From Alphaproteobacteria bacterium (GTDB lineage: Bacteria; Pseudomonadota; Alphaproteobacteria; Rs-D84): a stretch of 64,000 nucleotides of DNA. How positions within the stretch are numbered: position 1 is the first letter of the stretch; the number at the start of each line of letters is the position of its first letter. The DNA is taken from the NCBI GenBank assembly GCA_009783145.1, contig WRHR01000003.1, positions 23,019-87,018 on the forward strand. The letters run 5' to 3'. The translations under genes and the position numbers were made by a program. Below the pieces are notes generated by a model. It made no database searches. It saw only the letters and a list, made by a program, of their open reading frames with translations, and had not been told where the DNA came from. Of this stretch, positions 1-64,000 are shown piece by piece.

Positions 1-8278: not shown

Positions 8279-9524
8279 TATCCTTCCATCCGCCCGTCAT
8301 GATCGGCGCGAATTCGGCCGGGGACGGAGCATACAGCATCTCGCCTATATCGCCCCCGCCTATTTTTCGCAATATCAGGGTGGAAAACTTTGGGCCGTTC
8401 AGGGACGGAAAGCTCCAGCCTCCCAACTTTATCGGGGCCGCTGCCGTGGAATACATCAGCTCGCTGGACACCGTCATGCCAAAGCCGGTTGCGAAAATCA
8501 ACTGGTCGGTGTTAAGGTAAGGCGTCGCAAGCGCCCCCGCGCGCACGCCGGCGACGCTGGCTGTTCTTACGCTCTCGGACCGCACGGTCATATCTCGCTG
8601 GACATGCAGAGAACCCGAAACATTCACGCTGTCGGCGACCGCATCGCCGCGCGACGACCAGGTCATACCGGGCAATACGCCGCTTCCTTTTAATCTCTTC
8701 GCCGTGATTTTCCTGAATCCGCTGATATCGCCGGTCACGCGGACGGTGCCGAAGGTGGCCTTGGACGGGTCGACGGACGCGCCTTCGGGAAAATAAAGGT
8801 CCGCGCACTGCAGTTCCGGCGCTTCGGCAAACCAGATGTTTCCGTTTGTCGCGTTCAAGCGGTTCGCGTATAACGTGCCGACGTCCGTAAGATTATACTT
8901 GGCCATGTTAAGGTCGCGATACATGGTGTTCATTTCGTCATCGCCAAGATAAGTCCTGTGCAGGTACCGTCGCGATTCGTCTTCGCCCAGAATGTCGGAA
9001 ATTCTGAAAACCAAATCGCCGGCAGAGAAGACATCCGAAGAAATGCTCCACCCGCTGGAACTTACCGCTTCGCCCCCGGCGCCGACAATCGCGGCGTCGG
9101 ATCCCAGGTTTTTCGCGATTGTCGCCACGCGGACTTCTTTGATGTCAACGGGGCGGAAAGCAAGATAGACGTCAATCATCGCGCCTCCGGCCTGAGTGCG
9201 CTTTTCTATGAACCCGGCATAAGGTTGCAACAAGCGCCCCTGCGCTCCGAATTCCTGATTCCAGATTAGATTCACTTCGTCTTCGTCGAATTCTATCTGG
9301 GCGCTGGACGGCCAGTCCGCTTGATTTATGCGGACATAAGCCATCATCGGATCATGCCATGCGGTTATGCGTTTTGATTCGGCGGCATCGGCTATGCTGT
9401 TGCTCATTTCCACCACGCCGTTATAAGCGAACGGCATAATGGCCCCGACGATCGCGATTGCCAGCAAGGTCTCCATCAGACCCGCGCCATGCTCGCTGCG
9501 AAGATATTTGTTTTTTCTTTTCAT
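8274..9524 (-). CDS. Large pseudopilin-like protein with class III signal, paralog 2
   Basis: MKRKNKYLRSEHG|AGLMETLLAIAIVGAIMPF. The first 11 aa and the upstream DNA are near-identical to paralog 3. SSELMYST motif is shared with paralog 1. Confidence 0.55.
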   Translation of the reverse strand: MKRKNKYLRSEHGAGLMETLLAIAIVGAIMPFAYNGVVEMSNSIADAAESKRITAWHDPMMAYVRINQADWPSSAQIEFDEDEVNLIWNQEFGAQGRLLQPYAGFIEKRTQAGGAMIDVYLAFRPVDIKEVRVATIAKNLGSDAAIVGAGGEAVSSSGWSISSDVFSAGDLVFRISDILGEDESRRYLHRTYLGDDEMNTMYRDLNMAKYNLTDVGTLYANRLNATNGNIWFAEAPELQCADLYFPEGASVDPSKATFGTVRVTGDISGFRKITAKRLKGSGVLPGMTWSSRGDAVADSVNVSGSLHVQRDMTVRSESVRTASVAGVRAGALATPYLNTDQLIFATGFGMTVSSELMYSTAAAPIKLGGWSFPSLNGPKFSTLILRKIGGGDIGEMLYAPSPAEFAPIMTGGWKDR

Positions 9525-9530
9525 TTGTTG

Positions 9531-9722
9531 CCTTGCTCGCAGAGTAAAGATTTTTCGGCTTTGCCGAAAAATCAGAGTAACGCTCGCTGCGCTCGCAGAG
9601 TAGGAGAGTAAGAGAGTATCTATAACTCCCTACTCTTCTACTCTCTTACTCTAGCAAACGCTGTGCGTTTGCGTCACTCTGCCGGCGAAGCCGGCGTTAC
9701 TCTGCGCGCTTCGCGCGCTACC
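9531..9722. repeat. Family A element, copy A2 (near-identical to A1)
   Basis: Same architecture and the same position relative to the downstream pseudopilin paralog. Confidence 0.85.
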
Positions 9723-11160
9723 CGCAATTACTTCGTCCGTCCAATCTGCATTGCTTGATGTTTATGCGGCGTTCCAAGCGGCTCCAGAAAACATACTGGC
9801 ACACAAGATTCTGCGCCACCGAGTTATTATTGTAATAAGGCGCGCCGGGCAGCCCCGAAATAATATTTCTGCAGCCGACAGTCTCGCTGTCGTCATTCCC
9901 GGGATTCTTAAGTATCTCGAACGAGTCGTTGTCTATATTTTCGGATAAAACATCCGGCAGCACGGATACTCCGGCGGGGCGAACATCCAGGATTATCGCG
10001 CCGCTGCCGCCTGCCAACAGAGAGCTTGAAATCTGATCGCGAAGGGTCAGATAAGCGGCGGATACCGTCCGCGCTTCGATTCCGCTTTTCGTGGAATACA
10101 TCAGCTCGGTGCTGTCTATGAATACATCCTGCCCGCGCGAAGCGTTTATGAACCCTGAGATTTCAAGCTGTTCGGTATCAATGGAGACATTGCTTAAAAT
10201 GGCGTCGCCATGAATATCCCAGTCATAGGGGCCGACAAAGCTTGTACGCCCAGCCGCCATCGCAAGCGAATTTAACGAAGCTGATTCGGCCTCGACAGAG
10301 CCTATCAATCCATATCTGAACAAGGTATATGCGGAAAGGGACTTCGCGATCAAATCCCCGCGCGAAATATTCAGAGCTCCCGCGCTGTCGCGCGTTTGAA
10401 ATACGGCCTTGTTCGCGATCAAAAGCTCTATCTTGTTCTTGAATCTGCGGTCGTTGCTGGATCCCGTAATGGAAAGCGTGCCGAAGCTCGCGGTATCAAG
10501 CTCCGCATTTTTTGCGGAGAGCTGTGAAATGTTTTTCACATCATAGCCGCCCATATCAAGGTCCGTATGAAATCTGTTTCGCATAATATCCTTGGAGTTT
10601 CGCCGAATCAGCTCCGAAAAGTCATCATCGATCGGGATCAGGACATATATGGCGTCCAAATCAGGTCTTATGCCGAAGTCTTTCAGATTTTTCTCCCATC
10701 CGCCGATGCCATGTAGGATGCCATTGCGGGCGGCTTCGGCGGCGTCCGACCCGATGCGCGCCATCAGCTCGCGCCGTGCGCCTGCGGATAAATTACTGCC
10801 CTTTATTACAAGCAGCGCCAAAACGCCGTTCGCGTTTTTACCGGTCATCAAGGATATTTTCTGCCCCTGCGCGGTCTGTGGAATAAAGCCCAGCGGAAGG
10901 CCGAAGGGCTCTAAAAGATCGGAGAATTCGTCGCCGCCGGCGACACGGACGCCATACCGCAGGTCATCCTTGTTGTACCTGACGAACTCGCGGGCGGCGC
11001 GGGCGGCGCGGGCCACGTGCCTGCTTGATGCGGTCATAATCTGGTCGTTTCTGCGCTCGCTCAGCCGACCTGCCAAAAAGGGCATAAAGGCCATGACCAA
11101 GGCGATTGCCAGCAAAGCTTGCAGCAAAAAGTTTCCACGGGATTCGGTGTTCAAAAACAT
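9718..11160 (-). CDS. Large pseudopilin-like protein with class III-like signal, paralog 1
   Basis: ESRG|NFLLQALLAIALVMAFMPF has Gln at +5; shares LDMGGYDV and TELMYST motifs with paralog 2. Confidence 0.5.
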   Translation of the reverse strand: MFLNTESRGNFLLQALLAIALVMAFMPFLAGRLSERRNDQIMTASSRHVARAARAAREFVRYNKDDLRYGVRVAGGDEFSDLLEPFGLPLGFIPQTAQGQKISLMTGKNANGVLALLVIKGSNLSAGARRELMARIGSDAAEAARNGILHGIGGWEKNLKDFGIRPDLDAIYVLIPIDDDFSELIRRNSKDIMRNRFHTDLDMGGYDVKNISQLSAKNAELDTASFGTLSITGSSNDRRFKNKIELLIANKAVFQTRDSAGALNISRGDLIAKSLSAYTLFRYGLIGSVEAESASLNSLAMAAGRTSFVGPYDWDIHGDAILSNVSIDTEQLEISGFINASRGQDVFIDSTELMYSTKSGIEARTVSAAYLTLRDQISSSLLAGGSGAIILDVRPAGVSVLPDVLSENIDNDSFEILKNPGNDDSETVGCRNIISGLPGAPYYNNNSVAQNLVCQYVFWSRLERRINIKQCRLDGRSNCG

Positions 11161-11297
11161 CCCTCCTACACACTGAATCTTAGCGAATTGAAAATTTTAT
11201 TGCAATTGGTTTTGGCACAGTGTAAACTAACGAACGTTGCAGGGTAATTCTTAACATTTTCCTGTGATTATTTTCCATTAATTAATAAAGAACCAAC

Positions 11298-11588
11298 ATG
11301 CAAAACAACAATAATAAAAAACAAATGTCCGTTGGGCTTATGATCCAACGCTGTCACCGCTGGCGGCAGAAAAGAAAGCAATACATGGACCAGGCAAGGC
11401 AAACGCCGGACGAGGTGGAGCGCGAAAGAATCCTGCAAATGGCGGAGCATTACGGGCGCATAGTCAACGAAGAGCAGTCCAAAATAGACACGACGCGTGA
11501 CCCGCGGGACAAGTCGGCGGCGCCGGAACCGGACGAAAGGCTGGACGAAGACGACAACGGCTTTCCGGATTTCATTTCTCAGCTGTAA
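11298..11588 (+). CDS. Small charged hypothetical protein
   Basis: 96-aa ORF upstream of serS, rich in acidic and basic residues; no family recognised. Confidence 0.3.
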   Translation: MQNNNNKKQMSVGLMIQRCHRWRQKRKQYMDQARQTPDEVERERILQMAEHYGRIVNEEQSKIDTTRDPRDKSAAPEPDERLDEDDNGFPDFISQL

Positions 11589-11795
11589 CTCTATTTTTTC
11601 GCCGCGGCGGCGGAAGGGATTTGACTTTTGATAACGCATAATTTATAATGCGGCCGATATGAGACATTGGTTCGTTTCTTTTTCGTCTTTTTCCTCGTCC
11701 CCTTTGGGGGAATAATTTTCATTTGCGGTTTTGCCCGCACGTTATATAATAATCACTATAAAACTTAATCCGAACAATAACAAAGGTTCGAAAAA

Positions 11796-13100
11796 ATGCT
11801 AGATATAAAATTTATAAGGGAAAACCCTGATATTGTGAAAAACGCATGCAAAGTAAAAGGCTTTGATGATGTTGTTGACGATATTATCGGGCTTGATAAA
11901 AAAGTCCGCACGCTGAAGACAAGCACTCAGACAAAGACCGCGGACAAGAATAAAATCACGGCACAGATTGCTGGCGCACAGGCTTGCGCGCGCGCGCCGC
12001 TGGTTGCGGAATCGAAAAAGATTTCCAATGAGATCGCGGACGACGAGGCAGCGCTGAAAGCGCTTGATGCCGAATTGAACGAGCTGCTGCACCGCGTGCC
12101 GCAAATTCCTGCGGCAGAAGCGCCGATCGGCCCGGATGCAGAAAGCAGCGTTGTGACAAAGACTGCCGGCGATAAAAGGAAATTCGACTTCACTCCACGA
12201 CCGCATTATGAAGTTTTGGATATGAATAATTGGTGGATGCCGGAAAAAATTTCGGAAATCAGCGGGTCGCGCGAATTCTGCCTGATGGGGGAAATCGCGG
12301 AAATGGATCTTGCGATACAAACGTTCGTAATCCAGAAAATGATTGCCAAGGGATTTACGTTCATCCAGGTTCCTTCAATTGTGAAGCCTCAAATGGTATT
12401 CGATGCCGGCCATTTCCCAGGCAGTGACCTGTCGGTTATGGATAATGACGTGTTCTATCTGAATGCACCGGACAAATGTTTGTCCGGCACTGGCGAAATT
12501 GTAATCAATTCGCTGCATAGGAATGAAATATTGCCCGAAAGCGCACTGCCGATTAAATATGCGGGATTTTCGCCCTGCTATCGCAAGGAAGCGGGCGCGG
12601 CGGGACGCGACACTCGCGGTCTTATAAGATTTTACGAATTCCACAAGGTGGAACAGTTTATTTTCTGCAAGCCTGAACAGACGGAAGAAATGCATGCGTT
12701 GCTGCTTGGGTTCTTGGAAGAAATAATGACGGATTTGGAATTGCCTTACCATGTCCTTGCGACATCGACCGGTGATATGGGATTCAATAAAATCAAAATG
12801 GACGACATAGAGGCATGGTTTCCGTCGGAAAGTGCATATCGCGAACTGGGCAGCTGTTCGTCCATCGGAGAATTTCAGGCGCGGCGGACAATGACAAGGT
12901 ATCGCGAGAACGGAACGAACGAAGTAAAGTTCTGCGCTACGTTGAACAATACGGCGATGGCGCTGCCGCGTTCGTTGGCGGCGGTGATAGAGAATCATCA
13001 GAACGCAGACGGAAGCGTGAACGTTCCGAAAAAATTGCAGACGCTGATGGGCGGCCGCAAAAAAATCGGCGGGCGGCGCCCCGGGTCCCGGCGCGAATGA
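11796..13100 (+). CDS. serS: Seryl-tRNA synthetase
   Basis: N-terminal coiled-coil arm followed by a class II catalytic core (FYEFHKVEQF, TGEIVINSLHRNE). Confidence 0.9.
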   Translation: MLDIKFIRENPDIVKNACKVKGFDDVVDDIIGLDKKVRTLKTSTQTKTADKNKITAQIAGAQACARAPLVAESKKISNEIADDEAALKALDAELNELLHRVPQIPAAEAPIGPDAESSVVTKTAGDKRKFDFTPRPHYEVLDMNNWWMPEKISEISGSREFCLMGEIAEMDLAIQTFVIQKMIAKGFTFIQVPSIVKPQMVFDAGHFPGSDLSVMDNDVFYLNAPDKCLSGTGEIVINSLHRNEILPESALPIKYAGFSPCYRKEAGAAGRDTRGLIRFYEFHKVEQFIFCKPEQTEEMHALLLGFLEEIMTDLELPYHVLATSTGDMGFNKIKMDDIEAWFPSESAYRELGSCSSIGEFQARRTMTRYRENGTNEVKFCATLNNTAMALPRSLAAVIENHQNADGSVNVPKKLQTLMGGRKKIGGRRPGSRRE

Positions 13101-13277
13101 GTTCGCGCGGGGTGGGCCAGCGGCGCTGCATCCTAGTTTTTTACTCCCCGATTCAACAAGGGAATACTCGCAACCTTGCAATAACAATAAATAAGAAATC
13201 CGCGCGAAGCGCGGATTTTTTCTTGAAAACGAAATTATGAGCTGTATAATCCGGCGCATTTAACAAAAGACTAACAT

Positions 13278-15107
13278 ATGAAAATTAGAAATATCGCAAT
13301 AATCGCGCACGTAGACCACGGCAAAACGACCTTGGTGGATAATATGCTTAAACAAGCCGGAACGTTCGCTGCCCACGAGCGCGTCGTCGAACGCGTAATG
13401 GACAGCGGAGAAATAGAGCGCGAACGCGGCATTACTATTTCGGCCAAACCCACATCCGTCATATGGAAAGACTATAAGATAAATATAGTGGATACGCCCG
13501 GCCACGCGGATTTCGGCGGAGAGGTAGAGCGCATCTTAAGCATGGTCGACGGCGTGATTTTATTGGTGGATTCTGCCGAAGGCCCCCTGCCCCAGACCAA
13601 GTTCGTGTTATCAAAGGCGTTGAAGCTGGGCCTGCGCCCGATTGTTGCGATTAATAAAATAGATCGCCAGGACGCGCGTCCCGACGAAGTGCTGTCCGAG
13701 ACGTTCGACTTGTTCGATAAGCTGGGCGCGACGGACGCTCAACTGGATTTTCCTTATGTCTACGCTGTGGGTCGCGAAGGCAAAGCCTTTCGCGAGCTGA
13801 CCGACGAACGCGCAGATCTGACGCCATTATTCCAATTGATTATTGACCATGTGCCGGCACCCAACTGCGGCGTATCCGGGCGATGCGAATTGAACGCGCC
13901 GTTCCGCATGCTTGCGACGACCTTGGAGGCTGATCCGTATGTGGGGCGAATTCTGACCGGAAAAATTGAATCGGGAACCGTGCGCGTGGGCCAGGCGGTC
14001 AAGGCAATCAATATGCAAGGCGAATTCATAGAAAATGCGCGAATCACAAAAATCATAGAACACCGCGGCATAGAAAAAATATCCTTGGACGAGGCCAACG
14101 CCGGCGATATCGTCGTCGTCGCGGGCTTCGGCAAAGCGACCGTCGCGGACACTTTATGCGCGCCCGAGGTTACCGAACCGATTCCCGCATTGCCGATTGA
14201 CCCGCCGACTCTGACGATGACATTCTTCGTTAATACCAGTCCGCTGGCGGGAAGATCCGGCGGCAAGAAGCTGACATCGCGCATGATTGGCGAGCGTTTG
14301 TTTAAAGAAGCCGAAACGAATATAGCACTGCGCGTAGTACAATCCGCGAATAACGAAGCGTTCGAAGTATCGGGGCGCGGCGAATTGCAATTGGGGATAT
14401 TGATCGAAACCATGCGCCGCGAGGGGTTCGAGCTGTCGGTCAGCCGCCCGCGCGTTGTCTTTACTGAAGACGAAAACGGAAATCGTTTGGAGCCGATCGA
14501 AGATGTCGTAATCGATGTAGACGACGAATTCAGCGGCGTTGTGATTGAAAAAATGACCAAGCGCAAGGCGACGATTACCGAAATGAAGCCGTCGGGCGTC
14601 GGCAAGACGCGGATTGTGTTCAGCGCTCCGTCGCGCGGGCTGATCGGATACTTGTCCGAGTTCCGCACGGATACGCGCGGCACCGGAATCATGAACCGCA
14701 TCTTTGACAAGTACGATTTGTACCGCGGAGATATCGAGACATATCGTCCGGGAGTGCTGGTCAGCATGGAAAACGGCGCGGCGGCGACTTATGCTTTGTT
14801 CAATCTGCAGCCGCGCGGAACGCTGTTTATAGAGCCCCAAACGCAAGTTTATTCCGGAATGATTATCGGCGAGCATAGCAAGGAAAACGACTTGGAAGTG
14901 AACCCGATAAAAGGCAAAGAGCTGACCAATATGCGCTCTGTCACGGCGGATGAGAAATTGTTCTTAAGCCCGCCGCGCAAAATCTCGCTGGAAGAAGCGC
15001 TGTCTTATATACAGGACGACGAGCTTGTGGAAATCACTCCGCAGACGATACGGCTTCGCAAAAAAGAATTGGATTCCGGCGCGCGAAAAAAGACGAGGAA
15101 AAGTTAA
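13278..15107 (+). CDS. typA: Translational GTPase TypA/BipA
   Basis: AHVDHGKTTL, DTPGHADFGGEVER, NKIDR; the 609-aa length fits TypA rather than LepA or EF-G. Confidence 0.9.
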   Translation: MKIRNIAIIAHVDHGKTTLVDNMLKQAGTFAAHERVVERVMDSGEIERERGITISAKPTSVIWKDYKINIVDTPGHADFGGEVERILSMVDGVILLVDSAEGPLPQTKFVLSKALKLGLRPIVAINKIDRQDARPDEVLSETFDLFDKLGATDAQLDFPYVYAVGREGKAFRELTDERADLTPLFQLIIDHVPAPNCGVSGRCELNAPFRMLATTLEADPYVGRILTGKIESGTVRVGQAVKAINMQGEFIENARITKIIEHRGIEKISLDEANAGDIVVVAGFGKATVADTLCAPEVTEPIPALPIDPPTLTMTFFVNTSPLAGRSGGKKLTSRMIGERLFKEAETNIALRVVQSANNEAFEVSGRGELQLGILIETMRREGFELSVSRPRVVFTEDENGNRLEPIEDVVIDVDDEFSGVVIEKMTKRKATITEMKPSGVGKTRIVFSAPSRGLIGYLSEFRTDTRGTGIMNRIFDKYDLYRGDIETYRPGVLVSMENGAAATYALFNLQPRGTLFIEPQTQVYSGMIIGEHSKENDLEVNPIKGKELTNMRSVTADEKLFLSPPRKISLEEALSYIQDDELVEITPQTIRLRKKELDSGARKKTRKS

Positions 15108-15111
15108 AAAA

Positions 15112-15280
15112 GCGGGGTCGCGGTTCCCCTCCTGTGGAGGGGTGGATTGCGAGCGAAGCAAAGCAAGACGGGGTGGTTCTTGTAATGTGCGAGATTTTTC
15201 ACCCCACTCAAGGGGCAGGAAAACAACCACCCCCGCCGCGCGATAACGGCGCGATGCCCCTCCACAGGAGGGGAACACCT
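15112..15280. repeat. Family B palindromic element (ccctcctgtggagggg termini), intergenic copy B1
   Basis: Terminal IR cggttcccctcctgtggaggggtgg / cccctccacaggaggggaac; shares the internal gacggggtggttcNtgtaatgt block with B2. Confidence 0.8.
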
Positions 15281-15291
15281 CGGCGCGATTT

Positions 15292-15858
15292 TTATTTATG
15301 ATATTCCAACTGCAACTTCCCGGTGGTTCTATATCTCTGCACTCTCATCGATTCCATATTGTCGAACTGCCTGCCGAATGTATCTTTAAAACTAAGCTGC
15401 TCCCCCTTGCCGTTTCTCGCATTGGCATTTAACATAACTGAAATTTTATTACCTTCAAAGGATACAGTGGCCGCATATTTCCCCTCGTATATAATATGTT
15501 CGGGAATTAATATCAGGCCCTTCTTGACTCTTTCCACATCCAAAGCTTGCCCCGCCAATTTTTCCAGGGCTTCCTTGTACGCTTGAAAGCTCATAACGCT
15601 GCTGGGACAATCGAACAGCCCTTGCCTTTCGATGCTATGCGCCAACTGGTTTATAAACAGGGATTTGCCTTCCGCAAAATCCTTTGCTTTCAACCGCATC
15701 ATTGTATCTGCGCCGCAAGGCTCTTCTGCGATGGGGTCGCACCGGCCGCCATTTTCACAATACTCGGCGCATCGGCAGCAAATAAGCTCGCTGTTCATTT
15801 GCAATTCCATCTTGGCATTGGCGCTGATATTATCAGCCTTTTTGAAATTAAACCCCAT
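15292..15858 (-). CDS. Cys-rich hypothetical protein
   Basis: CCRCAEYCENGGRCDP...PCGAD cluster; no family recognised. Confidence 0.35.
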   Translation of the reverse strand: MGFNFKKADNISANAKMELQMNSELICCRCAEYCENGGRCDPIAEEPCGADTMMRLKAKDFAEGKSLFINQLAHSIERQGLFDCPSSVMSFQAYKEALEKLAGQALDVERVKKGLILIPEHIIYEGKYAATVSFEGNKISVMLNANARNGKGEQLSFKDTFGRQFDNMESMRVQRYRTTGKLQLEYHK

Positions 15859-15953
15859 ATTAGAACCCCTTGTTTCGTTTTACGGCAAAACAATACTATA
15901 TCCTGCCTGTTTGTCAAGCCGTTTTAAGTCCTAGTCGAAAAGTAAAGAAATTT

Positions 15954-16790
15954 TTATAGCTCTATCAAATTTGCCTTCGCTACCGCATCAAGGTCTTTCC
16001 AAATCCGCAAGTTGTTTTCCATGTCGCTCAGCTTTATCATATTCGGCCCGTCGCAAGGCGCCGCGTCCGGATTCTCATGAGTTTCAATAAAGACGCCCGC
16101 AACGCCGATCGCCAGGGCCGCGCGCGCGATTACTGGCGCCAGGCGCCGGTCGCCGCCGGATACGCAGCCGCTGCTGGCGGGTTGCTGAATTCCATGCGTC
16201 GCGTCGATTACCACCGGCGCGTCCAGCGCGCTCATCCACGGGATAGACCGCATATCCACTATGAAATTGTTGTATCCGAAACTGGTTCCGCGCTCGCACA
16301 ATAAAATACTTTCATTACCGCTCATCCGGAGTTTCCCCAGGGTTGAGCGCATATCCTGCGGCGCGGACCATTGCGGTTTTTTCACGTTAATGGGTTTTCC
16401 TGTTTTTGCCGCGGCAACCAGCAGGTCTGTCTGGCGCGCCAAAAACGCCGGAATCTGCAGCATATCCACATGCGGCGCAACCAAGGCCGCCTGATCGGGA
16501 AGATGAATATCTGTTACAATGGGACAATTAAAAGTCGCGCGAATTTTATCAAAAACACTCAGCGCATAGTCCAGCCCGGCTCCGCGCCCGCTGCCTAAAG
16601 ACGTGCGGTTGGCCTTATCAAAACTGGTTTTGAAAACGAACGGGATGCGCAGCGCATCGGTGAGACGCTTTAAAGACTCTGCCATAAACAAGGCATGGTC
16701 GCGAGATTCCATCGCGCACGGCCCCGCGATTAGAACAAACGGCAAATCGTTTCCGAAAACGACTTCGTCAGAGATTTTTACATGCTTCAT
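15954..16790 (-). CDS. kdsA: 3-deoxy-8-phosphooctulonate synthase KdsA
   Basis: LIAGPCAMES, KTSFDKANRTS and DIHLPDQAA motifs typical of KDO8P synthase. Confidence 0.9.
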   Translation of the reverse strand: MKHVKISDEVVFGNDLPFVLIAGPCAMESRDHALFMAESLKRLTDALRIPFVFKTSFDKANRTSLGSGRGAGLDYALSVFDKIRATFNCPIVTDIHLPDQAALVAPHVDMLQIPAFLARQTDLLVAAAKTGKPINVKKPQWSAPQDMRSTLGKLRMSGNESILLCERGTSFGYNNFIVDMRSIPWMSALDAPVVIDATHGIQQPASSGCVSGGDRRLAPVIARAALAIGVAGVFIETHENPDAAPCDGPNMIKLSDMENNLRIWKDLDAVAKANLIEL

Positions 16791-17542
16791 TTTACAAACC
16801 TCCTTATTTCCTCATAATCTTCCATAGTATTGATGTCGGCCTGCGCGCGGGGATCTATGCGGGTATCGTCCAAAATCGCAGCAAAGATGCTCATCCCATT
16901 TTCAAGAAACCGCAGTTGCTCCAATTTTTCGCATCCTTCTAATTCTCCGACTGGCAATGACACAAACCTGCGCAATGATTTCAGATTATAAGCATACATT
17001 CCGATATGCCAGAAAGCGCTGTCTGCGCATCCCGCAGTGCGGTTGAAAGGAATCGGGCTGCGCGAGAAATACAGGCATCGCCCGGTTGATTTTACAATCG
17101 CGGTTTTGACTATCGACGGATTCATTATTAACACCATATCAGAAATAGGTTGCACTACGGTCGCCATATCGGCGCCGGTCTTTTCCAATATTTCTGCCAG
17201 ATGCAGACTGACCTCTGGCCGAACATTAACATCATCGCCTTGGAAATTTATAACAAAGTCATACTTGTCGCCATTGGGATCAATAGCGTCCAGCGCAGCC
17301 GCTATGCGGTCGGTGCCAGAGGGCAGATCGGGATCGGTCATTATGGCTTGCGCGCCGAAAGATTTCGCATGCGCGAAATATTCTTCGCCGTCAACGGCAA
17401 TGAAAATGTCCGCCGGATTAAACTTGGCCGCTACGTTTTCATACACGCGCTGCATCAGAGATTTTCCGTTTATATCCAAAAGATGCTTCCTGGGCAGCCT
17501 TTCGGCCCCGGCGCGACAAGGAATTATAACAACGGTTTTCAT
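16787..17542 (-). CDS. kdsB: 3-deoxy-manno-octulosonate cytidylyltransferase KdsB
   Basis: VIIPCRAGAERLPRK start, FQGDDVNV motif; 4-bp overlap with kdsA. Confidence 0.88.
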   Translation of the reverse strand: MKTVVIIPCRAGAERLPRKHLLDINGKSLMQRVYENVAAKFNPADIFIAVDGEEYFAHAKSFGAQAIMTDPDLPSGTDRIAAALDAIDPNGDKYDFVINFQGDDVNVRPEVSLHLAEILEKTGADMATVVQPISDMVLIMNPSIVKTAIVKSTGRCLYFSRSPIPFNRTAGCADSAFWHIGMYAYNLKSLRRFVSLPVGELEGCEKLEQLRFLENGMSIFAAILDDTRIDPRAQADINTMEDYEEIRRFVK

Positions 17543-18180
17543 TTATTTTCCTCTTCTATATACTTCACAAATTCCGAAAGGCTATAAAATTCCGGAGCCT
17601 TCAAATCTGCCGGTGTATCCGTAGTAAAATCGCCGCGAAATCTGACGGGCCGAACGCCTGCGCGAACTGCGGCGCGCAGATTATACGGACGATCATCTAT
17701 CAGAACCGTTTCGCTGGGATTCCAATCATTTTCCGCCATGTATTTCAGCATGTTTTCTTCCTTGAAATCTCCTCTGTCGTCATGCGGAACTATGCGAATG
17801 TCAATCGGCAAATCACCCAGCAATGATTTCAACAAAGCCATTTTCTTTGTCGGTACGCCGGTGGCAGATAGCGTTGCCTGGCGAATGCCCATATCGTGCA
17901 ATTTTAACACGGTTTCTTTTGCATCAGGGAACAGCGGACGGTCATTATAGAAATCGGATTCCGCAAAATCCTGATTTAACTCTTCGGCAAGCTGGGGATG
18001 TTGAAACAATGCAATGCCGCCGTATTCTTCCGACACCGGAAAAGCTTCGCCAAGGTCTTGGAACCGGTACATAGCGAATTTATCCCGCCATTTTGGATGC
18101 TCAGTCAGAAATCTGTAATAGGCATGATTCAAATCCGCCAGAACATCATCCACATCCCAGAAAATGTTTTTGATTTTCAT
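17539..18180 (-). CDS. HAD-superfamily hydrolase (5'-nucleotidase-like DxD motif)
   Basis: FWDVDDVLAD motif I; co-oriented with and overlapping kdsB. Confidence 0.55.
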   Translation of the reverse strand: MKIKNIFWDVDDVLADLNHAYYRFLTEHPKWRDKFAMYRFQDLGEAFPVSEEYGGIALFQHPQLAEELNQDFAESDFYNDRPLFPDAKETVLKLHDMGIRQATLSATGVPTKKMALLKSLLGDLPIDIRIVPHDDRGDFKEENMLKYMAENDWNPSETVLIDDRPYNLRAAVRAGVRPVRFRGDFTTDTPADLKAPEFYSLSEFVKYIEEENK

Positions 18181-18182
18181 TT

Positions 18183-19253
18183 CTATTCTGCATCACAGGC
18201 ATCATCTGTGTCCGGGCCGGTGGTCATTTCTTCCGCCAGTCCCGCAGATTTCGCCATGATTTTTTCCTGCAATTCTTTTTGAACCCCTGGGTTATCTTTC
18301 AGCCATTGGCGCGCATTCGCTTCGCCCTGGCCTATGCGCTCGGAATTATAGGAATAGAAAGAGCCTGCCTTTTCAATCAAGTTCATTTTCACGCCCATAT
18401 CCAAGATTTCGCTGACGCGGGAAATTCCTTCGCCGTACATGATTTTGAAATCAACAACGCGGAAAGGAGGAGCAACTTTATTCTTTACAACTTTTACGCG
18501 CGTTTCATTTCCAACAACGTCTTCCTTGTCCTTTATTGCGCCCGTGCGGCGGATATCAAGGCGCACGGAGGCATAGAACTTCAAGGCATTGCCACCCGAC
18601 GTGGTTTCGGGATTTCCGAACATCACGCCGATTTTCATGCGTATCTGATTGATGAAGATTAACAGAGTGTTGCTGCGCGAAACGCTGCCGGCCAGCTTTT
18701 TCAGGGACATAGACATCAAGCGTGCTGTGGTTCCAACATGACTGTCGCCCATGTTTCCCTCTAACTCCGCCTTGGTTACCAACGCGGCGACCGAGTCGAT
18801 CACAACAACATCAACCGCGCCTGATTTGATTAATGTATCCGTAATTTCCAATGCCTGTTCGCCGGATTCCGGTTGTGATATAATGACATCTTCAACCTTG
18901 ACGCCCAGTTTTTTCATATAGCTTGGGTCCAGCGCATTTTCTACATCGATATAGGCAACTGTTCCGCCTTTCTTTTGCGACTCGGCGCATGCATGCAGCG
19001 CCAGAGTAGTTTTTCCCGAAGACTCCGGGCCATAGATTTCAATAATGCGGCCCTTGGGGTAACCGCCGATGCCAAGCGCGATATCCAATCCCAGCGAGCC
19101 GCTTGAAATCGCCTCGATATTCTGCTGAGACCCGTCGCCCATTTTCATAATGGCTTCCTTGCCGAATTGCTTTTGAATTTGCGCCAATGCGGATTCCAGC
19201 GCGGGGTTTCTAACCGGCGCGGCGGACTCTTTCGCCGCTTCCTTTTTTGCCAT
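18183..19253 (-). CDS. recA: Recombinase RecA
   Basis: [12 protein letters not shown]alker [38 protein letters not shown]; likely start at MAKKEAAKE. Confidence 0.92.
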
Positions 19254-19287
19254 GAATTTCTCCTTTCTTCGATGAAGAAAGGCTAGC

Positions 19288-20477
19288 CTATTTTTTCGCG
19301 GGAAGCAATACAAATAATCCGGCCAAAAGACCGATAATCGCGGTCAGAATCCAGACCGAGCCGGTCATGCCGAAGAAAGTTATAAAGCCCGCGCCGATTA
19401 TCGGCACGATGAATCGAGGAAGCCGATTGACTGTCTTGAATATGCCGAAAAATCTTTCCTTGTCGTTTCCTTTTGCGGCATCGAAGAAGAATATGTCGGT
19501 CAAAGGCTCTATCATCGCGCCGGAAATCTGCCACAGTATGAATATGGCCAGCAATGTCGCCCCTGTCGCGAAGGACGCCCAGATTGAAAACGCCGCGAAC
19601 GACAGAAAGCCGATTGCGACCCATATTTTTATCCCGGTCTTTTTCGCGATGCGCCCCAGGGGCTCGGCCAAAAGGATATAAGGGATTATTCCGGCGGTCA
19701 GAACCCAGCCAAGGGTATCCTTGCTGAATCCGGCCTCGATAACCATAATCGGCACATACAGCATGCGCAGAGCGTATATCGCGTACTGGCCGAAGTTTAT
19801 AAAATACGCGCGCGTCAGATCGCGGCGCTTGAAATAAGCAAGGGTTGTTTTCCAAACCGATTTGAACGTCTTTCTGGGGCTTATCTTGGGGATTTTCTTG
19901 TCTTCTTGAATAATTCCGAACCACCTGAAATACAGCAAGGCCAGCACATTGAACAAAGCGACCGCAAAGAACGGCGTGCGGATTCCGAAATGGCTTGCCA
20001 TATACATGGCCAGCACCGGCGCGAACAATACGCCCAAATTAACCCAAAAGATATAGCGCCCGTTCAGCTTTTCCATACCCACCCCGCGCGAAAAATCCGC
20101 CATGAACAGAGATATGAGCGAGCTGACCAGCATCTGCGGCACGGCGGACGCGAAATCAAGCGCGATAAAAGTTGCGGGCTTTACTGAAAACGCCATCATG
20201 AAATACATAATCGCGACGGATAGCAGGCTGATGCTCATCATCTTTGCCTTGGTGGTCAGCTTCAGCAGCTCTCCCGAAACCAAAGTTATCAGCATAAAAA
20301 ACGCATAATACACGGACGAGTAAATTCCGACAGTCGCGGAGTTATTAAAAATTTCCAGCAAAACCAGGGCCCATACGGCGCTGATTATCCCGTCGCCGAA
20401 TCCTTTGAATATCCCCAGATTCGCGAACGAGAAACCCGTTATCCTACTTTTTATGGAAATATATTTTTCCGCCATTT
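19288..20477 (-). CDS. MFS transporter
   Basis: About 12 predicted TM helices downstream of MAEKYISIK. The N-terminal 146 aa of the ORF track are a non-coding-looking extension. Confidence 0.7.
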
Positions 20478-20538
20478 TTATTCCTATATCTTTACGCTCA
20501 ATTCTATCATAAAATGAGGAAAATTTAAAGGGGGCGAA

Positions 20539-21231
20539 ATGGTTCCGTATATCAAAATCATGCCGGACGGGCCGTATATGCTGTTCGGAGCGAAGAAAAT
20601 CACGGAAAAAATAATCCTGACGGACGAGAACGGAATCAGCATCAAGTACGGCGACGGGCAGAGTTTCGAGATAAAAAGCGATCCGGTGGCATTGTGCCGC
20701 TGCGGGCATTCGCGCAACGCGCCGTTCTGCGACGGGTCGCATCTGGACGCGGATTGGGACCCTGTGGAAACGGCCAGCTTCGAGCCTATAATGAAACAGC
20801 CCAGTGCCGAGGCGATAAAAGGCCCGACACAAACATTGCTGGATAACCAGAACTATTGCGCGTTCGCAAGATTCTGCGACCGAGGGGGGCGAATATGGAA
20901 CCTGGTAATGCAAGGCGGCAAGGCGGCGGATAAACTAAGCGCCGAAGAGGCGAACCTGTGCCCGGCAGGACGCTTGATGATGTTTACGAATCAAGGAGAA
21001 TGCCTGGAAGAATTAAGCGAGCCCGCCGTGCATACGATAGAGGACGGAGGCTTGAAAATCAGCGGGCCGCTGTGGATACGCGGCGGGATAAGGGTTGAAA
21101 GCGCATCGGGAAAATCATACGAAGTGCGTCAGAAACAAACATTGTGCCGATGCGGGCTATCCGGGAACAAGCCGTTCTGCAACGGCGCGCACGCATCAAT
21201 CCGCTGGAAGGCGAAAACAGAACAAAAATAA
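20539..21231 (+). CDS. CDGSH iron-sulfur domain protein (two zf-CDGSH motifs)
   Basis: CRCGHSRNAPFCDGSH and CRCGLSGNKPFCNGAH. Confidence 0.8.
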   Translation: MVPYIKIMPDGPYMLFGAKKITEKIILTDENGISIKYGDGQSFEIKSDPVALCRCGHSRNAPFCDGSHLDADWDPVETASFEPIMKQPSAEAIKGPTQTLLDNQNYCAFARFCDRGGRIWNLVMQGGKAADKLSAEEANLCPAGRLMMFTNQGECLEELSEPAVHTIEDGGLKISGPLWIRGGIRVESASGKSYEVRQKQTLCRCGLSGNKPFCNGAHASIRWKAKTEQK

Positions 21232-21247
21232 AGCCGTAAGTCCGACC

Positions 21248-21535
21248 TTATGTTCCATATACTTTAACGCAGCTTTGTATAACAATAGGGAACGCATTAA
21301 CAGTTATATATTCTACATATTCTACCTTTTTTATCCCGACAGACCAAGCGGCTTTGGCTACACTTGCTCCCGGGCCAAATGGTATAAACCCCAAAATAAA
21401 ACTTTGGCATGCTTTCCCTTGTCTGCTGTTCAGTAATTTTTCAAAATCAACTTTTCCCAAATCGGTATTATTCATAACCGGCGTAGAAACACATCCGCAT
21501 AAAAGCATTGGAAGTATTATAAGTAATTTTTTCAT
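21248..21535 (-). CDS. Small lipoprotein, hypothetical
   Basis: MKKLLIILPMLLCGC lipobox. Confidence 0.45.
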   Translation of the reverse strand: MKKLLIILPMLLCGCVSTPVMNNTDLGKVDFEKLLNSRQGKACQSFILGFIPFGPGASVAKAAWSVGIKKVEYVEYITVNAFPIVIQSCVKVYGT

Positions 21536-21721
21536 AGTAATCCCCCCCTCTTGCGAGGTATAACTAAAACGTCCCTTAAAAATAGACTGCCTGAGATACT
21601 GGTTCGGCGGGGAAAAACGAAATAAAAAAACGCCCAGAAAAAAGGGACGTTATTTTTATACAGGAATTATAACATAAAAAAACAAATCAGTAAATTGACA
21701 ATCTATATTAATATCATATAT

Positions 21722-22045
21722 CTATTCGGCAACGACAACTTCTTCCATGGCCTTTTTCACGCATTTGACGGCGTTGGCTTCGCCGACGACCATTATCCAT
21801 TCTGACCCTTTGTGCCACATCGCCATAAGCTGATCTCCGACTTTGCCGTCATAACGCACGCCGTTGTCGGTTTCCGTCCGTTTAAGCCTTGCCATCTCGC
21901 CGCCGATTTCAGCATCGGCGCGCCTTTTGAACACGGTAACCAAGACGTCCATGTCGCCGCATTTCAGATCGTCCGTGAGAACGGGCTTGTTGTCGCAAGC
22001 GCACAAAACCAGCGCACAAATCCCGAATATCAAGTATTTTCTCAT
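21722..22045 (-). CDS. Small lipoprotein, hypothetical
   Basis: MRKYLIFGICALVLCAC lipobox at the internal Met; upstream part of the ORF discounted. Confidence 0.45.
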   Translation of the reverse strand: MRKYLIFGICALVLCACDNKPVLTDDLKCGDMDVLVTVFKRRADAEIGGEMARLKRTETDNGVRYDGKVGDQLMAMWHKGSEWIMVVGEANAVKCVKKAMEEVVVAE

Positions 22046-22168
22046 TAGTAACCTCTTTCCCCGGATTTTATACTGAAAACGAATTCCAATGCAATGGGAA
22101 ACTCTGCGCCCTATCCACCAATTTGACAAAATCATTGACAAATTGTTTTTCTATGCTATAAACCGCGT

Positions 22169-22885
22169 ATGAACAATTCGGAGCAGTTTGATTGGGATAC
22201 TATGGTGCACAAGGCGCCGATTGAATGCTATGTCCATGACCTGGCAATCCCCAGGGCACAGTTTTACAGTCTGAACGGCAAATCGGTCTGCCTGGTGGGC
22301 GGCGGAAAATCCCCGGTTAAAAAGGGGCTTAACGAAAACGGCATCCGAAACTGCACGGTCACTAACATAGAGCCTTATCTTTGCCACGAAGCCCCGACCA
22401 CTCAGGATTTGCTGATCAAGCAGAGTCTCTTTGAAATCGATTATTGGAACCATCTTGAAAAATTCGATGAAATCTGGGCGCGGTTTTCTTTGCCTCTTTA
22501 TACAAAAAAAGAAGAGCAAAAGCTGCTGTCATTTTTGATTCCCGCAATGATGCTTAAAACAGGCGGAACCCTGCGGGTTATTCCGGTTGACGATAAAGAG
22601 CTGCCAGCCGTAAAAGCCATGGAGGGTTTGGGTTTAAGATACAGCAGCCAGAAGATCATTACCATGAACCCGATTATCTATGACGAAAAATTCAACGCTT
22701 TTCTTGAATTTTTTGACATGCTTGACATGCCAAAGCCGGACAATCCGAGTTTAAAGGATGTCTTTAATAAGAAAATCCCGATGCCTTTCCTGGACACCCA
22801 GCAGAGGCTTGTGTTAATGCAGAAAACCGGAAGCTTCAATAAGTTTATGGTTCAAAAGCTTATAGACGGGCTGAAAAACCGCTGA
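22169..22885 (+). CDS. Hypothetical protein
   Basis: 238-aa ORF with good coding periodicity; VCLVGGGKSP is a weak nucleotide-binding-like motif. Confidence 0.4.
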   Translation: MNNSEQFDWDTMVHKAPIECYVHDLAIPRAQFYSLNGKSVCLVGGGKSPVKKGLNENGIRNCTVTNIEPYLCHEAPTTQDLLIKQSLFEIDYWNHLEKFDEIWARFSLPLYTKKEEQKLLSFLIPAMMLKTGGTLRVIPVDDKELPAVKAMEGLGLRYSSQKIITMNPIIYDEKFNAFLEFFDMLDMPKPDNPSLKDVFNKKIPMPFLDTQQRLVLMQKTGSFNKFMVQKLIDGLKNR

Positions 22886-22888
22886 TTT

Positions 22889-24265
22889 TTATTTTCCCAA
22901 ACATAATTGCCCGAATACGGAATCGGCAACCTCCGATGCGCCGATGACGCCCAGAATCTGGCCTATATTGTCCGCCGCGCGGCGAATATGCTCGGAAAAC
23001 AAATCCATATTGGTCTTTTGTCCTTCAGCTTTTGCCAGTTCATCCGCAGCGGCTTGCAGATGCATGCGCGCGCGCTCATTAAGGGCGACATCGGACTGGG
23101 CGCCATCCAGACGGCTATGCACTTCCGCGCGAATTCGTTCCAACAGCTCTGGTATTCCTTCGCCGGTCAATGCCGAGACGCGAAACGCGAAACGCGAAAC
23201 GCGATTATTATTATCCAGCAAATCACATTTGTTTATGACGATTATTTCATTATCACGCGTTTCGCGTTTCGCGTTTCGCGTCTCGACCCTTATCACCAAA
23301 TCCGCCCTTTCAATTTCCTGGTTGGTTTTTTCAATCCCGATCTTTTCTATCGTATCTTGCGTCTCGCGCAAGCCGGCGGTATCCGCCAATCGCACAAGGT
23401 ACCCGTCTATATCGATTTCGGCCGACACCACGTCGCGCGTAGTGCCTGGGATTTCCGAAACTATCGCGCGCGATTCTCCAACCAAGCGATTGAACAGCGA
23501 CGATTTTCCGGCATTAACCGGCCCTATGATGGCTATATTGAAACCGCTGCGGATAGACCTGGCCGCGGCGCTGCGGGATAATGCTGCTGAAATTTCTTTA
23601 CCCAGGGCACGAGTGCGCGAGAGTATTGTCTCGCCGATATTCGCAGGAAGTTCTTCGGCCGGATAGTCCAGCATTGCGGCGGAATAGGCTGTGATTTCAA
23701 CCATTTGCAAGCGCCAGTTCTCATATACGGCACTGTCCGCGCCGGCGGCAGCGCGCAAAGCGCTTCGCCGCTGGGCATCAGTGCGCGAATCCAAAAGGGC
23801 CGCCAAGCCGTCGGCCTCTATCAAATCCATTTTGCCGTTATCGAAGGCGCGGCGGGCGAACTCGCCGGGATTCGCCAAGCGCGCCCCATACGCGCGCAGG
23901 GTCGCGAATAATTTTTCAATTACGGCCGCGGCGCCATGAACATGAAACTCAATAATATCTTCGCCGGTGAAACTGTGTGGGGCCTGGAAATAAATGGCAA
24001 TCGCGCGGTCAATCACATCGCTGCTTTTATCAACCAGGTCGGCGAGATACGCATGGCGGGGCAGCGGTTCCCCTCCTGTGGAGGGGTGGCTCGCGAATGA
24101 AATGAGCGAGACGGGGTGGTTCGTGTAATGTTCGCAGTTGGCTAAACCACCCCGGCCCTTCGGGCCACCCCTCCACAGGAGGGGAACCGCTGCCCCGCTG
24201 ACGCGCACGACCGCAACGCCCGCTTTTCCATGTCCCGAAGATAATGCGAAAATCGTATCGGTCAT
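22889..24265 (-). CDS. mnmE: tRNA modification GTPase MnmE, carrying two in-frame palindromic-element insertions
   Basis: FTGEDIIEFHVHG N-domain, G-domain GPVNAGKSSL, NKCDL, C-terminal CLGK. An extra 47-aa segment (VPLLWRGG...GGEPLP) is encoded by element B, and the RVETRNAKRETR/RVSRFAFRVS segments by element I. Confidence 0.88.
   Translation of the reverse strand: MTDTIFALSSGHGKAGVAVVRVSGAAVPLLWRGGPKGRGGLANCEHYTNHPVSLISFASHPSTGGEPLPRHAYLADLVDKSSDVIDRAIAIYFQAPHSFTGEDIIEFHVHGAAAVIEKLFATLRAYGARLANPGEFARRAFDNGKMDLIEADGLAALLDSRTDAQRRSALRAAAGADSAVYENWRLQMVEITAYSAAMLDYPAEELPANIGETILSRTRALGKEISAALSRSAAARSIRSGFNIAIIGPVNAGKSSLFNRLVGESRAIVSEIPGTTRDVVSAEIDIDGYLVRLADTAGLRETQDTIEKIGIEKTNQEIERADLVIRVETRNAKRETRDNEIIVINKCDLLDNNNRVSRFAFRVSALTGEGIPELLERIRAEVHSRLDGAQSDVALNERARMHLQAAADELAKAEGQKTNMDLFSEHIRRAADNIGQILGVIGASEVADSVFGQLCLGK
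23175..23275. repeat. Family I (gcgaaac)n palindrome, copy I1, inside mnmE G-domain coding region
   Basis: gagacgcgaaacgcgaaacgcgaaacgcg ... cgcgtttcgcgtttcgcgtttcgcgtctc. Confidence 0.8.
24057..24197. repeat. Family B element, copy B2, 141 bp in-frame inside mnmE
   Basis: ggggcagcggttcccctcctgtggaggggtgg ... ccacccctccacaggaggggaaccgctgcccc; 141 bp equals 47 codons. Confidence 0.85.
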
Positions 24266-24483
24266 TGGGTATGCAGATTAAAAAACTCAGCACATAATTC
24301 GGTCTTATTTTCGCATGCTTTACAATATTTATTTTGAATATGCTGCAAGACTTCTTTATTGGATAAATCCACCTTTGTGCTACCTTGAGCAACCTGGTCT
24401 TCTATAAGAAGGCTCCGTGACGGGCAATTGAACACAAAGACCTTATGTTGCTTTACATGCCCAAAGTTATATTTTTCATTCAT
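24262..24483 (-). CDS. Small Cys-motif protein (paralog a)
   Basis: C-terminal YCKACENKTELCAEFF; paralogous to the next gene; conserved upstream DNA motif. Confidence 0.4.
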   Translation of the reverse strand: MNEKYNFGHVKQHKVFVFNCPSRSLLIEDQVAQGSTKVDLSNKEVLQHIQNKYCKACENKTELCAEFFNLHTQ

Positions 24484-24580
24484 AACGCGCTCCTTTTATT
24501 TATAAGTTATCTCCGTACCAAGCGCCCTCTTGCCAACATGATAAATCACTTTCCCTGGATTTCAAGCAAATATGCATCGG

Positions 24581-24802
24581 TTATTTTATTTTTTCCAAAA
24601 AATATTCCGCACATGTATCAGCCAGCGCGCCGCATCCTTTGCAGTATTCTTCATGAACGCACCGCAGGAATTCCTTTTCGGCCGCAAACTCCGCCTTGTT
24701 TTTTAGAATATATTTTTTAGGACAATTCAGAATCCAAAAGGCGGAAGTAAGCACAACTATATGGATAGGCTCCGAATTTTCGATTTGAAACTCTTCAATC
24801 AT
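24581..24802 (-). CDS. Small Cys-motif protein (paralog b)
   Basis: C-terminal YCKGCGALADTCAEYF; start chosen at MIEEFQ (the ORF track extends to 24865). Confidence 0.4.
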   Translation of the reverse strand: MIEEFQIENSEPIHIVVLTSAFWILNCPKKYILKNKAEFAAEKEFLRCVHEEYCKGCGALADTCAEYFLEKIK

Positions 24803-24884
24803 TATGCACGTCTTTTGCTTATCGCACCCTCTCGGCCCCCCGCTTTGGCTTATATGATAAATCACTTTGCCCGGAATTCAAGTT

Positions 24885-25457
24885 TTATCTAACCATTTCT
24901 TTCAAGGCCAATCTTACCAAGGCGCCAACTTCGGCGTCGGGGTTTTCGCGGATAAGTTTCTGCGCCAGCTCCGCCACATCCATGCGCCTGTATCCCAACG
25001 ATTCCAGCGCAGACAGCAAGTCCGGCAAATTATTATTTTCCGCGGACGGGTCAAAATTAAAGCCCGCGGTCTTGCCTTTCAGCTCTACAATTATCTTTTC
25101 CGCGACTTTTTTGCCGACGCCAGGCGCGGCAATTATGGTCTTCACGTCGCCGGTAGCAATCGCGCCCATCAAGACCTCGGGCTTGAACGCGCCGAGTATT
25201 GCCATCGCGACCTTGGGCCCTACGCCGGACACGCCTGTCAGCTTATTGAACAAATCCTGCCCGGCCAGCGACGCAAACCCAAACAAGCGGAAAGAATCCT
25301 CGCGCACGACGGTTTCGATCCAAAGGGTGGCCGGAACTTGGGAACCGGGGGCTTGAAAGTTCGCCGGAACGAATACTTTATAGCCGACCCCGCCCACCAT
25401 CAAAATGACGAAATCATCGCCGACATAATCAACAATTCCTTGCAATTTGCCTATCAT
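24885..25457 (-). CDS. ruvA: Holliday junction branch migration protein RuvA
   Basis: MIGKLQG, OB domain, tandem HhH (GVGPKVAMAIL, GVGKKVAEKI), C-terminal domain III. Confidence 0.9.
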   Translation of the reverse strand: MIGKLQGIVDYVGDDFVILMVGGVGYKVFVPANFQAPGSQVPATLWIETVVREDSFRLFGFASLAGQDLFNKLTGVSGVGPKVAMAILGAFKPEVLMGAIATGDVKTIIAAPGVGKKVAEKIIVELKGKTAGFNFDPSAENNNLPDLLSALESLGYRRMDVAELAQKLIRENPDAEVGALVRLALKEMVR

Positions 25458-25507
25458 TTGTTATCCTCTTGTCGGAATTATAAAGCAAAATATCAAAAAG
25501 GCAAGCT

Positions 25508-26224
25508 ATGTCAGGACACAGCAAATGGAGCACCATCAAACACAAAAAAGCCCTGGTGGACGCGGCGCGCAGCGGGCAATTTACCAAGCTGGCGCGGGAA
25601 ATCACTATGGCAGCGAAACTGGGGGACAAGAACCCGGATAACAATCCGCGGCTGCGTCTGGCTATATTGAACGCGCGGAAATCATCGATGCCGAACGACA
25701 ATATAAAGCGCGCGATTGACAAGGCTGCGGATAAGAATACCGAAAGCTATGTTGCCACCAGGTACGAAGGCTACGGCCCCGGCAACGTGCCGATTATGGT
25801 AGAGGCTTTGACCGACAACCCCAGGCGCACGGTTCCGGAAGTGCGCAGCGCGTTTGCAAAGAACAGCGGAAATATGGGAGAGGAAGGCTCTGTGGCGTTT
25901 CTCTTTACTCGCGCTGGTGTGATTTACTATGCGCCGACCGCGGCAAAGTCCGAAGATGAGATGACCGAGGCGATAATGGAAGCCGGCGCGGATGATTTGG
26001 AGTCCAGCCCGGAAGGATACATAGTAAAGACAAAGCCGGATGATTTTATGGCGGTTCAGAAAGCCCTTTCGGATAAATTGGGAGAACCGGAAAAAGCAGA
26101 ATTGACCTGGATACCGAATACGCCGATGGATCTGGATGACGCGACTTACGAAAAGCTTTCAAGACTGGTGGATACGTTGGACGCGCTGGACGACGTGCAA
26201 AAGGTAATAACGGCAGCAAACTAA
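25508..26224 (+). CDS. yebC: YebC/PmpR family DNA-binding regulator
   Basis: MSGHSKWSTIKHKK start, typical of the DUF28/YebC family. Confidence 0.88.
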   Translation: MSGHSKWSTIKHKKALVDAARSGQFTKLAREITMAAKLGDKNPDNNPRLRLAILNARKSSMPNDNIKRAIDKAADKNTESYVATRYEGYGPGNVPIMVEALTDNPRRTVPEVRSAFAKNSGNMGEEGSVAFLFTRAGVIYYAPTAAKSEDEMTEAIMEAGADDLESSPEGYIVKTKPDDFMAVQKALSDKLGEPEKAELTWIPNTPMDLDDATYEKLSRLVDTLDALDDVQKVITAAN

Positions 26225-26265
26225 TTTGGGGAATTGGCGGAGAGAGCAACAATGGGGACTTCAAT

Positions 26266-27048
26266 ATGACGCGCCATAAATACCAAGTACATAACTACAA
26301 ACACCTTACGGGCAACACTCATACCGTAAAAGCCCAGAAGTATTTAGAATCGGATATGCTCGTTCAGGAATTCTTGAACGACTGGACGGTTTATGAATCC
26401 CCGGATAAAGAAACCTATACCTTGAAAAATAGGTCTCAAACACCAATTTACAAATCAGAAACATTATTCCTTCTCCACCCCAATTTACGATTCAATAACA
26501 ATGGCAGATATGACGCCGCTGAAAGACGCTATTGGAACAAAATCAACATGAGCTTTCCGAATACTTACCATATGCTAACCATTCTTCAAGATTACGAGGA
26601 AGATTGGCCCGCGCTTATATTTTCCAGCGGCGGAAAGCTTTTGTTTGATGAAATGGTATATCGCGAGGCTTTCGACATTGACCGCGTGATTTCCGTCATG
26701 TCACTGGGCGACTCTTTAAGCTGCGTTTATGAGATGAAATACGAAAAAATGATTGGCGACCAGCACAAGACTCTTACCGGCTTGCTTACCGGTTCGCCAA
26801 ACAGAGAGTTCCGCCCCATTGCAATGGATTTGTTATATGCCAGGGTTACATCGCATTATCCCTATAAATTCATAGCAGAAGATGAGGAAAGCCAATCCCA
26901 AATGCTATGGTTTAAATGCGAAAGCCATACGCCGCTGACAGAATACGATATTACAAAAGTCTTTGCCGCGGAATCCGACGCGCTGCAAAGTGCGTTTCGC
27001 AATGCGCGGGAGATGTACAAGAAAGAACACTGCCGACAGAGCTATTAA
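26266..27048 (+). CDS. Hypothetical protein inserted between yebC and ruvC
   Basis: 260-aa ORF, lower GC than its neighbours; no family recognised. Confidence 0.4.
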   Translation: MTRHKYQVHNYKHLTGNTHTVKAQKYLESDMLVQEFLNDWTVYESPDKETYTLKNRSQTPIYKSETLFLLHPNLRFNNNGRYDAAERRYWNKINMSFPNTYHMLTILQDYEEDWPALIFSSGGKLLFDEMVYREAFDIDRVISVMSLGDSLSCVYEMKYEKMIGDQHKTLTGLLTGSPNREFRPIAMDLLYARVTSHYPYKFIAEDEESQSQMLWFKCESHTPLTEYDITKVFAAESDALQSAFRNAREMYKKEHCRQSY

Positions 27049-27317
27049 AATTACCGGTTCTGTTTTACAAAATCACGAAGTGATTTTGTCATTGCGGTTC
27101 CGGCCTTCGCCGGAATGACAAAACAGGTCCGCAACAGGGTCTTTAAGACCTTTGGCTCGCTTCGCTTGCGGTTTATAGGCCCTATTGCGGTTCTTATTTT
27201 TAACCATTATTAATGGTTAAAAATAATTCAGTGCCGCAATGACAATTTTTTATTTCATAAAAAATTGTAAAAAATTATATATTTCTTTTTCCGCGCCTTA
27301 TCGCATATAATACGCTT

Positions 27318-27842
27318 ATGAAACGCATACTTGGGATTGATCCCGGACTTTTGCATACCGGCTGGGCGGTGATTGAGACCGCCGGGTCCGAACGCCGCTA
27401 TATCGCATCTGGCGTGATTTTGCCCCGCGCCACGGATCCCCTGCCCGAACGCCTGGCGCATATTTTCAACGAAATCAGTAAAATCTGCGCCGATTTCAAA
27501 CCGGATGAATGCGCTATAGAATATACTTTCGTAAACAAGAATCCGACCAGCACCCTTCTGCTGGGTCATGCGCGCGCAGCGGCAATGGTCGCGGTCGGCA
27601 CTCACAATATTCCTGTTTTTGAATACGAGCCGAACAAGATAAAAAAAGCCGTGACCGGCGTCGGGCATGCGGACAAGAATCAAGTCGCTGCGATGGTAAA
27701 AATACTTCTGCCCGCGGCTTTTGCCACCCCGGCGAAGGCCGGGACCAAGACTTCGGATGAATCCGATGCGCTCGCGATCGCACTGGCGCATTCGAACACA
27801 TCTGGATTGCTTCGCTTTGCTTGCAATAACAAATCGGTATAA
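27318..27842 (+). CDS. ruvC: Crossover junction endodeoxyribonuclease RuvC
   Basis: ILGIDPGLLHTGWAV, ECAIEYTFV, DESDALAIALAH. Confidence 0.9.
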   Translation: MKRILGIDPGLLHTGWAVIETAGSERRYIASGVILPRATDPLPERLAHIFNEISKICADFKPDECAIEYTFVNKNPTSTLLLGHARAAAMVAVGTHNIPVFEYEPNKIKKAVTGVGHADKNQVAAMVKILLPAAFATPAKAGTKTSDESDALAIALAHSNTSGLLRFACNNKSV

Positions 27843-27962
27843 ATTGTCATTGCGAGGAGCATAAGCGACGAAGCAATCCAGTGAATAAATCTGATTTTGT
27901 TCCTGATAAAAACCCTTCACTTTTCTGCTATAATCCACTCGTACAACCCAAAGGAGGGAATT

Positions 27963-28280
27963 ATGAAAGATATGAAAATGGACAAGGAGTGGCTTGGATA
28001 CAAAATATGGAAGCTGAAACAAAAACGGAACATATTGTTCCGCGCGTTCCTGATAAACTACGTAGTTATTTTGCTGGCTTGGCTGGTGTCGATGACGCCG
28101 TTTTATATGGGCTTGCTGATGCATTTCATGCCGGGCATTAACGCCATCGAGGCGAATATGTACCTGATGACCTTGTTCGGAATCTGGAAGATAGCGGGAG
28201 TGGTCCTGTTCCTGATACCGGCGTTGGCGATATGGTGGGAACAGTGCATGATGCAGAAATACTATGACATGAAGAAATAA
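27963..28280 (+). CDS. Small membrane protein, hypothetical
   Basis: RBS aaggaggg, start at MKDMKMDKEW, three predicted TM helices. Confidence 0.4.
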   Translation: MKDMKMDKEWLGYKIWKLKQKRNILFRAFLINYVVILLAWLVSMTPFYMGLLMHFMPGINAIEANMYLMTLFGIWKIAGVVLFLIPALAIWWEQCMMQKYYDMKK

Positions 28281-28302
28281 GAATCCGGCGAACGCCGGAT
28301 TC

Positions 28303-28656
28303 TTATTTAGTTTTATATGCGTCTTTTACCGATTGCCAGCATTCTTTGTATTCTTCAATTCTTTTCTCTGTATTCAATACACTGGTGGTCTGACGAATAC
28401 TTAATACGTTGTCTTTACGGGGGACGCCAAAACGAATACAAGCGCCGGCCCCTGAAAATGTTTCACAAACCTCACACATTGGCAGCGGCGTTAAATCCAA
28501 AGGATGCTGTGTATACATTTCACATTCTGTACGCATTCTGCAATTTTTACACCACATGGTGTCAGTGAAAACAGGAGGATTACTTTCAGCAGAATCATTA
28601 TCAATATGAAAATTTACACCGCATTCGGATAAATCATGCCTTGTCCAATTTGACAT
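28303..28656 (-). CDS. Cys-rich hypothetical protein
   Basis: CKNCRMRTEC...CEVCETF...GAC clusters; no family recognised. Confidence 0.3.
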   Translation of the reverse strand: MSNWTRHDLSECGVNFHIDNDSAESNPPVFTDTMWCKNCRMRTECEMYTQHPLDLTPLPMCEVCETFSGAGACIRFGVPRKDNVLSIRQTTSVLNTEKRIEEYKECWQSVKDAYKTK

Positions 28657-28722
28657 AACAGAGCCTTTAATGTCTTGTATCTCTCAGGCTCATAGTACCA
28701 TTACGCTGGCATTTGTCAAATG

Positions 28723-29109
28723 CTATTTCTTTACAGTTATCTTCCCAACCGCGTCATAGCCAAAGTACTTGTTAATCCGCGCACGGAATTCCTCTGTTCT
28801 GTATGATAATTCCATTGCAAACGCGGGCTGCACCGCTTTCAGCGTTATGTTGAATTTTGTAGGGGCGCATTTTTGCGCCCTTTTAATCGGTCGCTTTGCG
28901 ACCGACGGGGCACAAGAATGTGCCCCTACACTACGTATCCCTTGCAGCTTCGCCAAACGCGCCAAGTCCGCGCCTATGATTTCGTTCCACCGCGCGGCCA
29001 AGTCTGCATCAGACGCGCGCACGCCGAATATTTTCAGCAAGCCTCCGAACGCCCCGCCCAAGCTTTGCGGGCGCGAAGTTCGGAGTGAAAGATTAGGTTT
29101 TGCTTTCAT
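28723..29109 (-). CDS. DciA-like (DUF721) protein with in-frame palindromic insertion
   Basis: C-terminal LKAVQPAFAMELSYRTEEFRARINKYFGYDAVGKITV fits the DUF721/DciA family; the segment VGAHSCAPSVAKRPIKRAQKCAPT is encoded by hairpin element F. Confidence 0.5.
   Translation of the reverse strand: MKAKPNLSLRTSRPQSLGGAFGGLLKIFGVRASDADLAARWNEIIGADLARLAKLQGIRSVGAHSCAPSVAKRPIKRAQKCAPTKFNITLKAVQPAFAMELSYRTEEFRARINKYFGYDAVGKITVKK
28858..28930. repeat. Family F nested-hairpin element in-frame in dciA-like gene
   Basis: tgtaggggcgcatttttgcgccc..ggtcgctttgcgacc..ggggcacaagaatgtgcccctaca. Confidence 0.75.
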
Positions 29110-29165
29110 TTACGATTTACGATTTACGATTTAGGGAGTCAAATCTTAAATCGTAAATCTTAAAT
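29108..29165. repeat. Family J (acgattt)n palindrome with GGGAGT core, copy J1
   Basis: ttacgatttacgatttacgatttaGGGAGTcaaatcttaaatcgtaaatcttaaatt; abuts the dciA-like start codon and the mltA stop. Confidence 0.8.
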
Positions 29166-30241
29166 TATTTATATGGTTTCGGCATCAGGATATACATCTC
29201 GCCTTGGCTATGCTGGCCGTGGGCATAGCTATACGCCTCGTCCCCTGTGCCAAAGAATATATCCCCTCGTATCCAGCCTTTTATCGCGCCGCCCGTATCC
29301 TGGGCCACCATCAGCCTCTGGAACTTGCGCCCGTCCACCGACAGGTTAGTGTTCACATAAACCGGCAGGCCGACCGTATATATGCTGTCGTCCACCGCGA
29401 TGCTGCGGATTTTGGATAACGGAGTCCCGATTTTTCCAATCACGTCATGCGCGGTCGCAACCTGGAAATATACATACCGCGGGTTGTTGTATATGACTTC
29501 CTTTGCCAGCGCGGGATTCTTTCTAAGATGCGCCCAAACCGCCTCGCTGGAATAGCCGCCTTCCGGACGGATTCCGCGCTGTTTCAGTTGCTCTCCGATT
29601 GATTTGAACGGCAAGTCGTTGACCGCGGCAAAATTCAGCTTTACTTTAGTCCCGTCCTCCAGCTTCAGCATTCCGCTGCCTTGGATTTGGATATTTTGCA
29701 CATCGACTATGTTTGCCCAATAAAGAACTCTGCCTATCTTATTTTCTACGATGGTTTTCTTGTCCACGCCCTTAAAGCTCCGGCCTTCGAGGGGGACGCC
29801 CATCAGCGGCTCGTTGCACTGGGCGGTTTTCGTCCTGCACGCGGGTATTATGGGAGAATAGTATCCCGTATAGGTTCCCGCAGGCTTTCCGGCTTCGTCG
29901 TGGATTTTATACGGCTGAAAATGAGACTCGAACCAGTCGCGCGCGACGGCGGGACTTGCCGATTCCGACGGCATAAATTGGCATTTTTCTTCCAACAATT
30001 TGCGGTCCGGAATGACCTTTCCCTGATATTGGAGCTTTGCTTTGCAAGTATTCCTGAATGCCGCCAAAGCATAGCGGTGGTCGTCTTCGCGCCAGCCCGG
30101 CAACTGGGAATACGAGACTTTGTGAAGATTAGAAGGCTTGACGGAGTTATCGCCGGTCTTATAATCGCGCGACTCGGTCAAATCGCCGCATCCGGCCAGA
30201 AGTCCAAAAACTATAAATACCGGCAAATAACACTTTTTCAT
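29165..30241 (-). CDS. mltA: Membrane-bound lytic murein transglycosylase A
   Basis: Lipobox LLAGCG, MltA N- and 3D-domain motifs (YYSPIIPA, IAVDDSIY, GTGDEAY). Confidence 0.85.
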   Translation of the reverse strand: MKKCYLPVFIVFGLLAGCGDLTESRDYKTGDNSVKPSNLHKVSYSQLPGWREDDHRYALAAFRNTCKAKLQYQGKVIPDRKLLEEKCQFMPSESASPAVARDWFESHFQPYKIHDEAGKPAGTYTGYYSPIIPACRTKTAQCNEPLMGVPLEGRSFKGVDKKTIVENKIGRVLYWANIVDVQNIQIQGSGMLKLEDGTKVKLNFAAVNDLPFKSIGEQLKQRGIRPEGGYSSEAVWAHLRKNPALAKEVIYNNPRYVYFQVATAHDVIGKIGTPLSKIRSIAVDDSIYTVGLPVYVNTNLSVDGRKFQRLMVAQDTGGAIKGWIRGDIFFGTGDEAYSYAHGQHSQGEMYILMPKPYK

Positions 30242-30322
30242 AAAAAACTCTCCAGTCACTTGAAAATTAATTCCTACGCGCTATAATACCATAAAACCAC
30301 CGCCGAACAAAGGAGCAATCGC

Positions 30323-30748
30323 ATGGCAAAGTTTCAACTTATATCTCAATTCTTGAAGGATTTCTCTTTCGAGTCGCCAAATGTGCCGGAGCTGTTCTTC
30401 AAGCAGGAAAACGGACAGGCGAAAATGGACATCAACCTGGATATCCAGATAAAAGGCACCGAAAACAACATTTATATGGTCGACCTGCTGGTAAAGCTGC
30501 ACTCTAAGCTGGAACAGGGCGACAAGTCGATATTTATGATCGAATCCACATACTCGGGCCTGGTGCAGATTGAAAAGTCGGAAAATGAAGAGGACTTGAA
30601 GAAAACCCTGCTGATAGAGGTTCCGAACCTGTTGTTCCCGGCGATAAGGGCGATTATCCTGCGTATGACGGGCGAAAGCGGATTCCCGCCGTTCGCATTG
30701 CAGCCGATTGATTTTCAAAAGCTGTATGAAGAAAAGAACGCAAAATAA
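30323..30748 (+). CDS. secB: Protein-export chaperone SecB
   Basis: MAKFQLISQFLKDFSFESPN and overall SecB length and profile; terminator follows. Confidence 0.85.
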   Translation: MAKFQLISQFLKDFSFESPNVPELFFKQENGQAKMDINLDIQIKGTENNIYMVDLLVKLHSKLEQGDKSIFMIESTYSGLVQIEKSENEEDLKKTLLIEVPNLLFPAIRAIILRMTGESGFPPFALQPIDFQKLYEEKNAK

Positions 30749-30776
30749 AAACCGGGCTTTGCCCGGTTTTTATTTT
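30747..30776 (+). terminator. Rho-independent terminator after secB
   Basis: aaaaccgggctttgcccggtttttatttt. Confidence 0.75.
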
Positions 30777-30780
30777 GCGT

Positions 30781-30893
30781 TCTTTTCAGAGTGTTCGCTC
30801 GCTTCGCGCGCAGAGTAGAAGATTAAGAGAGTATCTATAACTCTACTACTCTCTTACTCTGATTTTGCGAAGCAAAATCGTTACTCTTGTTCT
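30781..30893. repeat. Family A element, copy A3
   Basis: cagagtagaagattaagagagtatctataactctactactctcttactctg plus gcgaagc hairpins. Confidence 0.8.
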
Positions 30894-30901
30894 TGAAATC
30901 G

Positions 30902-31672
30902 CTATGCGATTTCAAGAACCAACCCGCAGTGGTCGGTGGGTTTTGCATCCATTCTCGGGCGAGGATCGATTTTACAATGCTTTACCAGCTTTTGCGCGGC
31001 ATGATTCGCCAGGAAATAGTCCAGGCGCAGGCCATGGTCTTTGCCGATAGAGCCGCCGCGGTATCCTATCCAAGTCCAGGGGCTTTCCTCGTTCGGGTTA
31101 TATTTTCTATAACAATCAAGCCAGCCGTCATCAAGCCATTCCTGCATGATTTTTCGCGCGTCGGGGGCAGAGATTGACGATCCCTCGTATTGTTTCGGAT
31201 TCCAAACGTCGCGGTCTTCTATTGCGACGTTAAAGTCCCCGCCCAATATCACGGGCTCTTCACTTTTCAGATAATGGGCAATATGCCGTCCAAAATGCTT
31301 CATCCACTCTATTTTATACTGAAACTTGGGCGATTCCTCGCTTTCCCCGTTCGGCATATATACGTTGATAAGCCGTATACGTCCGTCTATCACACATTCC
31401 AAAAACCTAGCGGCCGGATCGGGATAATTCGGCAGGCCGCGAACGACGTCTTCTATGGAGTGTTTGGAGAAAACCGCAACCCCGTTCCAGGATTTCTGTC
31501 CGAAAACTTTGATGTTATAGCCCAGATGCTCAAAGACTATAAAAGGAAACCCATGGTCTTCCACTTTTAATTCTTGCAGGAGAATCACGTCATATTCGCG
31601 ACTTTCGGCGATTTTCATAAAGCTATCCATATGCGCCCGGATGGAGTTGATGTTAAGAGAGAGAATTTTCAT
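30902..31672 (-). CDS. xth: Exodeoxyribonuclease III
   Basis: MKILSLNINSIR, LQELK, GGDFNV, LDYFL motifs of the EEP/Xth family. Confidence 0.88.
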   Translation of the reverse strand: MKILSLNINSIRAHMDSFMKIAESREYDVILLQELKVEDHGFPFIVFEHLGYNIKVFGQKSWNGVAVFSKHSIEDVVRGLPNYPDPAARFLECVIDGRIRLINVYMPNGESEESPKFQYKIEWMKHFGRHIAHYLKSEEPVILGGDFNVAIEDRDVWNPKQYEGSSISAPDARKIMQEWLDDGWLDCYRKYNPNEESPWTWIGYRGGSIGKDHGLRLDYFLANHAAQKLVKHCKIDPRPRMDAKPTDHCGLVLEIA

Positions 31673-31683
31673 AAACATGTCCT

Positions 31684-31784
31684 ATGGCAAATGGCAAATG
31701 TAAAATGGCAAATGTAAGGTGATAAAGAGATAAACTGTGCTCTTACCTTCCACATTTTACATTTGCCATTTGCCATTTGCCATC
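31684..31784. repeat. Family C (caaatgg)n palindromic element, intergenic copy C1
   Basis: atggcaaatggcaaatgtaaaatggcaaatgtaagg ... ccttccacattttacatttgccatttgccatttgccat. Confidence 0.8.
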
Positions 31785-31829
31785 CTATAATACTATCGTC
31801 CAATATAAAAACAATAGGAAGTTTTTAAA

Positions 31830-33410
31830 ATGAACATGTATCAGTTTCTGGAATCGGCCGTATCGGAGGTACCGAACGACCTGTTTCTTACGCGCGAAAA
31901 GATAACTTACGCGCAGTTCAACGATTTGGTGAAAAAGCGCGCCGCGACCTTGGCCCGTATGGGCGTAAAGAAAGGCGACGCTGTCGGAATCCTTTCGCAT
32001 AATATATGGGAGTTCCCCCTGTCATTGTTCGCAATCTGGTATCTGGGCGCCTCGGTCCTGATGCTGGACACGAACCTTACTCCGTACGAGTATGACAATA
32101 TGACAAAGGTTACGGGGACCAAGCTGGTTCTGGCCGAAAAAAGCTTTTTCTATAAGTCCGCGGGATTCAAGTTCCACGACATTACAGAAAAAGACAAGGA
32201 AGCGGACCCGAAGCTAAAGCCGGCGCATGTGGAATCCGAAGACATCGCGACGCTGTCATTTACATCGGGTTCTACTGGAATGCCGAAAGTGGTGCCTTTA
32301 ACGCACTATAACCTGACGGAATGCGCGCTGTCGCTGGAGGATATGAGCGAATGGCTGAACCGCGGCGATACATTGTACGGATTTCTTCCGATGTACCATG
32401 TATTCGGCTTTGCGGTGGAGATTCTGGCGACGATTCATTACCGCGCGAACGTTCTGCTGCAAAGCACGATCAACCCAAAAGATATCCTGGACGACTTCAA
32501 AACATACCGGCCGCAGATTATTCCTGCGGTGCCAAGACTGTGGGAGGTCTTCCGCAACAAGATTATCGACGGGCTAAAGCAGAAAAGGCTTTGGTGGCTG
32601 GCGTCATTCGTCCTGAAATTCGGGCCGTTCCTTAAAAAAATCGGGCTCGGGTTCTTGGTGCGGAAAATTCAAGAGCCTGTGCTGGCGGTATTCGGCGGAA
32701 GGGCGCGCCTGTTAATAGGAGGCGGCGCGGCTGTAAAGCCAGAGGTGGAAACTTTTTACGAGCGCCTGGGGCTGACCTTTATACAAGGATATGGTCTGAC
32801 TGAAACAGTGGGGCCGATTTGTATATCCAAGCCTGGCAAATGCCGCCTTCCGTTCGCATTCGGGGGACCGATTACGAACAACGAGTGCGAAATCCGCGGA
32901 AAGAACGCGGAAGGCATCGGGACATTGTGGATGCGCGGGCACCAGGTGTTCGGCGGATACATGAATAACCCGGAAGCAAATTCGGAATCGTTTGATGAAA
33001 GGGGTTTCTTCAACACAGGTGACTTGGTGTCGATGGATTGCAATGGAGAATTGCATTTTCATGGACGTCAAAAGCAGGTGATTGTGCTGGATTCGGGAAA
33101 GAACGTGTATCCGGACGAACTGGAGGCATTGTTCATATTGATTCCTGGCGTAAAGAATGTTGCGGTGTTTGAGCATACTGTCAAAGACAAAACCGTGGCT
33201 TACGGCGTGTTTCAGGTTGAAGAAGGCATGACTTTTGAGAAGTTGGAAAAGGCGGTGGCCATCGCGAATAAAAAGGTGGCGAGTTACAAGTGGGTCACGC
33301 ATTTTGCGATGACGACCAAGGATCTGCCGCTGACCAGCACTCAGAAGATAAAGCATCATGTGGTGCGCGAGCGTCTGATTGCCGGCGAATATCCGACGAA
33401 ACATAATTAA
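31830..33410 (+). CDS. AMP-dependent acyl-CoA synthetase/ligase
   Basis: FTSGSTGMPKVV AMP-binding motif, GYGLTET, C-terminal lid. Confidence 0.8.
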   Translation: MNMYQFLESAVSEVPNDLFLTREKITYAQFNDLVKKRAATLARMGVKKGDAVGILSHNIWEFPLSLFAIWYLGASVLMLDTNLTPYEYDNMTKVTGTKLVLAEKSFFYKSAGFKFHDITEKDKEADPKLKPAHVESEDIATLSFTSGSTGMPKVVPLTHYNLTECALSLEDMSEWLNRGDTLYGFLPMYHVFGFAVEILATIHYRANVLLQSTINPKDILDDFKTYRPQIIPAVPRLWEVFRNKIIDGLKQKRLWWLASFVLKFGPFLKKIGLGFLVRKIQEPVLAVFGGRARLLIGGGAAVKPEVETFYERLGLTFIQGYGLTETVGPICISKPGKCRLPFAFGGPITNNECEIRGKNAEGIGTLWMRGHQVFGGYMNNPEANSESFDERGFFNTGDLVSMDCNGELHFHGRQKQVIVLDSGKNVYPDELEALFILIPGVKNVAVFEHTVKDKTVAYGVFQVEEGMTFEKLEKAVAIANKKVASYKWVTHFAMTTKDLPLTSTQKIKHHVVRERLIAGEYPTKHN

Positions 33411-33440
33411 AAACGCGGGCAAAGCCCGCGTTTTTAATTA
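33410..33440 (+). terminator. Rho-independent terminator after acyl-CoA synthetase gene
   Basis: aaaaacgcgggcaaagcccgcgtttttaatt. Confidence 0.75.
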
Positions 33441-33563
33441 GAGTAGTAGAGTAAGAGAGTAAGAGAGTAAAAGAGTAAATAATATCTATAACTCTACTAC
33501 TCTCTTACTCTGCAAACGCAAAGCGTTTGCGTTACTCTGCGAGCGAAGCGAGCGCTACTCTCA
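33440..33563. repeat. Family A element, copy A4 (supplies tsaE C-terminus and stop)
   Basis: agagtagtagagtaagagagtaagagagtaaaagagtaaataatatctataactctactactctcttactctg plus gcaaacgcaaagcgtttgc and gcgagcgaagcgagcgc. Confidence 0.8.
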
Positions 33564-33972
33564 ATTTTCTGCCGCCCTCAAACTCCGTAATAAAAATATG
33601 AATAGTATTGGCGGGCAGGAAATTGGTGGCAATCTCCGGCCATTCTATCAAGGTAATATCATTTGCAATCGCATGCGACAGACCAATTTCTTCCAATTCC
33701 GAAACATCGGTGATGCGATAAAGGTCAAAATGGGAAATACATTTGCCATTTGCCATTTGCCATTTGCCTTCGTATGTCTGAACCAAGGTAAAGGTAGGAC
33801 TCGGCACGACGGTATCCGCGCCGCATAGGGTCTGAATAATCGCGCGCGCAATCTCGGACTTTCCCATGCCCAAGTCGCCATGCAGGGCCACCACACACGG
33901 AGCATGCAGAGTTTTCGCAAACTCCCCCGCCCACGCGCGCGTTTCATCAATGTTTTTTAGAATTATTTCCAC
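33532..33972 (-). CDS. tsaE: tRNA threonylcarbamoyladenosine biosynthesis protein TsaE
   Basis: GDLGMGKSEIARAI P-loop, SPTFTLVQTYE, HFDLYR. GTG start. The GKWQMANGK segment is encoded by a (caaatgg)n repeat and the last 11 aa plus stop by an A element. Confidence 0.85.
   Translation of the reverse strand: MEIILKNIDETRAWAGEFAKTLHAPCVVALHGDLGMGKSEIARAIIQTLCGADTVVPSPTFTLVQTYEGKWQMANGKCISHFDLYRITDVSELEEIGLSHAIANDITLIEWPEIATNFLPANTIHIFITEFEGGRKLRVALASLAE
33738..33772. repeat. Family C (caaatgg)n tract in-frame in tsaE
   Basis: acatttgccatttgccatttgcc encodes GKWQMANGK on the minus strand. Confidence 0.8.
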
Positions 33973-34020
33973 TCTTTTACTCTCCTACTCTTTCACTCTG
34001 CCGGCGAAGCCGGCGTTACT
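33962..34020. repeat. Family A half-element, copy A5 (between uvrB stop and tsaE GTG start)
   Basis: actcttttactctcctactctttcactctgccggcgaagccggcgttactc. Confidence 0.7.
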
Positions 34021-36004
34021 CCAACAACAAATCATCTTCCATCTTGCGGATGGTGTCGCGGATGGCGGAGGCTTCTTCGAACTCCAAATTCTCGGCATGC
34101 CTGAACATCTTCCTGCGCAAGTCCGCGATTGTCTTCTCCAAGCTTGCCCTATCCATAACCCCGCCGGATTTAGTATAAACAAATTGTCGCTTCTTATCTG
34201 TTTTCTCAATCCGGTCGCCGACCTCATTGAATACTGATTTTATAATAGTCTTCGGCACAATGCCATGCTTTTCGTTATAGGCCATCTGTTTTTCACGGCG
34301 ACGCGAAGTCTCGTCCATTGCAGCGCGCATGCTGTCCGTTATTGTATCCGCGTACAGAATCACACGCCCATTGCTATTGCGCGCAGCGCGCCCGATTGTC
34401 TGTATCAAGCTGCGGGTGCTGCGCAAGAATCCTTCCTTGTCTGCGTCCATGATTGCAACCAGCTCGCACTCCGGAACATCCAACCCTTCGCGCAAAAGGT
34501 TGATTCCAACCAATACATCGAACTTTCCCATTCGCAACTCGCGCAATAACTCTATGCGCTCCAAAGTCTCAATATCGCTGTGCAAATACCGCGCGCGAAC
34601 GCCATGCTCGTTTAAATAATCCGTCAGCTGTTCGGACATTTTTTTGGTGAGAGTTGTTATAAGAACGCGGCCTTTGGTTTTCTTTATCTCGTGCAATAAA
34701 TCATCTACTTGGTTCTTTGTCGGGCGAACTTCGACGACAGGATCCAACAGTCCTGTCGGGCGGATTACCTGCTCGGCAACGATTCCGCCGGCTTGCGTTA
34801 GTTCCCATTCCGCGGGAGTTGCGGATACGAATATGGTCTGCGGGCGCATGGCGTCCCATTCCTCGAACCGCAGCGGGCGGTTGTCCGCGCACGAAGGCAA
34901 ACGAAAACCGTATTCATACAACGAGCGTTTTCTCGCGGCGTCTCCCTTGGACATAGCGCCGATTTGCGGCACGGAAACGTGAGATTCATCCACAAACAAA
35001 ATCGCGTCTTTGGGCAGGTACTCGAATAAAGTCGGAGGCGGCTGGCCGGGCGCGCGTCCCGACAAATACCGCGAATAGTTCTCTATCCCGCGGCAGATGC
35101 CCGTCGCCTCCATCATCTCTATGTCGTAATTGGTGCGCTCGCGCAGGCGCTGTTCCTCCACATACTTCATATTTTCATGAAAGTAATCCAAGCGCGGCTG
35201 CAGGTCTTTTCGTATCTCCCCTATCGCTTGCAAGACCGTCGGCTGAGGCGTTGCGTAATGGGTATTTGGATATACCGCGATATGGTCCAGCTTATGCAGC
35301 TTGGCGCCGGTTAGTGTATCGAACTCCCAGATTTCCTCTATCTCGTCGCCAAAGAACGAAATCTTCCATCCGCGGTCTTGGCTGTGCGACGGAAAAATGT
35401 CCAAGGTATCGCCGCGAACTCGAAAATCCCCGCGGTCAAAGCCCACTTCATTGCGCTTGTATTGAATATCAACCAAAGCGCGCATTACATCCTTGGCGCT
35501 TAATTTGTCGCCCGCGCCCAGCACCAGTTTCATCCCAGAATATTGCTCCGGAGAACCCATTCCGTAAATGCTGGATACGCTTGAGACCACAATAACATCG
35601 CGCTCTTCCAGCATCGCGCGCGTGGCGCTGTGCCGCATGCGGTCCAGCTGATCATTTACGGATGCATCCTTATCGATATAAGTATCCGTGACTGGCAAGT
35701 ATGCCTCTGGCTGATAGTAATCGTAATACGAAACGAAGTATTCCACATGATTGTGCGGGAAAAAGGACTTCATCTCGGTATAAAGCTGCGCGGCCAGAAT
35801 CTTGTTTGGCGCCATTATCAGTGCCGGCCGACCCATATTTGCAATCACATTCGCCATGGTAAAGGTCTTTCCCGTGCCGGTGGCCCCCAGCAATACCTGG
35901 GACCGGCGGCCTTCTTTCAGGCCAGCGGCCAATTCGGCAATGGCCGCCGGTTGGTCGCCTGATGGCTTGTAGCTGCTTTGAAGATTAAAATTTGTTTTTT
36001 TCAT
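34016..36004 (-). CDS. uvrB: Excinuclease ABC subunit B
   Basis: [11 protein letters not shown]alker A, helicase motifs, C-terminal UVR domain ([19 protein letters not shown]). Confidence 0.93.
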
Positions 36005-36066
36005 TTTAACTGAGAACTGAAAACTGAGAACTGAGAGCTTAGTTTTCAGCTTTCAGTTTTCAGTTG
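36005..36066. repeat. Family H (ctgaaaa)n palindrome, copy H1
   Basis: ttaactgagaactgaaaactgagaactgagagcttagttttcagctttcagttttcagtt; abuts the uvrB start codon. Confidence 0.8.
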
Positions 36067-36115
36067 TAAGCTAAATATAATCACATTATAATCGAATTAC
36101 AAGAGGGAGAAAAAT

Positions 36116-38626
36116 TTGAAGGCAAGACATCGCCGGGCAATTTATTGGACTATTTTTTCAGTAGCGGCGGCGGCGGTTATGCTGCTGGTGGTCGTTCCGC
36201 CTATGATAAACCTTGACCATTTAAAGCCTAATTTCGAGCGCGCAATCCTCTCCCAAACCGATATCCCCGCAAAGATAAACGGCCATATAAATATAAGCTT
36301 GCTGGGGCGCATAAGCATCAAGGCGCATAATGTAAGCGTCCCGAACGGCAGTATAGATTCCGTTCTATTCGCGATACCGCTGTCAAAAATATTCGATATA
36401 AATACGGCGACATTGGACGAGAAAATCACTATTTCGGGGGCCAGGCTTGATATCGGGGATTTGACCGCGCCCAAAATCGGGGCCGGGATAGAGATTCGAA
36501 ACGCGCTTGTTAATTTCATGGACAGGGATTACAGGATAATCACCGGCGCGCTAAAAAATGGAAGCTTTGCGGGAACCGTGCGCACCGAGCAGCATAAGTA
36601 CAGCATAGAAACCAGGGGCGATCAGTTCTCGGTGCTTAACAAGAACGAGGGACTGTCAATTCGCGGACGACTTAATCAGGGAGGCGGCGCGCACGCGATA
36701 TTATCCATAGATACGAATAACATCAACGCTTGGTTCGATTTTTTCGAACCGAAGATAAACCAGCACGTCGCATTAACAATGGAAGTGGATTGGGACGGCG
36801 GATACGGATTCCGGTTCCAAGACATACATGGAACCGTCGGCGAGGATAATTTTACGGGCAGCATTGATTTACCAGACGGGGACGCCGCGCGGACGATACG
36901 ATTCGCGTCCGATAATATCGACTTCGATTTGTCTTTTCTGCTGACCGGCCGGTCTTTCCTTATGGGCGCGAATTTGGATTTGGACCTCGGCGGAAATATT
37001 AAATTTATGAACACGGTTTACAGGCATGTAAGGCTGGCCGCAACCGGCCAAGGCGACAAGATAATCATAGACAACTTGGAATTTGAAAACGATTCGATCA
37101 AGGGTTCGCTGGCCGGGGAAATTACGGCGGACGGGGCGCATAATCTGGCCTTGCGTTTTTTGCGCGGGAACGCGGAGATATATTGCCTGTTCAACGGCAC
37201 GCCGGAAGTCTGGCAGTGCGACGAATACGAGTACAGCGATAAGAATCTGTTCGCAAGGGGAACTCTGGCAGTAAAGGGGGACTCGTTCGCGGCGGCCTTG
37301 CAATCTCCGGACGCGATGCCCGAGAATTTCGACTTTGCGCGCAACTTAAGTTTCTTGGGCAACAACGGAACGGTATCTTTTGAGTTCGCGAACGCTTTGG
37401 GTCAGATCACAATAAAAAATAAAAAGCAGAGAATCGACTATACCGCGGTTCAAGGTAAAAGCCTGGATTGGCTGGGGGCGGGATTTGAGTTTCTGCCCGC
37501 AAAGATGCGCGATGCGGTCGGCCGGATAACTTGGGACGGCAAGGATATCTCATTCGTGCCAACCGGGGAGCGGTGGGAACTGACCATGCAGGGAAATTTC
37601 TTCTTTCTGTCCGGCATCAGCGCCAAGGAGTTCTTGACCGCTTTTTACCCGACGCTGGAGCTTGGGTTCGCGAATGATTTCCCTTACCATATGTCCGGCA
37701 CTTATTCCAAACCGAATATAAGGGATTTGGAAATCCACATAGCGGACCATATCTTCCGCGGCAGCGCCAATGCTTCGAACATAACCCTGCGCACCGAGAC
37801 TTTGGACCTGGATATGTTTGCGAATCGCGGGTATTTCGACAATTACGAAAAAATGCAGTTTCTGGCCGCCGCGCCGATTACGACGCCGTTTTCGCTTGGC
37901 GGCGCCAGCATTTCTCTGTCCGCCCCCAGCATAATCATGAACGGCGAAGAATATAATAACTTCGTTTATTCTGTGCGCGGCAATACCCAGGACTTTTCAA
38001 TCACGGACGATGCGCGCGGCAGCCTTTTGGTATCGCTTAAAAGAAGGAGCACCAATACCTATGACATTTTGTTAAAGCTGAACCGGTTTGCGTTCAGCGG
38101 GCCGCTGCTGGCCGCCGCCTCGCCGTTAAATATCTCCGATTCCGTGGTTACGGGCCAGGCGCAGCTTATGACGGGCGGGAGAATAGCCTATGACTTTTGG
38201 AATAACTTGAAGGGCGCCGTGGATTTAAGCTTTGACGGCGGGATTCTGAACGGCATAGGCACGGACGCGTTTTACGCGCGCGCGGCAGATATAACGCGAA
38301 CGACGGCCGAAGACGCGATCGCGCATGCGGTGTCCGGGGGCAACACAAGAATAAAATCGTTCCGCCTTTCGGGAGAGTACGAGAACGGGGATTTTCAAAC
38401 CACGCGCAGGTTTCTGCTTAACGCGCGAAATACGGAGATGTCGGGACACCTGCAATTGATTGACGGAATCCTGACGGCGCAAATCGGGATTCTGCTGCGC
38501 GGGACGTCCATAGAGCCCCGGCCCATATCGTTAACCATATTGAAGTCGGGTATGCGCAGCTATTCCTTATCGGAAATGATGAGAGTCTTTGATCCGGAGT
38601 ACTTGGCGGAATTTGTAAAAATGTGA
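36116..38626 (+). CDS. AsmA family protein
   Basis: N-terminal TM anchor, then the LDHLKPNFERAILSQTDIPAKINGHI pattern typical of the AsmA N-domain; 836 aa. Confidence 0.6.
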   Translation: MKARHRRAIYWTIFSVAAAAVMLLVVVPPMINLDHLKPNFERAILSQTDIPAKINGHINISLLGRISIKAHNVSVPNGSIDSVLFAIPLSKIFDINTATLDEKITISGARLDIGDLTAPKIGAGIEIRNALVNFMDRDYRIITGALKNGSFAGTVRTEQHKYSIETRGDQFSVLNKNEGLSIRGRLNQGGGAHAILSIDTNNINAWFDFFEPKINQHVALTMEVDWDGGYGFRFQDIHGTVGEDNFTGSIDLPDGDAARTIRFASDNIDFDLSFLLTGRSFLMGANLDLDLGGNIKFMNTVYRHVRLAATGQGDKIIIDNLEFENDSIKGSLAGEITADGAHNLALRFLRGNAEIYCLFNGTPEVWQCDEYEYSDKNLFARGTLAVKGDSFAAALQSPDAMPENFDFARNLSFLGNNGTVSFEFANALGQITIKNKKQRIDYTAVQGKSLDWLGAGFEFLPAKMRDAVGRITWDGKDISFVPTGERWELTMQGNFFFLSGISAKEFLTAFYPTLELGFANDFPYHMSGTYSKPNIRDLEIHIADHIFRGSANASNITLRTETLDLDMFANRGYFDNYEKMQFLAAAPITTPFSLGGASISLSAPSIIMNGEEYNNFVYSVRGNTQDFSITDDARGSLLVSLKRRSTNTYDILLKLNRFAFSGPLLAAASPLNISDSVVTGQAQLMTGGRIAYDFWNNLKGAVDLSFDGGILNGIGTDAFYARAADITRTTAEDAIAHAVSGGNTRIKSFRLSGEYENGDFQTTRRFLLNARNTEMSGHLQLIDGILTAQIGILLRGTSIEPRPISLTILKSGMRSYSLSEMMRVFDPEYLAEFVKM

Positions 38627-38655
38627 AACGCGCCGACCGGCGCGTTTTTATTTTC
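38627..38655. terminator. Bidirectional rho-independent terminator between asmA-family gene and convergent paralog gene
   Basis: aaacgcgccgaccggcgcgtttttatttt. Confidence 0.7.
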
Positions 38656-38932
38656 TATACGTCCCGTCCATATTCAATTTTATTCCGCGCCGATCGATTA
38701 TGATAACAGCGTCGGGCCCGATAAGGTCGGCGCGCGGCCCCAATAAAATTTTCTTAACGCCGTCCAGGAAATCGCGGGAGAGCTCGCACTTATAAGGCAC
38801 ATATAAAACATCGCCGCGCTTTACAAGGTGGCGAAAGTCGTATTTGTCGCCGTTATGCTCCAACATATACAACTGATACGGAGTAAGCCGCAAGTTTCTG
38901 GCAATACGTTCAAAATATTCGTGGTCTGGCAT
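38648..38932 (-). CDS. Hypothetical protein (paralog of next gene)
   Basis: Shares LTPYQLYMLEHNGDKYDFRHLVKRGDVLYVPY...GPRADLIGPD...GIKL with the adjacent 123-aa protein. Confidence 0.4.
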   Translation of the reverse strand: MPDHEYFERIARNLRLTPYQLYMLEHNGDKYDFRHLVKRGDVLYVPYKCELSRDFLDGVKKILLGPRADLIGPDAVIIIDRRGIKLNMDGTYRK

Positions 38933-38941
38933 CAGGCCCCA

Positions 38942-39313
38942 TTATATAATTCTGTAGAACAGCTTGCGGTCTATGACCTGCCCGGTCGGGTCGGAGTAGT
39001 ACCTGTGTCCGTGCTGGTCGCGGGCGCTGAAAAACCCTGTGCCATAAAGCTTGATCCCGCGTCCGTTGCGGACTAATATTCTGTTTTTTCCGACGAGATC
39101 CGCGCGCGGGCCTGATAAGAACTTTGCCATAAAATTGGAATCGTGGGAATAAGGCGCGTAAAGCACATCGCCTTTCTTAACTAACTTCTCCAGGTCGTAT
39201 TCGTCGCCGTGCCCTTCCAGAATAGATATTTGGAATGGCGACAAGCGAAAATGCTCGGCCAGTTTTTCAATATGTCCAGTGGTAATCATTTCTCTTCCCC
39301 CTGCCGAAACCAT
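38942..39313 (-). CDS. Hypothetical protein (paralog of previous gene)
   Basis: LSPFQISILEGHGDEYDLEKLVKKGDVLYAPY...GPRADLVGKN...GIKL. Confidence 0.4.
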   Translation of the reverse strand: MVSAGGREMITTGHIEKLAEHFRLSPFQISILEGHGDEYDLEKLVKKGDVLYAPYSHDSNFMAKFLSGPRADLVGKNRILVRNGRGIKLYGTGFFSARDQHGHRYYSDPTGQVIDRKLFYRII

Positions 39314-39361
39314 AGCACCGGCAAAAGGAAGAGTTTATAAGAAGCTATTCATAAAGAGTTA

Positions 39362-41155
39362 TCAGTTTTTCTTTCTTATGGAAATATGCACATCGCGCAA
39401 CTGCTGTTCGGTCGGCACGCTGGGACTTCCCATCATCAGATCCTGACCGCGCTGATTTGTCGGAAACATAGTGACTTCGCGCAAGTTCGGCTCTCCCAGC
39501 AGCAAGCATACCAAGCGCTCTACGCCGAACGCGCAGCCCCCATGCGGAGGCGCGCCATATTGGAACGCGGTGTAAAGCCCCCCGAATTTTGCTTTGACTT
39601 CTTCTTCGCCATATCCGGCGATTTTAAACAGTTTTAACATAGTTTCAGGATTATAGTTGCGAAGCGATCCGCCGCCTATTTCCCATCCGTTCAAGACAAT
39701 GTCGTATTGGGACGCCTTCAATTCCAACGGCTTGGACAAATCCAACGTGTCCGAATCGTCCAAGGGCCTGCAAAACGGGTTATGCCCGAACGCAATTCCG
39801 GTCGGGACATTTTCATCCTCTTCGAATTGCGGAAAATCCACAACCCAGCAAAGACGGAATTCTTTCGGGTCTATCAGCCCCAAATCTTCGCCCAGCTTTA
39901 TACGCAGCTTTCCGGCGGCCTTTGCGGCAATATCTCGTTTGTCGCAAACAAAGAAAACCGTATCGCCGACAGATGCGCCGGATGCAATGCGAATTTTTTC
40001 TATTTGTTCCGGCGTTATTTTCTTCGCAACCGGTCCTTTGGCTTCCCCTGCAAACACAATATAGCCAAGCCCGCCAAGCCCAAGCTCTTCTTTCGCAAAC
40101 GCTTCCGTTTTGTCGAACCAAGACCTCGGTTTATCAGCGGTCGCGGGCGCAGGGATTGCACGCACGGTCGCGCCGCCCTTTACCGCGTTTGCAAATATGG
40201 CAAATTCGGAATCGCGGAAAATTTCCGACACATCAGATATTATAATCGGATTACGCAAATCCGGCCTGTCTATTCCGTATTTCAGCATTGCTTCCGCGTA
40301 TGTGAATTGCGGAATTTCCGGATGCAATTTTCCATCCGCGGCGAATTCTTTGATAAGAAATGTCGTGATAGCTTCGCAAATGTCTTGAACATCGCGCTGC
40401 CCGACGAACGACATTTCAAAGTCCAACTGATAGAATTCAAGCATGCGGTCGGCGCGCAGGTCCTCGTCGCGCATGCAGGGAGCGATTTGGAAATACCGGT
40501 CGAATCCGGAAATTTGGATTAATTGCTTCCATTGCTGCGGCGCCTGGGGCAAAGCATAAACCATTCCGTGATGCATGCGCGACGGCACGATGAAATCTCG
40601 CGCGCCTTCCGGCGACGAGGCGCCCAAAATCGGCGTCTGGAATTCGGAGAAGCCCAACTCCCACATCTTATCGCGCATAGCCTTTATCACACGATTGCGG
40701 AACAGGATTTTATGGTGCATCTTTTCACGGCGCAAGTCCAGATAGCGATATTTCAAGCGCAGTTCTTCATTCGTTTCATCATCGCCGAATACTTGGAAAG
40801 GCAGAGGCAGGGACTTTGTTAAAATTTCGTATTTACCCACCTGTATTTCTATGGCACCGGTTGGAATCTTATCATTTACGGCGGCCGGGTCGCGCGCAAC
40901 AACTTTGCCGCGCACGGTAATGACGGATTCGGGATTGATTTTCTCGGCCCCAAGCAGACCTTGGTCCGCAAGGTCCAGAACGCATTGAGTAATTCCGTAA
41001 TTATCGCGCAAATCGATGAATAATAGAGAACCATGGTCGCGCTTGCGATGCACCCAGCCGGAGAGCACGACAGCCTCGCCTACATTGGCGGAGTTCAGCT
41101 CGCCACAAGTATGAGTACGGTATTTGGATTTTAATGATATGGACATTTTCAGCAC
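39362..41155 (-). CDS. aspS: Aspartyl-tRNA synthetase
   Basis: OB anticodon-binding N-domain, class II motifs (FRNEG-like RDEDLRADR, GGGSLR), GAD insertion; 597 aa. Confidence 0.92.
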   Translation of the reverse strand: MLKMSISLKSKYRTHTCGELNSANVGEAVVLSGWVHRKRDHGSLLFIDLRDNYGITQCVLDLADQGLLGAEKINPESVITVRGKVVARDPAAVNDKIPTGAIEIQVGKYEILTKSLPLPFQVFGDDETNEELRLKYRYLDLRREKMHHKILFRNRVIKAMRDKMWELGFSEFQTPILGASSPEGARDFIVPSRMHHGMVYALPQAPQQWKQLIQISGFDRYFQIAPCMRDEDLRADRMLEFYQLDFEMSFVGQRDVQDICEAITTFLIKEFAADGKLHPEIPQFTYAEAMLKYGIDRPDLRNPIIISDVSEIFRDSEFAIFANAVKGGATVRAIPAPATADKPRSWFDKTEAFAKEELGLGGLGYIVFAGEAKGPVAKKITPEQIEKIRIASGASVGDTVFFVCDKRDIAAKAAGKLRIKLGEDLGLIDPKEFRLCWVVDFPQFEEDENVPTGIAFGHNPFCRPLDDSDTLDLSKPLELKASQYDIVLNGWEIGGGSLRNYNPETMLKLFKIAGYGEEEVKAKFGGLYTAFQYGAPPHGGCAFGVERLVCLLLGEPNLREVTMFPTNQRGQDLMMGSPSVPTEQQLRDVHISIRKKN

Positions 41156-41319
41156 CTTTTTGTTTCTTATCCGTAAGCAGGGGCGCTGGATTGTCGCGCG
41201 GTGCCACCCTGTCTTTTATCTTTATTAAAGGAACAAATTTGCAACTCTTGGCTTGTCAGACCCGTCATTATTGTAAATTTATCTTCGGTAATTGTAGCGC
41301 TAAAAAGCTAAAAATCAAG

Positions 41320-41347
41320 TTGATTTTTGGGTTCGGGCTGTTATAAT
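41320..41347 (+). promoter_or_regulatory. Sigma70-type promoter for tRNA-Met (TTGATT-16-TATAAT) with GC-rich discriminator
   Basis: ttgatt at 41320 and tataat at 41342, about 10 nt upstream of the tRNA 5' end; gggccccgctggc discriminator. Confidence 0.55.
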
Positions 41348-41357
41348 GGGCCCCGCT

Positions 41358-41432
41358 GGCGGGTTAGCTCAGTGGTAGAGCAGAGGAATCATAATCCTTT
41401 GGTCGGGGGTCCGAATCCCTCACCCGCTACCA
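41358..41432 (+). tRNA. tRNA-Met (CAT)
   Basis: Cloverleaf: acceptor ggcgggt/acccgct, D-arm gctcagtggtagagc, anticodon loop aaTCATAat, T-arm ggtccgaatcc, encoded CCA. Could instead be the Ile2 lysidine tRNA. Confidence 0.8.
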
Positions 41433-41552
41433 CCCTTCGCGTCTGCGACGCTTCGGGTGGCTCACGCCACCAGAATAGCGAGCAGTGAACCGCGAAGGAG
41501 TGCCCACCGGAGCCTTGGCGAAGGCGGGCCAGCCAAACAAGATTTAATTATC

Positions 41553-41626
41553 GCCCCCTTAGTATAATGGTAGAACACGTCCTTGGTAAGGACGAGGCGC
41601 AAGTCCGATTCTTGCAGGGGGCACCA
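41553..41626 (+). tRNA. tRNA-Thr (GGT)
   Basis: Acceptor gccccct/agggggc, anticodon loop ttGGTaa, T-arm ggcgcaagtccgattc... with encoded CCA. Confidence 0.8.
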
Positions 41627-41645
41627 GGTATTACAAATTACAAGT

Positions 41646-41924
41646 ATGTCTAAAAGCCAACATAAAAATTATTGCGAGAATTACATTGGGTCATTATCTG
41701 AGCTTGCTGCGGATATTGGGGCGATGACACATGAGGCTCGCGCAGAATTATTTAGCGCTTTGGCGGATTATGTGGAAAAACAGCATAATTCGGACATGGC
41801 GCGCGGTCGCATTAAGTATGCCGGAAAATTAAAGGAGATCTTCGATCTTTTAAAACAGATTAAAAAATTAGAAGATGATGCGTGGAATATCTGCAAATCA
41901 AAAACAGAAATAATATCCAGATAA
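41646..41924 (+). CDS. Small hypothetical protein
   Basis: Start at MSKSQHKNY. The ORF-track start at 41583 would overlap tRNA-Thr and is rejected. AT-rich. Confidence 0.35.
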   Translation: MSKSQHKNYCENYIGSLSELAADIGAMTHEARAELFSALADYVEKQHNSDMARGRIKYAGKLKEIFDLLKQIKKLEDDAWNICKSKTEIISR

Positions 41925-42007
41925 GAGCTACGATATAAGGGTTTTCAGATCAGCCCGATAATCGCACAGTATCCCGCACCAGTTTTTTAATCCTTACTGA
42001 TTCAAAA

Positions 42008-42532
42008 ATGAAACCAGGAAAGCGTATTTGCATTCTCGGCGGAACTTGTTCCGGCAAATCTACGCTCGCCATACAACTTGGCGATGCTCTTGGTTATAAA
42101 GTTCTGCATATGGATTGGATATACTATATTCCGAACAACAATTGGGTTCGCGCTCTGCCCGAGATAACAGGCAAGAAACACGACGAATTTATCAGACAAA
42201 ATTCTTGGATAATCGATGGCACATATCGGGAATACCTGCCGAAAAGATTGGCGGCCGCGGATACGGTAATTATTTTAAGGGCGCCAAAAATAATCCGCTT
42301 GTGGCGATTTTTCATACGCGGCCGGAATAACGGCAAAAACCGGGTCGACAAATCGGTCGGGGGTGAATTTAAAGACTTCACATGGGCTCATGTCTGGTGG
42401 ATATTGTTCAAAGAAAGACACAGGAAAAAAGACTATATCTTTTTAAAAGATTACCCGCACCTTAAGATAATAATATTGCACTCGTTTAGAGAAATGGAAA
42501 GCTTTTTGGAATCCGTGCAAACTGCAGCATAA
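42008..42532 (+). CDS. P-loop NTPase (topology-modulation/adenylate-kinase-like)
   Basis: ICILGGTCSGKSTLA Walker A; 174 aa. Confidence 0.55.
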   Translation: MKPGKRICILGGTCSGKSTLAIQLGDALGYKVLHMDWIYYIPNNNWVRALPEITGKKHDEFIRQNSWIIDGTYREYLPKRLAAADTVIILRAPKIIRLWRFFIRGRNNGKNRVDKSVGGEFKDFTWAHVWWILFKERHRKKDYIFLKDYPHLKIIILHSFREMESFLESVQTAA

Positions 42533-42541
42533 ATAAATGCC

Positions 42542-43204
42542 TTACCACTCGATCGGGGGTTTTCCTTGTTCGGTCAGATATTCGTTCGCTTGGGAGAACT
42601 GGTGATTGCCAAAGAATCCGCGCGATGCGGACAATGGTGACGGATGCACGCTTTTCAATACCAAGTTATCCATAGGATTCACAATGTCGGCCTTGCGCTG
42701 CGCATAAGAGCCCCACAATAAATACACAATTCCGCTGCGGCGCGAGCAAGCGCGGATTACTGCGTCCGTAAATTGCTCCCACCCCTTGCCCGCATGCGAT
42801 GCCGCCGCGTGAGCCTGCACCGTCAATGTGGAATTCAATAATAAAACACCCTGCTCTGCCCATTTGGTTAAATCTCCGTTTGTAACCGAAGGCCGGCCTA
42901 AATCATCGCGGATTTCTTTATAAATATTTTGCAATGATGGAGGCAATGCAGTGCCATTGCGCACAGAAAAACAAAGCCCATGCGCCTGGCCGGGTTCGTG
43001 ATAAGGGTCCTGGCCGATGATAACTACTTTGACCTGGTCCAAGGGACACAGGTTGAAAGCATTGAAAATGTCTGCTGGCGCGGGATAAATCTTTTTGCCG
43101 GACAGATATTCTTGGCGCACGAAATCTGTCAGCGCAATAAAATAAGGCTTGTCGAATTCATTCTCCAAAGCGTTCTTCCAAGATTCTTCAATTTTTACGT
43201 TCAT
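42542..43204 (-). CDS. ung: Uracil-DNA glycosylase
   Basis: VVIIGQDPYH water-activating loop, GVLLLN, HPSPLS motifs. Confidence 0.9.
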   Translation of the reverse strand: MNVKIEESWKNALENEFDKPYFIALTDFVRQEYLSGKKIYPAPADIFNAFNLCPLDQVKVVIIGQDPYHEPGQAHGLCFSVRNGTALPPSLQNIYKEIRDDLGRPSVTNGDLTKWAEQGVLLLNSTLTVQAHAAASHAGKGWEQFTDAVIRACSRRSGIVYLLWGSYAQRKADIVNPMDNLVLKSVHPSPLSASRGFFGNHQFSQANEYLTEQGKPPIEW

Positions 43205-43205
43205 A

Positions 43206-43862
43206 TCATACCCCCTCTATCATATGGTTTTGCAGACCTTTCCATAAAACGACGTCGATATATCCGCGCGGAAGGCCGGTTTCGCGGACAAGGTGCGCGA
43301 ACATGGCGCCACATGCTGCTTTGACATCCGGGTCAAGTCTGCCATTATCTATTTTTGATTTTAATTCATCCGCGCCCGCAAAAGCAACGCCAAGTCGTTG
43401 AATCCAAATATCGTATTTTACAATGTCTTCGCCCAGATTTCGCGCAAGATGATTCGCCGTTATTTTTCCAATATGAGGCAAGGACGCCAAGTAAGCCAAT
43501 TTGGAATCCAAATCTGACAGTTGATAATACCAATCGCGGTATACGCCGCGATTCTGCCAGATTTTTAGAATCGCATTTATTTTGTTTTTATTGTTGAAGA
43601 TTTTTATCAGCGCGTCAAACTGCAGCTGGTCATTATCCGCAATATAATCCATTATCTTTTTATGAATTGCCTTGGCGGTCTTTTGGGAAAACCCGCCTGC
43701 AAGAATTACATAGATCGCCTCGCGCGCAAATTCATCTGCTGACAAAGGCGTCTTGTTCTTTAACCGTTCTTTTATAACATCGAACTTTTCAAGGTCGGAA
43801 TTTGCGCCGGCGTCTTGCAGCCGTTGTTCCAAATCAAAAAAGAATTCCCGCGATAGGTTCAT
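43206..43862 (-). CDS. HhH-motif protein, possible DNA glycosylase/repair protein
   Basis: LPHIGKITANHLARNLG helix-hairpin-helix; adjacent to and co-oriented with ung. Confidence 0.35.
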   Translation of the reverse strand: MNLSREFFFDLEQRLQDAGANSDLEKFDVIKERLKNKTPLSADEFAREAIYVILAGGFSQKTAKAIHKKIMDYIADNDQLQFDALIKIFNNKNKINAILKIWQNRGVYRDWYYQLSDLDSKLAYLASLPHIGKITANHLARNLGEDIVKYDIWIQRLGVAFAGADELKSKIDNGRLDPDVKAACGAMFAHLVRETGLPRGYIDVVLWKGLQNHMIEGV

Positions 43863-43864
43863 TC

Positions 43865-44095
43865 TTAATCCGTCAGATCTTTGCCGCGTTTAACAATCTC
43901 CCCTTTGTTCAAATTCACAATCGTTCCGTCTCCCAAAATTAAAAAGTCACGCCCTTCTTTGAATTTCTCGTCATCTTTGGGAATATCTTGATTTGCCGAT
44001 TTCTTTGGCAGGCCGGACTTTTTCGCATACATCTTCTTTTGCATTTTTTGCAATTTCTTCACATTGGTTGTCGCCAATCCGAATTCTTTTCCCAT
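43865..44095 (-). CDS. Small basic hypothetical protein
   Basis: 76-aa Lys-rich ORF between gyrB and the HhH gene. Confidence 0.3.
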   Translation of the reverse strand: MGKEFGLATTNVKKLQKMQKKMYAKKSGLPKKSANQDIPKDDEKFKEGRDFLILGDGTIVNLNKGEIVKRGKDLTD

Positions 44096-44107
44096 ACTTT
44101 GCCCCCT

Positions 44108-46684
<2,577 letters not shown>

Positions 46685-46693
46685 AGATTCAAA

Positions 46694-47269
46694 ATGAAAT
46701 TCAAATTACTATATTTCGGAGAGCTTCGGACCAACCCGAAAAAGCGGTCCCAGCACATCGCAAACATACGCATGCAGTTCCATCCTCAGTTGAAAAAGCT
46801 GGTTGAAAACAGCCCCTGGAACAACATGCAGAAATATATGATGCCGGGGGCCACGAAAAGCCCGATTTCAACTCGGCATGTCGGCGGAATCGACTGGAAT
46901 CCTATTATTACGCCGAACCTGAAGCTGTTGGCGGAATTGGACGTATTGCTGATGCATCCGCAGATAGTGGGACTGGGACGCACCGATATAGACAACAGAA
47001 TGAAGACTTTGCTGGACGCATTGCGCAGCCCTCAGAACGAGCATGAAATAGGCGAGAACACGCCGAAAAATATGGGGCCGATTTATACTCTGCTGGACGA
47101 CGACCATCTGGTTACGAAAATATCGGTTAATACATCGCACTTGCTGGCGCCGCAAATGTTGGGGACCCGGCTGCAAGCCGACGACGGCGAAGAAAAGGTG
47201 TTTTTGCTGATAGATGTGAATGTAAGGGTGGAAGAAGGGAATTTGGAGAATTTGCCGTTTATGGTGTAA
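46694..47269 (+). CDS. Hypothetical protein
   Basis: Start at MKFKLLYF; the upstream ORF-track extension is repeat I2-derived. Confidence 0.4.
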   Translation: MKFKLLYFGELRTNPKKRSQHIANIRMQFHPQLKKLVENSPWNNMQKYMMPGATKSPISTRHVGGIDWNPIITPNLKLLAELDVLLMHPQIVGLGRTDIDNRMKTLLDALRSPQNEHEIGENTPKNMGPIYTLLDDDHLVTKISVNTSHLLAPQMLGTRLQADDGEEKVFLLIDVNVRVEEGNLENLPFMV

Positions 47270-47285
47270 AAAATCCGGCGCTTGC

Positions 47286-47413
47286 CGGATTTTTTAGAGT
47301 AGAAGAGTAACGCCGGCTTCGCCGGCAGAGTAAGAGAGTAGTAAAGTATTAGATTACTCTTTAACTCTCTTACTCTTCTACTTTGCAAACGCGAAGCGTT
47401 TGCGTTACTCTGG
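47286..47413. repeat. Family A element, copy A6
   Basis: agagtagaagagtaacgccggcttcgccggcagagtaagagagtagtaaagtattagattactctttaactctcttactcttctact plus gcaaacgcgaagcgtttgc. Confidence 0.8.
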
Positions 47414-47423
47414 CTTACCGCGC

Positions 47424-48167
47424 CTAGGCGCGGTATAACCCTCCGTTTACATGAATCGTCTGCCCGGTAATATATGACGCTACATCGGAAGCCAGGAACA
47501 GGGCCGCATTTGCGATATCGGACGGCTCGCCAAAACGGCCGGCCGGAATCTGCGCCAAGTACTGCGCTTTCAATTCTTCCGGCAAAACATCAGTCATGGG
47601 GGTTTTGATAAAGCCCGGCGCGATGCAGTTCGCAGTGATTCCGCGCGATGCGACCTCGGCCGCAATGGATTTCGTCATCGCGACGATGCCGCCTTTGCTT
47701 GCCGCATAGTTCGCCTGACCCGGGCCTCCGATTGTGCCGATGATGGACGACATATTTATGATGCGCCCATACCTTGCCTTCATCATGGGAATAATTGCAG
47801 CGCGGCATAATTGAAAAGTAGCACGCAAATTGGTGTTAATCACATCGTCGAACTGCTCGTCCGTCATGCGCATCAACAGGGTATCTTTCGTAATGCCGGC
47901 ATTATTGACCAGAATGTCTATTTTCCCGGCCTTCTCGATGGTTTCCGCGACTAAACGGTCGGCTTCACCCAATTTGCTCAAATCTGCAACAATTGGAATT
48001 ACATTTGCCATTTTACATTTGCCATTTGCCATCTCTTCCAGTTTCGCGGCGTCTCTGCCCGTAATAATAACTGTTGCGCCCTGGCCCGCGAAACTGGAAG
48101 CTATCGCTTCGCCGATTCCGCCTGTGGCGCCGGTGATTAATGCAACTTTGTCTTTGAGTAACAACAT
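47424..48167 (-). CDS. fabG: 3-oxoacyl-[acyl-carrier-protein] reductase FabG
   Basis: KVALITGATGGIG, NNAG, YAASKGG SDR motifs; an extra MANGKCKMAN segment is encoded by a (caaatgg)n repeat. Confidence 0.88.
   Translation of the reverse strand: MLLLKDKVALITGATGGIGEAIASSFAGQGATVIITGRDAAKLEEMANGKCKMANVIPIVADLSKLGEADRLVAETIEKAGKIDILVNNAGITKDTLLMRMTDEQFDDVINTNLRATFQLCRAAIIPMMKARYGRIINMSSIIGTIGGPGQANYAASKGGIVAMTKSIAAEVASRGITANCIAPGFIKTPMTDVLPEELKAQYLAQIPAGRFGEPSDIANAALFLASDVASYITGQTIHVNGGLYRA
48003..48034. repeat. Family C tract in-frame in fabG
   Basis: catttgccattttacatttgccatttgccat encodes MANGKCKMAN. Confidence 0.75.
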
Positions 48168-48168
48168 T

Positions 48169-48444
48169 TCATCTTCCTTCGTTTTCTTTAAAAACAAGCC
48201 TTTCATATTGTCCCGCTTTTCTTCTCGCTTCCTGCCGGGCGCTATGCCTGGCGCCCTCTTCTCCGAACTTCAAAACCTTTTTACTTAATTTCTTGGGAGG
48301 CTTTAGTTTGCTAAACAACTTTTCCCCAAGCAAATCTTTCGTGCTGATCGACAACCGCATTCTACCAAGCTCTTTCTTTGCCGTCTCGATTATTTTGCGC
48401 TTTTTATATTCGTCCTCATGATCCTTTTCTCGGCCGTTTTTCAT
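48169..48444 (-). CDS. Small basic hypothetical protein between fabD and fabG
   Basis: ORF in the 278-bp fabD-fabG spacer; Lys/Arg-rich; uncertain. Confidence 0.2.
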   Translation of the reverse strand: MKNGREKDHEDEYKKRKIIETAKKELGRMRLSISTKDLLGEKLFSKLKPPKKLSKKVLKFGEEGARHSARQEARRKAGQYERLVFKENEGR

Positions 48445-48445
48445 A

Positions 48446-49372
48446 CTATATCTCCAACTTTCTAGCGCCCAGCTCCGGCACGATTCGCGGAACCAGTCCT
48501 GTAAGAACACTACCCGGACCGACCTCTATTGTTTCCGTAATGCCCAGCGCGGGAAGCGCCAAAACAGTCTCGCGCCAGCGCACGCCATGCGTAATTTGAT
48601 AAACAAGAGCTTCTTTTATTTCCGCCGGGTCCGACATAGGCGCGGCAGTCTTGTTTGAAATCAAGGGCACCGCCGGCGCGCGCATTTCAATCTTATCCAA
48701 TGCTTCGCGCATCTCTATTGCAACCGGTTCCATCAATCTTGAATGAGGCGGCACGGAAAGCGGCAGCAGCATGGCGCGCTTCGCGCCCATATCGCGCGTA
48801 ATCTCCATCGCGCGCAGTATAGTCCCCTCGCCCCCGGAAATCACAACCTGGCCCGGAGCGTTGTCGTTCGCCACATCCGCGACATTATAATGGTCATTGC
48901 GGCCGGCCTCTTCTTCAATTTGCTGCTCGGCCGTCTTGCAAGCTGTTGCCACCTGCTCTATTCCCAAGCCCATTATGACAGCCATGGCGCCTTTGCCCGC
49001 CGGGACCGCGCGCTGCATTGCGGCGCCGCGCAGGCGCAAAAGTTTCGCCGTGTCCGTAACGCTTAAAGCCCCCGCCGCGCACAGCGCGGTATATTCGCCC
49101 AAGGAATGCCCCGCGACGAACTTCACATCATCCATCGTTAATTTCGCCGCTTTCAGCATCGCGATTGAAACGGCGAAAATCGCCGGCTGAACGTTCGCGG
49201 TCAGCGTTAATTCTTCCATAGGGCCGTTGAAAACAATCTCGGACAATTTCTGTCCCAGCGCGGAATCCACTTCATCAAAAACATCGCGCGCTATCGGATA
49301 ATTGCCGTACAGGTCCTTGCCCATGCCGACGGCTTGCGACCCTTGGCCCGGGAAAATCAAAATCGATGACAT
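48446..49372 (-). CDS. fabD: Malonyl CoA-ACP transacylase FabD
   Basis: FPGQGSQ, GHSLGEYTAL active-site Ser, 308 aa. Confidence 0.9.
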   Translation of the reverse strand: MSSILIFPGQGSQAVGMGKDLYGNYPIARDVFDEVDSALGQKLSEIVFNGPMEELTLTANVQPAIFAVSIAMLKAAKLTMDDVKFVAGHSLGEYTALCAAGALSVTDTAKLLRLRGAAMQRAVPAGKGAMAVIMGLGIEQVATACKTAEQQIEEEAGRNDHYNVADVANDNAPGQVVISGGEGTILRAMEITRDMGAKRAMLLPLSVPPHSRLMEPVAIEMREALDKIEMRAPAVPLISNKTAAPMSDPAEIKEALVYQITHGVRWRETVLALPALGITETIEVGPGSVLTGLVPRIVPELGARKLEI

Positions 49373-49405
49373 TTGTCGCCTCTTTTGTGGGATTTATAGC
49401 AAATA

Positions 49406-49468
49406 AATTAGCGATTAGCAATTAGCAATTATCAGGGAGTTTAATTGCTAATCGCTAATTGATAATTG
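49406..49468. repeat. Family G (aattagc)n palindrome with GGGAGT core, copy G1
   Basis: aattagcgattagcaattagcaattatcaGGGAGTttaattgctaatcgctaattgataattgctaatt. Confidence 0.8.
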
Positions 49469-49499
49469 CTAATTAAAAAACCGGCAAAGCGCGGATTTT

Positions 49500-50537
49500 T
49501 TATGAAAGCGCTGCCGTTATCTGGTCCTGCATCTCGAACGTGCCGAAGACGACCCATGCGATGACTGCGGAAACCAGCAGTATTCCGACCGAGTTCAAGA
49601 TATTTGACATGCTTTCCATCTTGCGGACGGATGCGTCCAGATAGTCGTTCGCTATCTTTTCAAGGTTCGCGTCAAAGCCGTTCATATCGGCGTAAATGGC
49701 CAGGTCGCCGATGATTTCGTCATTCGGGAAACGCGTTCCTGTGTTCTCCAAGGCCCGCCCCAGATTGTCGCCGTTGGCGATAAATCCTATCGCGCGCTCC
49801 AGAATATCCTTCAGGTATTTGCCGGAATTATCGGCCAGCATTTTCATAGACATAGGCAAACTGCCGCCCGCGGCAACCATAGCCGCCAAAGACATCATCC
49901 AGCCGACGGATACGGAAATCTTGTACATAGACCAAGGCGGAATCGCATCGAACATGACGCGCAAGCGCCCCGACCAATTCGTGAACGAAGCCCAAATCAG
50001 AGCAATCAGGGCAATAAACGCGGCGATTATAATCAGAAAGTAGTTATTGGAAAAATCGGATACGGCGATGAGCGTTGCCGCCGCGCCGCGCCAAGCTATA
50101 TCGCCTCCGGCCGCTTCCCTTAACGGGGGCACCAGATATAATCCGACCGCCATGATTATGACAAAGGTCAACGCCAGCAAAACCGACGGATACAAAATCG
50201 CGTCCATCATGGCTTTCTTAATTTTGCTGATTCCTTCGCCGACGCGAACCACGTTATCCAAAGCGATGGAAAGCTTTGAAATATCGCCGACGGCCAACAT
50301 AAGAGTTTCGTTGCCGGGCGACCATCCGCGCGTGGCGTCGGGAAAAGGCAGACCGCGCTCCAGATTCTCGCGCCAGGCATTGATGACCAGCGCGAAAGGC
50401 TCGTTCGGCTTGTCCCCGTTCTTGCTTTCGGTCGCATAAACCCTGTCCAGCGCATCCATCAAAGTGAAGTTATTACGCAGCATTGATGCCAGCTTGCGAT
50501 ATAAATTCATCCGCTTGTCCGTATCGAAGCCGAACAT
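49500..50537 (-). CDS. GspF/PilC/TadB-family platform protein (short form)
   Basis: LYRKLASMLRNNFTLMDALDRV matches the T2SSF domain signature; three TM helices; about 345 aa from the internal Met, with the TTG-start extension lying in repeat G2. Confidence 0.55.
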   Translation of the reverse strand: MFGFDTDKRMNLYRKLASMLRNNFTLMDALDRVYATESKNGDKPNEPFALVINAWRENLERGLPFPDATRGWSPGNETLMLAVGDISKLSIALDNVVRVGEGISKIKKAMMDAILYPSVLLALTFVIIMAVGLYLVPPLREAAGGDIAWRGAAATLIAVSDFSNNYFLIIIAAFIALIALIWASFTNWSGRLRVMFDAIPPWSMYKISVSVGWMMSLAAMVAAGGSLPMSMKMLADNSGKYLKDILERAIGFIANGDNLGRALENTGTRFPNDEIIGDLAIYADMNGFDANLEKIANDYLDASVRKMESMSNILNSVGILLVSAVIAWVVFGTFEMQDQITAALS

Positions 50538-50576
50538 GAATTTCGCGTATAAGATATCAAGTTTCGTTGCCAAAAC

Positions 50577-50737
50577 AATTAGCAATTAGCAATTAGCAAT
50601 TAGCAATTAGCAATTTTTTCATTACTTATGCTTATTACCAACCAACTAATTTTTCCTTTATTTGTTTTAAAGCAACCAACTTTCTCACAACCGCAATCTA
50701 AATAATTGCTAATTGCTAATTGCTAATTGCTAATTAA
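50577..50737. repeat. Family G (aattagc)5 ... (gctaatt)5 palindrome with about 90-bp spacer, copy G2
   Basis: Left arm 50577-50614 overlaps the GspF-like 5' end; right arm 50705-50737 overlaps the GspE-like stop; adjacent actcccggc (GGGAGT on the other strand). Confidence 0.8.
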
Positions 50738-52377
50738 TACACTCCCGGCTGGTCCAGTAGTCCCACCCAGCGTTCCAGCTCCTCAACGCCGATGATGCCT
50801 TTCAGCATCAGCTCTATCGCCGCCTCTTTCAACGTGCGCCCGTCCAGTTCTTCCAGCCAATATTTTACCGCATCCGCGGAATTCCCCGCAAGCGCCAGTT
50901 CTAGGAATCTATTGTCTGTGATGATAATCTCGCCCGCTTTTATGCGCCCTATGGTGCCCTTTTCCGCGCAGTACTTGCATCCGTCGCCGCGGAAGTAAGT
51001 CTGGCGCAGGCCTGTTTCTCCGAACGCTTCCAGCACGCGCTTGTACGCGGGATGATCGGGAAAATTAACCAGCATTTTTCTGCACTGCGGGCAAAGCTTG
51101 CGGAACAAGCGCATCGACACCAGCCCGCGCATCATGGTTTCGTCTTTCAGCTTGAACCCTTCCACGCCCATATCCAAAAGGCGGGTAAGCGCCGCCATTG
51201 CGGAATTGGCATGCAAGGTGGTCCAAACGCTGTGCCCCGACAATGCCCCCTTTACCGTCAATTGAGCCGCGCTTAAGGTGCGGATTTCGCCGACCATCAT
51301 CACATCCGGATCGCTGCGCAGGGCGGATTGCAAAGCTTCGGTGAATTTCTCTTCCCGCTGCTCTTCGTTGTTCGCATTAACGACTGGAATCTGATGGCTG
51401 CCGAAAATGCGCCTTTCCGCCGGGTCTTCGATCGTAATCAGATTGATTTCATAATCGCGCTCTTTCAGCATAAGCGACATATTCTGGAAAAGAGTCGTGG
51501 ACTTTCCGCTGCTGGTCGGACCCGCGACCACGATAAGGCCGGTCGGGAAAGACCGCATGCGCATCAAAAGATCGCGCTCGTACTCGCCGAATTCCTGCTC
51601 GGTCTTTATGGTCTCGGCCGGGTTGTCGTACAGCAGGCGCATCACCACATAGCGCGATCCGAACGCGATCGGATTGAACTGCATTCTAATGCCCATAATG
51701 CCGGCCGGAAGATACAGGTCCCGCGTGCCGCGCAAAGGAGTGCGCCCGTCTTTCTGCGCGCTCTGATACTCGTTCTGCGCATAGTTGGAATTGGACTGGT
51801 CGGCGGATGCGAATGCTGCGCGGACGAAAGACTCGCCCCATTGAGAGTTGTATTCCAACACGGTCTGCATGCTGCCGTCCATGCGGAAATAAACGGTGGT
51901 CTGGTCGGCGACCTCTATATGAATATCGGATACTTTCAGGCTTGCGGCGCGCGCGATTATATCAACGAAGTCCTTTTGCATCTGGTTATCGTAATCCAAG
52001 GGCGCGCGTGATGCGATGCCCGCGAACTTCGCGTCGTTAAATTTGTATATGCCGGAAATAAGGCCCAGATCGCTGTAAAAAGGCTCTTTGGCCGTGCGCT
52101 TTTCTTTTTTAAGCAGCTCCAGGAACGAAATCACCCGCCCGTCATAGCGGTGAGTGCGAGAAATGACGATTTCGCCGCCGGAAAAGTACGCGAGCAAGTT
52201 CTGCGTATCTCTTGCCACTTCCAGCGCGCCGCCATTCGCGGTCAGCAAGGCGTTTGTGTTTGAGAACAAATACTCGATGATTTCTTTTTGCGTCGACGCG
52301 CCGATATTATTCGGCACGCTTGGGGCCGCGCTGCGCGCGGGCGAAGGAGTATTTTCAAGATTCTTTCGTGCTGACAT
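50734..52377 (-). CDS. GspE/PilB-family secretion/assembly ATPase
   Basis: GPTSSGKSTTL Walker A, MVGEIR, TLHANSA, C-terminal CPQC..x24..CKYC zinc motif. Confidence 0.8.
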   Translation of the reverse strand: MSARKNLENTPSPARSAAPSVPNNIGASTQKEIIEYLFSNTNALLTANGGALEVARDTQNLLAYFSGGEIVISRTHRYDGRVISFLELLKKEKRTAKEPFYSDLGLISGIYKFNDAKFAGIASRAPLDYDNQMQKDFVDIIARAASLKVSDIHIEVADQTTVYFRMDGSMQTVLEYNSQWGESFVRAAFASADQSNSNYAQNEYQSAQKDGRTPLRGTRDLYLPAGIMGIRMQFNPIAFGSRYVVMRLLYDNPAETIKTEQEFGEYERDLLMRMRSFPTGLIVVAGPTSSGKSTTLFQNMSLMLKERDYEINLITIEDPAERRIFGSHQIPVVNANNEEQREEKFTEALQSALRSDPDVMMVGEIRTLSAAQLTVKGALSGHSVWTTLHANSAMAALTRLLDMGVEGFKLKDETMMRGLVSMRLFRKLCPQCRKMLVNFPDHPAYKRVLEAFGETGLRQTYFRGDGCKYCAEKGTIGRIKAGEIIITDNRFLELALAGNSADAVKYWLEELDGRTLKEAAIELMLKGIIGVEELERWVGLLDQPGVY

Positions 52378-52452
52378 TTACGATTTACGATTTGCGATTT
52401 ACGAATTACGATTTATGGGGAGTCAAATCGTAATTCGTAAATCGTAAATTTT
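52378..52452. repeat. Family J element, copy J2
   Basis: tttacgatttacgatttgcgatttacgaattacgatttatgGGGAGTcaaatcgtaattcgtaaatcgtaaatttt; lies between the GspE-like start and the PilP-like stop. Confidence 0.8.
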
Positions 52453-52455
52453 AAA

Positions 52456-53064
52456 TTATTCACCGGCATAAACGCCTAAAACAGTAATCTCGCCGCCTTT
52501 GGATAGAACCACGCCTTCGTCGATCGATACGGATTCAACGCGGTAGTCGTCCAGATTCTTGCCGACGGAAACTTTTCTTCTCTGCCCGTTGGTGACATCC
52601 TCGACGGTCGCGAACAGCTGGCGTCCTGCGCCTACGATTTCAATCAGGCGATATCTTTCGTTTATCGGGGACGGGGCAGGTTTGCTGGTCGCGGGAGCGC
52701 GTTCTGGCTGGCGGCTTTCCATGGACATCTTCTGCTGTTCCAACTTTTCCCTTTCCAGCTCCAGCCGCTGGCGTTCCAGCTCTATCGCGCCGGTCTGAGC
52801 CTGCGAAGCCCCGCTCATAGCGTCCATTTCGTTGCGGATGCGCACTTGCTCGGCCGCCAGGCGATCCATATCCAGTTGCAACTGAGCCCTTTCCTTTTCC
52901 AACTGCATCAGGATTTTTTCCTGCTCCAGGTCGGCGATCATCTGAAACAGCGACCCTTCCGGATTGTAATCCTCGACATCTTCCGCGGCGCGGACGCCAA
53001 TCGGCGAAATCGCCGCCAGTACTGCCAATAGCATTAGTTTATTTTGCATAGATTCTAACCTCAT
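52456..53064 (-). CDS. PilP/GspC-like periplasmic protein (signal peptide, coiled coil, C-terminal beta domain)
   Basis: Signal MLLAVLAAISPIGVRA, long Glu/Gln/Leu-rich coiled coil, C-terminal YRLIEIVGAGRQLFATVED...VSVGKNLDDYRVESVSIDEGVVL resembling PilP/GspC HR domains. Confidence 0.45.
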   Translation of the reverse strand: MRLESMQNKLMLLAVLAAISPIGVRAAEDVEDYNPEGSLFQMIADLEQEKILMQLEKERAQLQLDMDRLAAEQVRIRNEMDAMSGASQAQTGAIELERQRLELEREKLEQQKMSMESRQPERAPATSKPAPSPINERYRLIEIVGAGRQLFATVEDVTNGQRRKVSVGKNLDDYRVESVSIDEGVVLSKGGEITVLGVYAGE

Positions 53065-54280
53065 AGTTCCAAACCCTGGTGCGGGCGTCCCATTTTACCG
53101 CCTTTAAATAAAGCGGCGAAATCCCTTCGAAAATCTCTATGAATTCAAGGGGTTTTAATTTCGAGCTCGCATTCACCGTAACAACGCTTATGTCCTGCGT
53201 GGCGATTCCCTGGCGAACGGTTTCGATAACAGGCCTTACATTTGCACTCGCGCCTATTGTCTGAAACAGAGTATTCACCGAGTACACTATATTTTCGACC
53301 AAGAATTGGGGCGTTTGCGGCTGGCTGGGCAATTTGGGCAGCGTCACGCTGATAACGGCATCCGAGTCCGTGTTTTCAGTGATGAAGACATTGTTCATCA
53401 TCAAGCGCGCGGATTCGTGCATTCCGGCAACCGTGCCGTATGTGCGGCGCAGGTTGGCGCGCGCGGTCAGTCCGTCGCACTCGGCCCCGGTCTGAACCCA
53501 TCCCGGAATCTGCTGCATGACATAGGCGATCCCGCGCCAGCATTGGTCCGCGCGAAGCTCTGCGTCGGGCAAGTCGTCATAAGGCATCGCGATGCGGACG
53601 GGCTCAGGCGCAGCAACACGAGCATTTTTAGCTTCCAGTTTGCGTTTATATTCTTCCAGAACCTCTGGGCTAATATTTGCTTTCTGGGGCTTTGGGGCAA
53701 TCAATTTCGCGATCGGCTCATGAAAGAAATACCAAACGCCGAACGCAAAGGCCGCGAAAACAAGAAGCGAGATAATGTTTCCTGAAACGCTGCCTATGGG
53801 CGTCAGCGAGACTTTGGAGTTCCCCGCGACAATATCTTTCAGCGGTTTTTCCACCGCGCGCGGAATGGTCCAGTACCCAGGAGCGACCATGATCCCCCAA
53901 TCGGGCAATTCCGATAAATTCGCATACTCGCGTTTGGCGTCGTTTTCATTAGAGAACAACTGGTCGAAGATTATGATGTTATTGCGGACCGCGACAATCC
54001 AGAAACCTTGTGGCACAAAGAATGCCGCCAGAAAACTGTTGTATTCGGAAAAGGAATTAATAACCTCCACTGCGGCGATTTTCATCCCTCTGCGATGACC
54101 CAAAGCGCGCCCGCCTACGCCGACCATGGACTTGAACTCGGCATAAAACTTTACGGTTCCGGGAATTTGCTTGGACAGGGTTGCGGCGAAATTACGCGGA
54201 TTTTGACCGGCGGCCAAGGGCTGCCAAAACAGCCCGACCGCGTATTTTTTACGCTCAATAGTGATTACTTGCAGTGGCAA
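53039..54280 (-). CDS. Bitopic inner-membrane assembly protein (GspL/PilM-PilN-PilO-like topology)
   Basis: About 165-aa cytoplasmic domain, single TM (NIISLLVFAAFAFGVWYFF), about 220-aa periplasmic domain; overlaps the PilP-like gene by 26 nt. Confidence 0.4.
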   Translation of the reverse strand: MPLQVITIERKKYAVGLFWQPLAAGQNPRNFAATLSKQIPGTVKFYAEFKSMVGVGGRALGHRRGMKIAAVEVINSFSEYNSFLAAFFVPQGFWIVAVRNNIIIFDQLFSNENDAKREYANLSELPDWGIMVAPGYWTIPRAVEKPLKDIVAGNSKVSLTPIGSVSGNIISLLVFAAFAFGVWYFFHEPIAKLIAPKPQKANISPEVLEEYKRKLEAKNARVAAPEPVRIAMPYDDLPDAELRADQCWRGIAYVMQQIPGWVQTGAECDGLTARANLRRTYGTVAGMHESARLMMNNVFITENTDSDAVISVTLPKLPSQPQTPQFLVENIVYSVNTLFQTIGASANVRPVIETVRQGIATQDISVVTVNASSKLKPLEFIEIFEGISPLYLKAVKWDARTRVWNYEVRIYAK

Positions 54281-54374
54281 AATTCTCTCCGGTTTTCCCC
54301 TTCTATGGGATTATAACAAATAAACTATGAAATAAGGAAGGGAAAAGTGAAGGGGCGTTCCCGCCCCTATAACA

Positions 54375-54698
54375 CTATAGCCCCTGGCAATCATAAACAA
54401 GCGTAGTCATAACAAACGAGCGTTCCGGCGCGAACATTCTCCATTCGTTCTGGCGCGTATCCTTGGACTTTATCCAAAACGCGTTGCCGTTTCCGCGCGC
54501 TGCAATTTGATTTTTCACAAAGCGCACCGCGTCATCCTCGGAATACATGGAAACATCGGATTCCAGTTGGTACAAGAATGTGCAGGCCGTTGGTTCCGCT
54601 TTCAATTGCACCAATTCATCGGCGCCGGATTTAAGCTTGACAGTATTGCTGCACGCAGCCAGCGCAACCGCCGTTATTGCCAATAAAACTTTTCTCAT
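54375..54698 (-). CDS. Small lipoprotein (possible pilotin-like)
   Basis: MRKVLLAITAVALAACS lipobox; immediately upstream of the membrane assembly gene in the same direction. Confidence 0.35.
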   Translation of the reverse strand: MRKVLLAITAVALAACSNTVKLKSGADELVQLKAEPTACTFLYQLESDVSMYSEDDAVRFVKNQIAARGNGNAFWIKSKDTRQNEWRMFAPERSFVMTTLVYDCQGL

Positions 54699-55075
54699 TT
54701 CGCATCCTCCTTTGTTTGCTCTTGAAATATTTTGTCGCCCCACCAGTGCGGAATCAACTCTTTCAATCTTATGGTTTTTCTTGTTTCAAAATCCATCATG
54801 ATTTCTGTGTCTTTATTCTTATCGGACAGTTGCATCATCCATTCCCGGCATGCGCCGCAAGGAGCCCAGTTGTTCAGTTCTTCTTTTGGCGGGAATGGCC
54901 CGACGCTCGCTAAAATCCGTTTTACAACCACTTCGCCGGTTTCAGACGCCATTTTCAATATCGCAACTCGTTCTGCGCACATATTGCCGACACCGCTGCA
55001 TGAATCGAAACATATTCCTGTGAAAATTTTACCGCTTTCGCTTTCTATCGCGCTTGCCACGCCGCCGCCAGACAC
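54695..55075 (-). CDS. cdd: Cytidine deaminase
   Basis: CAERVAI and PCGACREWM zinc-binding motifs; the N-terminus appears short, so the true start may be a non-ATG upstream. Confidence 0.7.
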   Translation of the reverse strand: MSGGGVASAIESESGKIFTGICFDSCSGVGNMCAERVAILKMASETGEVVVKRILASVGPFPPKEELNNWAPCGACREWMMQLSDKNKDTEIMMDFETRKTIRLKELIPHWWGDKIFQEQTKEDAK

Positions 55076-55152
55076 AAATGGAGAATACTGTTTAGAACCT
55101 TTGACTTTTTACGCCTCGTCTTTCAGACGTTCCCAAATATCTTCTCTCATAT

Positions 55153-56097
55153 TTACTCTCCTATGATTTCATAATTTTCCGGGTCTGCAAAGAGCTTTCG
55201 CAACACCAAGTTATTCAGCCCATGGCTGCCTTTCCAGGATTCCAATTCTCCGACTATCAAGCCGCCGGCCGTAAACAGGTCGCCGGCCGCGTCTATCAAT
55301 TTATGCCGCACGAATTCGTCCGGGCAATGCAATTCGTTCAATGTTCCGTCGCCGGTTTCGTTAAGCGCCAGGATATTGTTTTCGTTCGCGCCCAGTCCCA
55401 TTCCGCGCTTTTTCAAATACTCCCATTCCCAGATGCGGCCGAAAGACCGGCAATTCGCAAATTCTTTTAAAAATTTACGGCGCGAAGCCTCGGCGCCCTT
55501 GGGCGACGGGTCAAATAAAAATTCAGCGCTTTGCGTTCCGATTATTTTATCCGGATATACCAAAGTCGCTTTTATCTTCAACCCTTTTGAATAAGGCGAC
55601 AATTTTACGAACCCGTCCTCTCGCCGCCCGGTTTTCAAATTATAAAACCATAATCCGATGCGTTTTAATAAAGGCATCTGTCCTATGATTTCGCGCCGAT
55701 ACGCGATTACCGGCCGTTTTACTATTATTTTTTTACCAGCCCAAGGTTTGCAGATTCCGGCCTCTTCAAATATTTCTATGAATTGCTTCGCGCTGCCGTC
55801 CAGTATGGGGAACTCCGGCCCGTCAATTTCCACAATTGCGGAATCTATGCCGCAGACGAACAGCGCCGCCATAAAGTGTTCAATAGTTCGAACCTGATTG
55901 GGCGCCTTACCAATCGTTGTGTCCCATGTGCCGGTATTTACAACGTTATCCCAAGTCGCGGGAATGGGCTGGCTACCGGGCAAATCAGTGCGATGAAAAA
56001 ATATCCCCGGCTTGTCGGTCAGACGAACGCGCACGTTCGCGCTTTTGCCAGACTGCAAACCAACGCCGGAAAATTTAATCTCTTTAATTTTTTTCAT
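55153..56097 (-). CDS. lpxC: UDP-3-O-acyl-N-acetylglucosamine deacetylase LpxC
   Basis: TIEHFMAALFVCGIDSAIVEIDGPEFPILDGSA, HCPDEFVRHKLIDAAGDL, GSHGLNN. Confidence 0.9.
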   Translation of the reverse strand: MKKIKEIKFSGVGLQSGKSANVRVRLTDKPGIFFHRTDLPGSQPIPATWDNVVNTGTWDTTIGKAPNQVRTIEHFMAALFVCGIDSAIVEIDGPEFPILDGSAKQFIEIFEEAGICKPWAGKKIIVKRPVIAYRREIIGQMPLLKRIGLWFYNLKTGRREDGFVKLSPYSKGLKIKATLVYPDKIIGTQSAEFLFDPSPKGAEASRRKFLKEFANCRSFGRIWEWEYLKKRGMGLGANENNILALNETGDGTLNELHCPDEFVRHKLIDAAGDLFTAGGLIVGELESWKGSHGLNNLVLRKLFADPENYEIIGE

Positions 56098-56194
56098 TTT
56101 TTCTCTTTTTTCGCTCGCCGCTTCGCATCTGCGCGTCTGCGCGTATCCTCGTAATTGCTCAATCTTCGCTACGCTCGATTTCGCATACTCGGAT

Positions 56195-57133
56195 TCATTT
56201 AATTTTTCCTTCTAGCCATTTCCAAAATGCCGGCTCTATTGTTGTTTCCAGTTTCGCAAATTTGATTTTCTTTTGCGCGATAGGCGGCAAACGAATCCAA
56301 TCTTTTTCAGTGGTTATCAATTCTGCTTTTTCTTTTACCGCTAATGCGAACAATTTTTTCAAATCGGCATCAGAATATTGATAATGATCTGGGAAAGAAA
56401 TCGTTTTTACCGGCCTTTTCGGCAATTTTTCAAAAAACTTCTTCGGATATCCGATACCGGCAAAAGCTATGAACGGCAAATGGCAAATAGAAGATGGCAA
56501 ATGTGTCTCGCTTTTTGCCAAAAACACCGGCTTTTTGTACCTTTTTGCAGCAATTTCCACTTCTGATTCCCCATTTGCCATTATTATCACCGCATCCGCT
56601 CTCTTTATTGCGCTCAGCGGTTCCCGCAAAGGCCCGGCAGGCAGAATGAACCCATTTCCAATGCCGATTTTCCCGTCAAAAACAGGGATGGAAATATCTT
56701 TTTTTACGGTCGGATTTTGAAATCCGTCGTCCATAATGATGTGTGAAAAGCCGGCCTTTTCGACCATTTTTATGCTTTTCAACCGGTCCTTTCCAACAAA
56801 GACTGGCAAACCGGACGCGGCCAACATCTTCGCCTCATCGCCGACATCCGCTGCCGTATCATTTGACCCGACTTTTCCGGCCTTTTTGCCTTTATACCCC
56901 TGCATAACTATTGCAGAACTGGGGAACAAGCGGGCAACTTCGCGGACTATCGGGGTTTTCCCGACGCCGCCGGCAAGAATATTGCCTATGCAAATTACCG
57001 GCCTTTTTGCACTTTTTTGCCAAAAAGACCGGTAAAAAAAGACTGCGCGGCTGGTCAAAAGATATAGCCAAGACACCGGCAGCAAAAGCCACGCGATAAT
57101 ATTTCTTTCAAGAAACCAATTCGGTGTTTTCAT
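56195..57133 (-). CDS. lpxK: Tetraacyldisaccharide 4'-kinase LpxK
   Basis: GNILAGGVGKTP P-loop, SRGYKG-like, IMDDGFQN; a THLPSSICHLPF segment is encoded by a (caaatgg)n repeat. Confidence 0.85.
   Translation of the reverse strand: MKTPNWFLERNIIAWLLLPVSWLYLLTSRAVFFYRSFWQKSAKRPVICIGNILAGGVGKTPIVREVARLFPSSAIVMQGYKGKKAGKVGSNDTAADVGDEAKMLAASGLPVFVGKDRLKSIKMVEKAGFSHIIMDDGFQNPTVKKDISIPVFDGKIGIGNGFILPAGPLREPLSAIKRADAVIIMANGESEVEIAAKRYKKPVFLAKSETHLPSSICHLPFIAFAGIGYPKKFFEKLPKRPVKTISFPDHYQYSDADLKKLFALAVKEKAELITTEKDWIRLPPIAQKKIKFAKLETTIEPAFWKWLEGKIK
56473..56504. repeat. Family C tract in-frame in lpxK
   Basis: ggcaaatggcaaatagaagatggcaaatg; a further catttgccat lies at 56571-56580. Confidence 0.7.
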
Positions 57134-57202
57134 TTTAAACTGAGAGCTGAAAACTGAAAACTGAGAACCAGATTTCAGTTCTCAGTTTTCAGTTTTCAGT
57201 TT
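57134..57202. repeat. Family H element, copy H2
   Basis: aactgagagctgaaaactgaaaactgagaaccagatttcagttctcagttttcagttttcagtt; supplies the DUF374 gene stop codon and abuts the lpxK start. Confidence 0.8.
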
Positions 57203-57912
57203 TTTATTTCTCCTGGCTCTATCTTGGGCAACTTAAATTCAGCATCGGTATCTTGTAGCTGTTTTATCATAAATTTTTCAAGATCTTCACGTGCGGAATT
57301 AAAATTGTCTTTGGTTATGAACACCGGCTGACCCACATTGCAGATTATCTTTGAAAACGGCTTGGCGACCAAGTATCTGTCCCAACGCTTTTGAAACCAA
57401 GGACGCGAACTTGAATAACATACCGGGATGATCGGCGCGCCGGTCATGCGCGCGAAGTAAAGCGCGCCGTCGTTCAGGCGCATCAAAGGCCCCTTTGGGC
57501 CGTCGGGAGAGAGCGCAAGGATATAGCCTTCGTTAAGGCGCCGCACGCCTTGGCGCAGCGCGGATACGGCCCCGTCGCGACCGGTGGAGCCAAATATGGC
57601 GCGCAAACCGAACAAGCGCTGTAATTTCGCCATCAGGCGTCCATCCTTGTGGCGGGATGAAAGCGCGAATCCGCGAAATCCGTACCTGCGGACAATGGGG
57701 GAAAGCATCATGGATCGCCCATGCCAAAAGACGAATATGGCGGGCTTTTTGCGGTGTTCCAGGAAAACTTGTTCGCCATTGATTTTTTTTCTGGAAGTAA
57801 AATAAACGAGGTAAATCCCCAAAAACATAACGGAGGCCAAGACCCATTGCACTGGGGCGGCGCCAAACGCTTTTTTCCAAAATCTTTTCCAAACGTCTTT
57901 AAATTTCTTCAT
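57196..57912 (-). CDS. DUF374-family (lysophospholipid acyltransferase-like) lipid A-associated protein
   Basis: FVFWHGR, LSSRHKDGRL, ALSPDGPKGP motifs; start at MKKFKDVWK; upstream of lpxK. Confidence 0.6.
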   Translation of the reverse strand: MKKFKDVWKRFWKKAFGAAPVQWVLASVMFLGIYLVYFTSRKKINGEQVFLEHRKKPAIFVFWHGRSMMLSPIVRRYGFRGFALSSRHKDGRLMAKLQRLFGLRAIFGSTGRDGAVSALRQGVRRLNEGYILALSPDGPKGPLMRLNDGALYFARMTGAPIIPVCYSSSRPWFQKRWDRYLVAKPFSKIICNVGQPVFITKDNFNSAREDLEKFMIKQLQDTDAEFKLPKIEPGEIKN

Positions 57913-58273
57913 AACAAACTCTGCTTTAAGGGAAATATAGCAATAAGCCCAAAGGAATTCAACAAAAACGAAATCCGCCCGCTCGCCGATTCGTTGCTGT
58001 GGATTTTCATAGTAATTTAGTGCGTGTAATGCCCGGTTTCCTGGGACTTTTTTAGTGTTTAGCGAATAACAAAAAATACCTTGACCGAAAAATATTTCTT
58101 CTGTATAAAACAAGATAAAGGGGACCGATTTATAAAAAAATCAATCCCCTGAAACTGGGCGGTGTAATGGTGCCCAAGTGTGAACACTTCCACCTTACAC
58201 TGCCCAAGAGTACTTTGTCAAATGCAAATTTGATGAAGGTGTTTAACACATCATATAACCAAAAGGATAAAAA

Positions 58274-58504
58274 ATGGTGAGATGTAAAAGAACGTGGGGA
58301 TTAGAAATCCACCACAAACGCATTGATGGCGGAAATGACTTGGGTAATGCCCAAGTTTTATGCCAAAAATGCCACGAAAACACAAGCTCTTATGGCAGCC
58401 CAGACCATAAAACTCCGCCTGCGTTTAGCGAAGAAACAAAAAAAGCTGCGCTGAAACGTGCGGAGCATCGGTGCGAATGCACAAAGGGAGCTTGTTGTTT
58501 ATAA
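58274..58504 (+). CDS. HNH endonuclease
   Basis: LEIHHKRIDGGNDLGNAQVLCQKCH, a short stand-alone HNH motif; begins the AT-rich island; terminator follows. Confidence 0.7.
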   Translation: MVRCKRTWGLEIHHKRIDGGNDLGNAQVLCQKCHENTSSYGSPDHKTPPAFSEETKKAALKRAEHRCECTKGACCL

Positions 58505-58505
58505 C

Positions 58506-58536
58506 AAATAACCGCCCAAATGGGCGGTTTTGTTTT
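58506..58536 (+). terminator. Rho-independent terminator after HNH gene
   Basis: aaataaccgcccaaatgggcggttttgtttt. Confidence 0.7.
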
Positions 58537-59062
58537 GAACTTGGTTGGGGCAGTTAGACAAGTTTCTAACTGACCAGTCTGATGAACTGATAGATTTCAT
58601 AAATCAGTATAATCACTTTATGGAACTGCTATCCATAGAAGAACCAGAACTATTTGCTCTATACGGCGGAAACATTGGTGTTGAAAAATAATTCATTACG
58701 ATTTAATCCGATATTCCGAATTCCATTAAATCCACATATTTGACCCACAGACCTTCAGGTTATGAGTCCGATTATCAACAGTTCAGCAACCGTTCTTAAA
58801 TCACTTATTGCTCTGCAAGTGTTAGTTTTCAACGGTCATTATCAACCATTAGTGGAATTGTTCTATAAACCATTCTGATAACCATTCTATCAAACCCTAT
58901 GTAAAAACAGATTGTAGTTTGTTGAACCATTCTTAAAAGTGTTTCAAAAGAGTTAATTAACTGGACTTTGTTATATGGTTCCGCCAGGGTTAAGGGGTTG
59001 ATGAAACGATTTATGAAAAAGGAGATTGCTATGAACTTTTATTATGCTGAAATGGTTCGCAT

Positions 59063-60037
59063 CTATTGACCTTCGGAACTAATCACCGTTTTCCATACAT
59101 CTCTTTCTTTCGGAGTCAGTAAAACACAGTCATAATGCAACCCTTTCGGAGCATAGTCATTTACGATATAAAGGTTATTGCTATTTCTCTTATGTGCAGT
59201 TGCAAGTTTGCTGGTTATAACATTAGATTTTGTCGTAAATTCAAACGAACTACCGTCCTCAAAATAGACTTTTTCATAATAAGGCAAATCCGAACAATTA
59301 GTTTTAAGATTTTTCTTTTCATTATAATTAAAGTGCTGGTATCCAAATTTATATACATTTAGTTTCCCCATCTTGATTTTTTTAGAGTCTTTATACCTAT
59401 AAGTTTTTTCATTACTATATGAACCAAATATATTTACTTCACAAGAATTTTTGGTGAATGAGACCAAATACTCAAACGGAAGTTTCTTTGCTATAACTGC
59501 TTCAAGTGCTTCACGAGACCAACCGCCCTTGTTTTTAACTTCCTGTATAAATCTATCAGTATCCCCCACCGCACAGAAAAATAGTTTCTGCTTGCCTTCT
59601 TCTTTATCAAAAAATGCCATTGAACTTTTCGCAATCTTCTCCATTTCCTTCTTTTTGCACAATTCTTCTATGGCATCCCTTTTCTTCGGAGAGTATGAAG
59701 CAAACTTCCGTTTGAAATTATCAACATCTATAAGCAGGTCTCGTGGGTCTGTTTCTACAAACCCAACATCCACATAATTAAAGTTTCTTTGGGAAGAACT
59801 AATATCCATTTTTCGTTGGAAGTCCCTTTTGGGTTCAAAACCTTGTGCGACACCGCAGGGTATATCCACACCCCAGTCTTTCATAGATTTTTTGGAAATC
59901 TTATCAACCTCGTCTGTAAATAGATTGATTCCTACCGGGATAAGAACCACCGCAGATACACCGCCAATAATTGCATATTTGACGACATTTAATAATCCCG
60001 ACCACAAGGTCTTTATAGAACCCAGCATTTGTTTCAT
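59063..60037 (-). CDS. Membrane-anchored hypothetical protein
   Basis: N-terminal TM (YAIIGGVSAVVLIPVGINLF); AT-rich; no family recognised. Confidence 0.4.
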   Translation of the reverse strand: MKQMLGSIKTLWSGLLNVVKYAIIGGVSAVVLIPVGINLFTDEVDKISKKSMKDWGVDIPCGVAQGFEPKRDFQRKMDISSSQRNFNYVDVGFVETDPRDLLIDVDNFKRKFASYSPKKRDAIEELCKKKEMEKIAKSSMAFFDKEEGKQKLFFCAVGDTDRFIQEVKNKGGWSREALEAVIAKKLPFEYLVSFTKNSCEVNIFGSYSNEKTYRYKDSKKIKMGKLNVYKFGYQHFNYNEKKNLKTNCSDLPYYEKVYFEDGSSFEFTTKSNVITSKLATAHKRNSNNLYIVNDYAPKGLHYDCVLLTPKERDVWKTVISSEGQ

Positions 60038-60061
60038 TTTGGTTTCCTTTGAATTCCGTTT

Positions 60062-60958
60062 TTAGAACATATTTTTCAGTCCATTAAAAACTTCAAGTTC
60101 TTGCTTATCGCTGACAAGTTTCCAGACTGTTGGTATATTTCTATGCCCATTGTCTTTAACCTGTTCTCGACTCATTCTGCAGGACTTATTCAATATGTCA
60201 TTTAATTGGTCAATAGACCACGGGTCTGTATATGCAGATTCCATTTCTACGATACATTCGCCCGTTTTTTGATTATAAATAGTCTGAACAAATGACCTTT
60301 TCTTGCCACGACCAAATGGACAAGTTGTATCCACTCTTCCATCGGCAGTTTTACCATTATATTCACAATCTCTCAAATTGGGTTGAACCATATTTCCAAA
60401 AGTGCATTGTGAATCTTCTATGTATCTGGTAGTAGTGGACTTTTTAGTTTTAATTAGCGAATAAACAGTTTTGTTGATTGTGCAAGAGTATTGTCCTGTT
60501 TCGTTAAAACTCACCTCCAAATATCGTGTTTCCGATTTGTCTTCAAATTTGTAAATTAAATTGAGGATTTCGGGGACTTTTTCGCAAACAATGTCTTTTC
60601 CTGAAGTTTTGTTTGTTGGCACCTTTTCTTCAAAATAAGTAGGTCTTGTGTGCTTTATTATCTGATAACAAACCTTTGCGGAGTTTTGCTCTTGTTTTGC
60701 ATTACCTTCAATTTGCGAGTTGTCGTTTTTTGCTTCTTCTATCTTCTTATGGCACTCCGAATCCGAAAGATATTTTGTTTTCTTCTTTTTCTTTATTTTG
60801 CAATATTTCTCTTTCAAATCTGGGTCAATTTGCAACTTTTCACTTATAGTCGTATCGGTTGTAGGTGTTGATGGGGCAAGTGACTTCTGGGATTTCTTCG
60901 GACTACCACCACAAGCGACAAGTGCCAGCAGTGCTATCAGGATTGTAAGTTTTTTCAT
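60062..60958 (-). CDS. Cys-rich lipoprotein, hypothetical
   Basis: MKKLTILIALLALVACGG lipobox, about 14 Cys, Lys-rich low-complexity region. Confidence 0.45.
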   Translation of the reverse strand: MKKLTILIALLALVACGGSPKKSQKSLAPSTPTTDTTISEKLQIDPDLKEKYCKIKKKKKTKYLSDSECHKKIEEAKNDNSQIEGNAKQEQNSAKVCYQIIKHTRPTYFEEKVPTNKTSGKDIVCEKVPEILNLIYKFEDKSETRYLEVSFNETGQYSCTINKTVYSLIKTKKSTTTRYIEDSQCTFGNMVQPNLRDCEYNGKTADGRVDTTCPFGRGKKRSFVQTIYNQKTGECIVEMESAYTDPWSIDQLNDILNKSCRMSREQVKDNGHRNIPTVWKLVSDKQELEVFNGLKNMF

Positions 60959-61415
60959 TTTTTATCCTTTTGGATTTTTGTGCAAAAACCACCCTTCCAA
61001 CAGAAAGGTGGTCCAGGTTTTCCAAATCATCAAATGAGTGATTCCGTTGCCTTCGGCAATGCCTTATAACAACGGTGCCTGGACCATAAGGAACAGGCGA
61101 TAACGGTGTGAAAAGCACCATTATGCAAAAAATCGGATAAACGATGCTTTCACACCGCATTTGACGGGTTTGGAAATCCCGGAACCAATTATCCCTAATT
61201 GATTCAACCTAAATCATACTTAAAAACCTTGGAAATATCAACCAGAAACCTTAAATAATTTTCAGTTTCAAAATACTTATTTTAGTCGGGACTTGTGGAA
61301 GTTTTTTTGTATAAAATCTACCTAGATTGGCATTTGTTGCAATTTTTAGATTGAATAATTTGTAAAGTTTATTGTAAGGTTAAATTATAAAGAACAAGAC
61401 AAAAAAGCAGAACGA

Positions 61416-62087
61416 ATGCGAGTAAAAGACGGTATTATTATTGCCAATGCAGCGGATAAAATAAAAGCAGAATTGATAGATTTTCTGCTTGATTGCCATG
61501 ACAATTTTGACCTCATTGCCAACGAGACCCCTTTTTTGCAAAGCGAGCGAATGGCGGATATGATTGCTATTCGCAATGGCATAACAATGGGGTTTGAGAT
61601 AAAAAGCAATACAGACGACTTGCGGACTCTTTCCCAGCAATTGAGTGATTATACAAGGGTGTTTAATGCGGTTTATCTGGTATTTTCTGCAAAGTTTGCT
61701 GGCAGTCCAGAAATTGAAAAATTGCCCAAGACTATCGGTCTTTTTACTGTTGATACCGACAATAATCTAAAATTTCGCCGCAAAGCGGCAACAAAGGTTA
61801 TACTGGATAAATCCGCGATGCTTTCCTTGTTATGGAGAAAGGATTTGGAGACTCTTGCTCCCAGCAAGAAGAAAGCGGACTTTGACGATTTACGAGATTA
61901 TGTGCTGAGAAACTGCCCAATAAAGACCATTCAAGAACAAATTATAAAATCACTGCAATCTCGCTATGGGAATGGATATAAGTTGATGATACACGAAAGG
62001 GGCGAGAAAACTACCATAGAAGACCTGTTTTACATTACAGGTCTAAAAAAGCACCAGATTGTCTTCGCAGATACAAGCATTGCATAG
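61416..62087 (+). CDS. PD-(D/E)xK nuclease-fold protein (sce7726/MmcB-like)
   Basis: ADMIAIRNGITMGFEIKS gives a D..x12..E-x-K arrangement; AT-rich island. Confidence 0.35.
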   Translation: MRVKDGIIIANAADKIKAELIDFLLDCHDNFDLIANETPFLQSERMADMIAIRNGITMGFEIKSNTDDLRTLSQQLSDYTRVFNAVYLVFSAKFAGSPEIEKLPKTIGLFTVDTDNNLKFRRKAATKVILDKSAMLSLLWRKDLETLAPSKKKADFDDLRDYVLRNCPIKTIQEQIIKSLQSRYGNGYKLMIHERGEKTTIEDLFYITGLKKHQIVFADTSIA

Positions 62088-63165
62088 TCATATATAGATT
62101 TGACCGCACAGCAATCCAATATGCTGGTGCTTTGCCTTCTGGGGCACCGTTTGCCTTTTCAGCAATTCGTCTGTCCCCCTCGGTTAAAAACTCAGTTATA
62201 GGTGCATATTCGGACGAACCAATAACCTGCTTTGCTAATCCTACATAATCCGAACTGGTATTTCGCCCATTCCCTCGTCTAAACCAGTATTTTATGGGTT
62301 GCTTTGTTCGTTGGTCTCTTTCAATATAATCTATCCTTGCATACCATCCGGCACCACCCATTTCATATCTTTTGGGATATATGGATGAGAAATCCCCGTG
62401 AAAGACTTTGCTTCCTAATTCGGTCTTTACACAATCAGAGACTTGATTTTCAGTAATATCAATACTGCCCGCAGTTTTGCTTATACTACTAACCGATGCA
62501 GGGAAACTTGAAGAAACAGGTATAAGTGCTTTTATATTTGAAATATCTATACCAGATAATCCGCTCTTAATTTCATTTTCCTTATAGTCCCGAACAAAGT
62601 CAAAATCAAGAATAACAAACAATTTGCCGTTGCCAATAATGTCAGTAATAAATTTGATAACCTGTGGCAAAGATGGTGCAAAAGCAGGCAATTTTACAGC
62701 AATGTAATCAAAATTAGCATTTAATACTTGTATTTGTGCTTGAACCTCTGTCATATGGGCAGCATTAAATTGAATGACAGGTATAACCTGCTTCTTGAAT
62801 TTATCGTTCTTTTGTAAGAAATCAGACCAAGATTGATACCCGTTTGACGGGTCTAATAATCCGCCACCTTTACTGCTAAGACCGTCATATTTCAATGAAG
62901 CATCGTCTGTTATATCCAGAATGAACCGCCTGTCGTCCATAAAATCTAATATTTTTTGGATTTTGTTGTATATATCGCCCTGTCTTCTTTTGCCCCGCAA
63001 ATTTTCGTCTTTACAATTTTTTGTATAGGTGTATCCCAACTCCCCTGTCATTTCAATTATAGGTAAAATGTTATCTTTGACTGTATCGTTCAGGGCATCA
63101 TAAGCATTCACCTCTGACGGGCGAGTTTTTAAGATTGGGAAATAGCAGTATCTTGGCATACTCAA
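62035..63165 (-). CDS. Hypothetical protein, partner of ImmA-like peptidase (possibly sce7725-like)
   Basis: 376-aa ORF, 4-nt overlap with the upstream ImmA/IrrE gene; convergent with and 3'-overlapping the PD-(D/E)xK gene. Confidence 0.35.
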   Translation of the reverse strand: MSMPRYCYFPILKTRPSEVNAYDALNDTVKDNILPIIEMTGELGYTYTKNCKDENLRGKRRQGDIYNKIQKILDFMDDRRFILDITDDASLKYDGLSSKGGGLLDPSNGYQSWSDFLQKNDKFKKQVIPVIQFNAAHMTEVQAQIQVLNANFDYIAVKLPAFAPSLPQVIKFITDIIGNGKLFVILDFDFVRDYKENEIKSGLSGIDISNIKALIPVSSSFPASVSSISKTAGSIDITENQVSDCVKTELGSKVFHGDFSSIYPKRYEMGGAGWYARIDYIERDQRTKQPIKYWFRRGNGRNTSSDYVGLAKQVIGSSEYAPITEFLTEGDRRIAEKANGAPEGKAPAYWIAVRSNLYMTMQCLYLRRQSGAFLDL

Positions 63166-63737
63166 TACTCCGATATTAGACCAAGTTTATAAGCACGATA
63201 GCGGACCGCCGGTGTGGATAAATTAAACTTGTCTGCCAGTTTCTTTACTGTATTCTCTCCCCTTTTAATACAATCGTTTACAATCGTTTCAGGCATCAAT
63301 AAGTTTGAAGCAAAATCATTTGCCTCCCGTTCATCTGGATTTGTATTCTCGTCCCTGAAAAATATCAGGTCGTGCTGAAATCTTCCATTTGCATATTTTT
63401 CGCGGTGTTTTACATAATGTCCTAATTCGTGAGCGATTGTAAATCTTTGTCGCTGTTCGCTTTCATATTGATTTATATAAATACACCACTGGTTATCTAT
63501 CTGTTCTAGAAAACCAGAAGCGGATTTACCCAAATCCTTTTTTATCAATTTAATACCAAATATCTTTTCAACAACACTGGCAATATCCAATGGGTCGGTT
63601 TTTATTTTGAGTTCTTTCGCTTTTGCCCAGATTTCAGAGACAGACATTGTTTGAGGTGTTTGTTTCTTTGCCACAGAACGGGAAGTGGCATTCCCGCCGG
63701 AGAGAAAGTTTTGCCAATTAGATAAGTCTGTTGCCAT
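63162..63737 (-). CDS. ImmA/IrrE-family metallo-endopeptidase
   Basis: HELGHYVKH HEXXH motif plus EREANDFASNLLMP downstream. Confidence 0.7.
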   Translation of the reverse strand: MATDLSNWQNFLSGGNATSRSVAKKQTPQTMSVSEIWAKAKELKIKTDPLDIASVVEKIFGIKLIKKDLGKSASGFLEQIDNQWCIYINQYESEQRQRFTIAHELGHYVKHREKYANGRFQHDLIFFRDENTNPDEREANDFASNLLMPETIVNDCIKRGENTVKKLADKFNLSTPAVRYRAYKLGLISEY

Positions 63738-63979
63738 TATCTCCCTCCTTTCTTTTTCGTGGTTGCTTTTTTCTTTGCTGCGGGTTTAGGTTTTATAGTC
63801 GCAGCAGCATCCTTCTGTATCTGCTCAATAATCTTATTTTTTGTTAGTTCATATTCTTGCGATATGAATCCACGGATTCGGGTTTCGTCTAATTCTTCTG
63901 CTACATAATCCGACAAGTTTGTTTTAAGATAATCCGCAACTTTCTTGTCAAAATATATGCCAAACCATTCGGATTGCAT
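63737..63979 (-). CDS. Small hypothetical protein with Lys/Ala/Pro-rich basic tail
   Basis: Start overlaps the ImmA stop (ATGA); C-terminal AAKKKATTKKKGGR tail. Confidence 0.3.
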   Translation of the reverse strand: MQSEWFGIYFDKKVADYLKTNLSDYVAEELDETRIRGFISQEYELTKNKIIEQIQKDAAATIKPKPAAKKKATTKKKGGR

Positions 63980-64000
63980 TTCTTCGTGAATGATTTTCCG

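Follow-up and report, generated by a model that had tools for sequence, protein, structure and literature searches.

A probable type IVb pilus assembly module on the chromosome of an alphaproteobacterium of the Rs-D84 lineage

Which machine is encoded by a compact set of filament-assembly genes lodged between lipid-A and fatty-acid genes of what is apparently an uncultured, reduced-genome gut alphaproteobacterium of the order Rs-D84? In the 64-kb stretch of DNA analyzed here (hereafter, the window), five open reading frames run in one direction on the minus strand at positions 49500-54743 (Table 1), flanked by DUF374-lpxK-lpxC upstream and by fabD-(small ORF)-fabG-gyrB downstream, in agreement with an earlier sequence-only reading of this locus. 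The genes had been called tightly packed, which applies to pilO and pilP, since they overlap, but not to the remaining gaps of 94, 78, and ~150 nt, of which the latter two are filled by hairpin arrays. The earlier protein identifications hold, and the PilP-family, ATPase, and platform calls were correct. The type IVb pilus (T4bP) family, which includes the bundle-forming pilus (BFP) of E. coli and the thin pilus of plasmid R64, had been left out of that comparison.

Table 1. Features of the pilus module, the distant pilin block, and the heptamer hairpin arrays (window coordinates).
Feature	Size	Position	Strand	Remarks
Small secreted protein	159 aa	5712..6191	-	N-terminal signal-like segment; last of conserved five-gene pilin block
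Zinc-ribbon, TM, FxLYD/DUF3426 membrane protein	159 aa	6265..6744	-	Always downstream of pilin trio
Large PilV-like pilin-like protein (putative)	441 aa	6760..8085	-	N-terminus ...SELG/SMMIEILLSLAIA; paralogue of 416-aa protein
Large PilV-like pilin-like protein (putative)	416 aa	8274..9524	-	N-terminus ...SEHG/AGLMETLLAIAIVG, E at +5
Large PilV-like pilin-like protein (putative)	480 aa	9718..11160	-	N-terminus ...SRG/NFLLQALLAIALV, Q at +5
Inverted heptamer array		49403..49474		Between pilR and fabD; loop CAGGGAGTT
BfpE/PilR-type platform protein	357-361 aa	49500..50585	-	T2SSF; probable TTG start 50573
Inverted heptamer arrays (AATTAGC)n ... (GCTAATT)n		50576..50735		80-93 nt spacer; fill pilQ-pilR gap
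BfpD/PilQ(R64)-type pilus extension ATPase	547 aa	50734..52377	-	T2SSE, Cys4 zinc motif
Inverted heptamer array (ATTTACG)n/(CGTAAAT)n		52376..52456		Loop GGGGAGTC; fills pilP-pilQ gap
PilP-family periplasmic protein	197-202 aa	52456..53064	-	Signal/anchor, coiled coil, Pro-rich linker, C-terminal beta domain
PilO2/BfpC-type bitopic inner-membrane protein	413 aa	53039..54280	-	Cytoplasmic actin-like domain, one TM, periplasmic PilO/GspL/GspM-like domain
Small lipoprotein	107 aa	54375..54698	-	Lipobox LAAC, two conserved Cys; directly upstream of pilO2

Profile searches against Pfam, as proposed earlier, and against NCBIfam matched the ATPase to T2SSE (4.6e-65), the platform protein to T2SSF (4.7e-20, over two stretches), and the 202-aa protein to TIGR03021 (pilP_fam; 39.6 bits, cutoff 34.65, residues 88-187). 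In the ATPase, Walker A (GPTSSGKST), Asp box (ITIEDPAE), Walker B (VMMVGEIR), and His box motifs are intact, and the C-terminal tetra-Cys zinc motif reported before was confirmed as C429xxC...C467xxC. Its closest solved relative is BfpD (E 4.3e-81, residues 33-532; 276 bits, vs. 5.9e-47 and 164 bits for GspE), with 34% identity to the bfpD product and 36% to the ATPase of the Bosea T4bP locus, which the family matched at ~1e-99 (phmmer). Similarly, the platform family matched BfpE (~1e-60) and the Bosea platform (~1e-72) by phmmer, and a match to the TcpE N-domain was weak. The platform protein has three TM segments and ~357 aa, which is the T4bP norm (BfpE, 352 aa) rather than the unusually short length that had been suggested; its start is most likely the TTG at 50573, because MATKLDILY parallels MATRLDILY in a relative (L010) and the NCBI call is also 357 aa. 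Judging from these comparisons, the ATPase belongs with BfpD and the platform with BfpE. Moreover, the 413-aa protein is a member of the PilO2 family (PF06864); the PilO2 proteins of this lineage matched Bosea PilO2 at ~2e-24 (phmmer), with 25% identity, and a PilO2 relative is encoded in 254 stretches of species-representative genomes. PilP has a single N-terminal hydrophobic segment, was found in 79/80 relatives, and lies in the slot taken by bfpU and by a small ORF in the Bosea and E. coli loci, although BfpU and the 202-aa protein have no similarity detectable by phmmer.

The PilO2/BfpC-PilP/BfpU-ATPase-platform order occurs in all three annotated T4bP loci compared (EPEC pMAR2 bfpC-U-D-E, Bosea pBSY19_1, and an E. 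coli MPF_I plasmid), so the argument for novelty based on gene order fails; the statement that the order matches no known system was wrong, having been drawn against T2SS, T4aP, and Tad only. On that basis, a type IV filament machine of an undescribed kind, distinct from every known class, had been put forward as one possibility, and the low identity to characterized T4bP proteins (PilO2 ~20%, ATPase 34-36%) and the unusual layout would fit it; this is nevertheless highly improbable, since T4bP supplies both the best match of every core protein and the same gene order. The T2SS GspL-GspM-GspE-GspF assembly (with GspC) has the same architecture and presumably the same mechanics, with a Zn-binding hexameric ATPase held against a polytopic platform by a bitopic protein whose cytoplasmic domain is actin-like, and the PilP beta domain here is analogous to the GspC HR domain. 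However, T2SS models fit poorly (GspE, 228 bits, cutoff 630; GspF, 48, cutoff 424), GspD and the G-K pseudopilins are absent, and the gene order is different.

Among 80 loci fetched from relatives, 74 had contigs long enough to be informative for colinearity, and in all 74 the four-gene core was colinear beside lpxK-lpxC. Median identity to relatives was 74% for PilQ and 62% for PilR, compared with 55% for LpxC, and since the ATPase is conserved above LpxC the module is not degenerate. In this regard, the earlier description of a minimal or degenerate machine is contradicted by synteny and conservation throughout the lineage. A remnant whose secretin, peptidase, and pilins were deleted during genome reduction would explain the absence of the usual T4bP-locus neighbors, the strong reduction of these genomes (PMC12306168), and the invasion of intergenic gaps by hairpin arrays; yet this reading is close to refuted by four intact and colinear genes, by an ATPase retaining Walker B and Cys4 in 75/75 orthologues, and by pilin-like substrates that still carry conserved cleavage motifs.

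The arrays are strong hairpins when folded as RNA (pilP-pilQ, -29.7 kcal/mol, z -7.05; pilQ-pilR, -60 kcal/mol, z -7.6; pilR-fabD, -29.4 kcal/mol, z -6.9), and those of the pilP-pilQ and pilQ-pilR gaps were found in this genome only, the closest relative having gaps of 4-14 nt without arrays. Palindromes with a GGGAGT core had been said to bracket the ATPase gene; the upstream one stands, with loop GGGGAGTC, but the downstream GGGAGT, at 50741-50746 near the pilQ-pilR arrays, lies outside the palindrome, in the final codons of the ATPase gene. With hairpin arrays between pilP, pilQ, and pilR, and a TTG start of pilR without an obvious Shine-Dalgarno sequence, its expression in this genome may be unusual.

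The four core proteins are thus homologous to T4bP components, stand in the canonical T4bP order, keep their motifs, and are conserved in the lineage. We consider it likely that these genes encode the inner-membrane assembly sub-complex of a chromosomal type IVb pilus machine of the R64 thin-pilus/bundle-forming-pilus class. By homology, the PilO2/BfpC-type protein, through its cytoplasmic actin-like domain, and the PilR/BfpE-type platform would offer docking sites for a hexameric PilQ/BfpD-type ATPase, hydrolysis of ATP would drive the platform to lift processed pilins from the inner membrane into the growing filament, and PilP and the PilO2 periplasmic domain would connect this motor to an outer-membrane component. 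In the BFP system, both BfpD and BfpE are bound by N-BfpC, which is similar to the cytoplasmic domain of GspL (PMC3984277).

The substrates would be encoded apart from the module. Within the window, 40 kb away, three large PilV-like genes that the earlier reading missed qualify its statement that secretin, peptidase, and major pilin are missing; it stands for the secretin, the A24 peptidase, and the small major pilin. The putative PilV-like assignment derives from N-terminal motifs and weak matches. All three proteins retain their class III signal motifs at 27-40% identity. The motif of the 480-aa protein is also present in relatives L092 and L093, a 478-aa version is labeled 'shufflon system ... 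pilus tip adhesin PilV' at NCBI, and the large pilin-like proteins, this one included, co-occur on contigs with pilO2. The 416-aa protein matched Bosea PilV at 3.7e-5 (phmmer) and 1.5e-6 (blastp, globular region), and belongs to a family of 59 proteins confined to alphaproteobacterial MAGs and metagenome contigs; its structure model, of usable confidence at residues 20-180 only, presents a long N-terminal helix and a beta sheet, and with a poor C-terminal half the fold search returned no match. The 441-aa protein matched the 416-aa protein at 2e-11 and Bosea PilV at 6e-6, and its N-terminal motif is kept in relatives. Downstream lie the zinc-ribbon gene (FxLYD, 29.5 bits, cutoff 23; weak Zn_ribbon_4 and DUF3426 matches) and the small secreted gene, to which no family was assigned; the order of all five is shared with L074, L092, and L093. 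In L074, the large pilin genes are 4 kb from pilO2 and accompanied by a PF08805 PilS-like pilin. No small major pilin was detected in the 64-kb window; relatives carry, next to dnaX-ompA-skp, a PilS/BfpA-like major pilin of 152 aa, and this protein has the paired C-terminal cysteines that are typical of pilins forming filaments. The three PilV-like proteins probably form a tip/initiation complex or adhesin.

A surface pilus of a diderm cell with LPS genes requires an outer-membrane conduit. Secretin and A24 peptidase were absent among Pfam-annotated window genes, phmmer searches with BfpB, BfpP, Bosea secretin, and TcpQ gave no match in the window, and neither the 64-kb window, nor the 10 kb beyond its left edge, nor the ±10 kb around the module in 80 relatives yielded a secretin, TcpQ/BfpG, prepilin peptidase, or retraction ATPase. 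This nearby absence of secretin, peptidase, and retraction ATPase, and the scattered layout, are the unusual features of the system. Directly upstream of pilO2, where 3/3 reference T4bP loci have the secretin, this lineage has the small lipoprotein, for which the gene was correctly recognized but the GTG start at 54743 is replaced by the ATG at 54698 (MRKVLLAITAVALAAC), in agreement with relatives and with ENA/NCBI gene calls. It was found at the same position in 71/80 relatives (tblastn), its alignment among them shows strong conservation, and it matched no Pfam, NCBIfam, or PDB family and only 41 cluster representatives among 1.84 billion proteins; by this distribution, it is lineage-specific, and it is probably an outer-membrane-anchored accessory of the pilus machine.

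In this context, a secretion or pseudopilus machine instead of a long surface pilus, in which a short periplasmic filament expels proteins (as in T2SS, or in T4bP export of TcpF/CofJ) and the outer-membrane partner might be a non-secretin such as a lipoprotein, would account for the finding of no secretin close to the module in any of the 80 relatives, for the lipoprotein in the secretin slot, and for the small secreted protein encoded with the pilin trio. The T4bP systems TCP and Cof secrete proteins, which also counts in its favor. We regard it as distinctly unlikely, since a lone 90-residue lipoprotein cannot make a channel and the PilS/BfpA-like pilin of relatives is of the filament-forming type; furthermore, beta domains of the PilP type normally have the N0 domains of secretins as binding partners, suggesting that a secretin is encoded elsewhere.

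Compared with known T4bP systems, the EPEC BFP shows the same succession of a bitopic protein with an actin-like domain, a small protein of the periplasm, a Zn-binding extension ATPase, and a ~350-aa platform, but within one 14-gene plasmid locus (bfpA-L) with bundlin, BfpG, secretin BfpB, retraction ATPase BfpF, peptidase BfpP, and minor pilins, whereas here the cluster consists only of the four core genes and a new lipoprotein gene, and sits between lpxC and fabD on the chromosome. The megaplasmid pBSY19_1 of Bosea sp. RAC05, the closest locus from a cultured organism and that of top identity among plasmid records, shares the core order but holds TcpQ, secretin, PilT-like ATPase, and PilV in one locus. 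R64 and the PAPI-1/Tfp7-type T4bP share PilO2 (PF06864), PilP (TIGR03021), PilV-like large pilins, and, with relatives, PilS-like PF08805; they are plasmid-, ICE-, or island-borne, with lipoprotein secretin PilN and TcpQ adjacent, unlike the vertically inherited system of this reduced genome, with three PilV-like genes, not one, and no shufflon found. The loci of PAPI-1 and B. pseudomallei Tfp7 likewise lack the peptidase gene, which is supplied from elsewhere (PMC3984277).

These signatures (PilO2, TIGR03021 PilP, PilV-like proteins, and PF08805 PilS in relatives) could also indicate a contact pilus tied to conjugation/T4SS, as in R64 and PAPI-1, which would hold donor and target cells together while the VirB-type T4SS of the lineage transfers DNA or effectors. 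Relatives carry VirB3-VirB4 at 5-9 kb upstream of the module, with a VirB4-like cluster in 33 loci, and L092 has a VirD4-like coupling protein gene near the pilin block. Nonetheless, this proximity may merely be synteny conserved in a very compact genome, a shufflon recombinase and C-terminal cassettes of PilV were not observed, the module has neither relaxase nor transfer genes as neighbors, and the 64-kb window holds no T4SS genes; a link to conjugation or a T4SS is therefore unlikely.

Genomes of Rs-D84 are mostly <1 Mb, lack nucleotide biosynthesis, and belong to organisms thought to be partner-dependent (PMC12306168). Since DNA uptake is a common role of type IV filaments (PMC6668835), a competence pilus scavenging DNA or nucleotides for a bacterium without these pathways was considered. 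It is very unlikely, as T4bP-class machines are not the usual class for transformation, ComEA, ComEC, and DprA genes were not seen in the window or the loci, and searches of the window and of the ±10 kb around the module in relatives gave no retraction ATPase.

In brief, the system is a vertically inherited, scattered variant of a known machine and not a new kind. As a functional analogy only, episymbiotic Saccharibacteria, which are tiny-genome, partner-dependent bacteria, keep host-binding type IV pili (PMC9894109, PMC12206443), although they belong to another phylum and have monoderm-like cells and machines not of the T4bP class. For Rs-D84, the most likely use would be as an adhesive or contact pilus by which these cells, being metabolically dependent, attach to the surface of a host or to a partner cell.

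On gene order and platform size, the module of five minus-strand ORFs corresponds to the canonical inner-membrane cassette of type IVb pili (T4bP) and not to an unmatched arrangement, since the succession of bitopic protein, small periplasmic protein, ATPase and platform is identical in all three annotated T4bP loci fetched, and platforms there normally measure about 350 aa. The core segment recurs in EPEC pMAR2 (bfpA-G-B(secretin)-C-U-D-E-F-P-H-I-J-K-L), in Bosea pBSY19_1 (TcpQ, secretin, PilO2, hypothetical, ATPase, platform, PilT-like, hypothetical, PilV) and in the MPF_I plasmid p2017.17.03CC_2 of E. coli (pilin, TcpQ, secretin, PilO2, hypothetical, ATPase, platform, ATPase, A24 peptidase, transglycosylase). 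The sequence-only reading had compared this order with T2SS, T4aP and Tad loci only, matching it to none of them; it had identified the parts rightly, and the novelty of their order did not survive, leaving a T4bP cassette rather than a new class of machine. Moreover, the platform it had called unusually short measures 357-361 aa, against 352 aa in BfpE.

Profile-HMM searches identified a T2SSE ATPase, a T2SSF platform and a TIGR03021 PilP among the module proteins. The ATPase (547 aa; Pfam E 4.6e-65) finds its best PDB match in BfpD (E 4.3e-81, residues 33-532), ahead of GspE (5.9e-47) and PilB/PilF (~1e-40); its Walker A, Asp box, Walker B and His box are intact, as is the C-terminal tetra-Cys zinc motif read from the sequence (C429xxC...C467xxC), as in BfpD/PilQ-type extension ATPases. 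The platform, of the BfpE/PilR/TcpE type, has two T2SSF stretches and three TM segments, and its family reaches ~1e-60 to BfpE and ~1e-72 to the platform of the Bosea T4bP-like locus (phmmer). Furthermore, the 413-aa bitopic protein is a PilO2/BfpC protein (PF06864) with an actin-like cytoplasmic domain, and the 202-aa protein, rightly taken for PilP-like, belongs to the PilP family of R64-type pili (TIGR03021, 39.6 bits vs a curated cutoff of 34.65).

Membership in the other filament classes was rejected. The T2SS is marked by GspE and GspF equivalogs, the GspD secretin, the GspC-M order and G-K pseudopilins, and the module departs from it in model scores (TIGR02533, 227.8 vs 630.25; TIGR02120, 47.7 vs 424) and in that no secretin was found. 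The T4aP (PilB and PilC equivalogs, pilMNOPQ operon) was likewise discarded on model scores. Tad/Flp systems are distinguished by a TadA-type ATPase, a TadB/C platform pair, Flp pilin and RcpA, marks that the module does not show; the TadA-family model TIGR03819 scores 44.7 on the ATPase, against a cutoff of 373.15. NCBI names this protein 'Flp pilus assembly complex ATPase component TadA'; its N-terminal region and Cys4 motif are of the GspE/BfpD type, differing from that name, and the label on a BfpD-like ATPase appears to be a mis-annotation.

In usual T4bP loci the secretin and TcpQ/BfpG stand directly upstream of pilO2, and a secretin is mandatory in the TXSScan T4bP model (PMC6668835); the locus of the module differs in both respects. 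Every protein of the Bfp and Bosea loci was searched by phmmer against all ORFs of the window and of ~90 loci. Neither a secretin, TcpQ/BfpG, a prepilin peptidase nor a retraction ATPase was found in the window, in the 10 kb past its left end or within ±10 kb of the module in 80 relatives; BfpB, the Bosea secretin, TcpQ and BfpG as queries gave 0 matches in the window and the ±10 kb of these relatives, and the Secretin Pfam matched none of the genes called there, so that at locus level the T4bP secretin is missing. When large flank ORFs were clustered and the unknown clusters scanned with Pfam, only housekeeping and mobile-element genes appeared, and nothing pilus-related lay in the 10 kb past the left end. 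The earlier statement that the window holds neither secretin nor prepilin peptidase was therefore borne out by phmmer and Pfam. A24 prepilin peptidases were absent from window and loci; one is expected elsewhere in the genome because G/xxxxE cleavage motifs (slash, cleavage site) are conserved in four pilin families, and its existence is implied provided that these motifs are meaningful. There is precedent for T4bP loci that rely on a peptidase encoded outside them (PMC3984277, PMC6668835).

In species-representative genomes, a scan gave 254 stretches encoding a PilO2 relative, and the conservation figures refer to the best 80 of them, MAGs recovered from the guts of termites, ruminants, birds and humans, 'Candidatus Enterousia' among them. 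This candidate genus belongs to Rs-D84, an order of presumably partner-dependent bacteria with genomes mostly <1 Mb (PMC12306168). Several public records among the alphaproteobacterial MAGs behind loci L011-L014, L025 and L046 (relatives' stretches fetched around PilO2) are titled 'uncultured Muribaculaceae bacterium'. In every locus with a long enough contig (74/74), the four core genes run colinearly on a single strand; lpxC is a neighbor in 77/80 and the lipoprotein gene is present in 71/80. Relatives have a median identity of 74% to the window's ATPase, 62% to its platform and 55% to its LpxC, and Walker B and the Cys4 motif are retained in 75/75 ATPase orthologues. This colinearity, an identity above that of LpxC and the kept motifs fit a working machine under strong purifying selection; the earlier suggestion of a minimal or degenerate machine is contradicted by the same lineage-wide conservation, and a remnant was discarded as an explanation. 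The usual T4bP is a single transferable locus (plasmid, ICE or island), whereas here the pilus genes are chromosomal and occupy at least 3 separate loci amid housekeeping genes, with lpxK-lpxC synteny in ~77/80 relatives.

DUF374, lpxK and lpxC form the upstream flank, and fabD, a small ORF, fabG and gyrB the downstream one. The five genes are co-directional, as first described, although their packing is not uniform: 78 nt separate pilP from pilQ and ~150 nt separate pilQ from pilR, and in this genome inverted heptamer arrays occupy both gaps. For the lipoprotein, every relative and the gene calls of both ENA and NCBI agree with a start at the ATG at 54698 (107 aa). The platform most likely begins at the TTG at 50573 (357 aa), which agrees with how its counterpart in the closest relative begins and with the gene call of NCBI. 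Promoter and terminator counts were not above those in shuffled sequence; the scan returned one terminator-like hairpin 3' of the lipoprotein gene. Between lpxC and the lipoprotein gene lies a cytidine-deaminase-like ORF, found by tblastn only in contigs of the same organism and in 0/80 relatives. The lipoprotein family has no Pfam, NCBIfam or PDB match, even with a 27-sequence profile. An exhaustive search of 1.84 billion proteins gave 41 cluster representatives, of which a few large proteins (FG-GAP, IQ-motif, Matrixin/Peptidase_M10) were judged spurious; in a word-indexed search the sole match was the lipoprotein itself.

Positions of the module, pilin block, repeat arrays and other features in the window
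Feature	Position	Strand	Remarks
Array TTTGCTC x 4.6	2892-2923		In signal-peptide coding region of 521-aa periplasmic-binding-protein gene (MKKFALCSLLFALCAC...)
Other array sites (examples)	5478-5595, 6146-6273, 8159-8231, 23174-23285, 29108-29165, 31684-31783, 36008-36065, 46506-46683, 57137-57203
Pilin block, five genes	5712-11160	-	~40 kb from module
441-aa PilV-like protein	6760-8085	-	N-terminus SELG/SMMIE
416-aa PilV-like protein	8274-9524	-	N-terminus SEHG/AGLME
480-aa PilV-like protein	9718-11160	-	N-terminus SRG/NFLLQ
836-aa protein	36116-38626	+	AsmA N-terminal match weak (E 7.5e-5, below cutoff)
Third array	49403-49474		After pilR
Module, five ORFs	49500-54743	-
Array downstream of ATPase gene	50576-50735		Arms 80-93 nt apart; GGGAGT in last pilQ codons
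ATPase gene (pilQ)	50734-52377	-
Array upstream of ATPase gene	52376-52456		Loop GGGGAGTC
Cytidine-deaminase-like ORF	54695-55075	-	CAE...PCGxC motif
Low-GC block	58000-64000		37-38% GC vs ~50% elsewhere

The sequence-only reading had the ATPase gene bracketed by GGGAGT-core palindromes; the upstream array with its GGGGAGTC loop is such a palindrome, and the downstream GGGAGT lies outside the palindrome of its own array. As RNA, the three module arrays fold much more stably than shuffled sequence (z -6.9 to -7.6), and the stems in the pil module start right after a stop codon and finish on the next start codon or immediately before it. About 20 arrays occupy intergenic sites of the window, the unit varying by site, each built from a tandem 7-8 nt unit, a short loop or 60-120 nt spacer and a reverse-complement array, with a GGGAGT or ACTCCC loop at only 3-4 of these sites. 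The closest relative (73% PilO identity) has no heptamer arrays at all; they characterize this genome rather than the pilus module. The repeat process reaches coding sequence too, because the TTTGCTC array lies within the gene for the 521-aa protein. As for other parts of the window, the low-GC block matches a contig with a resolvase, an M78 peptidase, a Beta_protein and a phage P4 cII-like gene, and is probably a mobile element at the site of SIMPL, glycosyltransferase or virB genes in relatives. The 836-aa protein, 39% identical to its counterpart in the relative's locus L084, may be an AsmA-type outer-membrane lipid-transport protein.

The claim that the window has no pilin holds for a small major pilin, none being found in the 64 kb; it fails for three large pilin-like genes, followed in the pilin block by a zinc-ribbon/TM/FxLYD protein and a small secreted protein. 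All three N-termini resemble class III signal peptides followed by a hydrophobic helix. A proline interrupts the hydrophobic run, so strict regex scans overlook them; a relaxed scan and direct reading detect them, and the N-terminal motifs are kept in relatives at just 27-40% identity. NCBI names the 480-aa protein PilV, and the 416- and 441-aa proteins match Bosea PilV in its globular region. Members of the family come from alphaproteobacterial MAGs and metagenome contigs only, and the family shares contigs with PilO2. A model of the 416-aa protein (mean pLDDT 57, usable at residues 20-180 only) gave no significant Foldseek match at that low confidence. In the relative's locus L074 the pilin block lies 4 kb from pilO2, with a 152-aa pilin gene between them; in L092, another relative's locus, the 152-aa pilin gene sits between dnaX and ompA-skp-lpxD. 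This pilin carries an N_methyl motif and PF08805, the PilS N-terminal domain (24.1 bits vs a cutoff of 22), is 27% identical to BfpA, has a C-terminal cysteine pair and a 6-residue leader, short for a T4b pilin. In both relatives examined, an OmpA-family (peptidoglycan-binding) gene adjoins the PilS-like pilin gene, followed by skp (L074, 8451-9134; L092, 5434-6108).

By homology, the PilQ hexamer would be tethered to the membrane through two partners, the platform PilR and PilO2 with its actin-like domain. For the counterparts, BfpC has been shown to bind BfpD and BfpE, analogous to GspL with GspE (PMC3984277). ATP-driven platform movements would put processed pilins into the base of the filament, PilP, together with the PilO2 periplasmic domain, would join the motor to an outer-membrane component, and the three PilV-like proteins would probably prime or cap the filament and serve as adhesins. 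By analogy with the pili of other symbionts that have tiny genomes (PMC9894109, PMC12206443), the machine most likely attaches the cell to a partner cell or a host surface. A pilus that serves T4SS-mediated contact, as in R64, is a serious alternative: in many relatives virB3-virB4 are found 5-9 kb upstream of the pil module (L007, 697-3416; L009, 196-2912), a VirB4-like cluster occurs in 33 loci and a VirD4-like gene stands near the pilin block in L092, a proximity that could reflect a functional link or merely conserved synteny. Beside attachment by a T4bP-derived pilus, we consider it quite improbable that Rs-D84 truly dispenses with secretin and retraction ATPase and has made of the T4bP-derived motor, its lineage-specific lipoprotein and three giant PilV-like pilins a re-engineered contact organelle with which obligately dependent cells would dock onto and draw on a partner cell; such an organelle might be a short filament crossing the outer membrane via a non-secretin route, or might cooperate with a VirB-type T4SS.

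In brief, the module is a scattered, chromosomally fixed and vertically inherited variant of the T4bP machinery, carried by an uncultured lineage with reduced genomes. Parts of the system (PilO2, PilV) are already recognized piecemeal by automated annotation. The papers on lineage (PMC12306168) and family (PMC3984277) hold no description of a pilus system in Rs-D84, the former giving type IV pili for another lineage. The 'TadA' and 'hypothetical protein' labels in Rs-D84 MAGs conceal one coherent system, and T4bP-class machines are extended to a vertically inherited, scattered chromosomal form. Rs-D84, with 'Candidatus Enterousia' and its termite-gut relatives, is a widespread uncultured gut order suspected of partner dependence, and a pilus motor found in every informative relative sampled, conserved beyond an essential LPS enzyme, provides a testable handle on its attachment to partner or host.

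Follow-up and report, generated by a model that had tools for sequence, protein, structure and literature searches.

We consider it probable that the AT-rich end of the window (the whole 64,000-nt stretch of DNA analysed here) is the left part of a repeat-bounded element carrying a four-gene anti-phage cassette of the toxin-antitoxin or abortive-infection type. The cassette encodes, in this order on the minus strand, a protein with two transmembrane helices (2TM protein), an M78 peptidase and a homologue of the Beta protein of phage P4, followed by a convergent gene for a homologue of P4 cII. These four genes are an autonomous unit conserved across phyla, in defence and mobile-element settings, and homology and context together point to a defence role of the four-gene form. 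All features listed in a preliminary description of this DNA were recovered in place (Table 1), although several of them are interpreted differently here.

Table 1. Features at the right end of the window (window positions)
Feature	Position	Strand	Remarks
Stand-alone HNH-like gene, 76 aa	58274-58504	+	45.5% GC; outside the repeat-bounded element
Bidirectional intrinsic terminator hairpin	58510-58529		3' of the HNH gene; 12 nt short of the outer edge of the repeat
Left copy of the 508-nt perfect inverted repeat bounding the core	58541-59048		from contig comparison
48-aa ORF	58545-58691	+	outer end of the repeat; no Pfam family
Four same-strand AACCRTTCT words	58788-58933	+	within 146 nt, upstream of the recombinase promoter region
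Duplicated start of the serine recombinase gene, ATG plus 5 codons (MNFYYA)	59031-59048	+	AAGGAG Shine-Dalgarno sequence upstream
324-aa protein	59063-60037	-	N-terminal TM anchor, 6 Cys; no family assigned; island cargo
298-aa lipoprotein	60062-60958	-	lipobox LVAC, 11 Cys in total; no family assigned; island cargo
cII / sce7726-family protein, 223 aa	61416-62087	+	convergent with beta
Beta protein homologue, 376 aa (TTG start) or 374 aa (ATG at 63159)	62035-63165	-	predicted TIM-barrel-like
Stand-alone M78 (ImmA/IrrE-type) zinc metallopeptidase, 191 aa	63162-63737	-	HTH domain absent
2TM protein gene, 3' part	63737-64000	-	runs on to the equivalent of position 64369 or 64420

Extent and composition of the element

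The preliminary description claimed a sharp shift in base composition, and the GC content indeed drops from about 0.50 to 0.35-0.38, being 0.45-0.55 across most of positions 2001-58000 as against 0.354-0.385 across 58001-64000. By segment, it amounts to 0.348 in the repeat, 0.364 in the core, 0.455 in the HNH gene and 0.495 in the remaining window. The AT-rich island is foreign, horizontally acquired DNA of about 11.5 kb, made up of a 10,522-nt core between two copies of a 508-nt repeat that are inverted relative to each other; the left 5.5 kb of the element correspond to window positions 58541-64000. Bounded by these repeats and equipped with a recombinase of its own, the AT-rich DNA fits the earlier interpretation as an accessory island, which was also correctly said to extend beyond the end of the window: contig L002 continues the 2TM gene past position 64000. 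The stand-alone HNH gene (Pfam HNH, E=0.0016, under the curated cut-off; PHROG 333 HNH endonuclease, E=5e-7) and its terminator are present, but the gene is not the start of the island. It lies outside the repeat and is nearer to the host in composition, so the element begins at about 58541, not at 58120.

The core of approximately 10.5 kb consists mostly of orphan genes, among them one encoding a 640-aa protein without a homologue among 5.8 billion clustered proteins. The two genes previously described as membrane and lipoprotein genes, next to the left repeat, have the expected signals in their products (Table 1), neither of which has a match in any locus related to the cassette.

The inverted repeat and the serine recombinase

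Positions 1462-1969 of contig L008 are the reverse complement of window positions 58541-59048, with 100% identity. This segment had been described as a non-coding stretch of about 500 bp with an iteron-like, origin-type character. It does lack a long ORF, but it is a recombinase-associated inverted-repeat copy and contains a 48-aa ORF, so neither the non-coding nor the origin assignment stands. In the left repeat copy, this ORF has an in-frame stop codon just beyond the repeat; in the right-hand copy, a longer gene may have this ORF as its 3' end. The word AACCRTTCT occurs six times in the 64 kb, compared with 1.02 expected occurrences (a count of 6 was reached in 0 of 100 shuffles), with degenerate inverted copies at 58854 and 59049. 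From sequence, these words are candidate protein-binding sites.

The recombinase of the island is a small serine recombinase, with a Resolvase domain (E=3e-34) and a C-terminal HTH_7 domain (E=6e-8); it matches the PHROG 'DNA invertase' family (E=4e-55) and, among PDB entries, Gin (2e-19) and gamma-delta resolvase (1e-17). The repeat contains the promoter of its gene together with the first six codons, and alignments with PDB sequences place the canonical N-terminus at the methionine of MNFYYA. In the left copy, the same start opens a dead-end frame of 11 codons that faces the 3' end of the 324-aa gene. No crossover site of the hix/gix type was identified in the repeat by sequence search and inspection, and no transposase was recognised in the element.

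The C segment of phage P1, with its recombinase Cin, is a serine-invertase segment with long inverted repeats. The present element resembles such segments in having a small serine recombinase and inverted repeats of approximately 0.5 kb around a multi-kb segment. It differs from them, and from resolvase-carrying transposons, in that the repeat includes the promoter and first six codons of the recombinase gene itself, and from the P1 C segment also in content: instead of tail-fibre alternatives, it holds 10.5 kb of defence and orphan genes.

Proteins of the cassette

The HEXXH peptidase of the ImmA/IrrE type recognised previously is a member of the M78 family. Peptidase_M78 (Pfam, E=8e-26, residues 59-182) is its sole domain, with no HTH above noise, and both the HExxH motif and the block E..AN..A..LLMP are invariant across 19 orthologues. 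Judged from these residues, the active site is intact. The best PADLOC matches are capP (E=2e-32) and RmrA (E=6e-19); the match to PD-Lambda-2_B (E=2e-6) covers model positions 292-367 of 402 only, that is, the peptidase core.

The small basic protein of 80 aa in the preliminary description is the C-terminal part of the 2TM protein, which runs beyond base 64000 and is encoded by the first gene of the cassette. The full protein (L002, 4830-5462/5513) has 210-227 aa and a charged, basic-tailed C-terminus. Homologues were detected by tblastn in 16 genome loci and 2 viral loci, and a protein with 2-3 predicted TM helices precedes the peptidase in every intact related locus. The 2TM protein has no Pfam toxin match. 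Because it has no similarity to P4 Gop and matches no PADLOC model either, only its position and topology mark it as a candidate effector. P4 Gop, which served as a positive control, matched the PADLOC gop model at 5e-70; the peptidase does not resemble Gop.

The large partner, previously a 376-aa unknown, could be named as a Beta_protein family member (PF14350, E=6e-31; PADLOC beta, E=5e-47) homologous to P4 beta, with 26% identity over 95% of the length (BLASTP, E=1e-27). Its match to PADLOC PD-Lambda-2_C (E=1.4e-11) is much weaker than that to the P4-type beta model. The AF2 model (pLDDT 89.4, pTM 0.89) predicts a TIM-barrel-like fold in which the C-terminal ends of the strands bear invariant polar residues in the manner of an enzyme. 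The structural matches are weak and limited to generic TIM barrels (TM-score at most 0.54), so that no chemistry can be assigned to the protein.

The PD-(D/E)xK-like protein proved to have this nuclease fold in its N-terminal domain, followed by a helical C-terminal domain, and to belong to the sce7726/P4 cII family (NCBIfam sce7726_fam, 96.3 bits with a cut-off of 70; PADLOC cll, E=7e-25; 27% identity to P4 cII over the full length, E=1e-10). The E-D-ExK motif is invariant (invariant residues: E37, D48, E61, K63 and Q75), and the AF2 model (pLDDT 81.5) matched SPO1766, AF1548, SfsA, XisH, Bax1 and Hjc in Foldseek searches; cII has a nuclease fold with intact catalytic residues. Of the sce7725/sce7726 pair suggested previously, only sce7726 was found: beta had no match to any NCBIfam family at E<=0.1, nor did the 2TM protein match one, and for the peptidase there was nothing sce7725-like.

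Organization, conservation and genomic context of the cassette

The translational coupling noticed previously links all three minus-strand genes. The junction between the 2TM and peptidase genes is TAATG, and beta either overlaps the peptidase gene by TTGA or starts at an ATG 2 nt past the peptidase stop. The convergent beta and cII genes overlap at their 3' ends, as described, by 53 nt.

Besides 2 viral contigs, 20 reference-genome loci distributed over at least six phyla contain the unit of 2TM, M78 and beta genes with convergent cII. The M78 gene is immediately upstream of beta in 20/20 genome loci with full-length beta and upstream DNA retained, a count that is uninformative on the frequency of Gop-type loci elsewhere because the peptide patterns used in the search were drawn from the present clade. 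Likewise, cII is convergent with beta in all 23 loci, with a 3' overlap of 15-68 nt in 20 of 22. The cassette is hosted by bacteria of the gut and rumen. Nine other island proteins were absent from every related locus, and the island recombinase never co-occurs with the cassette there. In one context, DNA methyltransferase genes and a faint PD-(D/E)xK gene form a restriction-modification-like neighbourhood with a tyrosine integrase gene nearby; in another, the cassette has lambda-like tail genes on one side and a type I restriction-modification system on the other. Two related loci (L020 and L030) are decayed, and the cassette is therefore dispensable.

With Beta_protein, sce7726/cll and M78 assigned by HMMs, and with positive PADLOC scans for beta, cll and capP, the earlier proposal of a defence or abortive-infection cassette gains support. 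None of the genes falls into a housekeeping family, and the cassette is non-syntenic in many phyla, next to restriction-modification, integrase and prophage genes. By contrast, the regulatory module of an ICE or prophage, also considered previously, is disfavoured because an HTH repressor partner was encoded neither in the cassette nor, among the related loci examined, ahead of the peptidase gene.

Relationship to known defence systems

The Gop-beta-cII system of the satellite phage P4 ('gop_beta_cll' in PADLOC/DefenseFinder) confers protection against lambda and P1, with a Gop component that is toxic unless beta is present (Rousset et al. 2022; PMC9122126); gop and beta behave like toxin and antidote (PMC9122126, citing Ghisotti 1990). 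A phage accessory protein sets the system off, and orf184 triggers cell death (bioRxiv 10.1101/2023.04.06.535777). In PD-lambda-2, the peptidase fusion is toxic and the beta-like protein is needed for defence (Vassallo et al. 2022; PMC9519451). The searchable literature gave no mechanistic study of Gop-beta-cII or PD-lambda-2.

The present cassette shares with Gop-beta-cII beta and cII proteins homologous over their full length (26-27% identity), carriage on mobile DNA, and the layout, in which P4 gop and beta are co-directional and cII, annotated as 'sce7726 family', is convergent, as are the upstream membrane protein, beta and cII here. However, there is no Gop homologue in the cassette, an M78 peptidase gene is inserted between the membrane protein and beta, and the 3' ends of the beta and cII genes overlap (by 15-68 nt), whereas in P4 a terminator lies between them. 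The P4 system is found in Enterobacteria, and the form described here in gut and rumen bacteria of many phyla. With PD-lambda-2, the cassette has in common an M78 gene followed directly by a beta-like gene, and would also share its toxin-antitoxin-like abortive-infection logic. However, PD-lambda-2 starts with a HigB-like gene and its peptidase carries a fused Xre HTH domain, in place of the 2TM gene and the stand-alone peptidase found here. CapP (with CapH, in CBASS) and RmrA (in RosmerTA) belong to the M78 regulators of defence systems, which are stand-alone or fused, and share with the peptidase described here an intact active site, but unlike in CapH/CapP, ImmR/ImmA and RosmerTA, there is no partner or domain with a CapH- or Xre-type HTH, and there are no CBASS genes and no RmrT match. 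The cassette is related to PD-lambda-2 and is a variant of Gop-beta-cII that contains a peptidase, but it is a full member of neither.

Proposed mechanism and alternative explanations

By analogy with P4 and PD-lambda-2, the 2TM protein would be a membrane-acting effector in the place of Gop, kept inactive in uninfected cells by beta and the peptidase. A phage cue would upset this control, possibly through cleavage by the peptidase of the cytoplasmic tail of the effector or of beta, and loss of control would lead to membrane damage and aborted infection. The usual substrate of M78 peptidases, an HTH repressor, is not encoded in the cassette. The cII nuclease might be a second effector, or a DNA-sensing or regulatory arm.

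A toxin-antitoxin-like arrangement could also be mainly an addiction module that stabilises mobile elements by post-segregational killing, with an incidental anti-phage effect. The toxin-antidote behaviour of P4 gop/beta (PMC9122126) and the presence of the cassette on mobile DNA, here and in relatives, would be compatible with such a module, but we regard it as unlikely: phage protection was found for both relatives that have been tested experimentally (PMC9122126, PMC9519451), the restriction-modification-type neighbours are typical of defence islands, and four conserved parts including a nuclease and a peptidase exceed what stabilisation needs. It is very unlikely that the peptidase is an anti-repressor protease for induction, excision or inversion of the island, comparable to ImmA of the ImmA/ImmR pair in ICEBs1, with beta and cII serving element maintenance. 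Its M78 membership, the recombinase and long inverted repeats on the same element, and the name of P4 cII, which derives from a lysogeny phenotype, could be taken that way; against this, no HTH repressor gene is adjacent in the loci examined, the cassette in related loci is never accompanied by the island recombinase or other island genes, and its carriers are unrelated to one another (an integrase-bearing island, a prophage tail region and viral contigs).

We attach very little credence to the explanation that the inverted repeat and the island are assembly artefacts and the genes ordinary strain-specific chromosomal ones. All data are metagenome assemblies, the terminal inverted repeats of L002 (141 nt) equal the assembler's k, and one MEGAHIT contig passes unbroken through the outer repeat edge. 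Nevertheless, samples and assemblers independent of one another show both inner junctions with 100% identity (the window, two samples for L002, L008 and L009), L008 spans the full 508 nt adjoining the recombinase gene, the outer edge falls on the identical base 58541 in two assemblies, and the composition shift is independent of assembly. The ends of independent contigs fall at positions 58541, 58570 (k=31) and 59048. No metagenome contig yielded the chromosomal DNA to the right of the element, and a 508-nt repeat is too long for short-read contigs to connect the outer flanks.

Beyond a defence cassette on a repeat-bounded element, we tentatively raise the possibility that the 2TM-M78-beta-cII unit is a distinct, widespread and as yet unnamed abortive-infection system, and its carrier an undescribed self-inverting or self-mobilising element. 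In such a system, a stand-alone M78 protease would gate a membrane effector under the control of a TIM-barrel enzyme, beta, and P4 Gop-beta-cII and PD-lambda-2 would be reduced or rearranged offshoots of one larger family. The carrier would be an element in which the recombinase promoter and six codons are duplicated in 508-nt repeats at both ends of the core.

Implications

Gop-beta-cII and PD-lambda-2 are experimentally validated defence systems, and beta belongs to a conserved four-gene unit that joins the cII of the former with the M78 peptidase of the latter. Beta, with its predicted TIM-barrel-like fold and conserved residues of an enzyme-like kind, would be more than a simple antitoxin; given this predicted fold and the intact catalytic residues of cII, concrete, testable roles can be proposed for each part. 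The Gop-less form is probably missed by rule sets that require gop, beta and cll together. The repeat-bounded carrier is a separate puzzle for the study of defence-gene movement. Since the cassette is found in at least six phyla of gut and rumen bacteria and in viral contigs, it may matter for phage-host dynamics in these communities.

Gene content of the peptidase cassette

The 376-aa protein encoded in the AT-rich island is a member of the Beta_protein family (Pfam PF14350, E=6e-31); it aligns over its whole length with the beta protein of phage P4 (26% identity, E=1e-27) and gives a weaker match to PD-Lambda-2_C (E=1e-11). With a score of 96.3 bits (cut-off 70), the convergently encoded 223-aa protein is a member of the sce7726 family; it is 27% identical to P4 cII (E=1e-10), which is itself labelled 'sce7726 family' in RefSeq. 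The preliminary description had named sce7725/sce7726 as candidates and proposed a PADLOC scan; the sce7725 partner is absent from the cassette, and the scan yielded 'beta' (E=5e-47) for the 376-aa protein, 'cll' (E=7e-25) for the 223-aa protein and CapP (E=2e-32) for the M78 peptidase, whose next best match in the defence libraries was RmrA (E=6e-19). The earlier view of this peptidase island as a defence locus is therefore supported by matches of beta, cII and the M78 peptidase to defence-library models, although several details required correction.

No HTH domain was found in the peptidase. The gene is joined to its upstream neighbor through a TAATG junction, and its downstream junction is either a TTGA overlap or an ATG located 2 nt past the stop codon. 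A gene for a 'small basic protein' is indeed present next to it, but that product is the C-terminus of a longer protein whose gene runs past the end of the window: L002, a metagenome contig of 10.8 kb with a sequence identical to that of the window, shows a 210-227-aa protein with two transmembrane helices and a charged C-terminal region (hereafter, 2TM protein).

Features of the element, its surroundings and related loci
Feature	Location	Strand	Remarks
Hairpin of CTGAAAA/TTTTCAG heptamer runs	window 36002-36065; 57137-57202		~86% identity between copies
Terminator-like hairpin	window 58119-58150	minus	13-pair stem
HNH-like gene, 76 aa	window 58274-58504		Pfam HNH E=0.0016 (below cut-off); PHROG HNH endonuclease E=5e-7
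Terminator of HNH-like gene	window 58510-58529
Inverted repeat, left copy	window 58541-59048		508 nt
Membrane-anchored protein, 324 aa			surface protein
Lipoprotein, 298 aa			surface protein; lipobox LVAC, 11 Cys in total
cII (sce7726 family), 223 aa	window 61416-62087	plus	convergent with beta, 53-nt overlap
Beta, 376 aa	window 62035-63165	minus
M78 peptidase	window 63162-63737	minus	HExxH; translationally coupled on both sides
Four-protein operon (287, 153/189, 640, 233 aa)	L002 5970-10118 (window-equivalent ~64877-69025)	plus	no family matched
Small serine recombinase	L002 10124-10681	minus	Resolvase domain and HTH_7
Inverted repeat, right copy	L002 10664-10804 (part); JGI contig L008 1462-1969
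Decayed cassette, Melainabacteria chromosome	L020 5752-6990		2TM gene truncated, peptidase gene split by a frameshift
Decayed cassette, Bdellovibrionota genome	L030 6789-7881		peptidase missing, beta truncated and frameshifted
Trio of Pasteurella phage Pmp11	L036 3023-5315 (OR544128.1 10534-12826)		all annotated 'hypothetical'

Comparison with known systems

In phage P4, gop (133 aa) is followed by beta, with cII convergent. The layout of the cassette is the same, except that the 2TM protein and the M78 peptidase occupy the place of Gop. The sequence of P4 Gop, judged by eye, contains two N-terminal hydrophobic, transmembrane-like segments. Homology to Gop was rejected for both the peptidase and the 2TM protein, neither of which has a detectable relation to it. 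Of the three components that define Gop-beta-cII, two are present, in the common arrangement, and Gop is absent; of the three components of PD-lambda-2, one is represented. Given the lack of an HTH partner, readings of the cassette as a CapH/CapP, ImmR/ImmA or RosmerTA pair were rejected.

Pasteurella phage Pmp11 carries an unannotated P4-like trio adjoining the CI repressor gene of this temperate phage, in which a 131-aa protein is followed by a beta-like protein and a convergent cII-like protein. The Pmp11 beta and cII match by sequence, and the 131-aa protein produced no match to P4 Gop.

Conservation and genomic context

In 185,579 reference genomes, a pattern scan with the beta alignment identified 23 loci, nearly all in gut or rumen MAGs, from Alphaproteobacteria, Margulisiibacteriota, Opitutales, Melainabacteria/Gastranaerophilales, Elusimicrobia/Endomicrobia, Bdellovibrionota, Muribaculaceae and Parvimonas. 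The M78 peptidase gene lies directly upstream of beta in each of the 20 loci in which both a full-length beta and the DNA preceding it are preserved (the other three comprise a truncated contig and the decayed loci of Bdellovibrionota, without the peptidase, and Melainabacteria, frameshifted), and cII is convergent and downstream of beta in 23 of 23. The 3' ends of beta and cII overlap by 15-68 nt, an arrangement kept in 20 of 22 cassette loci; in P4, by contrast, these genes are separated by a 27-nt gap with a terminator, and in Pmp11 they abut exactly.

Every island protein was compared to the 23 loci using tblastn. The 2TM protein was detected by sequence in 16 loci, and inspection of the ORFs revealed, in every intact locus, a 185-270-aa protein with 2-3 predicted transmembrane helices upstream of the peptidase, including those where sequence similarity had faded. 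The nine other proteins (HNH, the 324-, 298-, 125-, 287-, 189- and 640-aa proteins, the 233-aa ATPase and the recombinase) had no matches in these loci.

The cassette is found in surroundings characteristic of defence genes. In the closest relative, which shares 67% identity, it is located beside two DNA methyltransferase genes and a faint PD-(D/E)xK gene, with a tyrosine integrase and an HTH_17 gene nearby. In another lineage, it is flanked by tail genes of a lambda-like prophage on one side and by a type I restriction-modification system on the other. All four cassette genes are also present in two IMG/VR viral contigs, one of 45 kb. The beta family is small, with 1,072 representatives at E<=1e-3 among 1.84 billion, and no homologues were found on plasmids.

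A recombinase element bounded by a long inverted repeat

The sharp compositional shift noted in the preliminary description is borne out, with the GC content of 1-kb windows at 0.45-0.55 across most of positions 2001-58000 and at 0.354-0.385 in 58001-64000, and all the genes it listed were found at the positions it gave, as was the stretch of ~500 bp without a long ORF. A second AT-rich stretch is found at the opposite end of the window, at positions 1-2000 (GC 0.40-0.42 against a background of ~0.50). The island edge has no tRNA gene, the closest one being located at 41358-41626.

The ~500-bp stretch had been described as an iteron-like non-coding region, and this did not hold. Contig L008 extends from the core's far end across the serine recombinase gene and for 508 nt more, whose sequence is identical to the reverse complement of window 58541-59048. 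This makes the stretch a copy of a perfect inverted repeat of 508 nt, and an origin or iteron region was rejected in favor of this recombinase-associated repeat, within which four AACCRTTCT words occur in 146 nt, a significant clustering. The whole element consists of 508 + 10,522 + 508 = 11,538 nt, with a GC content of 35-36% against 49.5% for the host, and an Rfam search of it gave no matches. The HNH gene (GC 45.5%) and its terminator sit just outside.

Both edges of the repeat are fixed to the base by assembly breakpoints. L002 terminates in perfect 141-nt inverted repeats, exactly the MEGAHIT k-mer size; L008 ends at the outer edge, 58541, and a k=31 contig that approaches from the chromosomal side ends at 58570 (58541 + 29); a 73-kb chromosomal contig from another sample ends exactly at the inner edge, 59048; and in several samples the assembly graph has branch points at precisely these two positions, 59048 and 58541. 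The 73-kb MEGAHIT contig crosses the outer edge unbroken, as would not be expected under a simple two-copy model.

A 48-aa ORF occupies the outer end of the repeat, which also carries the promoter region and the Shine-Dalgarno sequence of the recombinase together with its first six codons (MNFYYA). These codons lead into a dead-end frame in the left copy. The recombinase matches PHROG 'DNA invertase' (E=4e-55) and is equally similar to Gin, Sin/Bin3 and the gamma-delta/Tn3 resolvases. A search of the repeat edges for Hin/Gin-type or res-type crossover sites produced only a weak GAAC-N18-GTTC dyad at the inner junction. The element may be inverting, mobile or a fossil duplication. The right chromosomal flank was not recovered: the exact repeat word had no matches in genome contigs, and its outer word none in viral contigs; a metagenome scan gave two contigs, neither extending past the repeat; and searches with the HNH, LpxK, DUF374, 48-aa ORF and lipoprotein genes added no new context. 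A protein identical to cII is encoded on an NCBI MAG contig of 87.5 kb.

Two further hairpin types were observed in the window. The terminator-like hairpin that separates the HNH gene from the DUF374 gene start, and at which no minus-strand gene now ends, may be an insulator of the DUF374-lpxK operon or a relic of an earlier gene. The palindromic CTGAAAA/TTTTCAG hairpin, with one of its copies flanked by lpxK and the DUF374 gene, resembles a dispersed element of the REP-like or terminator kind.

In addition to the cassette and both surface proteins, the core encodes a 125-aa HEAT-like protein and the four-protein operon. For the 640-aa protein, a word-indexed search of 5.8 billion protein clusters found no homologue, and comparison to PDB sequences gave noise-level matches only. 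The 233-aa protein, for which the PDB matches were weak, is a P-loop ATPase with weak FtsK/TrwB/HerA-type matches and a match to PADLOC mad8 (E=1e-7). Its faint A32/FtsK-type match raised the possibility of a polinton-like or PM2-like virus, which was rejected because neither a capsid gene nor any other gene for a virion component could be recognised and these genes drew no PHROG matches. The operon might represent either another defence system or machinery of the element itself.

Predicted structures and a possible mechanism

The beta model, of high confidence (pLDDT 89.4, pTM 0.89), is an alternating beta/alpha, TIM-barrel-like fold. Foldseek recovered only generic, weak TIM-barrel matches (E>=6e-4, TM-score <=0.54, 7-14% identity), so that beta has no close solved relative. 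The invariant residues (K13/T14, E38/T40, D84/T86, D187, S219/S220, D258, R277/D279, R297 and R354/N356) lie mostly at the C-terminal ends of predicted strands, which is where the active sites of TIM-barrel enzymes are located; from this placement in the model, we infer that beta is an enzyme or a ligand-binding protein, more than a stoichiometric antitoxin. The cII model (pLDDT 81.5) combines an alpha-beta-beta-beta-alpha-beta core with a helical C-terminal domain and matches restriction-endonuclease-like folds (SPO1766, E=1e-5, then AF1548, SfsA, XisH, Bax1 and Hjc); together with the invariant catalytic-type residues E37, D48, E61-x-K63 and Q75, this confirms the earlier PD-(D/E)xK assignment. 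The peptidase retains, across phyla, the HExxH motif, a downstream E..AN..A..LLMP block and a 'MATDLSN'-like N-terminus.

P4 gop-beta-cII guards against lambda and P1, and its Gop component becomes toxic when beta is missing (PMC9122126); cell killing by the P4 system is set off by orf184, a phage accessory protein (bioRxiv 10.1101/2023.04.06.535777). In PD-lambda-2, an HTH-M78 protein is toxic alone and neutralised by a HigB-like protein, and the beta-like protein is needed for defence (PMC9519451). No mechanistic study of Gop-beta-cII or PD-lambda-2 was found in the searchable literature. Beyond the homology, architecture, folds and contexts described here, analogy with these systems suggests roles for the components and an order of events. 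The 2TM protein would be a membrane effector, held in check by beta and the peptidase and freed upon a phage cue, possibly via proteolysis of its cytoplasmic tail or of beta. The cII protein might add a nuclease or DNA-sensing arm, and expression of the cII and beta genes may be coupled by their antisense overlap, which is conserved. The description that best fits the cassette is that of a defence system of known kind in a variant form that includes a peptidase; its carrier is an unusual recombinase element bounded by repeats.
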